In this document: one piece after another, positions 1 through 64,000 of the stretch
Layout of the letters: every line of letters starts with the position of its first letter
Position numbering within the stretch: the first letter of the stretch is position 1
Translations under genes and position numbers: made by a program
Source: Giardia intestinalis
Taxonomy: Eukaryota
Length of the DNA: 64,000 bases
Strand: one strand, 5' to 3'
Assembly: GCA_000002435.2 (NCBI GenBank)
Contig: CM018791.1
Notes under the pieces: model-generated
Databases searched by the model: none
The model's input: only the letters and a program-made list of their open reading frames with translations
Told to the model about the DNA's origin: nothing

Positions 1-508
1 CCCACGCAGGCGTGTCCTGGTCTTCGTGGACAGGTCCGCAAACCGGAAGACTCGCAGGGCGGTTGGACTCCATATCCGTTTGTGGAAGTGCCTGTGCTTT
101 ACAGTATGCTGCATGAATCCGGGGATGGTCGATGGGGGAAAGCTCTGCAACGAGGTCTGTAGGCCTCAGCTGCTCCAGCCGCAAACCCTGCTCCTCCATC
201 CTGTACGCCAACCGGAAGAGCAGCCGGCCATACTCCCGCCGCTTATGGCGGTAGGCCGTCCAGGCGGCGCGAATGTCGTTCCGGACCTTGCAGCGCGCCG
301 CATTTGCTGACCGGCCATCGAGCCCAGCGGCCACCCGAGTCCAGGAGGTCCCGTGTTGTAGGAGAAGGACAGCAAGCTGCACTTCTTCGTCCTCGGTCCA
401 GGGCCTATTCCGTTGACTTTGCGACCCGTCCCTCTGTGCCTGCTCTCCGGCCAGTCCTCCTGTGCAGCGCGCTTGTGTTCCTTCCTGGCGATGAGGCCTC
501 GGTGGCAT
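1..508 (-). CDS. Myb/SANT DNA-binding domain protein, partial (3' end lies beyond the window start)
   Basis: This minus-strand frame is not in the ORF track because it runs off the window edge. My own translation from an ATG at 508..506 reads MPPRPHRQEGTQARCTEGLAGEQAQRDGSQSQRNRPWTEDEEVQLAVLLLQHGTSWTRVAAGLDGRSANAARCKVRNDIRAAWTAYRHKRREYG... The W-x19-W pattern and the G-x-SW...A..L.GRS..A.R motif are typical of a Myb/SANT repeat. There is an in-frame TAG upstream of the ATG, and the region is GC-rich. The listed ORF at 166..687(-) is a different frame of the same DNA and I judge it spurious. Confidence 0.5.
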   Translation of the reverse strand, partial: MPPRPHRQEGTQARCTGGLAGEQAQRDGSQSQRNRPWTEDEEVQLAVLLLQHGTSWTRVAAGLDGRSANAARCKVRNDIRAAWTAYRHKRREYGRLLFRLAYRMEEQGLRLEQLRPTDLVAELSPIDHPRIHAAYCKAQALPQTDMESNRPASLPVCGPVHEDQDTPAW

Positions 509-1203
509 GGAACTATTTTCGCATGGAGCTGGGACGCGCGCACCCCTGTGATGGAAGTTGCATGCAACTTCCACTTTTCTCTATCTCGGCCACCCTTCAA
601 CGTCGCGCCTTTAGGACACAGATACCCGTTGCGGCACGCAAACATTGCACAGGCTCGGACTCCCGTCCTTCGAACTCGCATAGCCATGAAGTCAAAATAG
701 TTTGCACGTCGGAAACGTTCACCGAATCATCACAAACGTAAACGAACGTGGATAGAGAAGTGTGGGTTCAAAGGAGATCTTTCTAGCTTGGAAACAGGGT
801 ACGTAGAAGGCTTGCACCACCATCGTCTGCTTCGTTAGCAGTGCAACTGTCGGCGAAAAGACCGCTAGCTGCATGTGGTAAAGAATATGCTTGGCTATTT
901 ACTCTACGGCTGGATGCAGAGTCTATTTGGCGGAAATCCAAATAGTCAATCCTATATGTAAAATAAAATTGCCACACTTTCAGGCAACATATGAGAGACA
1001 CAATTTATCAATGATTGTGTGTTCCCGAGCTTCTATGATTTACGTAGTTTGGCAACTAAAGGATAGATAATCTTAGCTTAGTAAGTAAAATAGGCGGTTT
1101 GACAATACATAATGATTAATCAGATTTTAATGATGGGAGTCACAGATCCCCTGATCTGAAGTTTCATAGTGCTATGTTTAAATTGATAAATCACTTCTAC
1201 AAG

Positions 1204-3330
1204 TTAAATCGCCACGTCGACAGCTGTATTCTTAGCTTCGACGGTACCATCCTCATTGGTACAAAGGTTTTTAGAAAGTATTCTTTGAATCAAAGCCTCT
1301 GCGTCTGTGTCATCTTTAATGTGCTGATCCCCAGTGCTCAAAGAAACATACTTAGTATCTGGATAGACCGTGTTCATCCGCTCATTAACATATACCGAAG
1401 GAGGCTTCTGGTCATATAATGCGACAGATTTTTCCTTCGCAATATCCTCTTGCTCAATGATTCCTAGCTGCTGCCGATACCGTGCTATTTTCTCAAGTGT
1501 CTCTGCGCGCATAGAAAGTAGCGAGTTAGTTTGTGCTAGCCCCGTAGAAAATTGACCTCCCTTGGACGCATGCCACGCGTCAATGGGGTAATTTGTCCTT
1601 ACACCTTCCGTGTCCCGTAAAATAGTAACCAGGTGTTGCTCATCAGCCCGTAGCTGGGCTAAGATATTTGATATTGCATCGAAGTTGGTTCCTGTCATAT
1701 CAAGATCATCTTTTTTCAACAAGTTTAGTTCATAATACGTCTCGTCTGGAATAGAAATAAGTGGTTTGTTTGTTAGATTCTTTTCTGGCAATGTTACCTG
1801 CGGCTCCAAATCTAAGGAGGAGCTTTGTTTCTTAGATTCTGTGGCTGTATCTCGAGCAGTGTGACCTGAACGAATGGACTGTGCTGTCACGGGTCTGCAT
1901 AAGGGGGCTTCTGATTTTGCTGCTATGTGCGGAAGACACCCCACCCTTGTGATAGATGTGCGCTGACCAGATCGTATCTCTCCAGAGAGCATGGAAAAAT
2001 CGAATGGCCTACTTTCTGCTTTAGACTTCAATAGAGCAGCTGGGGCCATCTCTTCGCCATATGATGTTATCCTGCACCCGGATGAATCCCCATGCACCGC
2101 CGCGCGTGCTATAGTCAGAGGAAGTGACCGTCCTCTGAGCCTTCCAGTCTTCCTGAACGGAGCTGTTGTCCGCTTGATCATTGCGGTGTTGCTTCCTCCT
2201 GCTTGCCTGGGAATCGTGGCCATAGCTAGCTTTTCACCACCATTGATGTGATTACGTGTCTGTAACTCGCTGATCGCAATGATGTCTCGTCGATCAATCT
2301 CATTGAGAATTCTTCTGTTCAAAAGCTCTATTGCATCTGGAGTAGGATGGGCTGAATAATTTTTACCCAACATGGCAGCATCAGGGGTTATCCTCTTCCA
2401 CTTGCGTGGTGGGGCCTTAGAGACCATCCGAACCGCCTCTTCAAAGTCCTGGCCATTAATCTCGTAGGTTCCATCTGCACCTGACATAGAGATAGTAAGT
2501 CTGTCATATTTGGGGCGTTTGTTTCCGTTATATTTTCCTTTACCAAAAGAAGCGTCCTGGAGACGATCTGCTGAAGTAAATCCTCGGGCACTCATTGTAC
2601 GTAGCCGACTCTTTAGGTGCATCAGGTGTTCATCAACCTCTTCCAAAAGTAAGCGAGTGGAAACTTTATCGCTACACAGATGCTGTGACCCTCCGTGCGA
2701 AGTCACTTCATAGTTCGGATTTTCCTCACATTCTTCATCCACATAACTATGGCCATCGTTGAGCTTGTCTTCACAAAGCTGAAAAGACTCGTCTGTGGCC
2801 ACTGAGGAGAGACTATTATCCCTATCATTGACGTCAACCTGATAGGCGGATTGGCGTGGATACCTCACAGCGTTCATCGTTACCTTGAGCCGTTTTTCTT
2901 TCATAAGGGCGTCCATGTCAACATGAGGTCGAGCCTGTGCATCTATTTTAAACAGGTCGTCAAATTGCAGCCCATACGCATGCCCTGTAGAAGCTCCATT
3001 CTCCATGGTGTTCCTCATCAGCCTCCCCAGCCCTGGAGACAAGGTAACATGTGTGGGTGCTGGCATAGACTTGAATGTGACTAGAGGGTCTATGGTGTGG
3101 TGTGGCTTAGCAAAGTGAAGGGGTTTCGGCATAGTGGTTTGCTTTAAGTGGTAGGACCCGTCTGTATACCACCAGTTCTCATTTTCAACGGGAAGGTCAG
3201 ATTGAAGCAGTGCTGGGCTTTCGGATGCTTCTCCACCATGCTCATCTATCTCGCTATCCTCCACCTCATTCTCCGTATCACATGCTTGCTGTGTGGCAGG
3301 ATCATCAGTGTGCATGAGTGACGACTGCAT
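1204..3330 (-). CDS. hypothetical protein (708 aa), acidic N-terminus, no recognisable domain
   Basis: It is a long uninterrupted ORF in a compact gene array. I could assign no domain by eye. Confidence 0.55.
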   Translation of the reverse strand: MQSSLMHTDDPATQQACDTENEVEDSEIDEHGGEASESPALLQSDLPVENENWWYTDGSYHLKQTTMPKPLHFAKPHHTIDPLVTFKSMPAPTHVTLSPGLGRLMRNTMENGASTGHAYGLQFDDLFKIDAQARPHVDMDALMKEKRLKVTMNAVRYPRQSAYQVDVNDRDNSLSSVATDESFQLCEDKLNDGHSYVDEECEENPNYEVTSHGGSQHLCSDKVSTRLLLEEVDEHLMHLKSRLRTMSARGFTSADRLQDASFGKGKYNGNKRPKYDRLTISMSGADGTYEINGQDFEEAVRMVSKAPPRKWKRITPDAAMLGKNYSAHPTPDAIELLNRRILNEIDRRDIIAISELQTRNHINGGEKLAMATIPRQAGGSNTAMIKRTTAPFRKTGRLRGRSLPLTIARAAVHGDSSGCRITSYGEEMAPAALLKSKAESRPFDFSMLSGEIRSGQRTSITRVGCLPHIAAKSEAPLCRPVTAQSIRSGHTARDTATESKKQSSSLDLEPQVTLPEKNLTNKPLISIPDETYYELNLLKKDDLDMTGTNFDAISNILAQLRADEQHLVTILRDTEGVRTNYPIDAWHASKGGQFSTGLAQTNSLLSMRAETLEKIARYRQQLGIIEQEDIAKEKSVALYDQKPPSVYVNERMNTVYPDTKYVSLSTGDQHIKDDTDAEALIQRILSKNLCTNEDGTVEAKNTAVDVAI

Positions 3331-3391
3331 CCTTTTTTATTTCCCATTTCCGCGAGAGAAACAATCAGATAGAGAGTCTTTGTCCAGTAAT

Positions 3392-5254
3392 TCACATATT
3401 ATCTTCATTGTGTTGATCGTTCTGTGTAGCAGATGAGCGCTCATCTTCTCTGATAAGGGCGTCATCTTCTGGCCGCAAGACCTTCACGGATACCTTGTGG
3501 GGCTCCGGAATACTAATGGGAATTTTAGAGATCAAACGCGGATTGAGGCGCGCAATAGCAATGACTCCATATATGATAAATGGGATTCCCAGTGAAAAGA
3601 GACCAATTATGACCCAACACGTTTGCCGATAGTCAAACTTTATTGAGATATAACGAACTACTGGTATGAAAACTGAAGAGATTATATACTGAAGAGAGAA
3701 CACCAGGCCCAAGCTTGTCGCCGGAATCTTCCGCCCCGCAAGCGTAGTAATAACAAACGCAAAATTAGCTGCAAAGAAGCCTATTGAAATACCCAAAAAG
3801 GACATGGTTACTTGTGCAGAGAAAGCATTCTGGAACTTTTTTACCGCACCGAATATATATAGCGTTATTTGTGCCACAGTGTACATTATAGTTCCTAACA
3901 GGACAAAGAAGATTGGGCCAAAGTATGACAATCGGGACAGTAGGCCACTTATAAACAAAAAAATGGACGACAAAAGCTGGCTCAGACCAACGGCTAGCAC
4001 TGCGTCCTCATTTTTGATATTCAAGATGGAGGTGAGTGATAGAACAGAAGTTGCATTAAACGTACTAACAGCACCTATTACAAGGATTCGCGGGACCATA
4101 ACCATGAAGAGAGCCAAGGGTGCTTCCCTAATAGATCTGAACGAAGATAGGAACAGCTCCTTACAGCGTCGACAGGTGCACCTGCGAGTGCGCCTATTGG
4201 GGAGCTGATAGGTGATCTTCTTATTGCGTAAAGGAGCAGACTCGTCGCAGATAGTTATTTCCATAGTTTCTTCTGTTCCCATGACGCATGTGATGGACCC
4301 TTCAAATGAACAGAGGGTACTTATATCATTGATAGAAGCATCTGGATTGTCAAAATATACCATTATTTCAGATTGTGTAAACATTTGAGACGGCAGCTTT
4401 GTAGCGACTTCGCCTTTGTCGTCAGGGTTCCAATTCCTTGAGCGAGAGCGCGGGATAGCGAACTGTGATAGAAGAGTCTTGTTGTACTTGGCGGATGAGA
4501 CAGAAATGTTAGTCCTAGGATGCTCTATGCAGGACTGTGTCTCTGGCAGAGTCTCTGGAAAAGGAGTGTTAAGCTCTGCATTGGCTAACATATTTTGGCG
4601 CTGCAGATCTGCGATCGCCACATACTCATTCAGGAGATCGTCAAAGTACTTTCTCCTTACCTCCAGAAAAGTGTAGACAGCTCCTAATGTGGTAGAAAAG
4701 AATATCAAACATGCACATAACAAATAAGCCTCTCGAAGATTATTCATGGACCCTATCACGATACTTGCCAGCGTATGTCCAAGCATGACGCTAGCAAAGA
4801 TCAGCCCGAACCCCACTGGTTGCCAGCGGAGCGGTATGAAGTACTGCATGAGCCGTGCCTGGACCATGATCACAGCCTCGCCAGAGAGGCCAGAGGCAAA
4901 CTGGGCGATAATAAATTGAGTAGCCGTGGTGCAGAATGCACATGCTACTGCACAGAGAAGCTGCAGAACATGAATAGGAACTAGAAAATACTGGGGCCCA
5001 AATGTGTCTATAAAGAATGAAACAAGGAAAGTGCTGAAAAAGCACTGTACAGAGTTAATAGTTGCTGTGAGAGAGATGATGTCTTGTCTCTGGAAGGTGT
5101 CAATAATTAGTTTTGATAGAGGATTGGAGGAGCTTGTAAATATGTTAACAGGAACGAGCGTTATTGAGATAAAGAATATGTGGACGACGATAAGCGTTCC
5201 CTCAGTGCAGCGAGAGCGTCTGCGCAGCGGCATGAAGGACGCAAGCTCGTCCAT
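3392..5254 (-). CDS. polytopic membrane protein, MFS-like transporter with a large central hydrophilic loop
   Basis: This 620 aa protein has about 6 hydrophobic helices at the N-terminus and about 6 at the C-terminus. They flank a soluble loop of roughly 180 aa rich in Cys, Arg and Ser. This architecture matches major facilitator superfamily transporters. Confidence 0.55.
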   Translation of the reverse strand: MDELASFMPLRRRSRCTEGTLIVVHIFFISITLVPVNIFTSSSNPLSKLIIDTFQRQDIISLTATINSVQCFFSTFLVSFFIDTFGPQYFLVPIHVLQLLCAVACAFCTTATQFIIAQFASGLSGEAVIMVQARLMQYFIPLRWQPVGFGLIFASVMLGHTLASIVIGSMNNLREAYLLCACLIFFSTTLGAVYTFLEVRRKYFDDLLNEYVAIADLQRQNMLANAELNTPFPETLPETQSCIEHPRTNISVSSAKYNKTLLSQFAIPRSRSRNWNPDDKGEVATKLPSQMFTQSEIMVYFDNPDASINDISTLCSFEGSITCVMGTEETMEITICDESAPLRNKKITYQLPNRRTRRCTCRRCKELFLSSFRSIREAPLALFMVMVPRILVIGAVSTFNATSVLSLTSILNIKNEDAVLAVGLSQLLSSIFLFISGLLSRLSYFGPIFFVLLGTIMYTVAQITLYIFGAVKKFQNAFSAQVTMSFLGISIGFFAANFAFVITTLAGRKIPATSLGLVFSLQYIISSVFIPVVRYISIKFDYRQTCWVIIGLFSLGIPFIIYGVIAIARLNPRLISKIPISIPEPHKVSVKVLRPEDDALIREDERSSATQNDQHNEDNM

Positions 5255-5442
5255 TTTAGTACTTGTAAGGTGATTGTTTTAAGATTAATTACAAAACTAA
5301 GCCCTGCAACCTACCGAGAACATACATAAACAAGGTCACAAGGGACCGTATGAACAAGAGGAACAGTACGATTCACTAATGGTTGTGCGATTAAATATAT
5401 CGGCATGGAACTGTGTGAAGTGGTGATGGTATCACTGTGGTA

Positions 5443-6867
5443 TCACTGAGGAAGTAACGATTCTACAGGGCGGTGCTGGTAGTGCGTATGAAGAAGTTCG
5501 TGAGCCTCATGCTCTGTAAGACATCCGTTAAAGCCCCAGAGGGTCTTATTTTCTCCTGCTGATGCAAAGCGCTCCTTACCATCAAGTATATCAAGCGTAG
5601 ACGCACGCGTCAAGACCGCTTCTTTCTTTCCTTTAATCTTTGGCATCCCTCCACCATTCTGGCACCCGCCAGGGCAGGCCATCTGCTCGACAACGTCGCA
5701 TTCGACCTCCTTGTTGAGCACCATCCTTGCTGCTGCGTTGATAGCAGATCCGCCATGAGCGATAAGTGCACGGTATGTTTCTCCAGCTATTTCGCAGCTT
5801 ACCAGTTTCACTGTTTGCACCAATTGGCCCGGAGTCTTGAACTCCTTTAGTAGCTCTTCCTTGACGTTTTCTATTGGAGACTTCTTCATATAAGATATAA
5901 AGCGCAGGCAAGTCTCGGCAACACCGCCGGTCTTTCCAAATATATGCGACCCGCCACTGACGGTATTGAACGGCGCATCAAAGTCCCACTTCTTCTGAGT
6001 GGAGCGGCCAGGTCTTAGGACGAGTGCATCTGCTTCGACCTCCTCTAGAGTGAGACGAGCACCATGAAGGAAATACAGATGTTCCGCCACTTCGCGCACC
6101 GTCAAACATATGTCAACGTCTCGATTGAGCTGGGGGCGCATTGATTCATCCTTCTTTGCAGTGCAAGGCATGATGTCGGCGACATAGACGTCGTCAACAC
6201 TATCAACGATACCCTTGGGAATGAGATGCTCCTGGACCCAGCGTCTCTTGACCAACGTGGCAACCATTGCAACGCAGCTCTTCGCAGTCGACACCTGCGG
6301 AAGCAGCTCTGGATATTTCATCTCGCAAAGATTGACCCATGCCGGGCAGCAGCTCGTGAACACGGGTCCACGCCCCTCATGTTTGAAGTGAAGAAGCTCC
6401 TGGGTGTCAATGACCGTTGTTTCATCAGCCCCGAAATTCACGTCAAAAACGTAGTCGAAGCCTAAGTACTGCTTGAGCATGCGTATCAGCGAGTATATTG
6501 TGTTTGTACCTATTGGCAGGCCAAAGACGTCTCCAAACGCAACGCGCGTCGAAGGGGCAATGAGAGCCACCCTGACCTTTTTCGACGCAGACTCGCCCTT
6601 ATAGATCTCCAGGTTGTTCTTGGGAGCAATTGCGTCAACAGGGCATATGGTTGCACACTGCCCACAGCCAATGCAGTCGCTGTTGAAGAGGGTAGAGAGC
6701 TTGACTATCGGAGGGTACTTCGGCTTCTCGTTCTGCTTATAGACGCCTATCCCTTGAACATCACAGGCCTTGATGCACATGTTGCACCCGATACACTTGG
6801 CGTAGTCTATCATAATGGCGTTATTGGAGTCTACGCCGGTGACGTCATGCTGAGGCTTAGGGGGCAT
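5443..6867 (-). CDS. hydA: [FeFe]-hydrogenase (iron-only hydrogenase), short cytosolic type
   Basis: The N-terminus has two ferredoxin-like 4Fe-4S motifs (CIGCNMCIKACDV and CIGCGQCATICPV). It is followed by the three H-cluster signature motifs: L1 TSCCPAWV, L2 MPCTAKKDE and L3 EQMACPGGCQNGGG. There is no organellar targeting extension. The length of 474 aa fits the diplomonad enzyme. Confidence 0.92.
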   Translation of the reverse strand: MPPKPQHDVTGVDSNNAIMIDYAKCIGCNMCIKACDVQGIGVYKQNEKPKYPPIVKLSTLFNSDCIGCGQCATICPVDAIAPKNNLEIYKGESASKKVRVALIAPSTRVAFGDVFGLPIGTNTIYSLIRMLKQYLGFDYVFDVNFGADETTVIDTQELLHFKHEGRGPVFTSCCPAWVNLCEMKYPELLPQVSTAKSCVAMVATLVKRRWVQEHLIPKGIVDSVDDVYVADIMPCTAKKDESMRPQLNRDVDICLTVREVAEHLYFLHGARLTLEEVEADALVLRPGRSTQKKWDFDAPFNTVSGGSHIFGKTGGVAETCLRFISYMKKSPIENVKEELLKEFKTPGQLVQTVKLVSCEIAGETYRALIAHGGSAINAAARMVLNKEVECDVVEQMACPGGCQNGGGMPKIKGKKEAVLTRASTLDILDGKERFASAGENKTLWGFNGCLTEHEAHELLHTHYQHRPVESLLPQ

Positions 6868-7003
6868 TTTTAAAGGTTTATATTTTTAGCCTATAACTTT
6901 TCAACGCAGTAGAGGTCAAAGTTTGCACGCTGTAGTAAACCATCAACAGGAACACAATCCAACTCATGACTAGTAAATCGTAAAAAAAGAAATCCGAAAA
7001 ATA

Positions 7004-9454
7004 TCACTCAACTTTATACTTCGAAGAACTCAATGCATCCAACACAAGCTGCGAGAAATGCTTTATCTTTGCCTTGTTTGCATAATACAATATGCTGTTT
7101 CCAACTGAGTCTTTACACTTGCACTCCAGTGGCAGAAGCTTTTTAAAAATGTTCATTTTGACAGGATCCATGGCGTATGCAATGGCAGGCGTTCCGACTC
7201 CATCAGTCAGCCCTGCCTCACCAATAAGCATATCTATGTATGCTACTCTATTTGTCTCCACTGCGCAAACAAGTGCTGTTTTGCCCATTACGTCCTGCAT
7301 TCCCACTTCACTTTGCTGTACTGTCGCGTGCGACTCTACTTTTTCACTATTTTCTGCTTTGCGTGCAATAATTTTTGAATGAGCAAGTGCTTCTACGGCA
7401 CGATTCCAACCTAGTAGAACTGCAATCATCAGAGCGGTGTATCTCAAGCACTTGTCCTGCAGACGCGTCTCTACACCAGACAAAATATCGAAGAGCCGTG
7501 CATTTCTTAGGACCACAGTTATCATCATGGCTGTGGGAAGCCAGGGACCATACCCCATAGCAGAGATAAAGACATTGAGATACGATCCCTTGCACCTCCC
7601 AATCAAGCACTGCACAGCAGGGTAGTTCCCTTGCTCAACGTATCTAAACCACGGAGTCCATCCGTCCGTCTCTGCCCCCCACTCACCACTGTCCACTTCT
7701 GTGGGAATAACACCCCTTAGAGCATTGCAGTAATCATGCGAATAGCCTTTAGCCGAGAGAGATCTCCAACACTGCTCTGCCAGTAGGCGTATCAAGATGC
7801 TACGCAAATCGCTCAGTACATAATTATCCTCGTGTGTATATGTGAGGAGCGTTTCCAACGCATCGAGCTGCGGTTCGCTTGCACTGTGTGCAATGACAGT
7901 AAGGGCATTACATAAATCCTCGTTTCCCCCAAGTCCTTCTAGGAATGTCTTTACCGCGTCTGTTAGCGAGGCGCTGCCTTTTCGTGCCTCAGAAAAGAAA
8001 CTTGAAGGTCGATAAAACAGATACTGAACAAGAAATCCCATATTTTCTGAGATGGTGTCTAGCTGGAATATCTCACTGAGAGGTCGCTCAGTAAAAAGCT
8101 TAAATTGAGGAACATCTACTGCACTACCTTGACTAGTGGATTCAGCGATGTCAGGCAATTGTGGAGATTCTACAGCCATAGCACCACTTTTTAATTGATA
8201 CGAGGTTTGAAGCGGGGCTAGCCACTTGCATGGAGCACCGGTCTCTGTCACGTGAGAAGCCTCATGATCTATGGTCAGAAGCGGCGCTAAGCATACAGCC
8301 GCATCATCACTTGCTGTAGAGTAGCTGGCGTTTCCCGCAGTAGAGCTGCCGCATACTCCTGTAGCGCCCACTCCACAGTGCCTTCCATAGATAGCACTCC
8401 ACTTTGCAGCATCAGGGCGTTCTTTGGAGCAGTATTGGACAGAGGATTGTGGTCGATCAGTAACCGCGGTCGAATTCTGCGAGAATTCTTTTACATCGTT
8501 TGAATGGAGGCCGGCTACGATACACTTAAGCGATAAGCTTTCATTGCAGGCCATATTTTTGTTTTGAGCCATGGCAGTCCTGCCGTTTAGTTCTGAGCAC
8601 CCTTTTCGTAAGGAGCGTTTCATACTCAAGACAGTCAAAAATCGATGACAAAAACCGGAGTGTCTTTGTGTTATAATACCGCACACACCATAGTCACTAG
8701 ATCCCAGTAGCCTGCATCCTCCAGAAACCGCTGGATACATGCCAGATTCGTATTCACATGCTCGTTTATTACCGTACTTTCCGCATGGGATATAGTGTTT
8801 TACAGACACTGAAGCGTTGCGCTGTTTAGTAATCGGTTTCATATACCAACTAATACCGCTTGCCCAGCCCAAGGGCGGCCACTTGATTGCCCACTGGTTA
8901 TGCCTCTGATATCCTCGTTCTAGCACAGCAAAGCCAGTAGGAATCATTAGATTGACATCCTGAACATTTGGTTGGCCTGTTGAGATACCGCATCCATCTA
9001 ATCCATCCTCCACACTCCTATTATTCAGTTTATAATAAACAGCTTCATATCCTTTTCCTTGCGATCCGTTATACTTTACAACGCTTACGCCTTTAATAGT
9101 ACCCGTTACTTTAGTACTGAGACGGCAACACGTGTGAACGAGCCGCAGCAAGCTTCTAGACACGGTTATGCCATGAGCATGGATATCTTTACAAGCTAGT
9201 GTGGCAAGGAATGTAAACGATAAGTCGTCATTTCCACTACAAACCCACGCGGATCTTGGACGCAAGGTGCCAAAGCTTCTATTGAAATAATGTAGCTTGC
9301 TGAAGGAATTCTTTGCACGCAAACCGGCCAACTTGCCAACGCAAGAGGCTGTCAGTAGAATAGATGGAGTAGCGATTAGCTCTATCGTTCCAGAAGGCAC
9401 ACCTTGGAAATGATCTGCAGTAGGGTGGTGCAACGCCATACTTTTATTTTCCAC
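7004..9454 (-). CDS. ankyrin-repeat protein with a Cys/Trp-rich N-terminal domain (Giardia Protein 21.1-like)
   Basis: The C-terminal third holds several ANK-like repeats (RYTALMIAVLLGWNRAVEAL, GKTALVCAVETNRVAYIDMLI, GTPAIAYAMDPVKMNIFKKLL). The N-terminal 500 aa is Cys/Trp/Gly-rich and I cannot assign it. Confidence 0.65.
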   Translation of the reverse strand: MENKSMALHHPTADHFQGVPSGTIELIATPSILLTASCVGKLAGLRAKNSFSKLHYFNRSFGTLRPRSAWVCSGNDDLSFTFLATLACKDIHAHGITVSRSLLRLVHTCCRLSTKVTGTIKGVSVVKYNGSQGKGYEAVYYKLNNRSVEDGLDGCGISTGQPNVQDVNLMIPTGFAVLERGYQRHNQWAIKWPPLGWASGISWYMKPITKQRNASVSVKHYIPCGKYGNKRACEYESGMYPAVSGGCRLLGSSDYGVCGIITQRHSGFCHRFLTVLSMKRSLRKGCSELNGRTAMAQNKNMACNESLSLKCIVAGLHSNDVKEFSQNSTAVTDRPQSSVQYCSKERPDAAKWSAIYGRHCGVGATGVCGSSTAGNASYSTASDDAAVCLAPLLTIDHEASHVTETGAPCKWLAPLQTSYQLKSGAMAVESPQLPDIAESTSQGSAVDVPQFKLFTERPLSEIFQLDTISENMGFLVQYLFYRPSSFFSEARKGSASLTDAVKTFLEGLGGNEDLCNALTVIAHSASEPQLDALETLLTYTHEDNYVLSDLRSILIRLLAEQCWRSLSAKGYSHDYCNALRGVIPTEVDSGEWGAETDGWTPWFRYVEQGNYPAVQCLIGRCKGSYLNVFISAMGYGPWLPTAMMITVVLRNARLFDILSGVETRLQDKCLRYTALMIAVLLGWNRAVEALAHSKIIARKAENSEKVESHATVQQSEVGMQDVMGKTALVCAVETNRVAYIDMLIGEAGLTDGVGTPAIAYAMDPVKMNIFKKLLPLECKCKDSVGNSILYYANKAKIKHFSQLVLDALSSSKYKVE

Positions 9455-10252
9455 TACGATCGAGTTACAGTTACTGTAGACCTAAGAACTTGGGCGCTTG
9501 AGGTAACCAAGACAGCTATAAGATAGCCTATGGCTTTTAATGCATATTTGTAACTTTTAGTCAGGTGTCATCTGTAACAGGAAGAATATTGCATAATAGT
9601 TTGGACAAACATACATATCTGTATAATTCGCATTAGAGATGTAAGCTACAAAGAATCAAGCGACGCATGGGTCTGTGCCTACATTACTGCACTAATCTGG
9701 TTTGGACAACGTTGGAGACCGTACACGTAACTATATAGTTCTGCTCTCTCCAGTATTGAGTTGGCTTCATAGCCTGATGACTTTGGTGGAGTAGATATGA
9801 TAGTTGCAGTTCTACAGTATTAGTTGGTATTAGAAATGAATCTGCCAATGCAGTTTCCAAGTGTTGTAGACCCGTACAGATGGATCTGGCTTTCTAGAGC
9901 TTTCTGTATTCCACAACAAACACTGACGGGCTTGATGGAGTACAGTAAGGTTCCGTTTTCTTAGAGCTGTCCTTCTTGAGCCACGAGGCATTTTAATTAC
10001 ATTGACATACCCGTTTTAACCCTTTCACTATATGCTGCACTCAAATAGTTATGCAATGTGGTCAACCATATCAAACATCTATGCCGCAGTATCTACAAAG
10101 TCGCATCCGGACCCACCGTGAGCGAAGGTTTTATTTTAATTGGTTGCAGTAAAGGCAGTAAGAGCTACAGGCTACAGACTACAGTTTAGATTGACGCCCA
10201 GCACCTACCTAGAAAATATTTGTGCACTGAAGTGTTTACTGCGTTAAGAGAA

Positions 10253-12610
10253 CTAAGAAAGGATACCTATATATCTAGTCAGATCGTGCTTAAGCGCCAG
10301 CTCGAGGGGAGAGATCCCAGGGCCCTCATGATACGAGGAATTTGTGTATACAGAGCTTTCTAGTGGGGCCAGGTAGTGTACTATATCGTCATAGCCTTGT
10401 ATTATGGCATACATTAGAGCGGTAAGCCCCTGCATGCTGATGAATGTTGCCTCTACACTCAGGAGCTTAACTGCTACCAGATCCCCTCTGTATGCCGCCT
10501 CCATGAGTGCAGTCTTACCACTAGGGTTGATGACCCTCTTATAAATATTACGCATGACAAATATGGCAACGTGGGCACCGGTCTCCACAGCCTTAAACCA
10601 CACAGGACTCAAGACACGCTTCTGCTTGGGATCGTCCAAGTGCTGTAAGAGTCCGCTATCAACAGCATAATGCAAAAGCCTCTCGATCCCAAGGTTATTA
10701 ACTTCTAAGCATCTAAATACCGAAATTATTCCATTGTTGTCATAGGGAAATGGTATATTTAAGTGGCCGGCTAGGACCTCCAAGAGTGCAGTGGCTGAGT
10801 CATAAGACTGCCGAGAGACGGCATAATCGAGAGCAGTCATGTTGCTACTGTCAATAGGCATGAGTGCTTCTATGATCTCCACAGGAGCACTCGTATGCTC
10901 AACGGAGTCTGGCTGTGGTGCCAATAATGCCTTCACATAGTGTACATCGTTAAAGATACATGCAAGCATCAAGGGTGTGACACCATCTTCATCTCTCGAA
11001 GAGCTATATTTATGTAAGTAAGTATTAAACATTTTATCATCTTTAACAGCAATGGCATAGTGCAGAGACGTGAAGCCTCTCGATCTTCCAAGATTCCTTT
11101 CTTTTTCCATTAAAAGCCGACATATCTCGCGCCTCCCTTGAAGAGCAGCAATCTTAAATCCAAATCTTCCACTCTTAGATACAAGTCCTCCATCGTATAT
11201 GGCCAACACCTTGCAGGCATCTTCACAGAAATCTTTCTGATCAAGTGCATACATCAGTGCACTGTTCCCGCTTCTATCCTGGTATCCGCCCTCAAACGGA
11301 GCCAGGTACCTCACCATCTCATAGCAGTAGTTGATGACGGCAAGGATCAATGCTGTCATATTCCCGGTTAGCTGACCTGAGGTTGAATTGAGATTGGCAC
11401 TACTACTCAGCAGTCTTACTGTCATACCTCTTCCTACAGCGGCTGTTCTGGTTCCCAAAAGAGATAGTTGGACGGAGCTACTCAGCTGCGAGCCGGATAG
11501 ATCAGAGTACGTGGATGTATCTTTACCAACAAACCCTGCTTCCCGTTCCAACAGAAGTTGTGCAAGGTCAAGGTTTTGATTATCTATAGCATGCATCAGT
11601 GCAGTCCATCCATCAGAATCCTGACAGCACGCTTCGGCACTTATCAATAGGCGGCACCCATCAGAGATAGGGAGGTAATTACAGGCCGCATGCATCAGCG
11701 CTGTCCGCCCCTTCAGATTTGCTCTCTTTAGGAATCTAAGTTGGCTATGCACAAGATCAGGGTCTCCTACCTCAAGAGCATCGAAGAGAGGAGTGTTCTC
11801 CATTGCGTCCCGTTGTATCACGGAGTCTGTTGAGAAATTATCCCAATTGAACGATCCTGCTTCAATCAGGGAGCTTCTGATGTGGTCCCCCATGTTCTCC
11901 AGAGCGCATATGGCTGCAAAGCTTGGTCGTGATAACTCTTGACCAACCATTTTCTTAAGAAGGATGGGGAGATGAGAAGTGCACATAGCGTTCTCGGGAC
12001 AGTATCGAGAAATAAGATCCTGGATAAATCTTCCTAGACGTGCTACGCTTTGCTGCTCGGACTTTATAGGATTAGATTCTAAAACGCATTCCTTTAAGGG
12101 CACGTATGCCGGCCTGTAAAGAACGTGGCCGTACGAGTCATAGTAAATTTGTTCTTCACTGAATGTAAAGAAGGCGTGGAGCTGCATGCCATTGTACTGA
12201 TAATTGTGTACCAGTTTCACGATCGCTAGCGAAACCCCTACTATTAGCTTCCAAAGCTCAAGCTCTGTCAAAATTGTACCCTGGAACTCCTGTTCTTCCA
12301 AGATTTGATCTAATCTTATACCATGACAATACTGCTCGAAAGAGTACACTTGCCTCTTGCCTCTATCGAACACTAAAGAATAGGACGTCAAGATGCCGTC
12401 TCCGTTGAGCTTTGAACCCTGAATGGATGAGCTCATGGAGTCCAGTCCTGTAGGGAGCGGTTTCAGATACCCCACAAGGTTGTGCGCTAAGAGGACTGCA
12501 GATCCTCCTGCGACAGCTGTGTTATCCAAAGAAGACAGTAAAGCAAGCTGGGTGCTGTCTATCATAAACTGTTTTTTAGAACAATCGGAATCTATAATAG
12601 TGCAACGCAA
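10253..12610 (-). CDS. ankyrin-repeat protein (Protein 21.1 family) with a degenerate NEK-like kinase remnant at the N-terminus
   Basis: There are at least 11 ANK repeats (GRTALMHAACN..., GWTALMHAIDNQNLDLAQLLLE, GNSALMYALDQKDF..., GVTPLMLACIFNDVHYVKALL, GKTALMEAAYRGDLVAVKLL, GLTALMYAIIQGYDDIVHYLAP, etc.). The first roughly 200 aa (EQYCHGIRLDQIL...ELWKLIVGVSLAIVKLVHN...) look like a kinase C-lobe lacking the HRD and DFG motifs. The ATG lies only 3 bp from the stop codon of the upstream gene. Confidence 0.75.
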   Translation of the reverse strand: MRCTIIDSDCSKKQFMIDSTQLALLSSLDNTAVAGGSAVLLAHNLVGYLKPLPTGLDSMSSSIQGSKLNGDGILTSYSLVFDRGKRQVYSFEQYCHGIRLDQILEEQEFQGTILTELELWKLIVGVSLAIVKLVHNYQYNGMQLHAFFTFSEEQIYYDSYGHVLYRPAYVPLKECVLESNPIKSEQQSVARLGRFIQDLISRYCPENAMCTSHLPILLKKMVGQELSRPSFAAICALENMGDHIRSSLIEAGSFNWDNFSTDSVIQRDAMENTPLFDALEVGDPDLVHSQLRFLKRANLKGRTALMHAACNYLPISDGCRLLISAEACCQDSDGWTALMHAIDNQNLDLAQLLLEREAGFVGKDTSTYSDLSGSQLSSSVQLSLLGTRTAAVGRGMTVRLLSSSANLNSTSGQLTGNMTALILAVINYCYEMVRYLAPFEGGYQDRSGNSALMYALDQKDFCEDACKVLAIYDGGLVSKSGRFGFKIAALQGRREICRLLMEKERNLGRSRGFTSLHYAIAVKDDKMFNTYLHKYSSSRDEDGVTPLMLACIFNDVHYVKALLAPQPDSVEHTSAPVEIIEALMPIDSSNMTALDYAVSRQSYDSATALLEVLAGHLNIPFPYDNNGIISVFRCLEVNNLGIERLLHYAVDSGLLQHLDDPKQKRVLSPVWFKAVETGAHVAIFVMRNIYKRVINPSGKTALMEAAYRGDLVAVKLLSVEATFISMQGLTALMYAIIQGYDDIVHYLAPLESSVYTNSSYHEGPGISPLELALKHDLTRYIGILS

Positions 12611-12613
12611 GCC

Positions 12614-15600
12614 TTACAATGGAATCCTGAAGAGGAAGGAAGCTGTTCGAAGGCGCAGAACTTTAACTGCCATAGCAGTCGGAGTATTCTTACGGATAAC
12701 ACTTGAAATGGTCAATCGCTTTGGTCGCCTTGGCTCCTTGGGTAGTAATGACAGTTTAACTTGACTATTATGCTGTCGTGGCGTGCTTGTATGGATGTGA
12801 AGAATAGACACCTCTTTACGTTTGCAAGTTGCATGTGGGGTGATGGTGCTGTTGAAAGGTATGTCAGCAAAAGCCTTGTACCTGTAAGTATTTTGTTTAA
12901 GGGACTTAGAACTGGTGAATAAACAAAGTATCCCGTCTCTATCCAAGTGTACACCTGGAGAGTAATCGCTACCTGTCTTGAACGATCCTGATGAAGCGCT
13001 AGAGACACTCGGCGAAGAAGTATTTACGCCGGGAGGACTTGAACCTATGCTCTTTGTGTTAATCAACTCCAGCCCGACCCCTCTAAGGATATCGGGGATT
13101 GCCTTTGATGGGTAATAGTTAGACAGTAGTGTAGAGTCTGTGCTTTCTGCGGAATTACTTTGATCCAGGTCTTGGTAATCTGGTACGTATGTAGCGTTCA
13201 TTCTGTAACGCAGATGATTGCAATCAGAGCCAGTACTTGATAAAATGTCTGCCCTCTTTCTTGCCAAGGCCTTAGAGTGCAGCGCTTCAGAGTTGGCAAA
13301 GCGTTCAGTGTCCTCTTTACATTTCAAAAGCAGAGTCCGTCTCTCATGAGGGTCTCCATGTACCAGCTCCAAGTCTAGGTGATTCAGGAAATAGTCCACA
13401 AAACGGACAGGCGTTTTGGAGACAATGGCCTTGAGGTCTGGGAGAAGTATTGGCTTTAGTGCAAGCGGCTCGTCTGTAGCATCACTCCAACACATATGGT
13501 CGCCATTTTTTGTATCAGGGCTTGTGGCTGCGTTATAGTCGATTTCGCTACAATAGGTCGGTGTCTTTGGTGTTACGCAATCTGCAGTCATTTTAGTTTG
13601 GGTTCTGTTTTTATCTATCAAGGATTGTTTTTCATTATTCTTTGTACGCATAGCTAGCGCCAATCTACTAAGAGATGCTCTGATATTTGATATGCCTGCT
13701 TGCACATATTTATAAGAACTGAAGACTGTCCTAGCGTTTTGGAGTAATCTATTCTTGGGTGAGGCACTCTGTTCAAGACTCTGTGATCGAGACTTTTTAT
13801 TGTAGGAATTTAACTGGTCCTTATCAATAAAGTCAAAGTCTGAAAGTTCTGTGCCTCTATGCCCCATACTGTAATTGAGAAGAATTTCCTCGCGGTCCCC
13901 GGAGTTTATCGCGCGAACTAGCTCGTTGTAATAAGGGACTTTAAAAGTCAAAGAGTTGGTGGCCTCTACAGATAATGCAGCGTTGTATAGTTTTCTAAAT
14001 TGCTCTCCAGCTTGAGGACTAAGGTGACGGGATCTGTCCCTATTCCATACAGCTGGACATGAAATACAGTTTCGCATGGGATGCTGAAGAATAGGTACCT
14101 TCCTGAATATGCTGGTGTGGTCATGAAGAGATAAAGACTTGCCATATTCGTCTACATTTGGAAAGAGCTGTGTTCCAGGGAAGTGAAGATTGGATGGCGG
14201 AGTTGTCGAAGGGGTACTTTGTGTTGATGACTTAACAGTAAGGGGCCTCACATGTTCTATTTTCTGAACAATTGGTAGGTTGGTGCACACCAACGTTTGC
14301 CGGCCTCCCGACATGCTTGTGCTGTCAATATTTTTCTTTTTCTTTAAGAGTAGTTGCTTCAAGGTTGATAGACATACATTAGGTACATCCATCTCCGACC
14401 TATGTAGAAGAGAATATGACGGCAGAGATATTGCCTTTCGAGTTGGTCCCAGATGGCTTAGCCTTTGCCCTCTTGACTGGGCCTTATTACTGGAGACCCG
14501 TCTACTAGCGAAGGATGTGTACTTACTATTTGATGGCCCAGTCGATCTAGATTCGGAGGGACGAAATGCAGTAGCCGAATCCCCCTGCTCAGCATCTTCG
14601 GTACCTGATAGGTTGAGAGCAGATCCCTCTGGTACTAGAGGAGCTCGTGATACCCTAAGGTCTCGTAATACCAGTTTGGAAGATATATCTGCATCTTTGC
14701 TGATAGGGTGAGAGTAAGTGGAACTACCTACTTCTGAAGAGCGTTTGTTACCAGAGGGAAGCAGCTGGAGATAGGATATAACTTTGGAACGGAGTGATTC
14801 ACGCAGAGGATCCCTGGGACTTGTGGGATGCGCTGAAGAGGATTCAATGCAGTCCTCTGCCAATCTAAACGCGCGAATGGTCTGGTTTTCCTTTGCACGC
14901 ATAATTGTGGCGATTGTGGTAGAGTCCTTGTGTGTAAACACAACTGTGTCAACAGAATTGGAGGATTGCCCCTCAACCCTCTTTGAGCCCAGAGGGGTTC
15001 CAGTGATAAGTGACAAGAGGTGGTCTGGGAGGGTAAACAGATAGCTGAGTGGTTTAATGTTGTACTCCTTTAGAATTAGCAGAGCAAGATCGGCATCATC
15101 CATAACCTCTAACAGCTGACTCTGTTGGATGAGTGCCGCCTGACCTTTTAAGCGGCTATATGTTATACTCCTTGATGCGGCAGCACTCCATGCTTCAGAG
15201 GAGAAAATCCTGTCGTCGAAAAAAGGTGAACATCTTGTTGGTAAATGGTCACCATCATAACTTGAAGAAAAGAATGCTTGGAAAAAGGAATAAAGAGAGT
15301 CAAGGGACTGTAACCCACTACCAGGAAGATGTCCTGTTCCACCGTACCTAATGAACGCATCGTGGGCCTCATGTGAGACAAATGACGGGTCGAAGATGGT
15401 ATTGAGACATAGCCCCCTGACCTTTGAGTTGCAGAGCCTCATTATAAGCTCCTCTATATTATAGTCGCACCTGTATGGCAAGACAACTCCGCGATGACTA
15501 AAGGTTTGCATGATATTGCACAGCGCCAGAAAGGTTAAACGACACCGCAGCTTATCTGAGCCCTGGAGTAGTTCGGGGGCTGGTAAATTAAGAATCTCTT

Positions 15601-16213
15601 CATCAGCTGCTGGTTGTATGATTTTAGGAAATCTGCGGAGTAACTGAATAATGGACAGAGAAAGAGTGTTCAAACAGTCTATGATAGAACCTGAGTAACA
15701 CAGCAGTACAGCTTGCAGCAACAGAGCATCTGAGGTAATTATTGTGTCGATCTTTTCACTTTTTCCTCGGGGTGCATCTTGCCGAACAATGGTTGGCTTT
15801 AGAAGGATGTCCAATATCCTCTGAATATCGGGTAATCGATCCATCTGAATGAGAAGAAGTATCAAGCGCTGAGCTGCCAGGGGCGTTGGGCACATCTTCA
15901 ACGAGCATTCAAGGAGCTCGTAGGCTTCCGGATTCCTGTGCATGGACACCAGGCATGCGCCCAGTGAGCTGTAGAGCACAGCCTTGAAGATGCGTAAGTA
16001 AGCTTTGTCGCGGAACATTCGGCAGGGAGCTTGCTGATTGTGACGCGCCGTTACTAGGTCCTGCAGCTGTATGTACATATAGAGCGCCTCCTTATACTCT
16101 TCTTTCTGATACAAGAGAGACGCTCGTCTCAGAACCATATCCATTCGATGTATGTCGCTGGCCATCACATCCTCTTCGTACTTTAATTTTCCACAGCAAC
16201 AAAAACAATCCAT
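12614..16213 (-). CDS. hypothetical protein (1199 aa): N-terminal TPR-like helical region and a Ser-rich disordered middle
   Basis: It is a long ORF. The N-terminus (MDCFCCCGKLKYEE...YKEALYMYIQL...AYELLECSLKMCP) resembles TPR-like helical repeats. The central 300 aa is Ser/Thr/Pro-rich. Confidence 0.55.
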   Translation of the reverse strand: MDCFCCCGKLKYEEDVMASDIHRMDMVLRRASLLYQKEEYKEALYMYIQLQDLVTARHNQQAPCRMFRDKAYLRIFKAVLYSSLGACLVSMHRNPEAYELLECSLKMCPTPLAAQRLILLLIQMDRLPDIQRILDILLKPTIVRQDAPRGKSEKIDTIITSDALLLQAVLLCYSGSIIDCLNTLSLSIIQLLRRFPKIIQPAADEEILNLPAPELLQGSDKLRCRLTFLALCNIMQTFSHRGVVLPYRCDYNIEELIMRLCNSKVRGLCLNTIFDPSFVSHEAHDAFIRYGGTGHLPGSGLQSLDSLYSFFQAFFSSSYDGDHLPTRCSPFFDDRIFSSEAWSAAASRSITYSRLKGQAALIQQSQLLEVMDDADLALLILKEYNIKPLSYLFTLPDHLLSLITGTPLGSKRVEGQSSNSVDTVVFTHKDSTTIATIMRAKENQTIRAFRLAEDCIESSSAHPTSPRDPLRESLRSKVISYLQLLPSGNKRSSEVGSSTYSHPISKDADISSKLVLRDLRVSRAPLVPEGSALNLSGTEDAEQGDSATAFRPSESRSTGPSNSKYTSFASRRVSSNKAQSRGQRLSHLGPTRKAISLPSYSLLHRSEMDVPNVCLSTLKQLLLKKKKNIDSTSMSGGRQTLVCTNLPIVQKIEHVRPLTVKSSTQSTPSTTPPSNLHFPGTQLFPNVDEYGKSLSLHDHTSIFRKVPILQHPMRNCISCPAVWNRDRSRHLSPQAGEQFRKLYNAALSVEATNSLTFKVPYYNELVRAINSGDREEILLNYSMGHRGTELSDFDFIDKDQLNSYNKKSRSQSLEQSASPKNRLLQNARTVFSSYKYVQAGISNIRASLSRLALAMRTKNNEKQSLIDKNRTQTKMTADCVTPKTPTYCSEIDYNAATSPDTKNGDHMCWSDATDEPLALKPILLPDLKAIVSKTPVRFVDYFLNHLDLELVHGDPHERRTLLLKCKEDTERFANSEALHSKALARKRADILSSTGSDCNHLRYRMNATYVPDYQDLDQSNSAESTDSTLLSNYYPSKAIPDILRGVGLELINTKSIGSSPPGVNTSSPSVSSASSGSFKTGSDYSPGVHLDRDGILCLFTSSKSLKQNTYRYKAFADIPFNSTITPHATCKRKEVSILHIHTSTPRQHNSQVKLSLLPKEPRRPKRLTISSVIRKNTPTAMAVKVLRLRTASFLFRIPL

Positions 16214-16355
16214 CAGTTTACGGGAGATGTATAGATTGCTGCAGACAACAAAAAGCTGTAGAAAGGCCTCTTTCGCTTAGTTTCATAGTGGAGTAGTTCA
16301 GGTCATCCTGAGAATAAATCTTGAAAGCACCACCAGAATCTTTCAAAAGAGACAT

Positions 16356-19300
16356 TTAGACAGCTTCGGAGATCTCTGTGATAGTATGCTGCTCAGCACT
16401 AGCAAACAGGAGCCGCATTGTCGATTTTGCCGATCGCAAGCTGAGGGGGAGCTGGTATGTTAGCTCTTTCTTGGTAACGACACTGAGCAGGGGCAATGAG
16501 AAGATCTGTATTGCTGTAACAATACCATCTGACGCCTGCTGGATCAACCCCTCGCGAGCCCTTCTTTTCTCTCTGTCTAGGGGGCTATCAGACAAATATG
16601 CAAGATGGTAAACGATCAGCTGAGAAGACACGTTCTTGTGTGCTCGAGCAGCAGGAAACTTAAAGGTTACAATAATGTTGGGTTTAACTGCAGAAAGCTT
16701 GATTATGGTCCTGTGAGGATATACCACAGACGAGAAGATGGTAGAATCCAGATATCTGGTTAGCCGTGAAGTCTTGGCCAGTACACCAGAGGCGAGCTTT
16801 ACCTCACATTCAAGCAGACTAGCACCTGGCTTGGGAATGAAGTTAGCGCACTGCATTGATGAAGTGGTGTGCGTCAAGGACACAGTGCTGACAACCCTTG
16901 TTGGGGGCTTCTCTTGTGGTGATCTGGTGGATGCGGCAACACCAATGATGTAGTAGTCGGTTGCTGGTATGCTCATCTGAAAGGAGTATGTGGAAAGAGG
17001 CGAGTGTGCATCCAATACAAACTGGAAGACGCGAACTCCTGCTAATAATGCGGGGATCTCCTTGCAGCTGTAAGCTTCTTCTGGTTTTGAAGTGATGCTA
17101 GGTCTTGCTGTTGTTTCGGAAAACGGGTTAGACGGGGTTACTAAATAAAGCATTTGTAAAAGACTTGCTGGCTTGATTAGCAATCGAGTTTGTTGGCAAC
17201 AGTCACTGGGAGAAGACTCGTCAGCAGAAGACTCGTCTTGAGATATATGTGTACACACACAGCCATTCTGTAAGTGAAGCTGGGCACAGGTGCCAGCCAA
17301 TCGCATGGCCACGGGCATTGCCAGATTATGAGCAAGATGCTCACAAAAGGAGCCGAGAATGGTAAGCTCTGTCGGGTCTTCGTCTGGAAGGTTGGTTAGT
17401 ATAGAGGTCTCGTCTATACTGCTCTTGAGCTTATTTGCCAGCTCTTGGTCAAATGTCTCTAACAGAGCATATGCTCTCTCAGACTCCGTCATGGTCTTAT
17501 CTGAAGCTAAGATTTTGCAGATTGGTTCCAGAAGACTCTCTTCACCTGCACACTCCGGACAAAGGGATGCCGGCGCTTCAAATTCATAACTAGAATAAAA
17601 TATCTGATCACGGAGAGGTGAACACGATACGCAAAATGGTAGCTGACACTTTGCACATCGGTCTCCTCTGAGATCTTCGCTAATAGATGCTCCACAGCTG
17701 GAGCAAGGCAGCCCAATTAGACTGCTTGCGATCGCTGTCGGCTGCTCCTGCAAATATTCAAGAAGCATCTGCTCAAACTTATCAGCAATTTCTCCCAGGG
17801 ACAGAGTATTTGTAACTGCTGCTGAACGAAGACGTGCATACAGACTATTCTTAATACGTACTTGGGGAGACAGAATACTGAACAATGTATTGCTGTCTGA
17901 CCTAATAAATCCAGCTAGGAACGTTGAAGAAGCCAATTTGTAGAGAGACGCAGCAAGCTTAATGTAAGTGTCGCTGAAGTAAGATGAAGATTTATACAGC
18001 TTCTTATAGTTTGTGGTGCCAAATATGATCTTCAGTTCGTTAGAGTTCTCTAATAGTGCTGGTGTGTATAGAACCAGAAGCCTAATAATTTCTAAAATCA
18101 TGGGATTTGGTGCTATCATAATCAATGGAATAGAGGCCTTCTTTTCATGCAGTTGGGCTCTCAGAATACTTAGCAGCCCATGAGTGAAGGAAAAATTGCA
18201 TCGAGAGTCAATGATAGCACCTATGCACGTTAGCTTGCTGCCAGCTCCTTTCCTTTTGGTCTTTGCAGCACTTACAAACCGCTGGGCACGTTGATAAATC
18301 GACATTAGCAGAGGTTGTGATGTAGCTGCAATACTTTGCTCCTGGCTTAGCATCAACGCTGTCAGAGTTGATATGATAGTAGGCATAGCTGACTCTCCAT
18401 TCATGTACCGTGCTACAGCGTAACAATTAGACATGGATATTTGAGTGTTAGACTTAGAGCGACCATTATCGGCCAGCAATGAGGTTACAAGAGCACTGAG
18501 TGCGTGGCGTACAGTTATCAGGTGACAAGTGGTATTGAGGGTCGCTTCGGTGATGGGTGGCGCACTGCACAAGGATAGTCCTGCATCAACACTAAATCCT
18601 GGCACAACGAGGTGAGAGATGATAAACTGAGAGCCTTCCGGCTGGTCTACTCGAACAAGATCGAAATCAAAGGGAGTCTTTACCCCAGCGATCAGAGAAG
18701 AGTCACTCCACGATATCTCACATATTAGAGAGAAGAATAAATACTCCTGCGGAATACTGTCCTGACTGCTTTCCTGTATGACGGAGCTTCGCTTCATGTT
18801 CAGATCTGGGACAGACACGTGGAGGCCTACCTGATGACTTTCATATAGCTTGTACCATATGCTTGGACACCTCTTGCTACTGATAAATACGTTTATGCTT
18901 GGAATCGTATGCGGAGGCACTTGGTCGGACAGGCCTAAAGATCTCCCAGTAGGGGTCCTCAGACTGAGATGAGAACAGTAAATGATAATCTGTTTGGCAG
19001 ACGACACAGGTATATTAGACTGAAAGTACACCGACTTACCGCTTGGGCCAAGAGGGGCTTCATCGAAAGGAGCAAATGAAACTGGACGCACTACAGCTGA
19101 CATGGCAGATACAAGTCTGTGCGCATAGCTGAGTACCTTATGCTGGTAAGGTGATTGCTTGTCTGAAGAGGGCTTTACTTCCTTACTCAAATAGGAGGAT
19201 CGCAAGTTTTTTGTATCGAGCTGGAGTAGGAGACGCTCAGCCAAGTCGTTGACAGTTGCTGCAGTCAACACACGATTGAGTCTTTTCTCCTTAGAGTTTC

Positions 19301-20219
19301 CGAATGCGTTGATTTGCTCTAGTAGCATGTCCAGTAATAACTGGTAATCTGTTGTGAGACCGAGGATAAGGGGGTGTATGGCAAACTCAACCTTTAGCTC
19401 TGCGTGTTCTCTATCAATGACCGGGGTGAGACCGTACTTAGAAAGAGCTGGGCCGAGAGCTTCGCAGTGCTTCTTATTCGCGAAGTATAACCGCCTGATC
19501 CTCTGGGACCGGCAGGTAAGAAGCGTCGCTAGTTGCTCTACAAAGTTGCCAACACTTTGATCCTCCTGGTCGATCAAAGCTTCGTTATAGTTGGTAGTGA
19601 TCAGGGGCAGTTGTCGGGTATTAGATGTGCCATCACAAAAAGCCCGATCGTCAGTTAAATTGCATGAGAGATAGTACAGAATAGATGTTTTCCTTTCTTT
19701 CTGACCAGATATCCAGTCTCTCCCCATGTATATGTGTTCACCTTTGTAGCCGATAGAAAACCGAGTAACAATATTAAGTTTTCGCAACGCCTCGGCATCT
19801 GTATCACAAAACATGGCGTAGAACGTCAGCTCTGGAAGGGTAGGAAAAGCAGAGGAATGAACATGTGTTGAGAGGCAATTCTGAGCCCGCAGAGCCTTGA
19901 AGAATGCCAAGGCTTCGGTCTCTTTAAATAGTTGCTTTGGGATTGCTCGCTCTATTTGCCAGGAAAGGCGAAGCGATAGGGTCTGCACCTCTGCACCATA
20001 AAAGTAGTAGACACAAGCGCTTGGAAAGAGAAGGCACCCCAAAAAGAAGCTCTCATCTATACACAGTGTCGCCTTTGCCAGAAATTCTTCGGTCAAAAGG
20101 CTTGCTCCAAGTGGATAGATGTGAGGCATGGGCTGATCTGCCGTGAAGGCTATCACCGTCTGGACATCCTTTTGTTTATCCACTAGAAAGTAGACTTCAT
20201 TAATCTCATAAACTTTCAT
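16356..20219 (-). CDS. hypothetical protein (1287 aa) with an internal treble-clef zinc-finger motif
   Basis: It is a long ORF. An 8-Cys motif, LPCSSCGASISEDLRGDRCAKCQLPFCVSCS...LCPECAG, is encoded at about 17560..17720. This is a FYVE, B-box or RING-like Cx2C spacing pattern, but it lacks the FYVE RRHHCR signature. Confidence 0.55.
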   Translation of the reverse strand: MKVYEINEVYFLVDKQKDVQTVIAFTADQPMPHIYPLGASLLTEEFLAKATLCIDESFFLGCLLFPSACVYYFYGAEVQTLSLRLSWQIERAIPKQLFKETEALAFFKALRAQNCLSTHVHSSAFPTLPELTFYAMFCDTDAEALRKLNIVTRFSIGYKGEHIYMGRDWISGQKERKTSILYYLSCNLTDDRAFCDGTSNTRQLPLITTNYNEALIDQEDQSVGNFVEQLATLLTCRSQRIRRLYFANKKHCEALGPALSKYGLTPVIDREHAELKVEFAIHPLILGLTTDYQLLLDMLLEQINAFGNSKEKRLNRVLTAATVNDLAERLLLQLDTKNLRSSYLSKEVKPSSDKQSPYQHKVLSYAHRLVSAMSAVVRPVSFAPFDEAPLGPSGKSVYFQSNIPVSSAKQIIIYCSHLSLRTPTGRSLGLSDQVPPHTIPSINVFISSKRCPSIWYKLYESHQVGLHVSVPDLNMKRSSVIQESSQDSIPQEYLFFSLICEISWSDSSLIAGVKTPFDFDLVRVDQPEGSQFIISHLVVPGFSVDAGLSLCSAPPITEATLNTTCHLITVRHALSALVTSLLADNGRSKSNTQISMSNCYAVARYMNGESAMPTIISTLTALMLSQEQSIAATSQPLLMSIYQRAQRFVSAAKTKRKGAGSKLTCIGAIIDSRCNFSFTHGLLSILRAQLHEKKASIPLIMIAPNPMILEIIRLLVLYTPALLENSNELKIIFGTTNYKKLYKSSSYFSDTYIKLAASLYKLASSTFLAGFIRSDSNTLFSILSPQVRIKNSLYARLRSAAVTNTLSLGEIADKFEQMLLEYLQEQPTAIASSLIGLPCSSCGASISEDLRGDRCAKCQLPFCVSCSPLRDQIFYSSYEFEAPASLCPECAGEESLLEPICKILASDKTMTESERAYALLETFDQELANKLKSSIDETSILTNLPDEDPTELTILGSFCEHLAHNLAMPVAMRLAGTCAQLHLQNGCVCTHISQDESSADESSPSDCCQQTRLLIKPASLLQMLYLVTPSNPFSETTARPSITSKPEEAYSCKEIPALLAGVRVFQFVLDAHSPLSTYSFQMSIPATDYYIIGVAASTRSPQEKPPTRVVSTVSLTHTTSSMQCANFIPKPGASLLECEVKLASGVLAKTSRLTRYLDSTIFSSVVYPHRTIIKLSAVKPNIIVTFKFPAARAHKNVSSQLIVYHLAYLSDSPLDREKRRAREGLIQQASDGIVTAIQIFSLPLLSVVTKKELTYQLPLSLRSAKSTMRLLFASAEQHTITEISEAV

Positions 20220-20312
20220 GACCTGAGGTCGATAGAAAAGAAAGGAGAGACCTGACTATTTTTTGGTCCTGCTTAGATTTGTGCCAAAGAACCCAGCAGC
20301 TCCACTTGCAGC

Positions 20313-21338
20313 ATGCCTCTTCTTCAGCTAAGATCCTTTAGCACGGGTGCTGCAGAGATCAAGCCCCCACAGCCCCAGGGTTCAGCATCTGCAAAGCATC
20401 AGGATTTGGAAAGAGGTAGTACTCTTAGTTTTCAACCAAAGACTCGAGGTGGGCGTAGAGCATTAAGTCTTGACACTGGATCAAGAGCAAAGGGATGCCT
20501 TGTGACTGCATGCACACCACTCTGTGGAGAGGCACATGTCCCCCAGCTGCTTCTAAGCCTAGAGAACCATGTTCAGCCGCCCAATAAACGCGCTAAGACT
20601 ATGCTCCGGACAGGTATGAAGACCGTTGTTCAGCCAACTCGCATCACCATTAAGAGCACCGATGGCACGGCTGAGTATCCACCATCCTATTTCCCCAATT
20701 CCCTGACGCTTCCGTCGATAAACTTTACTTTGGGAGATTGCCAGGTATCGCGTGAGGTTACGAAGGGCTTTGTCCAGCGTGAGGACGTCTGTGAGGCCAT
20801 AGATCCAGATGCAGCTATGGGACTCCTTGGTCACCGAATTGCAAACCACAGCATTACTATGGCCAGTAGCGGGGTCCTCAGGGAGAGCACGAAAACGAAT
20901 GAGTATTGTATGATACACTCCATCCAGAACAACCTCGCAATCATCAGACGTACAACGAACACGTTGATGAAGAGGCTTCAAGACCAGCTGGCATCTAGTG
21001 AGAGAGCGCTCGCTGAGTGTAGGGCACGCATAGATAGCGCAGAGGCCCGTGCCGTGTCTCTCGACGCAATGGTAGAACGAATCCATACTCTCGCCTCAAA
21101 CACGACGCTGCAGGAGCTTTGTGTCATCAGTAAGGACCAGGAGGATGTCAGCCACATCATTGCTCATTTGGACTCGCAGCTGGATAAAGACATTAAGACC
21201 CTCGATGAAATGTACACCTTTGGACACGACTTTTCTCAGCGTGTCATGCTATACAGGAGTCGACTTCCGGTCTTCGAGAAGACGATGACCGTCCTAAAGC
21301 TGAAGTGTGACGCAATAAAGAGCAAGGTAAACAAGTAG
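20313..21338 (+). CDS. hypothetical protein with a C-terminal coiled coil
   Basis: It is a 341 aa ORF that diverges from the upstream minus-strand block across a 93 bp spacer. The C-terminal 130 aa shows a heptad pattern. Confidence 0.5.
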   Translation: MPLLQLRSFSTGAAEIKPPQPQGSASAKHQDLERGSTLSFQPKTRGGRRALSLDTGSRAKGCLVTACTPLCGEAHVPQLLLSLENHVQPPNKRAKTMLRTGMKTVVQPTRITIKSTDGTAEYPPSYFPNSLTLPSINFTLGDCQVSREVTKGFVQREDVCEAIDPDAAMGLLGHRIANHSITMASSGVLRESTKTNEYCMIHSIQNNLAIIRRTTNTLMKRLQDQLASSERALAECRARIDSAEARAVSLDAMVERIHTLASNTTLQELCVISKDQEDVSHIIAHLDSQLDKDIKTLDEMYTFGHDFSQRVMLYRSRLPVFEKTMTVLKLKCDAIKSKVNK

Positions 21339-21361
21339 GTGCATTCACTCACGAGGACAAC

Positions 21362-22078
21362 TTAAAAGCCTATCTTGATCTGCCTAATGAACCTTCCCAC
21401 TTCAGGGCGAGAAAGCATAAGGGTGCCGACTAGGTTCGTGGCCTTCTCCCTCCACTCGGGGCAGTCAAGCTTCACAGTCCCGAGCAGTTCCTTTCCAATG
21501 CGCTTCACAGGCTCGGTGAGAGAGCCGAGGAGCTTGCTCTTGCTCTCCGCAAGGTTGATGCAGAGCTGTATGGCGTCTACAGATATGTCTGTAATCACTG
21601 AGTCGAGGACAACGAAGTCCGGGCAAGCCCTATCAGAGTGCACAGTCTTCCCCATGTACATGTAGTATCCCAGCATAACCGGGATGGGGCGGTTGTCCGA
21701 GGCCACGTAGACGAACTCGGGACGGATGCCGTCCTGGAAAGCAGCTGCGCAGTGGTACGAGGCATGCACGGACCCCACGCAGATGATTGTCTCGGGACGG
21801 ACAAGATCCAGGGCCTCCTTCAATTGCTCGATGCTAGGCCTCGTGGGAGGGCTGTCAGGAACGTCAACAGAATAGACCTCGATGCCTCTCTCTTTGCAGA
21901 TGTCCGAAACATACTCCTTCTGCTCCCTCAGATGCAAGTGGCTAACCAGCACAACCTTAGTCGCCCTGATCTCGTTGACGACAGTCGGGAAAGCCGACGG
22001 GCGATAGTAGAGGCGGTTGGGGAAGACTATTGACTCCATTTTTTTACTCGATTCCAAGATATCTAATTTCATTTTCAA
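21362..22078 (-). CDS. hypothetical protein (238 aa)
   Basis: It is an ORF in compact context. A weak HC...GIR motif, VHASYHCAAAFQDGIR, does not fit the canonical CX5R phosphatase loop, so I make no functional call. Confidence 0.45.
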   Translation of the reverse strand: MKMKLDILESSKKMESIVFPNRLYYRPSAFPTVVNEIRATKVVLVSHLHLREQKEYVSDICKERGIEVYSVDVPDSPPTRPSIEQLKEALDLVRPETIICVGSVHASYHCAAAFQDGIRPEFVYVASDNRPIPVMLGYYMYMGKTVHSDRACPDFVVLDSVITDISVDAIQLCINLAESKSKLLGSLTEPVKRIGKELLGTVKLDCPEWREKATNLVGTLMLSRPEVGRFIRQIKIGF

Positions 22079-22152
22079 AACCGGAGACCTGTTGACAAGG
22101 CACTTTGCTCCGCAGCACCAACAGTAAACCGCAGTGTGCGTTCCGTTGGGTG

Positions 22153-24171
22153 CTAGTTGGTTATTCTAATTTTGTCCATACGCATCTCGGCTGCATGATC
22201 CTCCTGACGCTCCAGCGCTGCTTGCTTCCTGAACTCGAGGATGCTGACCAGACTCTTGAACAGTTTGTTCTGCGCCATCCGGTTGGGGAGGTTGCATTTT
22301 AGTTCCTCTTGCTTCGCACGAATCTCCATCATCTGGGTCTTACACGCGTTGTTCTCACTAGTGATCTCTCGCTTCAACCTGTCGAATTCTCGTACGTTGT
22401 CAGCCTGCTCCAGTTCCAGGCGTAACAGCTCCGCCTTCTTGTCTGTAACGATCGCCTGTGTCTTCAGATTGTCTATCTCCAGCTCAAGCGCTCGAACGCT
22501 TAGACGTAGCTTGTAGACTGACCCCTCCCGTGACACTTCAAGGGTCCTGGCTCGCTGATTCTCGCTCTCTGTGTCTGCTTCCAGTTGGGCACACTGGCGC
22601 TTCAATGCAGCAAGCTCAGAGACGCGAGGGGCAAGATCGCGCTTCTTCTGCTGCAATGTGGCGTCCAGCTCAGCCAGAACCGCCTTTGCTTCCATAAGAT
22701 TCTTCGCGTTTAAGCCAACGCCCCCGATGCTCCCCAGCACCCGCTGCTTTCCTCCCCCAATGGGCCTAAGTCCCCCGGCATCAGTGAGTTCATCTGGAGC
22801 CTCTGCAGAAAGATTCGGGATTGCGGCAAGGATGTCCTTTGTGCGGGAAACTATAGCGTTCTCCTTGCGCAGCAGCTGCTGTTCGTCCATTGCCTTCTTG
22901 TGCAGTGGTTTGAGAGCTCTGCCCTTTGAAAGGAGGTTCTTGAACAGTAACATGGGTATGCTGTCCATGTCATCTATGTCCTTCATCAAGCTCGCCATGT
23001 CTGTGCTCGAGCACCTCTTCGCTACCTCTGCATCTACCTCTGCACTTTCCCGCCTTGCATTTGTGAGTCTATTTTCAAGCTGTGCACGCTGAGTTTTAAT
23101 TTTCGTTATCTGCTGATTCAAGAAGCTCATTTTCTCCTGCTCATTATCTTCCTCATCCGGAGAACCAACCGTGGAAACCATTTCCCTGTACTTGACTAGG
23201 TCCGTCCGCAGGGTCTCTAACTCGTTCTCCATGAGCTCAATAGCCTCCTGTCCTGGTTCAGACTGAATCAGGTGTGCAAGTGACTCTTTCTCTGTGATTT
23301 CTGCCGTGAGGTTGATAATCTCTTGTTTCAGCCGCTTGTTCTCTGCCTCCGATGCCTCCAAGATGTTGGCAGGAGTCCCCCGAGCGGAGTTGACCACGGC
23401 CTTCGCCGCATTCAGTGCAGCACGCCGTATCTCGTTTTGGCTATTAATCTGGGTCTTTAGTTCTTCAATCTCTGAGAGCGCAACCCGGCGACGACTGGCC
23501 AAGCGAACGGCCTCTTTCGGTACTGACAGTGCCTTGGCTTGCTTCACCCGGTCGAACAGCTTATCCCTCCTTGTCAGAAATGTGGTCTTGTCAGTGGCAA
23601 GGCGCTCCATCTTCTGCAGAATCTGATCTTTCTGGACGTCTCTGTTTTGATTGAGTGCCTCTGTAAACCTACTTTGAGCTTCGCGTAGCTGGGACAGAAG
23701 CGTCTGGATCTGGGGGTCGACCATGTAGTCTGCAGGAATCACCGGGGGCAGTTTGAACTTGGAGACATAAATCGTTTCCCTGGAAGCAGCCAGGTCCTTA
23801 AGGATGGCGGAGAGGAGAACGCGCATATTGGCTGAGTCTGAAAGAACAAGCTCCTGGACAAAGGCTTGCTTGTCAGCCATGCTTCGAGATTCATTGAGAT
23901 TTAAAAGACAGACAGTGAAGTCGGTTATACCAGCGGCGACCTGCTCCAAATTGGCCGCGTTGACCTTCACAGGGGGAGGCACAGCTTTGCTGTCCTCGGC
24001 CAGAGAGTGCGGACGGACCTGGTATGCCACGTCTGCAAGAAGCTGCATTGCTCTAACGGGGTCATGCAAGATTTCTGAAAGAGTGATAAGCGTCATCCTG
24101 CGCTCGAAGGGAGGAAGATTGAGGCCGTCTGTAATGGTCTGGAGCTGATCTGTGCTTGTCGGAGGCTGCAT
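22153..24171 (-). CDS. IFT81: intraflagellar transport protein IFT81-like (IFT-B complex)
   Basis: The N-terminus ([42 protein letters not shown]...) aligns by eye with the IFT81 tubulin-binding CH-like N-terminus (KLNTLGPPFNKQFTLVSFDEKSPLELLQLLNDV...). About 500 aa of continuous coiled coil follows, which is typical of IFT81 and IFT74. I cannot fully exclude IFT74. Confidence 0.6.
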
Positions 24172-24225
24172 AGTTTTTAGAAAGTGGCCGGTACGTGCTC
24201 AAAAAGCAATTTACAACAATTCAGT

Positions 24226-25764
24226 CTATCTGACACGTCCGCACATGTCGAACTTTTCAAACACCTTCTCGTTCACCACCACTTCTTCTATTTCATCTAG
24301 CGTCTTTCCTTTTGTCTCAGGGATAATGAACCACGACAAAATTGTGAAGAAGATAGTGATCACAAGATAGAGAACAAACGCCTGCCAAAGTTTGTCCTGC
24401 ATGTAAGGGAATGTAAAGACAACTATGATGCTGGCAAGCTTGTGCATGGCAAAGGCGATGCTATTAAATTTGACACGCGCAGCCTTGGGGAAGATTTCTC
24501 CACATATCGTAAAGACCAAAGGTCCGGGGGCGATAGCAAACCCAAATATGTAGAGAAGAACACCAATCATTATGCAAGCAAGAATGGCAGGGTTTTCCTT
24601 ATTGCTGTCAGTATTAACCACATAGACAGGTATCAGCATGATAAGCATGGCTGTGAGAATAAAGGTCCCCAAAAACAGCAGGAAACGGCGCCCCATTCGC
24701 TCAACAATCGGGATAGCAACGATCGTCGAAACAAAGTTCCAGGACCCAATAATGATAGCGCCGACAAGAGAAGAGTCGGGCATCTTTACAGCCGTAAAGA
24801 AAGAACCTGCAAAGAGGATAACAGCATTGATCCCCGTGAACTGCTGGAGGAACGGAAGGATGATAGAAATGGCAAGGCACCGGCGGTAATCCTTCCTTGC
24901 GAAGCAGTCCTTGAAGGACGCAGAGTCGGTGTCATCCTTCGATGGCTTCTGTGCCTGCTCCAACGATATGGTCTTAACCTCGACTGAAGCGGCGTGGAGC
25001 TCTGTAGACGTAGCGTCGGGGGATTGAGTGCTAGCCTTAACCTGTTCGGAGGCTTGGGTGCTGGTGACCACCCGCTCTGGGATGAAGAAGCAGAAGATCA
25101 GTAAACCGACCAAATAGACTATGGTGAGAACGAAGGCCAAGTACCACAGGTTGTGACTAGAAGAGCAGCTACTGTTAATCCCGTAGGGACCATTACTACC
25201 ATTGTTTTTAATGGTGCCCCTACAGACGGAAATGAGACCCCACTCCATGATGTAGCTCAGAAGGATCCCGAGGGTTAGGAACAGCTGAATACCAACTGTG
25301 GCGATACCACGGCGGTGTGGGGGACACGTCTCTGAGATCCAGAGGGGCGTAACCGTTTGTATGCAGCTTGCTGGAAAGCCAGCGAGGACACGAATGACTA
25401 TCAGATATGCCCAATGAGTTTTGACGGTCATCAAAGCGGTAAGGACAATTGTAGAGACGCAGAAAACAATCGTCGACAGTTTTCGTCCAAGTTTCTCGAC
25501 TATTGGGAACGTCAGAAGGGATCCAACGAATGCTCCAACAAAGAATGCAGCACTGAAAGCCGCTGTAACACTTGTAGATAATGGGTCAGGTGAGTTACCA
25601 CCTTTATACCCGTATGCGTTACCTATATCTATTGAATACAGATCCTGGATAGGAGCGCCCATGTTCGTGAAGGTCGAGGCCATCGTGAGCCCGGTAAAGA
25701 GGACGAAGATGAAGAAGACACACGTATTCGGGTAGCTTGACGCATAGCTATCTTTCATGCCCAT
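24226..25764 (-). CDS. MFS sugar-porter family (GLUT-like) hexose transporter
   Basis: It has 12 predicted TM helices. It carries sugar-porter signatures: GRK/GRR after TM2 (EKLGRKLS; ERMGRRFL in the second half), IPERVV (PESPR-like) and the C-terminal PETKGKTLDEIEE motif. Confidence 0.8.
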   Translation of the reverse strand: MGMKDSYASSYPNTCVFFIFVLFTGLTMASTFTNMGAPIQDLYSIDIGNAYGYKGGNSPDPLSTSVTAAFSAAFFVGAFVGSLLTFPIVEKLGRKLSTIVFCVSTIVLTALMTVKTHWAYLIVIRVLAGFPASCIQTVTPLWISETCPPHRRGIATVGIQLFLTLGILLSYIMEWGLISVCRGTIKNNGSNGPYGINSSCSSSHNLWYLAFVLTIVYLVGLLIFCFFIPERVVTSTQASEQVKASTQSPDATSTELHAASVEVKTISLEQAQKPSKDDTDSASFKDCFARKDYRRCLAISIILPFLQQFTGINAVILFAGSFFTAVKMPDSSLVGAIIIGSWNFVSTIVAIPIVERMGRRFLLFLGTFILTAMLIMLIPVYVVNTDSNKENPAILACIMIGVLLYIFGFAIAPGPLVFTICGEIFPKAARVKFNSIAFAMHKLASIIVVFTFPYMQDKLWQAFVLYLVITIFFTILSWFIIPETKGKTLDEIEEVVVNEKVFEKFDMCGRVR

Positions 25765-26244
25765 TTACACCTAAATATTATTTTAAATAATAGTAGCAGT
25801 CAGGATTAAACGTTAACTTGCTTATTTTACGGAAGAAAAAGGAAGACCTAGAGAATCTGCCTGCTATGAATGACTTGTATCTCAGGAAGAGGTAGTAGGC
25901 GCAAATGCTACACCTGCGGAGAGCCGAACTTCTTATTGCTTCCTCTTGCGCTGTTGCAGCTGACTGTGATGATTCATATCAAACGGTAGTGTTCTCCTGC
26001 ATCTTCGCAACTGTTGATAGCGTTGCACAAACTTTCGTGTTGTGGCATTAAAATATGTAACTTTATGGCGTTTAATCTTTATGGTTAAACGAAGTTGATA
26101 GGCTAAATAGGGATGGTAATTTCATTATTGACCATAGGTAGTCTCTGTTCTTGCCTTTTGAAATCGGAGAGGGCACCCTCAAGCTTATGCAAACCAGCAA
26201 ATTACTGATCAATCACAGTTACAGGGTTTTCTACTGAACTTCTT

Positions 26245-27612
26245 CTACTGAACTTTTAGGCAAGCGAGCACCCCCTGGCCGCACAAGATCCCACCCTCTC
26301 CTGTGCCAGCCCTTTTCATGCGGACGAGGAATCCGAGGTGACGGATTGGTGCGGTGCCCACCTCAGATGGCTGACAGAAGCTATAGACACCTGTCTCTGC
26401 GTCAGCTCTTGCAACGTTCACAATCTCACTGGAGTAAATGAACTGAACTGCGTCCTGGCTGTCGGGGACAAGGCGCTCCATGAGGAAGTGTGTCGAGGCT
26501 GCCGCAGAGTCGGTGCGGAGCAAGGCATCCCAGGCTGCTGGTATGTCGTCTCCAAAGACGCAGTTCCCGCCGCCCTCTGCAATGGACTTCAGAACCATCG
26601 TGCTGGTATCTGGCGAAGAGGCAAGCCAGGCGGAGATCGCTTGCGGAGAGTCCAATATTTTGGAGAGAGTAGACGTAATTCCACTTAGGTATGCATACTT
26701 GCTGGTGGCTGTCAGAGTAGGCAGCATGTTCTGAACGACCTTCATACCGACAAGCTGGGCCTCAGCGGTAGGAATGGAAACCAGGGAGTGTGTCTCCAGC
26801 AGGATCCGCAATCGTTCATAGTTTGGGGTGCAGTGCTCGCGTGCATAGCCTGTGCGCCAGTAAGCGCCAGCAATTCGCAGGCATGTTCCTTTGTGCAAGT
26901 AGACGAGTCTTCCTTCTTGGGCATGCACGGCCCCTGCCAGCTCTGCACAGGTGCTTTGAACCATTGTCGATGGGATTCCGTGTGCTTTGCAATAAGAGTT
27001 ATACCCCTGAGAGATTGCAAGCTGGTCATTAAGCAGGGGTTCTTCTTCAGAGACCACCATCAACCAAACAGACGGTGTGGTATCACCCTCAACAGCAATG
27101 CGCGCAAGAGATGAATACAGCGATGCAAGGTTACTCTGCGCGATCCCTGAATGACCACAGGAAGCTTGTATGTCTGCAAGCCGTGCACTCATGCTCAGCA
27201 GCCCAACAGATACTGTGTTCATCTCGATCAGTCTGGGGCTCCGATTTACCATATAAAAGTCAGTGCGCTGGAGGATTGCAGTAGAAGCTCGCAAGACAGC
27301 AGCGTAGTCTTGTCCAAGAACGGTCTTCTTTTCTGATACTATTCTCCAGAGTACTTTACACACCTTGTCTGAGAGACATTTATTGGCCACTTCTTCAACA
27401 AGGGCACTATCCAAGGCCGCATCAGCTATGAATCGCCCCAGGAGTTCGGTCTTAGCCATGATTTCATCACATGCACTACGACTCATCACATAGGGCTCTG
27501 ATGCAATGGGAACCATGACTATGCTATCGTTGGATGACACAAATGCAATGCCTGCCTCGATAGCTCGTTGGCGAAGTTGTATGCTAGCATTCGTCTTACT
27601 ATCCATATCCAC
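26245..27612 (-). CDS. glutathione synthetase, eukaryotic (eu-GS / ATP-grasp) family homolog
   Basis: Several blocks can be aligned to human GSS by eye. [21 protein letters not shown] pairs with [40 protein letters not shown]...RTGY pairs with [34 protein letters not shown] pairs with [40 protein letters not shown] pairs with [23 protein letters not shown] pairs with ILMEKIEP. The glycine-rich C-terminus is also present. Confidence 0.8.
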   Translation of the reverse strand: [455 protein letters not shown]

Positions 27613-28200
27613 TTGAAATACATTGAGTAATGAACTTTAAGTGCCAATCACTCAGTTTATCACCTCTATTACAGAATGTAAAGAGACAGACCTAGAGATT
27701 GCAAGGGTTTGACAGGAGGATGCTCATTTTACTGGGGGTTCCCTCGGGATTGCTGCACCATCGTTCGCTATTTGCTTGGGGTGCCTGTAACATGTGGAAC
27801 GTGGTTTAAGATTAGCGGTTACGCATGGGAACAACTTGGAAGCCTTTAGTGAGTGCTACATCCTAATCAATCGGGTTGCGCCCACGCACAATCTTACACA
27901 CAATTATTCAGTCATGGCATAAGCTGGCGCGTACACTTCCTGACCTTGCACTGTCATGAGCAGGCGCCCTTCTTCGATAACATCCAGGTATAGTAGTGAC
28001 GGATTGTGTGGGTAAATCACACTCATCGAAACAGAGTAGTCGAGAGCCCATACTGTGGAGAAAATGTCGCGTTGTAATCTGGAGCATTCCTGTATAAGCA
28101 CCCATATCCCATGCCTGAGTGGTCTACCGCACCGCAGGACTGACGAACGATAGATTTTGCTGTGAAGAGACCAGCATGACATTTACAGAAGCGGCACAGT

Positions 28201-29076
28201 CTACTTTGCAAAGTACGGATGCTTGAGGCAGTCTCTTGCCGAAGGGCGTTTGGAAGGGTCAAGAGCCATCATCTTTGAAAAGAGGTCTCTGCCGGCCTCG
28301 TCAAGAGTCGGCAGAAGCTCGGCAACGTTTATGCCTGGGTAGACAGGGAAGTCCTTTTGCCATTGGGGAAGCGTATCGACATCCGGCCAGCTCTGTTTGT
28401 CTGGAGTTCCAAGGGTCTTGAAGATCTTAATAAGTTCATCCTTTTCTGTCTTGGCTGGGAACAGCGGCTTCCCAGTGACGCACTCATAGAAGATGCACCC
28501 ACAAGACCATATATCGAGAGCTCCACCGTACTTGCGGCAGCCCAGAAGAACCGATGGGCAACGGTACCAAAGCGTGACCACCTCATGAGTATATGATCGA
28601 ACGGGGATTCCAGATCCACGCGCCAGGCCAAAGTCTGCGAGCTTAAGGAGCCCAGAGCTGGTAACTAGCAGATTCTGTGGCTTTAGATCACGGTGCAAGA
28701 CGCGCTTGTTGTGTATATACGTGAGCCCAGTCATCAGCTGCCCCATAAAGCTCTTGACCTCCTTAGGTGTTAGCTTTCCTTGCTTGGAGTCGATGTACTT
28801 CTTCAGGTCCATGTCGAGGTACTCAAATACAAGCGTGAGTTTCGCTTCTGTGTGAATGACGGAGAGAAGGTCTACAACGTTCTTGTGCTTCATCTCTTTG
28901 AGTATAGCGATCTCACGGATTGCAGTGGCCGGGATACCCTCGTCCGCATTCTCGAGCCTAATCCTCTTGAGGGCGACAATCTGACCTGTCTCTTTGTCCT
29001 TTGCCTTGAAGACGACGCCGTAGGTTCCTTCTCCTAGGCCCTGTATTCTTTCATATCTGTTCAAGGGGTCAGTCAT
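28201..29076 (-). CDS. cyclin-dependent kinase (CMGC/CDK family)
   Basis: It has a complete kinase domain: GEGTYGVV, VALKRI, a PATAIRE-type cyclin-binding helix (GIPATAIREIAILKEM), HRDLKPQN, DFGLAR and WYRCPSVLLG. The length of 291 aa fits a CDK. Confidence 0.9.
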   Translation of the reverse strand: MTDPLNRYERIQGLGEGTYGVVFKAKDKETGQIVALKRIRLENADEGIPATAIREIAILKEMKHKNVVDLLSVIHTEAKLTLVFEYLDMDLKKYIDSKQGKLTPKEVKSFMGQLMTGLTYIHNKRVLHRDLKPQNLLVTSSGLLKLADFGLARGSGIPVRSYTHEVVTLWYRCPSVLLGCRKYGGALDIWSCGCIFYECVTGKPLFPAKTEKDELIKIFKTLGTPDKQSWPDVDTLPQWQKDFPVYPGINVAELLPTLDEAGRDLFSKMMALDPSKRPSARDCLKHPYFAK

Positions 29077-29291
29077 GGCTAGCAGATTTTAGAATTCAGG
29101 CAGGGAATTTAAATCTTTTGAAAAGCTCATCAAGGTTCGCAGCCGAGCATGCAACTGATGTGATGACCGATTGCTCTAGCTGCTGGTTGGCTACACATAT
29201 GGTTGTGGCAGAAAGGATCTATTACTACCTTTGCCGTTTAAAATCTAGTTTAAATCTGACCACCCAGCGTTCGTCATCATAACTCTGGGGT

Positions 29292-30056
29292 ATGAAGACA
29301 GCAGACTCTTCGCCAGAGCGCTCACGCCACTCAGTCCGGGCTGTTATCTCTAACGTACGCTCTTACAACGACGAGGCAGACATGCTCTCCTTGAAGCACA
29401 CTGCAAAAGGGTCATTTCCATCACTGGCCCTAGAATACAAAGCCTATAGGCTGGGGCCAGAGTACATCATGGCAAGACGAATGAAGGAGTATCTTTACCA
29501 CCCTGGAAGGACCGCAGACGTTGATGGAGTCATTCCAGAGTACCTAAACCACGAGTTTGAACAGCTTTACACCACCATGAAGCGCCCTTCTCCAATGAGA
29601 GGCCCTTCAGAAGGGCTCATGCCACAGAAGCGAATGATTGATGCTGCCAGGGTAATATTTGATCGGGAACGGGCACGGCGGCCAGTTAGTGTTTGCGCCC
29701 GGAGCTGCAGGGGAGCTCTCGCAGATGAGCATTATCAGCACTCCTTTCCAGAAGGCTCATACCATAGATCGGCTTCACTGCACTCGTCTCCACTAAGGAG
29801 CCCAAACAGGCAGGGCAAGACCACGCTTCCCTCATATCCTGACTCTATTCCCTTCCTTTCTCAATCATACAATGACCCTGTTCGTGATAACTTTCTCTCC
29901 CTGTTGAAGGATATCAAGCCGAATCACCAGGATCATCAAGGTGCAGAGTGTTTTAGGATAACTGCTGACCGCGCACTTCCCTGCCCGACTACTAATGCTG
30001 CGGTGGCCTCCCTCGTCTACTTGTCCAGGCACTTCTGTCATCTGAATACATCATAA
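29292..30056 (+). CDS. hypothetical protein (254 aa)
   Basis: It is an ORF with the right spacing in a compact array. No domain was recognised. Confidence 0.4.
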   Translation: MKTADSSPERSRHSVRAVISNVRSYNDEADMLSLKHTAKGSFPSLALEYKAYRLGPEYIMARRMKEYLYHPGRTADVDGVIPEYLNHEFEQLYTTMKRPSPMRGPSEGLMPQKRMIDAARVIFDRERARRPVSVCARSCRGALADEHYQHSFPEGSYHRSASLHSSPLRSPNRQGKTTLPSYPDSIPFLSQSYNDPVRDNFLSLLKDIKPNHQDHQGAECFRITADRALPCPTTNAAVASLVYLSRHFCHLNTS

Positions 30057-30077
30057 AAAACCGACCTCAGAATACAG

Positions 30078-31871
30078 ATGCTTCCTGAGGCCCTTGACAG
30101 TCCTGTAAATCCCTTCTCCTTAACCGGAGCACGCTGCAGACTTAGGTCTCCATCTGCCCGAAAGAGCCCACTACGGGCAGATATGCACAGAACGGACACC
30201 ACCCACTTCAATGAACACTCCATGGGGCTCACGTTCAGACACGCCAAGGGAAGCGCAACAATAGACCCCGATGAGTTCTTTGCAGAGATAGGCGTCACTG
30301 AACCAAAATTCACCGAAACCGGTCGGAAGTTGATGATGCTGCCCAAGCCCACCCCCGTCTCATCTGTTTTACGTCCAAAAAGGCCTGGGTCCACGGGTTC
30401 TGCTAGCTCTATCCCATCAACCCCAACAAAGAATAAGGCCAGATGTATTAGCGAACAGGCCCAAAGGAGAAGCACGGACTCTCTAAAGGTAACACGGGCT
30501 ATGCAGAATGTCTTCCTCACCGAACCTGTGCTAGAAGAGCTTCTACCAGAACAACAGAAATCGATTGACAAAAGGGCTAAGCAGGAAGGGCCCGCCTCAA
30601 CGAGTGGCAGCAAGCTGATCACAAACCTCATCAAGAACTCCGCAGAAAAGCTTGAGAACCTTACGAACAAAATTACAGAATACAGGCCAGCAACGCCGGC
30701 GAAGCAAGAGACGCCAAAATCCCCCACTCGATTACAGGTATCGGCATACAAGAATACCCTACGGGAAGATGTGAGACAGCGCTTTTCCACTGCACAAGCC
30801 CTTAAGCAAATGGCACAGATACGCGCTGACGAGGGCAAGATACGTGAGAGAGACCGTGCACAGTTTGAAGCAGCTCTCTTCAACGAGAGGAGCGAGAAAG
30901 CTGCCCATGAGCGTGACATTAGCGTTCTTCAGGCGAAGCTAGAGGCAGCAACCCACGAAATAGAGTCCTTGCGGACGGCCCTATCTTTGCTCACCCGTAA
31001 GCACGAGGTAGAGCATAAGCGACTACTGACGTTAGAGCTAGAGGCCCAGAAGCATAGAGATGCCCAGCCACTACTTAAGTTGCTAGATGAGCAATTCTCC
31101 CATATGCCGCCAGAGGAGGTACTCAGGAAGATTGAAGTACTCGAGTCTGCAAACCTGCAAACGTTCAACAAAGTCCAGGATACTACAGAAGCACTTAAGA
31201 CTACAGAGAATCTGCTCATTCAGGAGCGTCTAGAGCATGGGAGCAAGCTGCAGAAGCTTGGAGAGACGGTTTCCTTGCCCATTCACACCCTTGAGAAACG
31301 CGTCAGTGACCTCACAGTAGAGAACGAAAAACTGAACGATGACTTGAGAATCGTGCTAGACTCGCAGGAGCGCTATCTGGCGCTCAGCTTTGCCGTGGCT
31401 GAGCTGTGGAGCCAGTGGATAGACCCTAAAACCCACAATGGCGGGGTAGCCAAGCTGGCGGGTCGTAAGGGAGAAGGCCTGGACCCTGATCTATCAAAGC
31501 CCATGGAGGTCTTGAGGTGTATAGGGAATCTTCTCAGCATATGTTTTCCCCAAGTAGAGGCGAGTAGCACGGCCTTCAGAAGGATAGCTACTCTGGCTAA
31601 CCGCGCATGGTCCAGAATCTTATCGGCAGACGATACTGATTGTCTTTTGAAGTACAACATCTATGCAATCCTGGAGGAATGCTGCAACCGCGCAGAGAAC
31701 GGTCATAAGACAGAGCTCTACCTGAAGGAGATTATCAAGCGCCTAGAGCTGGAGAACAAGCGAGTATCAGGGGAGCTAGCCAGGGCAGAGCAGAGATGCA
31801 AGCAGCTGGGAAACTTGACCCGGAGCACCACAAGCTCGCGCATATCCAGGCCGAGCTCCGGGTACAGATAA
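30078..31871 (+). CDS. hypothetical coiled-coil protein (597 aa)
   Basis: It is a long ORF. The N-terminal 230 aa is Ser/Pro/Thr-rich, and residues from about 230 to 590 form a continuous coiled coil. The antisense ORF at 30038..30919 overlaps it and I judge it spurious. Confidence 0.55.
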   Translation: MLPEALDSPVNPFSLTGARCRLRSPSARKSPLRADMHRTDTTHFNEHSMGLTFRHAKGSATIDPDEFFAEIGVTEPKFTETGRKLMMLPKPTPVSSVLRPKRPGSTGSASSIPSTPTKNKARCISEQAQRRSTDSLKVTRAMQNVFLTEPVLEELLPEQQKSIDKRAKQEGPASTSGSKLITNLIKNSAEKLENLTNKITEYRPATPAKQETPKSPTRLQVSAYKNTLREDVRQRFSTAQALKQMAQIRADEGKIRERDRAQFEAALFNERSEKAAHERDISVLQAKLEAATHEIESLRTALSLLTRKHEVEHKRLLTLELEAQKHRDAQPLLKLLDEQFSHMPPEEVLRKIEVLESANLQTFNKVQDTTEALKTTENLLIQERLEHGSKLQKLGETVSLPIHTLEKRVSDLTVENEKLNDDLRIVLDSQERYLALSFAVAELWSQWIDPKTHNGGVAKLAGRKGEGLDPDLSKPMEVLRCIGNLLSICFPQVEASSTAFRRIATLANRAWSRILSADDTDCLLKYNIYAILEECCNRAENGHKTELYLKEIIKRLELENKRVSGELARAEQRCKQLGNLTRSTTSSRISRPSSGYR

Positions 31872-32000
31872 GGGTGTTGAGTGAAGGATGCTCTGTCAAA
31901 TCGTCTAATCAAGGTATTGACCTCAGACAGGGATAACAAGCCATCATTGCATTTTTTACGTTTCACTTCGATTTATTCACTTACTTGTGGTGGAATGCCT

Positions 32001-32951
32001 TTAGCTGCTGAGTGTCAGAGTGTAGGACACGGTAGGACTCAAGGCCAAGCCCTGTGCTTCACCAGAGGGCTCGGCAGGAGAAGAAACTGCCCCGGACTCA
32101 GCTCTCAGTCTCGCGGTCTTACATACTGGAGTCAACGAGGTCACACACTTTACATCTTCCATGCTTGGGAGCGTATCCATCCATGCACTAGGTGACTTCA
32201 GAGACTTGGTACGGGAAGTCCTAGAAACAGGAGACGTCTCCAATGTGTGCGTGAGTCGTAGGATTGGTGACCGCACTGATAGTCGGCGTAGCTGAGTAGC
32301 CTCTGGTGATGTCACCACCAAAAGAGGTGCACCCTTTCCCGGTACTCGGCTGTCTTCCAGTCCTTCCACACCGTTGTGTGAGCTATTTTCTCCACGGCAC
32401 ACCGAAGTGGTAGGGGTTTTCTGTGTTCTCAAAAAAAATGTTCTTGGAGCAGGAGAAGAACCGTCCATAGCGTCACTACAACCACTTGCATACATGCAAT
32501 TTTGTGTAAGAGATGGCGTGCATCTCTTGTATCGCTCTCCCTTTTTGGGGTACAAATATTTGCTGGTTGGATATTGCTGGTTGGTCGCAGTAGGAACAAC
32601 TCTCCAAGACGCCTTCCGGTCACCAACTATGTGATCTAGGCGCCTAGCTGCGCCGATCAGCAACTCGTCTGGACTCTCATCGTGTTGAGGTGGTGTGATA
32701 CCAAGCTTCCAAAATTTAGCAGCGAGGATAGATGATTGGCTGGAGTAAGGTTTTCTTTCGCACGTATATGATCGTGATGTCCTATCTTCTTGCTGTGCTT
32801 GCCGCTTTAGAGCAATTTCCCGGTGCAAATTCTCCATGACTTCCACTTCCTTGAGACTAATCCGGTCTGCATCTCCAAAGAGACGTAGGCTATAGCTAGG
32901 TTCTGGCTCGCCGTGCATGAATAAAGGAGCGTGTGTCAACGAGTGTTGCAT
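32001..32951 (-). CDS. hypothetical protein (316 aa)
   Basis: It is an ORF in context. No domain was recognised. Confidence 0.4.
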   Translation of the reverse strand: MQHSLTHAPLFMHGEPEPSYSLRLFGDADRISLKEVEVMENLHREIALKRQAQQEDRTSRSYTCERKPYSSQSSILAAKFWKLGITPPQHDESPDELLIGAARRLDHIVGDRKASWRVVPTATNQQYPTSKYLYPKKGERYKRCTPSLTQNCMYASGCSDAMDGSSPAPRTFFLRTQKTPTTSVCRGENSSHNGVEGLEDSRVPGKGAPLLVVTSPEATQLRRLSVRSPILRLTHTLETSPVSRTSRTKSLKSPSAWMDTLPSMEDVKCVTSLTPVCKTARLRAESGAVSSPAEPSGEAQGLALSPTVSYTLTLSS

Positions 32952-32988
32952 TAGATCTTGTTTTTTAGATAGTTTGGCAATCTGCCGA

Positions 32989-34443
32989 TCACAAAGTGTC
33001 GGACGACACGGAAGAGTCTGAACGCTTCATTTCGAGATCCGTCTCGTCCGTAATGTCAGTTCCTATGATGCATTCAATGACATCCTCGAGGGTAATGATT
33101 CCAATCGCCCTGGAGGGAAGTGAGCTTGAAATACCAAACTGGCACTTTCCGTCTGTCGCTGGCTGCACTACGGCGGCCATATGGCTGCGCCCTTTCTTGA
33201 ACTGCTCAAGGGCCATGTACAGATGTGTGTCTTCCGTAAACCACATAATTTCATGGCAACTAACGTCAAACACTGTCTCGTTAGCTTTGAGATTGTGATT
33301 TATGAGGGATTTTGTCCTCAATAGACCAACAATGTCTCCCTTGTCGGGGCCAGAGTAAACCGGAATGCGGGAGTGGCCACGCTCTGTAATCTCTCTCAGC
33401 AGCTCTTTGTTCAGTTCTTTGTCAGCAGCCAGAGCGTACACCTCGTCCAGCGGGACAATGTTTGTCTTCATATGTTTGGTACCCGTACGTAAAGCTGCCT
33501 TCATAACGCTGATCTCGTAGGGAAGCAGCTCATAGTCGCTTGGATCCCTGATTATGCTCATTATCTTGTGTTCCATGTCTACCTGATTGCTCTCACTGTT
33601 AGGATCAGCACCATTGTCGTCGTTGCTTTGACAACGAAGTACCACTCTTTCCACCTCCCCGTCCAGGTTATTGAGGTCATGCTTGCGAGCTTTATGAGCA
33701 AGAGCAGTGGCATGCGACTTACGACGTCGCGCGTGGGTTGAGGCTATAGATGGAAGTGGACCTATGCGAAGCCCCCCGATGTGCTCTTGCGAGATCTCGG
33801 TTCCATCGGTAGCCGTGAACAGACTCTTGGTGGATCTAGGTTTCTTGAGAGATGACGTCGGTGACACGTTAATTGCCGTCTGGTCTATAGACTCTCTAGC
33901 GCGCCTCCTCGTTCTGTTGCGCTCGTCATACAGATTTAGAAGGTTACGAAGCTCTTCCCGACGAAAGAGAATCTCCTTCGGCTTCCCCGATATAAGGTCG
34001 AGGAGCCTGGCTAAAGGAAAAGAAATACTAAAGGTCATGAAAATCATTATCCAAACCACAGGTGCGAGAGTTGCACTGATGGGTATTGAGTACCGATGGA
34101 AGATAGATTGGGGCACAATTTCACCAAACAGGAGCACGCCAGTGACTGAGATCAGGATTGCTGTAAAGTGGCCCACGAGTATTTCTAGAAGGATGGGCAG
34201 AAGCTCCATGCACAATGCATTAAAGAGTAGAAGAGTTACCAATACTAGATGGCGGTCACGAAGAAGTGGCAGGATGCGTTTTGCGTACTTCTCCTCCTTG
34301 GACCCGCTGCTTATCTGAAGAGTCCCCAGGCGTAAATCATCTATGCCAAGAAGACCCAAATTAAGTCCTGAGCAGATAGCAGCAATGATGAGGATGAAAA
34401 CTGACGCTACAGAATACCCGACTGTCGTTGCCACATCTCCCAT
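32989..34443 (-). CDS. CNNM / DUF21-CBS domain protein (CorC/HlyC-like putative Mg2+/metal transporter)
   Basis: The N-terminus has 4 TM helices with the DUF21 (CNNM transmembrane) pattern (LGLLGIDDLRL..., LPLLRDRHLVLVTLLLFNALCMELLPILL, GEIVPQSIFHRY). A tandem CBS pair follows (...IVPLDEVYAL..., ...VVQPATDGK...GIITLEDVIECIIG). Confidence 0.8.
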   Translation of the reverse strand: MGDVATTVGYSVASVFILIIAAICSGLNLGLLGIDDLRLGTLQISSGSKEEKYAKRILPLLRDRHLVLVTLLLFNALCMELLPILLEILVGHFTAILISVTGVLLFGEIVPQSIFHRYSIPISATLAPVVWIMIFMTFSISFPLARLLDLISGKPKEILFRREELRNLLNLYDERNRTRRRARESIDQTAINVSPTSSLKKPRSTKSLFTATDGTEISQEHIGGLRIGPLPSIASTHARRRKSHATALAHKARKHDLNNLDGEVERVVLRCQSNDDNGADPNSESNQVDMEHKIMSIIRDPSDYELLPYEISVMKAALRTGTKHMKTNIVPLDEVYALAADKELNKELLREITERGHSRIPVYSGPDKGDIVGLLRTKSLINHNLKANETVFDVSCHEIMWFTEDTHLYMALEQFKKGRSHMAAVVQPATDGKCQFGISSSLPSRAIGIITLEDVIECIIGTDITDETDLEMKRSDSSVSSDTL

Positions 34444-34599
34444 TATTAAAGACTCAGATTTTTTTGAACAGGGAAGCGATCGAGTAAGTGTAGAGGAGAG
34501 AACGGGCAGAACATTGTTTGCAGATGCCTACAAATGTTTGGTCTTCCAAAAAGGAAAGACTAAAGGAGGATTAGATTTTCAAAATTATCTCTGGCGGGA

Positions 34600-35421
34600 A
34601 TGTGCGAACCCTCCTCTCAGATCTATCGTGACGTTTCAGTCATTGGTCGTGGGTGCCACGGTAGAGTCTATAAGGCATTCCGAAGGGACACTGGAGCTGT
34701 GGTCGCGGTGCGCGACGTCGACCTGAGGCGCTTTGATGCAGCGGCTGTCAGACACCTCTTTGAGCAGGAGAAGGCCGAGGTGCGCTTAGTGCATCCATTC
34801 ATAGTGCAAAATCACTCTATGACCAAAAGCAGGGAAGAGTTTTCCTTGCACATCGAGATGGAGTACTGTGCAGACGGTTCTCTCGACGACTTGCGATGGG
34901 AGCGTAAGATGAGTCATTGTTACATCCCCGAGTACCGGATCTGGGAAATAATCGTTCAGGTGGCGGGCGCACTTGTCTATATGCACGATCCTAACAAACC
35001 AGGCGGGATTGTTCTGCACAAAAACCTCAAGCTCTCGAACATCCTTGCCAATGGTCACGCAGTTAAGATAGGGGATGTTGGGCTCCCTGAGATAGATTAT
35101 ACCAAGCGCCCGGACTACCATGTATTTGAGGCCTACAGAGCCCCAGAGGCTACAAAATTTGGCATCTATGATACTGCGTCAGACATATGGTCGTTTGGGG
35201 TTTTGCTTCTGGAGCTTTGCACGTTCAAGCAGCCAAACTGGAAACCGAGTCTTCTAAAGGTAGCACCGCAATACGAACTCTGGGAGGAATACTCGGATGA
35301 CCTTTATTATCTCATCGAGGACTGTCTTAAGCTGAAGGCCAGTGAGCGGCTCACTGCAGGGGATATCTACCTCCATCCGCAGGCCCAGGAGGCCCTCAGA
35401 CGCTTAAAGGAATATGAGTGA
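34600..35421 (+). CDS. kinase-dead protein kinase domain (NEK-like pseudokinase)
   Basis: It has the protein-kinase fold, but the catalytic residues are substituted. The glycine loop is IGRGCHGRVYKA. The beta-3 Lys is replaced by Arg (AVVAVRDV). HRD reads HKNLKLSNIL, so the catalytic Asp is Asn. DFG reads GDVGL. APE is retained as APEAT. The start codon may be the listed first Met or an alternative. Confidence 0.7.
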   Translation: MCEPSSQIYRDVSVIGRGCHGRVYKAFRRDTGAVVAVRDVDLRRFDAAAVRHLFEQEKAEVRLVHPFIVQNHSMTKSREEFSLHIEMEYCADGSLDDLRWERKMSHCYIPEYRIWEIIVQVAGALVYMHDPNKPGGIVLHKNLKLSNILANGHAVKIGDVGLPEIDYTKRPDYHVFEAYRAPEATKFGIYDTASDIWSFGVLLLELCTFKQPNWKPSLLKVAPQYELWEEYSDDLYYLIEDCLKLKASERLTAGDIYLHPQAQEALRRLKEYE

Positions 35422-35530
35422 CGCTATGAGGCCTATCAGCACACATTTCAGTAAATATTTTCATCTGGCGCTGCACTCCCTGGGCGATACCCTGCACAGG
35501 CAAAGTTCAGAATTTGATTCAAAATAAAAA

Positions 35531-38500
35531 ATGGCCACGGATCCGAAGGCGAAGTGGTTCTCCGCAAGGATTGCCGAGGGCTTTTCGCTCGAGAGTGAGC
35601 TAGCCCAGGACCTTATTGAGAAGGCGGACTGCACAAAGCTCTTCATTGAGTTTTTCAGTGCGACGGGACCCCAGAAGGCGCTTTTCTTCTACGATGGCGA
35701 ACGTTTGCGCTATAGCACTGACGACACGACTGTTTACCCTGGTAGAATTCTTTTCTTTGTTCGCCCGGTCAAGCGGAACGTCCAGATTGCCAATGCTGAA
35801 ACTGAGTTCACATGGGCCTCGACAACTGCTGATGCCCTCCCGTCCCTTCAGACACTTCTTTCCGATGTGTACATTCCGCTCTTCGAGCGCAGTCCTACTT
35901 GGGGGAAGGTCACCAACCGCGCGATCATCGACGGATACTTGACGAACATCCGCAAATATGTCTCGACATTGAAGGAGGCACAGATCGTTCTCAGTGAGCG
36001 CTTCGATTTTAAAATTCCGAATGACCCCGTGCTCAATAAAATCCCCGTTGACCCATATCTGATTCAAAAGACCATCGCGGATAATCCGGACCTTATTTTG
36101 ACAGCAGAGCGTGCGCTTGCAGAGGTCTCTAACCAGGTCGAGCTCTTTCTGGCAGAGTCCACCCGTGTTCGTGTTGACGACGACTCATCCGGCCCGGAGT
36201 CTGAAATTGTGTACTGGCGCGCTCGCATGGCAAGTTTTAGTGCGGTACATCAGCGTGTCCACTCCATTTCCTGGCTCCAGAGCTGTGTTACTCTCCTCCA
36301 GAACACGCAGTCACCCGTTATGCAGCGCTGGGTGCGCATTAAACAGCGTGTCCTTGAGGGTGTTACAGAAGCAAAGGACAACTTGCGCTATCTCTACACC
36401 ATAGAGGAGATCCTCGAGCCCATCTATAACGCCGAGCCTGCGAAGATTGCAGAAACGGTTCCGCACCTGATGGCAACCGTCAAGATTGTGCACCAGATGG
36501 CGCGCTACTATTCGACGACTGAGAATATGACTACGCTTTTAGTGAAGATATCGAATCAAATGATCAGAGCGTGCAGGGAGTACCTCAGAACAGACTCTAC
36601 CTCGCTTCTTATTCCACGCCCAGGAATGGAGATCGCGCAACCGGCGACCGCCGCTGGTGATGCACAGGGCGATGATGATGATCCTGCGGTGGAGGTCATA
36701 GCCTCGCTCAACAAGAAGCGTCCATCATCTGATTCTCTTGAGAATGCTCCGACTATTTACGACCGGCAGCCCGAAGACATTCTAAAACGGATCGACGAGT
36801 GCATTCAGCTTTGTGTGCGTTATCAGCAAGAGTACCATAACATTCGGAGGCAGATGCAGCAAGAAAATTGTGAAAAGCAGTTTAACTTCGCAGAAAGTGG
36901 AATCTTTGGTAACTTTGACCTTTTCTGTACGCGCCTAAAGAAGATTGCTGACATCATCATAACCAACGAGAACTTCTCCTCCCTTCAGCAGTCCACTCTC
37001 CAGAACCTGCACCCGATCCTGGACCAGTCCGAAAAGTTGATTCTCAGTCTTCGCAAGAAGAACTATGACCCAATCAATCACCGTCTGACGCAGTTCGACA
37101 CAGATCATACCGAGTATATGCAAGGAATTTCAAAGCTGGAGGATTCCATTTCGTCGTACGTAAATGCAATCTGCGACGATGAAAACAATACGGTGAACGA
37201 CATCATCAGCCTCTTGCAGCAACTCCACGTCATCTTGAACCGTCCGACAATGAAGACTCTGATTATGGACAAGTACGAGTTTTTGCTAAACAAGTATATT
37301 GACGAGATCAACAGGGTCAAGACTTACTTTGATGAGAACAAGGACAATCCAAAAATCCCCATCGGCTGGTCCCCAACCGCAGGCCGCCTGGCGTGGGTCC
37401 GCCTGATAATGCGCCGCCTGACTACTGTCTATGAATTCTTCCGAAGAGTTCAGATTCATGTCGAGGATGAGAATGATCCCGCCATTCAAAGGAGCGCGTC
37501 CTTCGAGAATCTTCTCCAAGCTACAACGCACGTCGACGAATACCTTCCACTTCTGTCTTTCTACAAGGCAGGTAGACGTGCGTATAAGATGTACATGAAG
37601 CTTGTGAAGCAGCTCTTCGACTACGAGACGACCTACCACGACATGTGGGTTGAAAGCATTACAGGTCTCCGTGCGTCCCTGCAGGCCACTCTCTTGGTCG
37701 AGCACCCTCAGACTGGTAAGCTGTACGTCAACTTCGACCGGAAAATAGTCCTTCTTTGCAGGGAGGTTCACTATCTGCGCCAGCTTCGCATTGAGATTCC
37801 GGAAACGGCGCTGGCTATCACCATGCACGAGAAGAGCCTCCTGCACTATCGCGATAGTCTGCAAGATTTGCTTGAGGCAATCGAAAACATCAAGCAGTCC
37901 ATCAATCCCGCTGTTGCAGAACTCGTCAAGCCGTTAATTTCAAAACTTAACAAAAAAGTACAGCCTGGGCTAAAGACTCTTTGTTGGACCTCCATGAGCA
38001 TTGGAGGTTACTTGGACAACATCCAGAAACAAGTGACCACCGTGAAAGAGGTCCTCAAGATTGTCGATGACATCATCTCGCTGCGGATCGCAACGAATCT
38101 TAAGGCGATTTCAACCACTTGCCTGCTTCCGCTATTCAAACGATACGCGTTTGGGGATCCCCACAATGACCCGTCTCAAGGTGGGACAGTGACTGTTAAT
38201 AACGTCCCTGGGTCTACCCCGGACGATGATAACGAGGATAATGCTGCATACACTAATCACAAGATGCGTCTGTACTCCGCGTACCTTGAACATAACACAC
38301 AAGCGCTCCCATACAAACAGTATTTGGAACAAGTTCGACCGCACATCCGACAAGCTGCAGAATCGATCTACAGCCGTTCCCAGTTAATCGCAATCGCAGT
38401 CATCGATGTAATCATCGCCATCACTTCTCGGTATATTAGCTCCAGCGACTCTGAGAACGCAACAATGCTCTCGGAGATAGTCACGTCTGCTATTCACGGA

Positions 38501-41500
38501 TGCTTCATGCCCCATGATGACATTACGGGCAATTTTGCCTCCTACACCTCTCGCAGAATTCAGCAGAGTGACTCGATTGTCGGTACGACGATGGCCGAAA
38601 GTGGGGAGCAGGTCGGGACTCTGGAAGGGAGCAAGGATGATATTCAGCGGAGCAATCGGCCAGCCAGCGGAGCAGATGCTGCGGCGGTCATTAAAAGTGC
38701 AATCAAGACGTTTGTTGATAAGTTCCATGACAACACAATAACGGCGGTCTTCTTGTGCACTGAACGAACCCTGCGTGCTATATACCAACGTGTGACCATG
38801 TACCTCGACCCTCATCTGTCCCCAAAGATGGATAAGCTTCAGAGCTACTACGTCCCCGATGCAATGATTCTCTGCGATTTTGAGCTTGCACTACCTTCCA
38901 CGCGTCTCTCACCGTCGTGGGATGACCTTCGGAAAGGGTATATCGATACTATCTCGCTTGTCTTGCAAGTGTCGAAGCGCCTGCCGAAGTGGAATGCAGG
39001 CGGCGATTATATGGCGAATGTTCTTACGACTATCCGGCCCATTATCAGCCGCCAAGATCCAGATTTTGTGGCCGCACAGTTAACACAAACGCTCACCGCT
39101 AACGCAGCGACGTTTGCCGAGACTCGTTCCTTTACCAGCGCCGAGACTGCAAAGTCTGCCAAAGCAGCATTTGAGCGCTCTTCACGGTCTACCAGCCGTG
39201 CTGGCACCGGGAGTCGTAATGGCGATAAGAAGCCCGGAAACATTAGTGCACGCATGACAACGCTTAGCTCCTCTGATGGGAAGCTTATTTATGACAGAGC
39301 GGAGTTTCTTCCCCCGGCAGAGTCCTTTTATAGTATGGTTGGCAAATCTCGAACGCTTCTTAAGCTCCTTGTGGCTCTTCAGGGCGCCTTTGGGATGATA
39401 ATTAAAAAGACCAATGCATATCTTTCTGTCTTTGACACGTTCCAGAGTCTTTGGTTGGACGACAAAAACGAGACGTACAAGAAGTTCATCGATAAGCGCC
39501 CTGAGCTCTCCGACTTTCTTTCGGAGATCGTCCGCTTTGAGAATACTATCCACAACATAAGCTTGATTCCAACGATGGTCCAGCAAGGGATATGTGTTTT
39601 CTCAACCGAGGCGCTTAAAAACTCTCTCCAGTCGGAGGCGGCTGTCTGGAAAGGACTTTTTTCGTCAAACCTCAACAAGCGCGCCCGACTTGAACTTTCC
39701 ACCATGAGAAACTACATAACTGAGCTTCAGACTACAATTAGCAAGAAAATCAACGACCTTGATGACGTCCGGCAGATCATGGCTGCTCTGGAGAAGCTAC
39801 GCGAATTGCAAGCCGTTTTTGAGCTGAAGATCCAACCAATCGAGGAAATGTACGAGCGCCTGGAATCACATGGCATCAAGATCACCGCAGAGGAGGCAGA
39901 GGATCTCTCTGGCCTCAGGCACATGCTTAAGACCCTTCAGACTATCTCCAGTGAACGCGAGAATGAGCTGAAGAGGGAAGGACCCAATCTGAAGAAGGAT
40001 CTTGAGGACGGAATCGCGGAATTCAAAGTTGAAGTTAAAAAGTTTAAAGAAAACTGGGACACAGATGGACCGAATGTTCCTGGCATCACTCCGCAGCGTG
40101 CTGTGCAGCAGCTCAAGCTCTTCCAGACACAATTCTCGGATATAGAGCGGAAGTGGATTACTTATCAGTCTGGCGAGGAAACTTTCGGGTTGGAGATCAC
40201 GAACTACCCTGAACTCATCCAGATCAAGAAGGATCTCAAGATGCTCAGTAGCCTCTATAATCTTTACACGGATGTCCTATCAACCATAGATGGGTACAGT
40301 GACCAACTGTGGACAGATCTGAACTTCGATGACATCCAGGTTCTCATGTCCGATTATCAGCAGCGGTGTCTCCGTCTTCCAAAGGGCATGCGTGAGTGGG
40401 AGGCGTACATTGAGCTGCAGGCCAAGATAGAGGACTTCGGAACACTTCTGCCTCTCTTCCAGTTGATGTCCCATCCTGCCGTAAAACAGCGCCACTGGCT
40501 GGAGATCTCGAAGGTGACTGATAAGCCTTCTCTCCTTCGAGTGATAGAGGACCCAGACAACTTCCGACTGAAAGATCTGTTGGAGGCTCCCTTGCTGAAG
40601 TATGCCGAGGATCTTGAGGACATATGCTCTGCAGCCACCAAGGAGACGGAGATAGAAGAAAAGTTGGGGGTGATTCGTTCTCAATGGCAGGAGCAGACAT
40701 TCACGTTCCAAGAATTCAAAACGCGCGGGCTCCTCAACTTGGCTCCGTCTGAAACGTCAGAGCTCATCGTGATGCTTGAAGACTCACAGATGCTTCTTTC
40801 TTCGCTCGTGAGCAATCGGTTTAACAAGCCGTTCAAGGATGAGCTATCACAATGGGTCAAGCGCTTATCTACGTTGGATGAGATCCTAATCCTTTGGCTC
40901 CAGGTCCAACAGAACTGGATATATCTAGAAGCCGTCTTTTCTGGCGGCGATATTTCTCGCCAGCTTCCAGCCGAGGCAAAGAGATTCAGCCAGATCGATA
41001 AGTCGTGGATCAAAATCATGACAACAGCGGTCACGACCCCGAATTGTATCCATCTTACATCCGTGGATGATACACTGAAATCCTTGCTTCCGTATCTTAT
41101 TGAGCAGCTGGAGCTGTGCCAAAAGTCCCTCTCCGGGTATCTCGAACAGAAGCGCAATCTTTTTGCGCGGTTCTACTTTGTCTCGGATCCCGTGCTTCTT
41201 GAAATTCTTGGTCAGCAGTCGGACCCGTCGTCCATCCAGCCGCATCTACTCAGTATTTTTGACTCAATATACATGCTTGACTTTGACCGTGTTAAGCGGA
41301 GCAATGTCGTTGCTATCAATGATAGATCTGGAGAGAAAGTGCAGTTGTCCACCATTGTCGAGGCCAAGGGCTCAGTGGAGGATTGGCTCAACGAGCTTAT
41401 CAAGGTCATGCAGCGCTCGCTCAAGGATATCATCCGCAATGCCGCCGCTGACCTGACAAAACCAGACGTCTCTGTGCAGGAGATCTTCGAGACCTATCCC

Positions 41501-50200: not shown

Positions 50201-50332
50201 TGGGAAGACCTCTCGAAGTCGTCGCTTTAACTTCAAAGCCGCGTGGATGTCGCTGAAAATCATGACGACCGGCGAGTCGTCCACTATCACCGTTATGGAT
50301 GCTACCTTCGCCTTGTGCTCATTTGGGATCAT
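47261..50332 (-). CDS. hypothetical protein (1023 aa) with a long Q/A/P/S-rich low-complexity centre
   Basis: It is a long ORF. It has a structured N-terminus (about 90 aa), a central region of about 450 aa that is low-complexity and rich in Gln, Ala, Pro, Gly and Ser, and a structured C-terminal third. Confidence 0.55.
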   Translation of the reverse strand: MIPNEHKAKVASITVIVDDSPVVMIFSDIHAALKLKRRLREVFPDTVFTKNIENEMLEKQAKKVAGLIIQRRLFISPTLSDEDLRIEIQGKINPGTFMKRSATPVAVGAPWPSSYESALSEKIKEAEKHVEKFASASQPQAPGVDMRSKIVYSAPAGSAAFAKSEQQQPQPQVFGRRSDSHVNQFLTPANLATAAGASQVQGDIPVHAASIIPIPIHNGVTNPLTSANIFGPNAVNPGPNIIALGNVPLAQGSTNNMAASTSMASGQGPQIRVLTIPQLQAGAVTNQQGGYATALSNRILAHQPILGANYQGLAAYATTGSQPAPYVAALQQNAQQIAQLIPGSAVLTQLAAPGAMVGKVASQAPNVMPLSVQPAVHPAVAPVSISSATMVGQSKSQLDSADLSIPNSATITDHQADQTRASDPPLSSMNTSYYSQPPMSDNSEIIFTIDSDECTDYPNTQEACCVNSHNILSMNDIPMAEQIGSSSSPLLELITKWSRMIRQSRPASPMSVTQQEGEFYQYYKHLNTDNAPHPSVKPTAPKLWAPADQLSLFISVYDQIFTGTPDNIKQAWEGHKRAFLDSSVTTTKTAVHAIENNTIDVHDLSSSSSPSSPSPSPVHSSFLPQSSSSLSSSSKTVENAMEAPATQPIDDIPQGAANPVAGLTSQLKEARESEPSAFSKHIFATVPTNPNMSALQAGQELLNIGFPDKQKFFSDLLTQFPSTVSVSELAQINPNLSSLLSNSVATLGVDQRQKQDLGVQEATAQMLTHLNFVNGKSSDIDNLLRNCQPPLTYLRAPNELPLKTLFTAPTSNWGSSMPTIDCLFPPNKNIQVDVILLLYLLSFGGAVDEVKSDNDDLNFLPSEASSQILKEYTRKRCVELQHKLLTLYHQEDFLELKAGTPSLYSRGNIRTTVTNYVTCAQNTNLNLHLSLQTDNNPGKAVLSLPCVLLDSEHLALILPRTKEASIGKDKEIDRLLESITFMNGKLTRREFYSRGRASQMIPSISSITLGSGTDSDLKKHVRL

Positions 50333-50709
50333 TCTTACCCTTGAAATTTTTTAATTGGAAGAAAGCTCAGGTTATACGAGAATAAGTATTTTGATATTGA
50401 ATGCTACATGAGAATAAGGTAAGGTCAGTTCCTCCAGAGATATATCTCTATCTCAGGATAACAACGTGAGCTTTTTCAAAGTACTCCCATAATTCACTGC
50501 AATTTGAACTACAAGTTAACGAGGCCAGCACGAGATCTTGTGACGCTGCTGATGGGTCGTGACTTCTAGTTACTGGTAACCCTGCTGGCACAATGTCTTT
50601 ATAGAACGGTGTCACAAAAAGTGTTCAATTGTTTAACTGCTTAGTTGTCTAGGCATTTGAACACCTCCTCAGCACCATCCTAAGGACTTTCTTATGTTTG
50701 CTATGATGT

Positions 50710-51057
50710 CTACGCCGCTTGGACTTCGTAATTTTCAACGACAGGAATTATGGGTTTGAGATGGGCAACTGTAAGGGTTGTGCCAAAACGCCTGCAAGTG
50801 TCCAGGATAGTCTGACATGGCACAATGGCATCTCCAGTCGAGTTGATAAGCACTGCTTCGAGCTGGGGTATTTCAAACGCCCGAGCTGCTAGGCGAATGA
50901 CCTTTTCGGTGGATGAGGCTTCTGGGATGTTAAATACATGGTACGTGTAGAAGGGGTCAAAACCCTTATATATCTTGACTTGAATCATACGCTTCTGGGC
51001 CAGATATGCCTCCTTGAGCTCGTCAGAAACGGGTATTGTCTGGCTAATCATCTTCAC
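50710..51057 (-). CDS. small hypothetical protein (115 aa), possible beta-grasp fold
   Basis: It is a short ORF between two long genes. The alternating hydrophobic pattern (VKIYKGFDPFYTYHVFNIP...LTVAHLKPIIPV) may indicate a ubiquitin-like fold. This is a weak call. Confidence 0.35.
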   Translation of the reverse strand: MKMISQTIPVSDELKEAYLAQKRMIQVKIYKGFDPFYTYHVFNIPEASSTEKVIRLAARAFEIPQLEAVLINSTGDAIVPCQTILDTCRRFGTTLTVAHLKPIIPVVENYEVQAA

Positions 51058-51241
51058 TCTTTTGTTTAATCTTGAAGTTTTAATCCTGAACCAGCCTTTG
51101 AACAGAGATTGAAGTAGTATGTGTTATTACCAATAGTTGTTACCAATAGTTGTGTTGCCGCCTCTACCTCGTATCCACTCCAGCTCACTCTCAGCGCAGA
51201 CTAATAGCTGTGTACTTCGCGAAAAATTAAATTTTAGGTAA

Positions 51242-52906
51242 ATGGATACCTCCTACATCCACTCAACACCTTCTATGACAGCTGGGCTTCTCCCGGCATT
51301 CATATATCCTCCTATTACTCCGCGTGTGGCCCCTACGCGCGAAATAAACCATCTTCTGGACCAGTCCCATGCCCTGGCCTCAAGGTGCGAAATCCCGCAA
51401 TCAATCAAACTTTTTCTAAAAGCCGAGCAATTGTGGAACGAGCATGGAAATATTAGTAAGGAAGATCATGTTTATCTTCTCGTTTATCGTGGATTTCTAT
51501 ATAGTTTATATTACCAGACCGCAGAAGATAAAGTTGGACGCGCTGGCCTAGAGTTGGCTGTGGTGTGTTATATGGAGGCAATTGATCTTGCAGAGTCAAT
51601 CTTGCCCCACACAGCTGACACGGCACTCCCAAGGATGTATCTTGCTCTAGAGCTCTACTATGCACGCTGCTACGAGAAGGCTACAGTCCTGCTCAAACAG
51701 GCTGAAGCAATAGTGCGCAATGCTGAGGGTCCTCGATCTCTTTTAGTCCATATGTGCTCATACAACATACTGGCCTGCTATGTAGTCATGCTGCAGTACA
51801 GTAACGAGTACCGTGCAGGCTTAATCTCCACTCTCGCTGCTGATCAACTCCATGGGAGCGACACACCTTTTCCAATAGATCATCGTTTAATCAAGGAGCT
51901 AGGCAGTCTTGGCGTGCAGTCGCTCCAAGGCCTGGGCCAACAGTATAGGTACTTAGACAACATCATTTCAAATGCACAGCTGCTAGAGCCACCAGAGCAC
52001 AAGAAGCTCGATGAGCTACTTGCTATGGGTCTTGGCCAGCAGGGAGAGCTGTTCCGGAAGGACGTTCTGGAGAAGATCAAAGGCAACCCACAACTATATG
52101 AAGGATGCAATAGTCTAATCATGTTTGACTTTTTGCAGAGTAGCGAGTTTTTGCAGGCAGGATCTCTGGGAATATGCCAGCCGGAAGCTCTCCTTGGCAA
52201 AGAGTTACTGGACAGCAAAACTGGAAGCCCTGGAGCAAATGCATCGTTACTTCTCCAAACTACTGCAAACAATGGACCCCGCATCAGTTCACTTGCTAGA
52301 GATCTCACTGAATCACGGTACAGACAGGAGCAAGAGCGCTCTATACCAGCTACACATGCCTCGTCCCCTTGCTTAATTAATCAACAAGTTATGAATGCAG
52401 GTACTTATTCACTCTCAACGCCATCAAGTGGTGTACCCAATGCCCGCTGTCCAGCAAACCCCGCTGGCGACCTTGTTGGCATAACCCCGCCTGGAACAAG
52501 AGCCATGAACAGCAACCATAGTAATCCAGACATGGAGGCCTCCATATCCTACAAACTAAACTTCCCGGTAGAGACCTTGGCATATACAATGGATGAAGAC
52601 GACCTGTACGCCGTTATAACAGAATTGGGTTCGATTGAAAAGTCTATGCGCCAGATGGTTGGAAGCACACATTATTATACTACAGCGGTCCAGCGTCTGC
52701 GGCGTATATGTGAAGGGCTCCAAGAGGCAACCTTGCTAAGAAACGACAAAGACGTGATGGCTAGGGGGCTCGATGCATTCAAGCACAAGTTCCGATACTT
52801 ATCATCAGTTGAGGTAAAGCCAAAAATGCTGGGCTCTGGTGGCAAGCCAAAGAAAGAGAAGGGCGCCAAAGGTAAGAAAGGTAGCAAAGGCAAGGTAAGG
52901 AAATGA
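51242..52906 (+). CDS. hypothetical protein (554 aa) with a TPR-like N-terminus and a Lys/Gly-rich C-terminal tail
   Basis: It is a long ORF whose C-terminus is GSGGKPKKEKGAKGKKGSKGKVRK. Confidence 0.55.
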   Translation: MDTSYIHSTPSMTAGLLPAFIYPPITPRVAPTREINHLLDQSHALASRCEIPQSIKLFLKAEQLWNEHGNISKEDHVYLLVYRGFLYSLYYQTAEDKVGRAGLELAVVCYMEAIDLAESILPHTADTALPRMYLALELYYARCYEKATVLLKQAEAIVRNAEGPRSLLVHMCSYNILACYVVMLQYSNEYRAGLISTLAADQLHGSDTPFPIDHRLIKELGSLGVQSLQGLGQQYRYLDNIISNAQLLEPPEHKKLDELLAMGLGQQGELFRKDVLEKIKGNPQLYEGCNSLIMFDFLQSSEFLQAGSLGICQPEALLGKELLDSKTGSPGANASLLLQTTANNGPRISSLARDLTESRYRQEQERSIPATHASSPCLINQQVMNAGTYSLSTPSSGVPNARCPANPAGDLVGITPPGTRAMNSNHSNPDMEASISYKLNFPVETLAYTMDEDDLYAVITELGSIEKSMRQMVGSTHYYTTAVQRLRRICEGLQEATLLRNDKDVMARGLDAFKHKFRYLSSVEVKPKMLGSGGKPKKEKGAKGKKGSKGKVRK

Positions 52907-52914
52907 GATGCGGC

Positions 52915-53175
52915 CTACACACTAATCAGCCGTGTATGCACGTACACCTGAGACCTATCTGTGATTCCACACTCGTGAATAGTCATTTCTCGCTCCAATT
53001 CATAGCCATTATATGTGAGGACCATGAATTCTGGCTCACAGCAATAGAAGCGTTGAAGCATCGTCTTCAGTTCGAAGATGGTATGATTGGGGTCAACATC
53101 CACAGCTGCTTTCACGGCATTGTCATCTGTCGCAAATACCCACATTTTGGTCTTTTCTAATTTTAAAAATGTCAT
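52915..53175 (-). CDS. small ubiquitin-like (beta-grasp) domain protein (86 aa)
   Basis: MWVFATDDNAVKAAVDVDPNHTIFELKTMLQRFYCCEPEFMVLTYNGYELEREMTIHECGITDRSQVYVH follows the ubiquitin-fold pattern (I.V....V.V....TI.ELK..I......P..Q.LIY.G..L.D..TL.E.GI...S.I.L). It has no C-terminal GG. Confidence 0.5.
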   Translation of the reverse strand: MTFLKLEKTKMWVFATDDNAVKAAVDVDPNHTIFELKTMLQRFYCCEPEFMVLTYNGYELEREMTIHECGITDRSQVYVHTRLISV

Positions 53176-53969
53176 TTACACACGTTGATCCCCCTGCTGG
53201 TACCCGCGGCTATGAGATCGAGCGAGCGGCAATTAATATCGTTGCACTAAAAACAGATAGAAGGGGTGCTTTATTTTTGACTGATGAGTCGCTTATCTAT
53301 CACGGTAATAACTTCAGCTTCCATGTTCCTCTCCGTGATATAACACTCCACGAAGCGTCAGCAGGGATCTTTGAGTCGCCGTTCATTAAGTTGACCTTCC
53401 AAATCCCCAGTAAAGATATGGCGGGTACGATCAAGTTCAATTTCAAGAGTAGATCCTTTGATACCTTTGTATCCGTGTTTCCTGTCATGTATGCAAAAGC
53501 TCGTCAAGAGGCGCTTCAAGCACCAAAGCCGCCAGCAGCACCGAATTATGCTATGGGTAACGCTGATACCATCAGAGAGAGAGAAGCTCCTAATGCTTTG
53601 CCGCCGCCACCAAGTAATCCACCAAGTAATGTGCCCCCATACCCTGGGCTCCCTGCTAACATAGACACTATGGAGACACTTAGAAGTTTGACGAAGGTAC
53701 GACCATATTCACATCTGCAGCAACAGCAACAGCAACAACAGCAGCAAGTGCAGCAGCAACCATATGTAACAACTGTCACCGCACTAGAAGCACCAGTAGC
53801 AATAATTGAACAGGAAAACCGCCCTCTTTTAGAAGAGGACAGCCAGGCCTTCCGTACAGTGTATGAATCTACGTGGGGAGTAGTGTACAACAAGGATTTC
53901 GACCCGAAAAATGCTTCAAAGGAGGATCAGCTGGGAATAACACAGTGTCTGCGCCCGGCCATGGACTAG
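53169..53969 (+). CDS. hypothetical protein (266 aa) with a polyglutamine tract
   Basis: The ORF has an N-terminal PH/GRAM-like beta-rich region (a weak call), a Pro-rich segment and a HLQQQQQQQQQQVQQQ tract. Confidence 0.5.
   Translation: MSFTHVDPPAGTRGYEIERAAINIVALKTDRRGALFLTDESLIYHGNNFSFHVPLRDITLHEASAGIFESPFIKLTFQIPSKDMAGTIKFNFKSRSFDTFVSVFPVMYAKARQEALQAPKPPAAPNYAMGNADTIREREAPNALPPPPSNPPSNVPPYPGLPANIDTMETLRSLTKVRPYSHLQQQQQQQQQQVQQQPYVTTVTALEAPVAIIEQENRPLLEEDSQAFRTVYESTWGVVYNKDFDPKNASKEDQLGITQCLRPAMD
53718..53762 (+). repeat. CAG/CAA trinucleotide microsatellite encoding polyQ
   Basis: The sequence (CAGCAA)n CAACAGCAGCAAGTGCAGCAGCAA is visible directly within the CDS at 53169..53969. Confidence 0.8.
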
Positions 53970-54000
53970 TTACCCACTGCCATCGATAATCTGGCAGGAG

Positions 54001-54786
54001 CTATTGCTTGTCGGATGGTATGTACGCCAAGAAAAAGTAATTGTGAGCGTCCTCAAAGCGGCACGCTATCTCTGTTTTGAATAGCACCATAGACGTTTTG
54101 GAAGTGAACTTCTTTGGGTCAAACGAGGTGTTGTGCGCAAACAGCGGGACACAACCATGGCGGAGGCAGTAGCGGGTGACGGCCTCCATTATGTCTTTGT
54201 CGTATCCGTGCCGCCTATACCCATGGTCAAAGGTCACGAGCACTTCAACACATGGTGTATCTGGAGAGAGCTCAATTAGTGCTGGAGTAATGTCCTTGCC
54301 AGCGAGTGGGGCTCCTGACCCAGCAGTGCTCTCGGATAGAGGCGTGTCCGGTGGCTTAGAAAAGACGGCGCTATTAGCAACTTCTTGAGGTGGGTCACAA
54401 TTGGAGAACGGCACCTCCGAGAGAACAAGACCCATGGGGTGGAAGGAAAGGATACCTACCGGCTCAAAGGTCTCTATCTCCGCAATCATGAAGAGGAACG
54501 TAAGCGATATGGACTTGTAGGAAGAAAGAACAGTTAAGAAAAATTCGTTAAGAAGTTCTGGCGTATTCTTGTCAGATACCGGGAACCCTATGCGCCGTCG
54601 AAGATATTTGCTTCGGAATGTGCTGATAAATGTGCATAGGTCTTGAGATATTAGAGGCCGAACAAACACGTGGTTGGCTAGTATAACGCTGGGAAATGGC
54701 ATAGACATTTTCTCCGCGTTCTGCATACTCCTGTAGGACACCGTTATGTCGTATCGCCCGTCATATTCTTGTCCATCTTTAAGCAT
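54001..54786 (-). CDS. GNAT-family N-acetyltransferase-like protein
   Basis: A motif-A-like segment is present: VLVTFDHGYRRHGYDKDIMEAVTRYCLRHGC. This matches the V.V...YRRxGxG..L...A pattern. The ORF track starts at 54816. I prefer the Met 10 codons downstream (ATG at 54786), which leaves an AT-rich promoter in the gap with the divergent neighbour. Confidence 0.45.
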   Translation of the reverse strand: MLKDGQEYDGRYDITVSYRSMQNAEKMSMPFPSVILANHVFVRPLISQDLCTFISTFRSKYLRRRIGFPVSDKNTPELLNEFFLTVLSSYKSISLTFLFMIAEIETFEPVGILSFHPMGLVLSEVPFSNCDPPQEVANSAVFSKPPDTPLSESTAGSGAPLAGKDITPALIELSPDTPCVEVLVTFDHGYRRHGYDKDIMEAVTRYCLRHGCVPLFAHNTSFDPKKFTSKTSMVLFKTEIACRFEDAHNYFFLAYIPSDKQ

Positions 54787-54818
54787 TTTAAATTTAAAAG
54801 GAAAGACTTCGAGCACGA
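54787..54818. promoter_or_regulatory. candidate bidirectional AT-rich initiator region
   Basis: The tract TTTAAATTTAAAAGG lies in the roughly 30 bp between divergent start codons at 54786(-) and 54819(+). Giardia promoters are known to be short and AT-rich and to sit immediately upstream of the ATG. Confidence 0.35.
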
Positions 54819-55631
54819 TTGCATAGGATGCTATTGTCCCCCGCTGCCTTTGACATTGCCCAGGTTCAGCGTTTGGGTAGGCTCTTTGTCAACGTTCAGC
54901 GGCGTGTTCAGCAGACAGCCACAGGTCTCACTACAGCGAACAGCAATATGCCGTATCTTTTAATTATGAACCTGCTTGATACCTTACGAAAAAGCTGCAC
55001 CACGGGTGAGTGTCATTACTATGTTGTTCCGTTGTATTCTTCAAACATGAACAGCAGAGTGACGTTTCTTTCCTGCAACAACGCTATCCATTCTGACACA
55101 TCTGATGAGTCCATCCGACACACACTAACCCTCCACTTATTCGGGTCTCAAGCGTGCTCCTCAGGATTTTTCCATACCGGCCTTCTAGTTCTAGAAGCGG
55201 ACCCTATTGACAGCACCTTCTACACAGAAGTTGATGTCTTAGCATCCACTGTTTTGCATGCGGATTCAGTAATTTATATAGCGGATTTGCCTATGAGTGC
55301 CCGCTTTGCGTCTAGTCAGTTAGAGGAAGACTTTTGTGTTCGCTCTATGCTGGGCAAAGTCCCTGGTGTGCTGGCGCTGGAAGGCCATGAGAAGCTGTCT
55401 ATTAAGGAGCTACGCGACGCATTCAAGGATATAGTAGAAGATGCCGTTGCAGATATTCTTTCAGGATTGCTCGAGTATGAACCTGAATCCTCTAACAAGA
55501 CTACACAGGCTCTTACGTCCTTTGTACTAATTTATGTACCAGTCACTTGCACCATCTTGGATGAGTGCTACTTAAAAAGTATGTCTCTGCATTTGCATAA
55601 GCTTTCAGAGCTATTAGCTTTTACTACCTAA
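54819..55631 (+). CDS. hypothetical protein (270 aa)
   Basis: It is an ORF divergent from the GNAT-like gene. No domain was recognised. Confidence 0.4.
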   Translation: MHRMLLSPAAFDIAQVQRLGRLFVNVQRRVQQTATGLTTANSNMPYLLIMNLLDTLRKSCTTGECHYYVVPLYSSNMNSRVTFLSCNNAIHSDTSDESIRHTLTLHLFGSQACSSGFFHTGLLVLEADPIDSTFYTEVDVLASTVLHADSVIYIADLPMSARFASSQLEEDFCVRSMLGKVPGVLALEGHEKLSIKELRDAFKDIVEDAVADILSGLLEYEPESSNKTTQALTSFVLIYVPVTCTILDECYLKSMSLHLHKLSELLAFTT

Positions 55632-56213
55632 CTCACGATTTGTTCCATCAACCGATCGCTTCTAGTTCTTAATGTTAATAAGTTCCTATTTACAAATTAG
55701 AACCGAGAGTCGTATAAACAAATTATCTTGTTACCTAGCTGTGTTTAGCGGTACTACACTTAGGGACTATCATCTACAGACAGCGCAGATCTGCTCCAGC
55801 AGGTCTTCCATGCCATCTTCAGCAGATGAGGCGGCTACAGTGAGAGGCTTGACGAGGCTAATCAAACAGGTCTTGAGAGTCAATCCCCTGGAGTAGTTGA
55901 GAGAGGAAGAGCCATTGGCCACCTGAGATTCAAAAGGCCTTGAGGCCATAGGTAGGATGAGCAACCGTACGGCAGTAGTGACATATGTATCAGCTAAGCA
56001 CAACTGCCTATCTGGAGACTCTAACACACAGGACACGAGGTGAGCCCAGAGGAGAGATCCTTGACGTTCCCAGATTCACCCTCGGGGAACTCTATGAGAG
56101 GCTGGATAGCGTGCTTAGCGAAGGCATCATGGGCATAGTCTGATCCCTCAAAGGCTATCCGAGCCTTGCCGTGGAGGAGATCCAGCTCGACGGTCTGGGT
56201 CAGCACGGTGTAG

Positions 56214-58761
56214 ATGCCATCAAGCTCGAGCTGGCCGCTCTTCTTAACCTCCCACCCAGACGTTCTCAGACACCACCAGGTGCTTACGGACGAGGGCTTC
56301 ACCTACATTGTCATAGACCGCCACGACAGTACCCTCGAGCGCCCCCTCGCCAAGCACAAACGAGGGAGGATCCCCGTCCCTATCACTATGATCCTCTCTG
56401 TCATGAAGCAGGTCGCTGCCGCCCTCGCCTACCTCCACGGCCTCAGTGGGGCAAACACTAGAGGCCTCGTCCACTGCGACCTCAGGCCTGCCAACGTCCT
56501 TATCAGCGCAGATGGTGAGTACTTCATCATCGCTGGCCTCGAACTCTGCAAGGACGCCCTGTGGAGTGAGAGCACCATTGCAGGCATGGCAGCGTACATG
56601 GCCCCCGAGGTGCTCCTCCACAACGAGCCCAGCCCCGCCTCTGACGTGTGGAGCCTCGGGGTCATCGTCTACGAGATGGCCACTCTAAGGAAACCGGACT
56701 TCCTGAAAGGTAAGGAGCCAGCAGAGGTCTTCGTCGATGAGTGGAGGCCGGACCTGAGCGGTGTCACTGATGGCTTCATACAGAATGTTCTGGAGAGGAT
56801 CTTTGTATTGGAGCCAGAGAGGAGGCCGACAGCCAGTGAGCTGCATGAGACACTCACTGCGGCTGACATCCCAGTTGGTGAGCTGGGGGGTCAGTGCGTG
56901 ATGCTGAAGTACAAGTGCGGATCCTTGGAGGCTGCGCTGAATGGCGCTAACGCCAGGATCGCGCTGCTGGAAGAGGAGGTTAAGACTAAATCCACTAAGA
57001 TCGACGCACTTGAAGACCAAAGTAAGGAGCACCTAGTCATGATTAAGGCACTGGAGAATAGGCTTGCACAGTTCGGTGACAGGATGAACACGGCTGGCCC
57101 TCAGTCCAGCCTCTTTTTGTTGCCCAGGCTGATGCGTGCTGCGCATACGAACGGCATGGAGACCGTCCGGATGCTGCTTGAAGAAAGACTCGGTGTTGGT
57201 CAGCGTGACGCACAGGGGATGACGGCCCTCATGCACGCGGGCCAGCAGGGGCATGTTGATCCCGTCGAATTGCTTGTTGGGGAGGAGAATGGCCTCCGGG
57301 ACAAGAGCGGCTGGACTGCGCTCATGCACGCCGTACACAACAACCATCCTGAGGTAGCCAAGATTATTGCCCCCTACAAGCATAGGAAGAGGAATAGGGA
57401 CAGCCGGACTGCTCTGATGATGGCCGCAGAAGAGGAGTATGCAGAGATTGTTTCCCTTCTGGCCCCACATAAGACTGACAGTGAACGCAACACAAGCTTG
57501 ATGAATGCTGCAACTAACTCGCCTGCAAAAACTGTTGAGGTGATGGTTGGGCATGAATATGGTTTTGGAGACTCGCATGGCCGTGCCGCTTTGATAATAG
57601 CAGCGTAGGAGGGAAATCTTAAGACGCTCAGAGCCCTCATTGAGTACGAGAAGGGGCTGAAGGATAATAATGGTTGCACTGCCCTCGTCCACGCAGTTCG
57701 AGTTGGTCACCGGGATGTTGCAAAGCTTCTCATGATACAAGAGAAGGACGCCGCTGGCTGGACAATGCCCATGTACACCGCAGCACTCGAAGACACGGAC
57801 ATGGTGTCCCAACACCTCGATGAAAAGGATCAGAGGGACAAGCAAGGCCAGACAGCCCTCATCATCGCTGCCCAGAACGGAAGGGGCGAGACGGTGAAGC
57901 TTCTGATGAAGCATGAGAATGGTGTCCCTGGCTTGATAAGCCTTATCTGCTCAGCGTGTCTTGGCGACGTCTATGCAGTCAAGAGCAGTATCCACGAGAA
58001 GGGGCATGCAGACATCATTGGGATGACGGCATTCATGTGGGCTGCATACCAGGGCCATCAGGGAGCAGTGGAGATCCTCCTCGAACACAAGAAAGGGATG
58101 GAGGACAAGGACGGGAACACAGCCTCCGCGTACACCCTCATGAACAAGCATACAAGCATAGCCATATTTCTTCGCGAGCATGAGGCTCCCTGTGGACCCC
58201 TTTCATGTGTGCATCCTTCACTGAAGAAATTGGCATGGTGAGGAAGCACTTTTCTGAAACGAAAAAAGAAACAATGATGATAAGACTGTGCTAACAACGC
58301 TGCAAAAACAAGATATGAAGATGTTATGGAATTCGTCGATTCAATCAATAACAAGGGTGTCATACGCTCATGTGAGCCGCCGACAGAAATGGCCCAGCAG
58401 CTGTGAAGGAGCTTGCTTCGCTTCAGGCAGGCAGAAGGCGTCATGATACCTCAATATAGACAACTGGATTATATACAAGGGAACTACGCTGATAAGAGCA
58501 GCGGCGTGTGACCATACAGAAGTGACGAGATTGCTCCTGGAGAAGGAGGGAAGTGTGCAGAATAATCGCAGTAAGACAATCCTCATGCTAACAATACGTA
58601 ACGATCAGATAGAGTGCGCGAGACTCCTTGCAGAGAAGGAGAGTGATATAAGTAAGGGCACACTCTTAGGCATAGCCAGACAGAGAGGCAATGAAGGCCC
58701 TCTTCTTGGAGTAGCCAAAGTAAACAGTGAATATCTCTACATCAGATCTCCACACAGGTAA
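56214..58761 (+). pseudogene. decayed NEK-like kinase/ankyrin-repeat gene (C-lobe-only kinase, in-frame TAG, frameshift)
   Basis: The reading frame opens at kinase beta4-beta5 and the hinge (LFLTSHPDVLRHHQVLTDEGFTYIVIDRHD). It retains HCDLRPAN but has AGLEL in place of DFG. There is a stop codon directly upstream in the same frame, so there is no N-lobe. The ankyrin array is interrupted by a TAG at 57606..57608 (...GRAALIIAA*EGNLKTLRALIEYE..., probably CAG to TAG). It continues in the same frame to 58241. ANK-like repeats then resume in a +1 frame (TTLIRAAACDHTEVTRLLLEKEG..., 58440..58761). Confidence 0.6.
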
Positions 58762-58999
58762 TAGCCTCTGCCTTTGAAGACACATGCACAGATACTACCA
58801 TCTTCATATCATGATGACTGTAGCGCAGATCTCGGCAGTAGTAGCCGCTACTCCATGCTCCAGGGTTCTGTGCTGCTGGGGTCTATCTTGGCTTTGTTTA
58901 AAGATCTCACAAGCAAGCTTCCCTCAGTTCCTAGCCATCCCCAGAGATGAAGGGTAATCGCGGATAGCATAGTGAAAGATTTCCCTCTATCAGTACTCC

Positions 59000-61900
59000 A
59001 GAGCCTGGCGCCCCCTTCGATCGCTCAACGGGCGTGTGCTCAGGCCGAATGTGCTTCCAGAAGTGCTCGCACGCCAGTCTGTCCAGGCTCCGACCTTCTC
59101 ACGGCCTCGTGTGGTCCCTAGCGGCGACCTCCTCTTTGGTCCTGCTTCATAGCGGGCGAGGGCGGGTCTTTGCGTTCGTTTTACAATGCATCCATCTGTC
59201 ACGACGGCAGTAACCATTGAGGCTCTGGCTCCATTGATGGTCCTGATGCAGCGAGAGTCTATCCTGGCAATATGGAGTGGGCGGGGCTGTGGGTCTGTGG
59301 CTCGCTATGAGGGGGCGTCGTTATTTATCTTTGGCCGTTGCTTCTTCTATGAACGGGTAGGCCCTCTATCGCCGTGGCCCTTTGGGACTGATGATGGTTG
59401 CTTCTGTTGCCCCTCGGTGTCTGATCAGTCCGTGGTTCTGGGCCAGCGCTCCTTCTCAGTCGCAGTCATTCTGGTTCCATAGTGGGTCCGCTTGGTGGTT
59501 GGAAATAGGCTGACAGGGGGCAGTTGCTGGGTACTCATCAGCTGCCACATGGACAGCAAGAGCCAGGCAGAACTCTCGGTGCCCGCTGGTGCCATGGACT
59601 GGACTGAATGGGTGGTGTCCGCCTGTGCCCCTGTCTTCTCGCTGTGGTGTCTATCTGGTCGCTGGATAGCACCCACGCCCACCGCCTTGCACTTGTGACG
59701 GGCTCTGCTCTGGTCGCCGGGCTGGTCTGATCTCCAGCTTGCGTTGCACTCCCCGAGACACGGAGGCAACGATTGCACGGGGCCCCTGGTTGTCCCTCTG
59801 CACCAGTGGAGGAGAGCCCTTGTCTGTTGTCTACGATCAGCCCATCCTCAGAGAGCCTGGCCTGGGCGGGCTGCCGTGCGGCTTCTGAGTGTGCCCCAGG
59901 CGAGTTCAGCAGCACAGCCCTAGAGGTGGCCGGGTGGAGTGAATCACTCGAGGGATGCACGTAAGGAGCGCACAGGTCCGGGGGCGCCCGAACAGGCTCA
60001 GCCCTCGCACCGGCTCCTCCCCGGTCGCCTCAGTCGCGGCGCCACCGAGAAGACGCGTGCCCCGTCCGACGACCCGGCACACGGACCGACGGCTGGCGGA
60101 TCGCATGGCAAGGTGGAATAAAAAGTTTGGAACATTGGCGCTCGCGTGGATCGGGATGCAGCATTCTCCAGGCTGGGAGGCTGTGCGCGCGGGCATTACC
60201 TCTAGCATGTTCCTCACCACGGCCCCAGGCTGATGGGCGGCCGAGGCCTTGTCAGCGTCACGCACGCCTCTTGCCGGCATTGGGCCGCCCGGGATCGTAC
60301 ATAGGCGGGGCTGCAGAGGCCTTCCGCGGCTCCTGCGGGCAGTCGCCTGCTGCGGAGAGCACGCCCAGCTTGGGAGCTCCTCGGGATCACCGTGCAGGTC
60401 ATCGAGACCGGTTCGACGGGCCCCACGTTAAAGGAGGCGCACGGGCCGGCGAGCGTGCCGTCTTTGCAGGCAGGCTCTCGCTGGCCGGGGTGGCGGGGCT
60501 CTCCTGTAGCCCTCCACCGGGAACGCCCTATCTACTGGCAGCGGTTCCACGGTTGCAACGCTACAGGGGCGGGCTGCAGCTCTTCCGCAGGATCTCGTCG
60601 GACAGGCAGTTGGCGTAATCTCACGTGCACTCACCAGGGGCTCCTCGCCCTCGTAGAATAGCACCCCGCACGCCCCAAAGCCAAATCGAAATGCAGCAGG
60701 TGCAGTCGACTCTTCTCGGGTTGTGGCGCTGATCCAATCAGACGCCGCGGCACGCCCCGAGCAGGCTTCATCCAGCAGCGGGTGCTCTAGCCGCGCCCCT
60801 GAGGCAAGTCTGCTTCTGACCCCGTCCCTGTGCCGACCCCAGCGAGCCCCCGACGGCGCCGGAGAAGGAGCGCCTTGCGGAGCCCCTTACTGGCCCCTCG
60901 GTGCAGGAGGATCCCCGGATTACCGATTTGCGTGCAGCAGCGGGCTGGGATGAAGCCGTGGGCACCGATGCCGGGGCACTAGCCACGGAGACAGCAGCGT
61001 TAGTAGCCAGACGAACCTCTATTTCACCCTATGGTTTTTGGGGTCCCAAGTTAGCGCCCCCGGAGCAGCACCGGCTGTACACTGTTCACTGCACTCGGTC
61101 GGCCGGATAGTGTGGCAGCTACGGCTACTCTAATTACGGCGCTTGATGTGTTTACTGCTGGGGAGGCGTTGCTCTCCGCTCTACGGGGTGGCAGGATTGC
61201 TCTCACGTGCACGGTAGTACCAGTGGACGCCCCTCAGCTGCCGGGCCGGAGCGGCTCTTGGATGGGTGATTCTATCCTCCTCCGTGCAGGCGCCCCTCGG
61301 GGCCCAGTAGACGTGCGTTGCTGTGTCCCGCAGCCTGGATCCTTGCCTTCAGACGCCAGCACGGAACTCTCTAAACTTGTCCTCCTGCGGCGTCCTATGC
61401 TGCTATGCGCACTTCGTTTTCAGTAAGCCCTTAAGGTCGCAGTCCAGGACTACCGGCCCCCGCATCATCGGATATGGTTGCTGACTGCGGCCGCTTACGC
61501 AGTCGCAGCTGGTTCCGCACTGGCCCTGTATCGGTAGCCTCGGGCCTGCATCGCCGGTGTGCGGCCCACTTCGCTCTGCGGGTGTACCACGTATAGTTAC
61601 CGGCCTCGGATTTGGTGCACCGCTGGGGCAGATAATAGCAGCAGCAATCCTGCAGCCCCGTGTGGTCGTCTGGCAGTGGATGCGAAGGTTTGCAGGTGGG
61701 AGTGGAGTCTTGGGGCTGCTCTTATCCACGTCACCGGGCGCCGTGGTCAAGGGCTCTGAAGGCATACCCAGCCCTCCGCTGGACGAGGATCGTTGGGCTG
61801 CTCAGAGCCCTGCAAGCTGCGTCCAGGCTGGTATTAGGTGGCCCAATGGCGTAGCAGTGGGAGCTGTGAGGCGAGACCTGCCGTGCACCGAGCGTCGGAC

Positions 61901-63100
61901 CATTGCTACACCGACTCCCCAAAGGGACACACTCAGCCCTGAGCCGGATGCCCACTTGTACTGTGGAATGAGCGCCTTGCATGCTTGCCGTGAGCAGCTA
62001 TCCAAGGCTCGAGGTTAGCGGGCGGGCCCCAGCTATCGCCCTCCATTATCTCAGCCGGCTAGCAAAGAACACTTCTCGAGGCAGCTCCCGACTGGAGGAC
62101 GAGTGGATCTCAGCCGCCGGCACAGAACTCCCCTTCTCCGGGGACGTGATCCTCGGGCCTGTGTGGCTCACGATCTCCATCCCTCCTTTGGGGCGGGCTG
62201 ACTGTAGCCCTTCCGTATCATGGCTAGTGCTCTCTGAAGCTCTGATGACGCGCGGCTGTGTCTTACACGTGTCGTTACAGTGGGACCCGCGCCTGCCCGC
62301 CCTTGCGTCGCTTACGGTGTAACCAGGGGCGACCGGGCACGCTCCTATCGGCACATGGCGCCCTCCGTTGTGCTGGCTCCTGACGGCAGGCCACTCTACC
62401 GGGTCTGGTACTGCAAGGACCACCTATAGCGGGGGCAGGTGCGTCTACGCATCACCTCTGCGCTGTAGACAGTAGACGGCACGCCATCAGTTAGCACAAG
62501 ATCCGGTCCGCGTCTTCTCCGGCTCTGTATCCATCAGGCTGTGCTACCATTACTATAGCCGCCCTATGACAGAACTAGGCCTTGCTTCGCAGAAATCCAA
62601 AAACAAGGGTCGCAGATCGGGCGGCACGGGTCGCCCTCGGGCTAATCCACCGCTGCAGCACGGCCACTGCGGGCACGTCCAGGTGGCCATGGAGCTGGGG
62701 GCGGCCTCGGTCGAGGATCATCGCTCGACGCGCCTCTCCTGCAGCGGCCAGGGCGTCCCGGCCGGTCTCGGGCGAGGAGGACGCTATTGAGGCACGGAGA
62801 AGTACGGTGGCCCACAGGGTTCGGCGGGGGGCCGGATCGCGCAGAGCTGGTCGAGGAGACTAGAGCGCCAGCCAGGCCGGGGCGCCGCCGGGGGAGCCTG
62901 GCGCGAATCCCGATCACGGCGGGAACACCCTCGCACCGATTGGGGACAACACAAGGGCAGGCCACGTAGGAGGCCGTCTTGATTCTCCGCTTTACCCCAG
63001 GACGCATCTGAGCTGCCCACTCGCGCTCTGGTCTGCAGGCAATCAGGGTCTACGGCCGGCACCGGATTACGCTCTTTGGGTCTCCGACATAAATCTAACA
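59000..63100. other. about 4.1 kb GC-rich (roughly 65% GC), ORF-free block of unknown nature
   Basis: There is an abrupt compositional shift from the roughly 50% GC of the flanks. All six frames hold only short Arg/Pro/Ala/Gly-rich ORFs of 170 aa or less, as expected by chance in GC-rich DNA. Degenerate internal repeats are visible, for example GGCTGCAGAGGCCTTCCGCGG and GGCTGCAGCTCTTCCGCAGG. No universal rRNA motifs were found. Confidence 0.5.
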
Positions 63101-63178
63101 AATGCATTATTTTATCAACCAAAAAATGATCACTGGCGAAATTATGTTCGCACACCGGCATAATCCAAAAAGAATTTA
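63101..63178 (+). promoter_or_regulatory. AT-rich upstream/initiator region of the VSP gene
   Basis: The composition switches sharply from GC-rich to AT-rich (AAATCTAACAAATGCATTATTTTATCAACCAAAAAATGATCACTGGCGAAATTATG...AAAAAGAATTTA) directly 5' of the ATG at 63179. Confidence 0.3.
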
Positions 63179-64000
63179 ATGCTATTGACAGCCTTCTGTA
63201 TTATGGCGAGCGTTCTCGCGGCAACCTGTACCGTTGAGGCCAGCACACGAGATTGCGCAGAGAGTAAGTGTGAAATGGTTGGCGGCACTGAAGTTTGTAC
63301 GGAATGTAAATATGCTGGGAATGTCCCAATTAACGGAGCATGTAAGCAAAAAGGTGACAGCGCCGTTACCACTGCTGGTTGCAAAAAGGCAAATGGAACT
63401 GGATTAGCAGAAGACAAGGTATGTGAACGGTGTGACGGTGCCTATTTCCTCTATAAGGGTGGATGTTACGGTGTAGATAACGAACCTGGACAGAAACTCT
63501 GCACCAAGGCCGCGGAGGGAGCATGCACAGAGGCGGCTCCGGGGTACTTTGTTCCACCAAACGTAGCTGGATCAGATCAGTCTGTGATAGCATGTAACTA
63601 CACTATCAGTGTACCAGTTCTTGATGGTAGATCATATATGGGAGTCGCTCACTGTACACTATGTGACTCTCCCAAAATAGCAAGTGATCCTACCCCTAAG
63701 CCTGCAGTGTGCACAGCCTGCGAGGATGGGTACTTCCTCGGAGCAGCTGGTGATAAAGAGAGCAAATGCATATTGTGCGGAGATACATCTGGCAGTACAT
63801 GGAAGGGCGTTGATGGGTGCCTGAAGTGCACTGCATCGGGAAAAGCAGACACCCCTGCCACATGCACTGAGTGCCAAGAAGGCAAGTACCTGAAAGGTGG
63901 CGATCCCACTAGTTGTATTCTCAGAAACGCATGCACCGGAACACACTTCCCCAACGACAATGTAGAGAACAAGAAGAAATGCCTTCCTTGTGGGGAGAAT
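63179..64000 (+). CDS. variant-specific surface protein / high-cysteine membrane protein (VSP/HCMP), partial; continues beyond the window end
   Basis: This frame runs off the window edge and is not in the ORF track. My own translation gives a signal peptide, MLLTAFCIMASVLAATCTVEA. It is followed by a Cys-rich ectodomain with many CxxC pairs (CTECKYAGN..CERCDGAYFLYKGGCYG...CTACEDGYFLG...CILCGD...CLKCTASG...CTECQEGKYLKGG...). The GGCY and GYFL motifs are hallmarks of Giardia VSPs. Confidence 0.85.
   Translation, partial: MLLTAFCIMASVLAATCTVEASTRDCAESKCEMVGGTEVCTECKYAGNVPINGACKQKGDSAVTTAGCKKANGTGLAEDKVCERCDGAYFLYKGGCYGVDNEPGQKLCTKAAEGACTEAAPGYFVPPNVAGSDQSVIACNYTISVPVLDGRSYMGVAHCTLCDSPKIASDPTPKPAVCTACEDGYFLGAAGDKESKCILCGDTSGSTWKGVDGCLKCTASGKADTPATCTECQEGKYLKGGDPTSCILRNACTGTHFPNDNVENKKKCLPCGEN

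Follow-up and report, generated by a model that had tools for sequence, protein, structure and literature searches.

A glutathione synthetase gene in the Giardia window

The longest reading frame at the locus spans 26245..27612 on the minus strand of the window (the 64,000-nucleotide stretch of DNA analyzed here) and runs uninterrupted for 455 aa when counted from a GTG codon. Inspection of the sequence placed the eukaryotic start at an ATG at 27606, two codons past the GTG, which gives a product of 453 aa. Plus-strand ORFs of 80-116 aa overlapping this frame were without support and were treated as noise. Residue numbers in the text are those of the human reference (2HGS chain A, 474 residues) unless stated; in the list of features below, each segment is located by its residues in the Giardia protein and related to the human positions.

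26245..27606, minus strand: putative glutathione synthetase (GS) coding sequence of Giardia intestinalis WB; 453 codons, intronless, ATG at 27606 and TAG at 26245-26247
27208..27228, minus strand: IEMNTVS, residues 127-133; Glu128 and Asn130 align with the Mg/ATP ligands Glu144 and Asn146 of the human enzyme, Ser133 with Ser149 (cysteine pocket)
27022..27051, minus strand: gamma-glutamyl pocket segment, residues 186-195; Ser186 for Gln211, Glu189 = Glu214, Leu191 for Asn216, Asp194 = Asp219, Gln195 = Gln220
26845..26859, minus strand: substrate-binding loop WRTGY, residues 250-254; Arg251 = Arg267, Tyr254 = Tyr270; invariant across the Giardia lineages
26554..26589, minus strand: glycine-rich G-loop, residues 340-351; Lys340 = Lys364, Glu344 = Glu368, Gly345-347 kept; Cys349 for Asn373, Phe351 for Tyr375
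26278..26322, minus strand: C-terminal segment with the A-loop, residues 429-443; Arg429 = Arg450, Lys431 = Lys452; Ile440-Leu441-Cys442 for Val461-Ala462-Ala463

The 453-aa product is identical throughout to XP_001709928.1 / KAE8302940.1 / UniProt A8B2A4 of Giardia intestinalis ATCC 50803 (WB C6), and the XP_001709928.1 / A8B2A4 record carries the name "putative glutathione synthetase". Its gene ID is presumably GL50803_15429, which is the ID given to the Giardia glutathione synthetase in PMC8700996. Homolog searches returned one ortholog per Giardia lineage. The Giardia-specific snoRNA GlsR6 lies at 31890-31948 of the window, 4 kb from the GS gene.

A first-pass annotation, made from the letters of the window, had described an intact 455-aa ORF with GSS-like blocks and had guessed that the organism was Giardia. 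The frame is indeed uninterrupted, and all four of the motifs that it named are present in the translation (including AEGGGNCVF and FLMERLVP), while the exact match to the WB protein and the presence of GlsR6 in the window bear out the guess at the organism.

The protein has the domains and fold of eukaryotic glutathione synthetases

Searches against Pfam matched the window GS to two families and to no others, namely GSH_synth_ATP (PF03917; E 3.5e-20, 72.6 bits against a cutoff of 25) and GSH_synthase, the inserted substrate-binding domain (PF03199; E 9.3e-13, 49.1 bits against a gathering cutoff of 20.9). The HMMER check proposed in the first-pass annotation thus found both eukaryotic GS domains above their gathering cutoffs, at scores that chance would not give. 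The NCBIfam equivalog model TIGR01986 matched the protein end to end at 94.3 bits, below its cutoff of 329.8. Since this match is full length but falls far under the cutoff, the protein is a clear homolog that is very divergent, and by the TIGR01986 criterion its exact function would not be transferable from sequence alone. The window GS is ~20% identical to the human, yeast, and plant enzymes and about 20 residues shorter than eukaryotic GS.

When PDB sequences were searched using phmmer, those with E < 1e-7 were solely potato, human, and yeast GS and soybean homoglutathione synthetase (hGS). An AlphaFold model built on a 96-sequence alignment, to which 90 distant homologs had been added, reached a pLDDT of 95.8 and a pTM of 0.93; six Giardia-only sequences gave a pLDDT of 37. 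The best Foldseek matches of this model were the closed-form yeast, human, and potato GS and soybean hGS (1M0W, 8FBZ, 2HGS, 3KAL, and 5OES), with TM-scores of 0.79-0.82 and E-values of 1e-25 to 1e-29. Glutathionylspermidine (Gsp), YgiC, and trypanothione synthetases scored TM 0.44-0.56 with E-values of about 1e-9 to 1e-10. Taken together, Pfam, the PDB phmmer search, the model, and Foldseek agree with the earlier description of the protein as a eukaryotic-type GS homolog.

Catalytic residues are retained, while the substrate pocket departs from the canonical one

Residues were mapped using an alignment with 121 representatives and the yeast, potato, and soybean enzymes, such that the pocket assignments rest on the alignment rather than on model coordinates. 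The potato residue numbers given by Lilley et al. 2018 (PMC5919673) came out of this alignment unchanged, and their three pockets were therefore used as the yardstick. Retained in Giardia are R125, E144, N146, S149, E214, D219, Q220, R267, Y270, and K305, along with K364, E368, G369-371, M398, E425, R450, K452, and G459-460. The set that handles Mg, ATP, and catalysis (Arg125, Glu144, Asn146, Lys305, Lys364, Glu368, the GGG of the G-loop, Glu425, Arg450, and Lys452) is present in all five Giardia lineages, and the E and N of the IEMNTVS segment are invariant in 120-121 of the 121 representatives.

Measured against potato GS, 9-10 of the 15 ADP-pocket residues are identical, and most of the other changes are conservative, the exception being Asn373 to Cys. 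This substitution is common to G. muris, Hexamita inflata, and P0035, occurs in 6 of the 121 representatives, and is a diplomonad-wide change. By the same yardstick, two of the three cysteine-pocket residues match in Giardia. Further changes relative to canonical GS are Met129 to Tyr and Ser151 to Gly/Ala.

The glutamate pocket (Q211, E214, N216, Q220, R267, and Y270) reads S-E-L/M-Q-R-Y in Giardia and thus matches at four of its six positions. All six are found in 86 of the 121 representatives and four or fewer in only 11, which places the Giardia pocket within the lowest 9% of representatives. At position 216, every one of the five G. duodenalis lineages carries Leu or Met, whereas 118 of the 121 representatives, as well as G. 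muris, Hexamita, and Carpediemonas, keep Asn. The A-loop is Ile-Leu-Cys in assemblage A and Ile-Leu-His in the other lineages, and the Ala-Ala pair linked to glycine specificity is absent. None of the 121 representatives has a Leu at position 462, which is present in soybean hGS, and only about a quarter of them carry a V/I-A-A loop.

Non-canonical pockets have been described for the GS-like proteins of nematodes, among which both canonical and repurposed enzymes exist (PMC5919673). The housekeeping enzyme Gpa-GSS1 has three of the six glutamate-pocket residues and is without Ala-Ala, and it makes glutathione with a preference for glycine; the Clade 2 enzyme Gpa-GSS5 has none of the six and shows weak canonical activity with a high affinity for gamma-Glu-Cys (PMC5919673). 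More generally, nematode Clade 1 and 2 enzymes match at zero to three of the six positions and have no Ala-Ala pair, yet glutathione is still their product and glycine their preferred substrate, canonical activity being lost only in effectors with zero to two matches (PMC5919673). Since nematode enzymes with less canonical pockets are still active, the deviations seen in Giardia are compatible with ordinary GS activity.

Orthologs are intact and under purifying selection

A word-indexed homolog search reached G. duodenalis only, and an exhaustive phmmer search was needed to recover the orthologs of G. muris, Hexamita, and Carpediemonas. The window GS is 81% identical to the ortholog of assemblage E strain P15 and 68% identical to that of assemblage B, while the G. 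muris protein (TNJ27015.1) is 410 aa long and 27-29% identical to G. intestinalis GS. The P15, assemblage B, and G. muris orthologs have all been deposited as (putative) glutathione synthetase.

We compared the assemblage A locus with its counterparts in P15 (assemblage E), in one isolate of assemblage B, and in two more lineages (runs ERR3333380 and ERR3333382). An intact ORF of 453-456 aa, with no frameshift or stop, was present in all five G. duodenalis lineages, and in each the order of genes was CDK-like kinase, GS, and MFS sugar transporter, followed by IFT81 on contigs long enough to include it. By the Nei-Gojobori method, pairwise dN/dS for GS was 0.14-0.18 with a dS of 0.6-1.6; both neighbours evolved more slowly, with a dN/dS of 0.00-0.01 for the kinase and 0.09-0.10 for the transporter. 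A dN/dS of 0.14-0.18 indicates that GS is under purifying selection, which is weaker than that on the two neighbours. This result supports one option offered in the first-pass annotation, namely that the gene is still under such selection. Key active-site positions were invariant across the five Giardia lineages in 30 of 35 cases, compared to 184 of 418 positions elsewhere (Fisher p 1.5e-6).

The published record on glutathione in Giardia

Reviews describe Giardia as being without glutathione and as using cysteine as its main thiol (PMC4588103; Brown et al. 1993, cited in PMC6934886). The first-pass annotation, which referred to this view of a glutathione-free cell, was accurate in that it is still stated. 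It had called a conserved GS unexpected, which is not supported: the protein and its assemblage E, assemblage B, and G. muris orthologs already bear the GS name, and the gene is discussed in PMC6934886. Specifically, Jimenez-Gonzalez et al. 2019 stated outright that Giardia carries GSH1 and GSH2 along with a glutaredoxin-like gene, notwithstanding the view of cysteine as its main thiol, and inferred that glutathione synthesis is retained in Giardiinae (PMC6934886); their GSH2 tree was inconclusive owing to long branches (PMC6934886). A metabolic reconstruction from 2020 assumes that Giardia uses glutathione, including for arsenic detoxification (PMC7762791). Microsporidia, whose mitosomes are equally reduced, also keep GSH1 and GSH2 (PMC5216125).

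In mid encystation, expression of both glutamate-cysteine ligase (GCL; GL50803_16001) and GS (GL50803_15429) goes up (PMC8700996), which fits the first-pass suggestion that the enzyme may be stage-specific. Both the expression pattern and the presence of the partner ligase are taken from these papers; the ligase was not among the ten neighbouring ORFs of the window that we scanned against Pfam. A reading that rested on GL50803_7195 was dropped, this gene being an annotated glutamate synthase (PMC4670223). With respect to consumers of glutathione, glutathione reductase has been found in no Fornicata and glutathione peroxidase only in non-diplomonad Fornicata (PMC6934886), and a GST gene is absent from Giardia (PMC4450592).

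In the literature searched, there was no report for Giardia of glutathione detection, of GS activity, or of a recombinant enzyme. The first-pass annotation had named, as an outcome that would count against its view, an ortholog annotated as GS that shows glutathione to be made: such annotated orthologs exist, and we found no paper demonstrating the product. The gene itself is already known from GenBank and UniProt entries and from comparative-genomic and transcriptomic papers of 2019-2021, and the tension between a GS gene and the claim of a glutathione-free cell is real but has already been raised in print.

Alternative explanations for the conserved gene

The extreme divergence of the protein, its failure to reach the TIGR01986 cutoff, and the presence of glutathionylspermidine synthetases lower in the Foldseek list could be taken to mean that the likeness to GS is superficial and that the gene encodes a member of a different ATP-grasp family (glutathionylspermidine/trypanothione synthetase-like, CDC123-like, or of the bacterial GshB type). 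However, the Pfam matches are limited to the two eukaryotic GS families, the GS and hGS structures match at a TM of about 0.8 and an E-value of about 1e-28 whereas the Gsp, YgiC, and trypanothione synthetases stay at 0.44-0.56, and the circularly permuted GS-specific motifs all align with the human numbering. A different family, to which we give practically no chance, is refuted by the Pfam, PDB phmmer, and Foldseek results. It could also be argued that the gene is a decaying relic, or one under relaxed constraint with no present function, and that it persists only because it has not yet had time to become disabled. This would be in keeping with the faster evolution of GS relative to its neighbours, with the great divergence between G. 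intestinalis and G. muris, and with the fact that glutathione-consuming enzymes are not known in Giardia (PMC6934886, PMC4450592). Yet dS reaches 1.6, which is near saturation, and the ORF is nonetheless full length everywhere with a dN/dS of just 0.14-0.18; conservation is significantly higher at the active-site positions than elsewhere in the protein, and the transcript is regulated during encystation (PMC8700996). A relic is strongly disfavoured by these observations, and we regard it as very improbable.

A more serious alternative is an active enzyme whose specificity has shifted, either to another C-terminal amino acid on gamma-Glu-Cys or to another cysteinyl dipeptide, to yield a glutathione analogue; if true, this would explain how the gene can be conserved in a parasite reported to have no glutathione. 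The fixation of Leu/Met at position 216 in five G. duodenalis lineages, where 118 of the 121 representatives have Asn, points in this direction, as do Leu462, which is found in all five lineages and in none of the representatives and is shared with soybean hGS, and the change of Gln211 to Ser, which lowers the glutamate pocket to four of six. In addition, nematode GS-like effectors have been repurposed through changes in the same pocket (PMC5919673). Those repurposed proteins, however, keep zero to two of the six residues, compared to four in Giardia (Glu214, Gln220, Arg267, and Tyr270 among them), and nematode Clade 1/2 enzymes with zero to three matches and no Ala-Ala prefer glycine (PMC5919673). 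The A-loop pair also varies family-wide, Ala-Ala being found in roughly one representative in four; of the Leu-Pro pair of hGS, Giardia lacks the Pro; and a dedicated glutamate-cysteine ligase has been co-retained and is co-regulated (PMC8700996, PMC6934886). We consider such a shift unlikely, at perhaps one chance in several. A narrower version, in which Asn216 to Leu/Met, Gln211 to Ser, and the Leu-Cys/His loop reflect drift to an undescribed cysteine-containing peptide thiol made instead of glutathione, seems slightly less likely again; if true, it would explain a conserved, regulated two-gene "glutathione" pathway beside repeated reports of no glutathione. In either form, altered specificity is a minority possibility. 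The residual value of the locus lies in its biochemistry and in these lineage-specific pocket substitutions, which point to concrete mutants and alternative substrates.

A canonical, low-flux glutathione synthetase as the favoured reading

The gene is probably the single-copy, functional glutathione synthetase (GSH2) of assemblage A strain WB, a member of the eukaryotic ATP-grasp GS family that would carry out the canonical reaction at low flux. A canonical but low-flux GS is our best reading of the enzyme; its product, the low level of that product, and its cellular role are inferred. The reading is supported by the GS domains and fold, the retained catalytic residues, the selection on the gene, the comparison with nematode enzymes, and the co-regulated ligase. 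Counting against it are the published view of a glutathione-free parasite, the lack of a GST and of glutathione reductase and peroxidase, the TIGR01986 shortfall, the low identities to other GS (G. muris included), the faster evolution relative to the neighbours, and the changes at positions 211, 216, and 462-463. In the proposed scheme, the parasite's glutamate-cysteine ligase would supply gamma-glutamylcysteine to GS, and GS, with two Mg ions and ATP, would phosphorylate the C-terminal carboxylate of this dipeptide to form an acyl-phosphate. Glycine would then be ligated to gamma-Glu-Cys to give glutathione. If flux through the pathway were low, glutathione would be a minor thiol beside millimolar cysteine and could have escaped the assays of the 1990s, and its output may rise during encystation.

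This glutathione would probably serve in glutathione-dependent cofactor roles, not in bulk redox buffering. A candidate user is the monothiol glutaredoxin of CGFS type that belongs to the mitosomal Fe-S pathway (the glutaredoxin being taken from PMC6934886), such that a role in Fe-S assembly may be envisaged; arsenic detoxification may be another. A glutathione-free cell is assumed in reviews on the redox biology of Giardia and on drug action (metronidazole, auranofin, and thioredoxin reductase), whereas genome-based papers assume that glutathione is synthesized. With ~20% identity to the human enzyme, GS would make a plausible and highly divergent drug target if it acted in encystation or in the mitosomal Fe-S/glutaredoxin pathway.

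Comparison with known glutathione synthetases

The protein encoded in the window shows no difference from the WB entry XP_001709928.1 / A8B2A4. G. muris TNJ27015.1, in contrast, is set apart by its 27-29% identity, its length of 410 aa, and the Asn that it keeps at position 216. With eukaryotic GS in general (GSH2/GSS, EC 6.3.2.3; 2HGS human, 1M0W yeast, 5OES potato), the Giardia enzyme shares the two Pfam domains, the fold (TM 0.79-0.82), the Mg/ATP/catalytic residues, the GGG of the G-loop, Arg450/Lys452, and four of the six glutamate-pocket residues, and according to the literature a partner ligase is present in the genome. It differs from these enzymes in being only ~20% identical to them and under the TIGR01986 cutoff, in the changes of Gln211 to Ser, Asn216 to Leu/Met, and Asn373 to Cys, and in an A-loop of Ile-Leu-Cys/His rather than Val-Ala-Ala.

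Soybean homoglutathione synthetase (3KAJ/3KAK/3KAL) has the same fold (TM 0.82), and the first specificity residue of the C-terminal loop is Leu in both enzymes. Unlike the Giardia protein, the soybean enzyme has a full glutamate pocket (six of six), and its loop is Val-Leu-Pro, with Pro as the second residue where Giardia has Cys/His. As a sign of homoglutathione synthesis, Leu462 is weak, given that the loop is variable family-wide and that nematode enzymes without Ala-Ala prefer glycine. We found no evidence for the use of beta-alanine by Giardia, in which the legume-type Leu-Pro pair is absent (the Leu is present and the Pro is replaced by Cys/His).

The cyst-nematode GS-like proteins (Gpa-GSS1 as well as Gpa-GSS22 and Gpa-GSS30, which are effectors; 5OEU/5OET) resemble the Giardia enzyme in their fold and conserved ATP pocket, and also in where they diverge, namely in that half of the dipeptide pocket which accommodates glutamate, as well as in the Ala-Ala loop. 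The nematode effectors, however, belong to a large expanded family, are secreted, and match the pocket at zero to two of its six residues, whereas Giardia has a single copy that matches at four.

Genomic context of the glutathione synthetase gene

The reading of the window as Giardia sequence, made in the first-pass annotation, was borne out independently by a small RNA gene that occupies a short gap between two ORFs of the window:

31890-31948, (-) strand, C/D-box snoRNA GlsR6 (Rfam RF02475; 89.5 bits, full model length covered)

Since GlsR6 is Giardia-specific, it confirms the organism without recourse to the protein-coding genes. When the regions at 16356-22078 and 29292-32951, on either side of the putative glutathione synthetase (GS) gene, were scanned against Pfam, six sizeable ORFs (1287, 341, 238, 254, 597, and 316 aa) were without a family at E <=0.001; these are typical Giardia hypothetical proteins. 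Further along the window, two ORFs with ankyrin-like repeats lie in tandem:

56214-57608, (+) strand, protein kinase-like ORF with ankyrin-like repeats, as judged by eye from the sequence
57732-58241, (+) strand, second ORF with ankyrin-like repeats, after a 123 bp gap

This pair may represent two neighbouring genes of the NEK/protein 21.1 type, or else a single gene whose reading frame is interrupted by a stop codon or a frameshift. Beyond them, G+C content rises from about 0.47-0.50 to 0.55-0.645 across ~58500-64000, where no ORFs of at least 200 aa, tandem repeats, or Rfam matches were found and the only ORFs are short and rich in Arg, Pro, and Ala. This GC-rich stretch appears to be gene-poor.

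Divergence of GS and its homologs in other diplomonads

The GS protein of the window shares only 27-29% identity with its G. muris ortholog (P0027), which is also shorter (410 aa vs 453 aa), whereas the adjoining CDK-like kinase is 97-100% identical among G. duodenalis lineages, indicating that GS is among the fast-evolving genes of this region. Regarding its expression, we rejected the methods of PMC13643923 as a source on GS because the gene they name, GL50803_7195, is annotated as glutamate synthase (PMC4670223), while Giardia GS is GL50803_15429 (PMC8700996). A slip in naming probably explains the use of GL50803_7195, and the study accordingly carries no evidence on GS gene expression.

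Hexamita inflata also encodes a GS homolog (P0028, CAL6031318.1, and paralogs), with at least two near-identical copies. Given this homolog, the inference from a 2019 analysis that glutathione synthesis was lost in the Hexamitinae ancestor (PMC6934886) may need a second look. Another GS homolog, P0035 (MGL5947898.1), comes from a 30-kb contig labelled "MAG: Aeromonas sp." in the database, although this contig is probably mis-binned eukaryotic (fornicate) sequence. P0035 carries the diplomonad-type change of Asn373 (human GS numbering, G-loop) to Cys, as in Hexamita, and the two proteins have in common a His-containing C-terminal loop and an Ala/Gly cysteine pocket.

What the first reader, a model, noticed from the sequence alone, without database searches (positions are those of the whole stretch)
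56214..58761. NEK-ankyrin gene in decay: kinase C-lobe only, one in-frame TAG inside a perfect ANK repeat, then a frameshifted ANK tail
The sequence shows that the frame opens at kinase beta4-beta5 (HPDVLRHH...TYIVIDRHD) with a stop codon immediately 5'. No glycine loop or VAIK exists upstream in any frame. A tempting VDAIKLEL in another frame overlaps the same nucleotides and I rejected it. HRD survives as HCDLRPAN, and DFG is AGLEL.

The TAG at 57606..57608 interrupts an otherwise perfect ANK consensus: AALIIAA*EGNLKTLRALI, against the later TALIIAAQNGRGETVKLL. A single CAG-to-TAG change would explain it. After 58241, ANK repeats continue in the +1 frame.

This points to a pseudogene, which fits a VSP-adjacent subtelomere-like region. 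Alternatively it could be stop-codon readthrough or a strain polymorphism, which would be interesting for the expanded, mostly kinase-dead NEK family in Giardia.
Basis: seen in the sequence. Interest (0 to 1): 0.5.

Follow-up and report, generated by a model that had tools for sequence, protein, structure and literature searches.

The report
Known dead Giardia NEK-ankyrin kinase gene
This is an ordinary, already catalogued pseudogene of the fast-turnover Nek-GL4 kinase family in Giardia strain WB: a whole NEK-ankyrin gene, N-lobe included, broken by three stop codons and six frameshifts, while the gene at the same position in strain P15 is intact.

Summary
The 464-aa ORF (56214..57608), the TAG at 57606..57608, HCD, the degenerate DFG and the frameshifted ankyrin tail are all present. 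One claim is wrong: the kinase N-lobe exists. It lies at 55985..56248 in another frame, the one holding the rejected "VDAIKLEL". It carries an in-frame TGA (56141) and joins the ORF across a 2-nt deletion at 56247|56248.

The tail has five 1-nt deletions and a TGA between 58191 and 58431. Independent short-read assemblies match the window exactly across every lesion, so these are not assembly errors.

At the syntenic position:
- P15 (assemblage E) has an intact 818-aa NEK-ankyrin gene, with CAG at the TAG site and TAC at the TGA site.
- DH (assemblage AII) also has CAG and TAC, but is broken elsewhere.
- It shares only tail lesions with WB.
- A probable assemblage-B isolate has no NEK gene there.

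Segment 56330..57210 is nearly identical to another WB pseudogene, GL50803_114495, which suggests gene conversion.

Manning et al. 2011 already list this sequence as Nek-GL4 GK106 (GL50803_137743, "dead Nek") and GK091 ("pseudogene"). The verdict is a known pseudogene of low interest.

The parts
55985..56143 (+). N-terminal remnant. ATG at 55985, then 'MYQLSTTAYLETL...FTLGELYERLDSVLSEGIMGIV' (the Gly-loop equivalent), ending at the in-frame TGA at 56141..56143.
   Evidence: The TGA replaces TAC (Tyr) found in DH and P15. Logan contigs L001 and L002 match the window here without a base substitution.
56144..56247 (+). Rest of the N-lobe in the same frame. It holds beta3 'LAVEEI' (catalytic Lys changed to Glu, codon 56174..56176 GAG) and alpha-C 'VDAIKLELAALLN'. 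It ends at a 2-nt deletion between 56247 and 56248 that shifts into the frame of the annotated ORF.
   Evidence: P15 has AAG (Lys) and DH has GGG at the Lys codon. The 2-nt deletion is WB-specific; DH has a different 1-nt deletion a few bases upstream.
56214..57608 (+). Annotated 464-aa ORF ('Kinase, NEK', KAE8302957.1 / GL50803_137743). It covers the kinase from beta4 onward, a coiled coil and four ankyrin repeats. Its first 12 residues are an out-of-frame reading of the alpha-C region.
   Evidence: Manning 2011 Additional file 1.
56330..57210 (+). Segment 87-100% identical per 30-residue window (mostly 96-100%) at protein level to the WB pseudogene GK118 (GL50803_114495, P0003). The neighbouring stretches are only 29-63% identical to it. 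This is a probable gene-conversion tract.
   Evidence: Identity profile. Logan contigs break at 56202-56416 and resume at 57211. WB-DH DNA identity is depressed here, 74-95% per 150-nt window.
57606..57608 (+). In-frame TAG inside an ankyrin repeat. It is a WB-lineage C-to-T change of CAG (Gln).
   Evidence: DH and P15 both have CAG. Six Logan contigs are 100% identical to the window here.
57609..58191 (+). Ankyrin repeats continuing in the ORF frame. This stretch includes most of the separately annotated 169-aa 'Ankyrin repeat protein 1' (57732..58241, KAE8302958.1).
58192..58446 (+). Heavily decayed tail. It has 1-nt deletions at 58191|58192, in the A-run at about 58262-58267, at 58297|58298, at 58363|58364 and at 58430|58431, plus an in-frame TGA at 58373..58375.
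   Evidence: Frameshift-aware alignments to P0036, P0096, P0038 and the P15 gene; DNA alignment. Shared with DH: the deletions at about 58262, 58297 and 58430, and the TGA at 58373. WB-specific: the deletions at 58191 and 58363.
58447..58761 (+). Last ankyrin repeats and the typical C-terminal end ('...ECARLLAEKESDISKGTLLGIARQRGNE...'), running to the TAA at 58759..58761.
   Evidence: This stretch is 51% identical to the C-terminus of Protein 21.1 (P0096).

Best explanation
The locus 55985..58761 is a non-functional relic (an unprocessed pseudogene) of a full-length Nek-GL4 kinase-ankyrin gene in Giardia intestinalis WB. It stands at its ancestral chromosomal position.

**Shown.** The complete gene architecture is still readable in the DNA: N-lobe, C-lobe, coiled coil and about 13 or more ankyrin repeats. 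It is interrupted by three in-frame stops (TGA 56141, TAG 57606, TGA 58373) and six frameshifts. The catalytic Lys and the DFG Asp are lost.

**Inferred history.**
1. The 3' tail was disabled first, in the ancestor of sub-assemblages AI and AII. Three 1-nt deletions and the TGA at 58373 are shared by WB and DH.
2. The body of the gene then decayed independently in each lineage. WB gained TGA 56141, the 2-nt deletion, TAG 57606 and two more 1-nt deletions. DH gained its own frameshifts and a deletion of about 93 nt.
3. The C-lobe and coiled-coil part (about 56330..57210) was exchanged with paralogous GL4 copies by ectopic gene conversion.
4. The decayed gene was duplicated with its lesions, because the WB annotation holds two identical copies of both ORF fragments.

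The annotated 464-aa 'Kinase, NEK' and 169-aa 'Ankyrin repeat protein 1' are simply the two longest ORFs left between lesions.
For: - **Homology through all lesions.** tblastn and frameshift-aware alignments are colinear with paralogues and with the 818-aa P15 gene over window 56045..58426.
- **Synteny.** The P15 gene lies directly downstream of the orthologue of the 267-aa neighbour gene, in the same orientation. DH has the same neighbours.
- **Lesions are real.** Logan contigs from independent SRA runs match the window across every lesion. L001 is 100% identical over 43169..56416, L002 is 99.985% identical over 43167..56300 (two gap openings), and L006-L011 are 100% identical over 57211..58635-59429.
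- **Ancestral states.** TAG corresponds to CAG, and TGA 56141 to TAC, in both DH and P15.
- **Independent decay.** DH carries different disabling lesions in the body and shares only tail lesions with WB.
- **Selection.** dN/dS between WB and P15 is 0.11-0.24 in the body and 0.43 in the tail. This fits long past constraint followed by recent loss, with the tail relaxed earlier.
- **Literature.** Manning et al. 2011 (PMC3218828) report 30 WB kinase pseudogenes, 29 of them in GL4. They list this exact sequence as GK091 'Pseudogene' and GK106 'Dead Nek - missing K72, D184'.
- **Pfam.** Joining the two frames restores a near full-length Pkinase match, profile positions 9-258 of 263.
Against: - A 464-aa ORF survives, is annotated as a gene, and could be translated.
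- No expression or proteomic data could be examined here. At least one other GL4 pseudogene (114495_mod) has SAGE tags.
- dS between WB and P15 is near saturation (0.8-1.6), so the dN/dS values are rough.
- The direction of gene conversion is not established, because no paralogue DNA was available.
Confidence: 0.93

Rival explanations
1. The locus is a truncated but functional gene. The 464-aa ORF (C-lobe, coiled coil and four ankyrin repeats) and perhaps the 169-aa ankyrin ORF are expressed as kinase-dead scaffold proteins, as proposed for many inactive Giardia Neks.
For: - The ORF is long and is annotated in both WB annotations.
- Manning 2011 classed GK106 as a 'Dead Nek' rather than a pseudogene.
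- About 70% of Giardia Neks are catalytically dead yet conserved.
- Two identical copies are retained.
Against: - The ORF starts with 12 out-of-frame residues and lacks half of the kinase fold.
- The DH allele fragments the same region into different ORFs of 338 and 180 aa, with further frameshifts, so no particular truncated product is conserved.
- Read directly from the sequence, there is no AT-rich initiator-like sequence before the ATG at 56214, whose upstream context is GGTGTAG.
- WB-DH divergence in the kinase part is far above that of the flanking genes.
Confidence: 0.05
2. The TAG is decoded by programmed stop-codon readthrough or recoding, yielding a longer NEK-ankyrin protein.
For: - Homology continues in frame after the TAG for about 580 nt.
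- From my own knowledge, not tested here: some other diplomonads read TAR as Gln, and the ancestral codon here was CAG (Gln).
Against: - The stop is not conserved. DH and P15 have CAG.
- The same gene has two further in-frame TGAs and six frameshifts, which readthrough cannot rescue.
- The ORF upstream of the TAG already lacks its N-lobe.
- From my own knowledge: Giardia uses the standard genetic code.
Confidence: 0.01
3. The stops and frameshifts are sequencing or assembly artefacts, for example long-read homopolymer errors or collapse of paralogues.
For: - One tail frameshift lies in an A-run (about 58262-58267).
- The central segment is repeated in the genome.
Against: - Independent short-read assemblies from different SRA runs match the window across all lesions (three contigs upstream, two of them at 100%, and six downstream at 100%).
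- The 2007 and 2020 WB annotations give identical ORF products.
- Several lesions are shared with the independently assembled DH genome.
Confidence: 0.01

Closest known systems
Giardia Nek-GL4 pseudogenes of strain WB (Manning et al. 2011, Genome Biol 12:R66): entries GK106/GL50803_137743 and GK091/GL50803_115444
   Same: The sequence is identical. The 464-aa ORF is GK106. [quoted passage not shown]
   Different: Nothing essential differs. This analysis adds four things: the lesion-by-lesion comparison with the syntenic DH and P15 genes, read-level confirmation, the conversion tract shared with GK118, and the mirrored order of the two copies in the 2020 annotation.
GK118 / GL50803_114495 (XP_001709905.1), another WB Nek-GL4 pseudogene with SAGE expression
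   Same: Over window 56330..57210 the protein sequences are 87-100% identical per 30-residue window, mostly 96-100%. Both have 'IIAGLELCKD' in place of DFG, and both are frameshifted in the ankyrin region.
   Different: The N-lobe is only 40-63% identical, and GK118 lies at a different locus. GK118 retains Lys in 'LAVKEI'.
P15 (assemblage E) 818-aa NEK-ankyrin gene on ACVC01000099.1 (L018 11673-14129)
   Same: It is the syntenic orthologue: same upstream neighbours, same orientation, and a colinear alignment over 806 residues. It is the closest relative in the N-lobe (70.6%) and in the ankyrin part (36-80% per 30-residue window, mostly 56-80%).
   Different: Its reading frame is intact. It keeps Lys in 'LAVKEI', the Asp of HCD and 'DLG'. 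It has CAG and TAC where WB has TAG and TGA. It ends at a TAA that corresponds to about window 58430.

Membership tests
Eukaryotic protein kinase domain (Pfam PF00069) | A significant match to the Pkinase profile across both lobes. | tested here: met
   The ORF alone matches profile positions 55-258 of 263 (E = 8.7e-24). With the two frames joined, the match covers positions 9-258 (E = 8.5e-27). This is met at the DNA level only, because the reading frame is broken.
Eukaryotic protein kinase domain (Pfam PF00069) | The catalytic residues Lys72 (VAIK), Asp166 (HRD) and Asp184 (DFG). | tested here: not met
   'LAVEEI' has Lys changed to Glu. 'HCD' keeps its Asp. 'GLE' replaces DFG, so that Asp is lost. 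Manning 2011 records 'missing K72, D184'.
Giardia Nek-GL4 subfamily | Clusters with GL4 Neks, and has the kinase, coiled-coil and ankyrin architecture. | tested here: met
   The best hits are Giardia NEK proteins with this architecture. The exact sequence is classified as Nek-GL4 in Manning 2011 Additional file 1.
Pseudogene (unprocessed) | Homology to a functional gene continues through disabling stops and frameshifts. | tested here: met
   There are three in-frame stops and six frameshifts relative to the intact P15 orthologue.
Pseudogene (unprocessed) | The lesions are real rather than sequencing errors. | tested here: met
   Nine independent Logan contigs match the window: eight at 100% and one (L002) at 99.985% with two gap openings.
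Pseudogene (unprocessed) | The lesions are not conserved, and related lineages decay independently. | tested here: met
   DH has CAG and TAC at the two WB stop sites but carries its own frameshifts and a deletion. Only tail lesions are shared.
Pseudogene (unprocessed) | No protein product is made. | not testable with these tools
   No proteomic or Ribo-seq data were available.
Programmed stop-codon readthrough / recoding site | The stop codon and the downstream frame are conserved among orthologues, and the ORF is otherwise intact. | tested here: not met
   The TAG is WB-specific, with CAG in DH and P15. The gene also has additional stops and frameshifts.
Ankyrin repeat proteins (Pfam PF12796) | A significant match to the Ank_2 profile. 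| tested here: met
   Ank_2 matches the 464-aa ORF with E = 1.9e-25. Ank families are also on record for the 169-aa ORF.

The most novel reading that the evidence does not exclude
The two lesion-bearing copies of this pseudogene form the arms of a large inverted duplication that brackets one gene, probably the VSP starting at 63179. Transcription through such a palindrome could yield double-stranded RNA that feeds the RNAi-like silencing of VSP genes. Alternatively, the arms could act as substrates for the recombination that reshuffles the GL4 and VSP repertoires. Only the mirrored order of the protein accessions supports the inverted arrangement. The second copy lies outside the window and was not seen.
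Probability: 0.04. Interest if true: 0.55.

Novelty: already known. Interest (0 to 1): 0.1.

Why it matters
It matters little beyond annotation hygiene. The current WB reference still presents two fragments of one dead gene, twice over, as 'Kinase, NEK' and 'Ankyrin repeat protein 1'. They should be merged and flagged as a pseudogene.

The locus is a clean, dated example of what Manning et al. described for the GL4 subfamily, namely rampant duplication, pseudogenisation and exchange between copies. The state differs by lineage:
- P15: intact.
- A probable assemblage-B isolate: absent.
- AI and AII: decayed independently after a shared truncation of the tail.

Tried and rejected
- **Look-ups that found nothing.** Exact-sequence look-ups of P0001 and P0003, and of an ORF in the GC-rich block, were not on record.
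- **Ubiquitin neighbour.** Its look-up returned only WB-like contigs.
- **Second copy in the window.** None was found by self-BLAST. The twin copy must lie beyond 64000.
- **GC-rich block 59-63 kb.**
  - No Rfam match even at E <= 1.
  - No tandem repeats.
  - No similarity to NEK, ANK or VSP proteins.
  - Stops in all six frames.
- **Splicing.** Joining the N-lobe by splicing was rejected. The N-lobe is contiguous with the C-lobe, there is no extra sequence relative to P15 at the junction, and the TGA would remain.
- **My own early error.** I first thought the ATG start was lost. This was corrected: the ATG at 55985 is shared with DH and used in Manning's GK091.
- **Literature.** A search for GL50803_137743 gave no main-text hit. 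One paper mentions GL_137743 and GL_137742 together in a figure legend.

Full report
**Source.** The window is Giardia intestinalis (duodenalis) WB. Rfam finds the Giardia snoRNA GlsR6. The 464-aa ORF of the finding is 100% identical to 'Kinase, NEK [Giardia duodenalis]' on a 1,973,847-bp contig. The upstream neighbour is GL50803_00104984.

**Observation.**
- The ORF 56214..57608 (464 aa) is there, with a TAG at 56211..56213 just 5' of it.
- HCDLRPAN, 'AGLEL' in place of DFG, the TAG at 57606..57608 inside 'AALIIAA*EGNLKTLRALI', and the later 'TALIIAAQNGRGETVKLL' are all as described.
- Pfam places the ORF on Pkinase profile positions 55-258 of 263, plus ankyrin repeats. 'C-lobe only' is therefore true of the ORF.

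It is not true of the locus.
- tblastn with paralogues shows that residues 2-77 (the N-lobe) are encoded at 56027..56254 in the neighbouring frame, directly abutting the ORF.
- That frame reads 'MYQLSTTAYLETLTHRTRGEPRGEILDVPRFTLGELYERLDSVLSEGIMGIV*SLKGYPSLAVEEIQLDGLGQHGVDAIKLELAALLN'.
- It contains the Gly-loop equivalent, the VAIK equivalent 'LAVEEI' (Lys changed to Glu) and the alpha-C region.
- Joining the frames extends the Pkinase match to profile positions 9-258.

**Lesions.** I wrote a frameshift-aware alignment and ran it against the intact syntenic P15 gene and against C-terminal ankyrin tails of Protein 21.1 and NEK proteins. It gives these lesions:
- TGA at 56141..56143 (TAC in P15).
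- A 2-nt deletion at 56247|56248.
- TAG at 57606..57608 (CAG in P15).
- 1-nt deletions at 58191|58192, about 58262-58267 (an A-run), 58297|58298, 58363|58364 and 58430|58431.
- TGA at 58373..58375.

The last frame runs to a TAA at 58759..58761 and ends with the family's usual C-terminus, '...LLAEKE...LLGIARQRG...'.

**Not an artefact.** Logan short-read assemblies of independent SRA runs match the window.
- L001 is 100% identical over 43169..56416 and L003 over 43429..56202. L002 covers 43167..56300 at 99.985%, with no substitutions and two gap openings.
- L006-L011 are 100% identical over 57211..58635-59429.
- Together these cover every lesion.
- Contigs consistently break between about 56200-56416 and 57211, which marks a repeated segment.

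I found orthologues of the 267-aa upstream neighbour and fetched their loci.
- **P15 (assemblage E).** An intact 818-aa NEK-ankyrin gene follows the neighbour in the same orientation. It is colinear with window 56045..58426, at 70.6% identity in the N-lobe.
- **Probable assemblage-B isolate (SRR3177763).** Its neighbour protein is 68% identical to WB's. No NEK gene lies at this position; the next gene starts 122 bp after the neighbour.
- **DH (assemblage AII, AHGT01000018.1, and an identical ENA contig).** The locus is present but split into ORFs of 338 and 180 aa.

The three-way comparison shows:
- DH has CAG where WB has TAG, and TAC where WB has TGA 56141.
- DH has its own 1-nt deletion near the end of the N-lobe, further frameshifts at P15 residues 389, 463, 657, 688 and 740, and a deletion of about 93 nt.
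- WB and DH share only tail lesions: about 58262, 58297, 58430 and the TGA at 58373.

I infer that the tail was disabled in the common ancestor of AI and AII. The body decayed independently afterwards.

dN/dS between WB and P15 is 0.11 in the N-lobe, 0.15 in the central part, 0.24 in the unique ankyrin part and 0.43 in the tail. dS is near saturation, so these values are rough. They fit long past constraint followed by recent loss.

**Mosaic structure.**
- Protein identity to the WB paralogue P0003 jumps from 40-63% in the N-lobe to 87-100% per 30-residue window (mostly 96-100%) between about 56330 and 57210, then falls again.
- P0003 is GL50803_114495 (GK118), itself a GL4 pseudogene with SAGE tags.
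- In the N-lobe and the ankyrin part, the closest relative is instead the P15 syntenic gene.
- WB-DH DNA identity is 97-99% in the flanking genes and 92-96% in the ankyrin part of the pseudogene. It drops to 74-88% across most of the kinase part.
- I read these patterns as ectopic gene conversion among GL4 copies. The direction is undetermined.

**Copy number and annotation.**
- The 464-aa product carries two GenBank protein accessions from the chromosome-scale WB assembly (the 1,973,847-bp contig), KAE8302957.1 and KAE8302961.1.
- The 169-aa ORF 57732..58241 ('Ankyrin repeat protein 1') carries KAE8302958.1 and KAE8302960.1.
- The upstream neighbour is KAE8302956.1.
- The locus is therefore annotated as two genes and exists twice. 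The order NEK, ANK, one gene, ANK, NEK suggests an inverted duplication.
- The second copy is outside the window.

**Literature.** Manning et al. 2011 (PMC3218828) report 30 WB kinase pseudogenes, 29 of them in the GL4 subfamily, which shows 'rampant gene duplication and pseudogenization'. Their Additional file 1 lists two entries that match this locus:
- The exact 464-aa sequence appears as GK106 / GL50803_137743, 'Dead Nek - missing K72, D184'.

The finding is therefore already known.

**Verdict.** This is a known unprocessed pseudogene (confidence 0.93).
- Readthrough is excluded in practice by the non-conserved stop and the many other lesions.
- Assembly error is excluded by independent reads.
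- A translated truncated product cannot be ruled out without expression data. It is unlikely, because DH fragments the region differently.
- Interest is low.

Noticed in passing
window 59000..63000: A block of about 4 kb at 64% GC with stop codons in all six frames. It has no Rfam match even at E <= 1, no tandem repeats, and no similarity to NEK, ANK or VSP proteins. This is unusually long non-coding DNA for the compact Giardia genome, and its nature is unexplained.
   Followed up: partly
window 58761..64000 compared with L018 14889-19564 and L019 10917-15632: There is a synteny break directly after the pseudogene. In P15 and in the probable assemblage-B isolate, the next genes are a 215/216-aa gene, a 193-aa gene, a kinesin and ribosomal protein L1. 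None of them is found anywhere in the window.
   Followed up: partly
window 63179..64000 (+), running off the window end: A Cys-rich open frame (10% Cys, 8 CXXC motifs) matches Pfam VSP with E = 4.9e-15, so a variant-specific surface protein gene starts here. It is probably the 'one gene in between' the two pseudogene copies.
   Followed up: partly
beyond the window; accessions KAE8302957-KAE8302961: Both ORF fragments of the pseudogene exist twice in WB, with identical products and in mirrored accession order (NEK, ANK, X, ANK, NEK). This suggests a large inverted duplication around one gene. Logan contigs covering the tail end at 59429, which may be the inner arm boundary.
   Followed up: partly
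L020 (SRR29338406), 1-1479: The 3' 847 nt of this contig are 97.9% identical to window 57715..58561, with no gaps. Across 58170..58480 it carries the same indel pattern as WB, so it shares the tail frameshifts. The 5' 590 nt are unrelated and non-coding. It is either a truncated extra copy of the tail in another isolate or a chimeric contig.
   Followed up: partly
L019 (SRR3177763) 10795-10917: In this isolate, whose neighbour protein is 68% identical to WB's (probably assemblage B), no NEK gene lies at the syntenic position. Only 122 bp separate the two flanking genes. The gene was therefore gained in the A/E lineage or lost in this one.
   Followed up: no
window 57239..57317 compared with L021 about 8983-8996: DH lacks about 93 nt, close to one ankyrin repeat unit, that are present in WB and P15.
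   Followed up: no
window 57033..57914 (-) and 56021..56302 (-): Long antisense ORFs of 293 aa and 93 aa overlap the pseudogene. Gene callers on Logan contigs pick such antisense ORFs as genes (for example 93-aa and 85-aa calls). They are most likely by-products of codon bias rather than genes.
   Followed up: no
window 31890..31948 (-): The C/D-box snoRNA GlsR6 is the only Rfam family hit in the window, at 89.5 bits.
   Followed up: no

Follow-up and report, generated by a model that had tools for sequence, protein, structure and literature searches.

The 64,000-nucleotide window of Giardia intestinalis analysed here contains a GC-rich block of 4,069 bp (58998–63066) directly upstream of a VSP gene. 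The block is non-coding DNA, encoding neither protein nor recognisable RNA, and probably constitutes an extended non-coding upstream spacer of the VSP gene, in an assemblage-A VSP island that is absent from the corresponding site in assemblage E and in an assemblage-B-like isolate. As such, it looks like a long and GC-rich example of VSP-flanking DNA that is already known. Its description as GC-rich, non-coding and non-repetitive draws on tests of GC content, stop codons, period-3 signal, homology, repeats, folding and dinucleotides.

Extent and composition of the block

Likelihood change-points place the two boundaries at 58998 and 63066. The block has a GC content of 63.8% versus 48.4% for positions 1–58000 of the window, in agreement with the preliminary description, which had reported a 4.1-kb jump relative to flanks of about 50% GC. 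Ordinary intergenic gaps elsewhere in the window are 32–47% GC and reach at most 909 bp; the distance from the ankyrin remnant on the left to the VSP start codon on the right is 4,417 bp, all of it devoid of genes. With a dinucleotide δ* of 0.060, against a 4-kb core Giardia baseline of 0.049 ± 0.019, the block carries a core Giardia-like signature that is unlike VSP coding sequence. A small AT-rich islet can be read from the sequence at 60110–60135. It gives no Rfam or Pfam signal, no functional evidence was seen for it, and the only ATG-initiated ORF that follows it, as read by eye, is about 25 codons long.

Flanking genes

The left flank is a NEK kinase-ankyrin pseudogene on the plus strand (56045–58760), delineated by tblastn with its P15 orthologue, Pfam and period-3 analysis. 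The orthologue is intact and 818 aa long. Its residues 11–78 align to 56045–56248 and residues 79–795 to 56247–58364 in another frame, indicating a frameshift near 56247, and the ORFs of the pseudogene are further interrupted by a stop at 57606. The ORF fragments match Pkinase and Ank in Pfam, with a weak Ank_2 match in 58522–58758, so that the decayed NEK-ankyrin flank proposed earlier is confirmed. The pseudogene nevertheless retains a strong period-3 signal (z of 7–13), and it has no local GC-enrichment gradient beyond that of the flanks. Between the ankyrin remnant and the block lies a short spacer (58762–58997) of ordinary composition, 40–60% GC in 60-nt windows, which an independent contig (L006) covers at 100% identity.

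On the right, the block gives way to the AT-rich promoter/initiator region of the VSP gene (63067–63178, plus strand), which is 34% GC across its last 100 bp and corresponds to the AT-rich island noted previously at about 63090–63178. The sequence ...AAAAAGAATTTAATGCT resembles the VSP initiator consensus PyAatgTT (PMC2996952); ...AATTTAATGCT and the 34% GC stretch precede the ATG at 63179. The VSP gene itself is represented by its 5′ part (63179–64000, plus strand) and extends past the end of the window. The ORF starting at 63179 matches PF03302 (E = 4e-15), as expected from the earlier assignment of this flank to a VSP, and contains eight CxxC motifs in 273 aa. Its N terminus, MLLTAFCIMASVLAATC, is signal-peptide-like by eye. 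The closest relatives are VSPs, at only 41–45% identity.

Synteny with other Giardia lineages

The locus was compared with a contig of P15, which belongs to assemblage E (L012), and with a contig of an assemblage-B-like isolate (L014). Nucleotide homology to P15 stops at 58458, equivalent to position 14153 of L012. At this locus, P15 contains the intact NEK gene followed by genes of 215 and 193 aa, a kinesin and RPL1. In the B-like isolate, the neighbour gene runs straight to the same downstream genes, with no NEK gene and no block. The segment 58459–64000 therefore has no counterpart at this site in either lineage. Because P15 carries an intact NEK gene and housekeeping genes, and the B-like isolate neither NEK gene nor block, the alignments identify this segment as a VSP insertion that is lineage-specific and coincides with a synteny break. 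The block is thus absent from the locus in both lineages, and the variable VSP/NEK neighbourhood suggested by the preliminary description is borne out.

Comparison with other VSP surroundings

The surroundings of VSP genes are gene-poor (PMC7000408), and VSP regions are higher in G+C, form G+C islands and, together with NEK genes, occupy synteny breaks (PMC3091692). Published Giardia genomics likewise describes GC-rich islands where VSP, NEK and protein 21.1 loci are non-syntenic, and HCMP genes are a further associate of such regions. For VSP intergenic regions, the median length is 1,280 nt and the mean length 2,131 nt, as compared with 79 and 392 nt genome-wide, spacers of 5,172 and 7,000 nt are on record, and the 2 kb upstream of VSPs average 53.9% GC (bioRxiv 10.1101/2022.03.07.483299). 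The earlier view of 4 kb of non-coding DNA as exceptional accordingly holds for the core genome but not beside VSPs (PMC2996952, PMC7000408, PMC3091692, bioRxiv 10.1101/2022.03.07.483299).

The block shares the main features of these gene-poor, GC-elevated flanks. It immediately precedes a VSP whose initiator is AT-rich, belongs to 4.4 kb without genes and exceeds the genome average in GC. Like the VSP/NEK/protein 21.1 islands, it lies where synteny breaks, next to a NEK-ankyrin gene, and where short-read assemblies fragment. Raised allelic heterozygosity or duplication would be a further trait of such islands; what bears on it here, indirectly, is the fragmentation of short-read contigs from 55.9 kb onward. 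The block differs from published VSP flanks in its higher GC (62% across the 2 kb before the VSP) and in its length, roughly double the VSP intergenic mean. It differs from the sampled flanks in that it is similar to none of them and contains neither a TE relic nor a VSP pseudogene fragment. The spacers of inverted VSP pairs (2–4 kb of non-coding DNA, with examples of 2,648–5,172 nt) are comparable in size, are non-coding and lie 5′ of a VSP, but the left neighbour of the block is the NEK-ankyrin pseudogene rather than a second VSP, and inverted repeats are lacking. A more distant parallel is provided by the surface-antigen regions of trypanosomes, where antigen genes also lie within non-syntenic stretches holding non-coding DNA (comparison in PMC3091692), although Giardia VSP islands are small and dispersed.

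Seven other Giardia loci, about 120 kb in total and five of them with VSPs, have no sequence similarity to the block. At one of these VSP loci (L016), the upstream gene-free flank measures 5.9 kb with 52% GC and the downstream one 2.2 kb with 64% GC, and at another (L017) a 0.9-kb flank is 58% GC. High GC is not universal in VSP flanks, since three of the five other gene-free flanks measured are only 43–52% GC (L019, 43%; L018, 50%; and the upstream flank of L016). Besides this variability, other observations count against the VSP-spacer explanation. At 62–64% GC, the block is well over the published VSP-upstream mean, and it is unlike all VSP flanks sampled, though the literature reports many spacers alike. 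The lack of a GC-enrichment gradient in the NEK pseudogene, and the failure to find the block or the VSP past 59429 in the other public datasets queried, count likewise. In that literature, resemblance among VSP spacers, or to subtelomeric gene-free DNA or TE relics, is frequent but not universal.

Alternative explanations

A possible, though clearly less likely, account is that the block is a decayed transposable-element relic, or one member of a multi-copy family of gene-free subtelomeric sequences, that was carried along with the VSP. This account is about where the block came from, and the block could be a VSP spacer all the same. In VSP intergenic DNA, relics of retrotransposons are reported, as is homology to subtelomeric regions free of genes (bioRxiv 10.1101/2022.03.07.483299), and RT/EN sequences are reported at non-syntenic loci (PMC3091692). 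GilM, which is 5,474 bp long, encodes a reverse transcriptase (PMC7000408). GilM, GilT and GilD are linked to synteny breaks and to regions that are variable or telomeric. Every short-read contig from A1-type samples breaks at 55.9–56.4 kb and four of them restart exactly at 57211, as expected near repeated or heterozygous DNA. On the other side, most of GilM is expected to be ORF, so that a 4-kb piece of it would normally contain RT sequence.

The block itself, however, has no trace of such an element. Pfam searches of its six stop-masked frames give no domain at E ≤ 1, including reverse transcriptase (RVT), endonuclease, integrase and transposase, and a motif search finds no Y/F-x-DD, consistent with the earlier observations that an RT motif is missing and that the block is not an intact retroelement. 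A protein remnant, from a retroelement or otherwise, was rejected on the basis of these searches. The block lacks period-3 signal as well as the tandem arrangement and repeats of the Gil elements; no terminal, internal or inverted repeats were found, and there is no second copy elsewhere within the 64-kb window, nor any similarity to the other loci compared above. The degenerate direct repeats reported in the preliminary description do not rise above chance. The 21-mer pattern has one gap-free match at ≤1 mismatch, the other copy (by eye) differing by an indel, and CAGCAGCGGGY occurs twice, with a few identical 11-mer pairs per 4 kb estimated to arise by chance. Self-BLAST and three repeat tools detect no repeat families or tandem arrays, only chance-sized matches.

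It is very unlikely that the block represents one or more heavily decayed protein-coding genes. A decaying pseudogene does adjoin it, and T exceeds A at 58.8–59.8 kb and 61.0–61.8 kb, a skew resembling that of the minus-strand genes of the window. Stop codons, however, occur at random density in every frame (31–48 per frame over 58900–63200, with ~36 expected per 4,100 bp of block composition) and the longest open stretch of 217 codons is close to the shuffle mean of 213, in keeping with the original finding that all six frames are ORF-free. In the block, period-3 z-scores range from −1.2 to 2.2, as compared with 4–7 in the VSP and the far higher values that the neighbouring pseudogene retains. 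Besides the lack of Pfam matches, the concatenated open stretches (1,758 aa) have no relative among the 8,000 candidates listed from 5.8e9 proteins, and the longest stretch (217 aa) has no match among 1.84e9 representative proteins. A decayed VSP in particular was rejected: tblastn with 24 VSPs found no VSP remnant in the block, and the CxxC count and dinucleotide signature also speak against one. The proposal of a decayed GC-rich gene or retroelement is thus left without a reading frame, periodicity, homologue or RT/EN/integrase trace to support it.

A long or structured non-coding RNA locus is highly improbable. The block is gene-free and adjoins a gene family under epigenetic or RNA-based control, and the AT-rich islet at 60110–60135 could serve as a cryptic Giardia promoter. 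Against this, Rfam returns nothing for the block at gathering thresholds and, even at E ≤ 10, only one chance-level lncRNA match. Mean folding z-scores are +0.12 and +0.18 on the two strands (44 windows per strand), equal to those of a coding control, and no G-quadruplex motif is present in the block. With z-scores near zero and no such motif, both structured RNA and G-quadruplexes were rejected, and the earlier suggestion of a structured or long non-coding RNA gains no support. Nor is the block conserved in the other lineages examined.

We also give very little credence to an assembly chimera or a contaminant joined to Giardia sequence. Several null results would fit one: past 59429, the other public datasets queried yielded neither the block nor the VSP; ten block ORFs are not present among 15e9 proteins (exact look-up); and three exact-word probes, two of them in JGI metagenomes and one in GTDB genomes, have no match. 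The low identity of the VSP to its closest relative points the same way. Yet L006, from an independent short-read sample (SRR18693187), crosses the left junction and extends 430 bp into the block, to 59429, with 100% identity, and on the other side the block continues unbroken into a typical VSP promoter and signal peptide. Bacterial DNA would be densely coding, and the core-like, non-VSP-like dinucleotide signature argues against foreign DNA. A search for plasmids with the block gave no similarity; on this result and the null exact-word probes, foreign or plasmid DNA was rejected.

Finally, a relic of rDNA or of its intergenic spacer can practically be dismissed: Giardia rDNA, at ~75% GC and near telomeres, resembles the block in high GC only, no SSU, LSU or 5.8S match appears at E ≤ 10 in 58500–63500, and a 4-kb spacer without rRNA flanks is unexpected given a unit of ~5.6 kb with a short spacer. 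The universal rRNA signature strings are absent across the whole window, as had been observed before, and together with the Rfam results they rule out an rRNA relic; the block is indeed not canonical rDNA, and the spacer relic put forward earlier finds no rRNA remnant within or beside it.

Source of the high GC and possible roles

If the block is an extended VSP spacer, it would have come or originated together with its VSP when rearrangements relocated VSP cassettes, and may then have been kept as gene-free flanking DNA. Its high GC would belong to VSP islands locally, having either come with the source sequence or been generated by GC-biased gene conversion, rather than reflecting mutation pressure across the genome. 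In assemblage A, gene-conversion tracts are both GC-enriched and VSP-enriched (PMC12669663). Recent A1/A2 substitutions show no AT-to-GC excess (49 versus 57; 52 versus 60), which suggests that the GC of the block is local and not due to genome-wide drift. Parsimony counts with the B-like outgroup imply an A-lineage GC equilibrium near 0.65. This value was judged an artefact of AT drift in P15, given equal GC3 values of 0.50 in A and B and the lack of bias in the recent A1/A2 changes, and genome-wide GC drift was rejected as the source.

Any regulatory or chromatin role of the block is purely conjectural. As flanking DNA, it may set the VSP apart in a chromatin context of its own, in support of mutually exclusive expression. 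We consider it unlikely that the block is a lineage-specific cis-acting VSP element or a hotspot of GC-biased gene conversion; the observations that speak for these ideas are its position and composition. A cis-acting element could take the form of a chromatin boundary, a silencing platform or an origin of non-coding or antisense transcripts that contribute to the mutual exclusivity of VSP expression.

Significance for VSP biology

Taken alone, the block is of little importance, being one more gene-poor VSP surrounding that happens to be unusually GC-rich and clean. It does, however, provide a handy test case, both for the role of long VSP-upstream regions in the epigenetic control of antigenic variation and for why such regions are GC-rich, through GC-biased gene conversion or inherited composition. 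The case is convenient because the boundary is sharp, the decayed NEK gene can be compared with its intact counterpart in P15, and ‘empty’ sites exist in two lineages. Were the block a conversion hotspot, its footprint would directly attest to continuing recombination in the otherwise clonal assemblage-A1 lineage.

Results

The GC-rich block occupies window positions 58998-63066, where likelihood change-points place a sharp rise and a sharp fall in GC. Across these 4,069 bp the GC content is 63.8%, compared with 48.4% for window 1-58000. Each frame of 58900-63200 contains 31-48 stops, against ~36 expected for 4,100 bp of the block's composition, and the longest open stretch is 217 codons (shuffle mean 213). 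Codon periodicity is absent from the block (z of -1.2 to 2.2), whereas z reaches 7-13 in the adjacent pseudogene and 4-7 in the variable surface protein (VSP) gene. Taken together, these tests and those for repeats confirm the GC jump and the lack of open reading frames in the preliminary description, with the exception of its degenerate direct repeats, which are at chance level. The first pattern has a single gap-free match, the second copy read by eye carrying an indel, and the other is an 11-mer present twice, a few such pairs being expected in 4 kb by our estimate. Self-BLAST and three repeat tools, run on the block for a larger repeat unit, returned nothing above chance-sized matches.

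As had been described, the block lies between a decayed NEK kinase-ankyrin gene and a VSP. The pseudogene (56045-58760) has an intact 818-aa orthologue in the assemblage E isolate P15 (11673-14129 of the syntenic contig L012); the window copy is disrupted by a frameshift (near 56247) and by a stop (57606), and its nucleotide identity to P15 is 72%, compared with 83% in the genes around it. At its right end, the block gives way to the AT-rich island noted earlier (34% GC over 100 bp), which leads into the VSP gene (Pfam PF03302; ATG at 63179, continuing to the window end at 64000). This gene has a signal-peptide-like start, MLLTAFCIMASVLAATC, and its start context, TTAATGCT, is near the published VSP initiator consensus PyAatgTT (PMC2996952). 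Among 5.8 billion proteins its best relative is only 41-45% identical, unlike the adjacent core genes, which are abundantly represented.

Across 57211-59429 the window sequence recurs at 100% identity in six contigs from other read sets, which establishes its left junction with the block, and the block's initial 430 bp, as real; beyond 59429, the public sets queried hold no independent copy. Wherever short-read contigs of A1-type samples include the neighbour genes, they stop within 55866-56416; four other independent contigs start exactly at 57211. The 169-aa ankyrin ORF is present on only 7 contigs, and the neighbour gene in 129 blocks of the collection. These ends, starts and counts suggest repeated or heterozygous sequence there, which would fit the higher allelic variation and duplication reported around VSPs (PMC7000408).

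Contigs assembled from public Giardia read sets carry identical (100%) copies of the neighbouring genes; identity to an A2-like isolate, P15 and a B-like isolate is about 98%, 83% and 74%, respectively. In P15 the neighbour gene is followed by the intact NEK gene, a 215-aa gene, a 193-aa gene, kinesin and RPL1. On the B-like contig (L014) it is followed directly by a 216-aa counterpart of the 215-aa gene and then by the 193-aa gene, kinesin and RPL1. A single NEK gene is thereby seen in a gain/decay series: intact in P15, decayed in the window and missing at this place in L014. Because nucleotide homology with the window ends at 58458 and neither locus contains a stretch above 55% GC, synteny breaks here, and 58459-64000, comprising the block and the VSP, is a segment specific to the lineage. 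The synteny check proposed earlier thus finds the block absent at this place in P15 and the B-like isolate.

The identities first considered, namely an rDNA-spacer relic, a decayed gene or retroelement, and a structured or long non-coding RNA, are all unsupported. A structured RNA is dismissed, as folding z-scores, averaged per strand (+0.12 and +0.18), are similar to those of a coding control and the block has no G-quadruplex motif. An rRNA identity is rejected because no Rfam family, rRNA models included, matches the block at curated thresholds and the universal rRNA strings are absent, as already observed; at E<=10 the sole match (12.9 bits, to a mammalian lncRNA model) is chance-level. Likewise, a retroelement or other protein remnant is discounted, since Pfam yields nothing relevant at E<=1 in six stop-masked frames and the Y/F-x-DD motif, previously noted as missing, was not found. 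A decayed gene is dismissed because the open stretches lack homologues in either protein search: 1,758 aa of them gave none among the matches listed from 5.8e9 proteins, and the longest gave no match to 1.84e9 representatives with full HMMER. By exact look-up, none of ten block ORFs is recorded among 15e9 proteins. A decayed VSP is rejected, as tblastn of 24 VSPs returned only noise and CxxC motifs number 0-3 per block frame, the VSP having 8 in its first 273 aa. Finally, foreign DNA is dismissed: the dinucleotide relative-abundance distance of the block to the window core (0.060) falls inside the spread seen among 4-kb samples of the core (0.049+/-0.019), three exact words probed from the block, two against JGI metagenomes and one against GTDB genomes, went unmatched, and there is no plasmid similarity. 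From VSP coding sequence the block is 0.128 away by the dinucleotide measure.

Coding sequence fills the window densely up to ~55.6 kb. Intergenic gaps there measure 54-909 bp and have 32-47% GC; the exceptions are a 74-bp gap of 57% GC and a GC-rich left edge. The only Rfam match in the window is full-length, to the Giardia box C/D snoRNA GlsR6 (31890-31948, minus strand, 89.5 bits). At the left edge, window 1-700 is 54-69% GC per 100 nt, and its sole ORF (166-687, minus strand, 62% GC, GC2 0.66) has no Pfam match and weak period-3. It may be that a further GC-rich non-coding block extends off the window and ends here.

Discussion

An extended upstream non-coding region is typical of vsp genes, and inverted pairs are separated by 2-4 kb of non-coding sequence (Adam et al. 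2010, PMC2996952). VSP surroundings are gene-poor, with more allelic variation (Xu et al. 2020, PMC7000408). Higher G+C, atypical codon usage and G+C islands are features of VSP regions, which co-occur at synteny breaks with genes for NEK and protein 21.1 (Jerlström-Hultqvist et al. 2010, PMC3091692). VSP intergenic lengths have a median of 1,280 and a mean of 2,131 nt, vs 79 and 392 nt genome-wide, with spacers of 5,172 and ~7,000 nt among them (preprint 2022, 10.1101/2022.03.07.483299). At the other VSP loci sampled, gene-free flanks span 0.9-5.9 kb at 50-64% GC (43% for the flank at L019, a locus of the A2 isolate DH). Of the defining features of Giardia VSP-flanking regions, the block shows the position beside a VSP, the long gene-free span, the raised G+C and the lack of synteny, and it lies at the GC-rich, long end of the range; the 2 kb upstream of its VSP is 62% GC, against 53.9% upstream of VSPs in the same preprint.

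Other loci offer further observations. VSP-upstream non-coding DNA of DH (L016, 8885-10000) and of assemblage B (L018, 936-2154) is 67-70% identical over ~1.25 kb with no consistent reading frame; therefore, some VSP upstream regions are old and retained. A second gene-poor stretch in DH (L016, 11329-13524; 64% GC) adjoins a VSP and includes the remains of a VSP C terminus; it has no sequence in common with the block and differs greatly from it in dinucleotide signature (delta* 0.22). Downstream of a four-VSP array in L019 (AHHH01000192.1), a Ser-rich open frame of 1,162 codons (6623-10770, 43% GC) lies outside called genes.

As to the high GC, GC-biased gene conversion would be a plausible source: in assemblage A, conversion tracts (median length ~3.3 kb) show enrichment for both GC and VSPs (PMC12669663). 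No local GC gradient was found in the NEK pseudogene to support it. The block may also have originated as a TE relic or subtelomeric repeat; VSP spacers often contain TE remnants or are homologous to gene-free subtelomeric sequence (10.1101/2022.03.07.483299). Genome-wide GC drift is dismissed, because counts of recent substitutions between A1 and A2 (49 vs 57 and 52 vs 60) reveal no bias. An excess of AT-to-GC changes seems to mark the A branch, but AT drift in P15 accounts for it, as GC3 is 0.50 in A and B and 0.38 in P15; across 44826-55631, compared with L012 and L014, S-to-W changes predominate on the P15 branch, which is AT-drifted relative to the window and the B-like isolate.

The block is non-coding, adjoins a VSP, has a native-like signature and is missing at this place in both of the other lineages compared; it would have moved or arisen with the VSP during rearrangement. 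It would persist as flanking DNA and may also give chromatin context. The block is real and correctly delimited, and exemplifies a property already documented for the neighbourhoods of Giardia VSPs.
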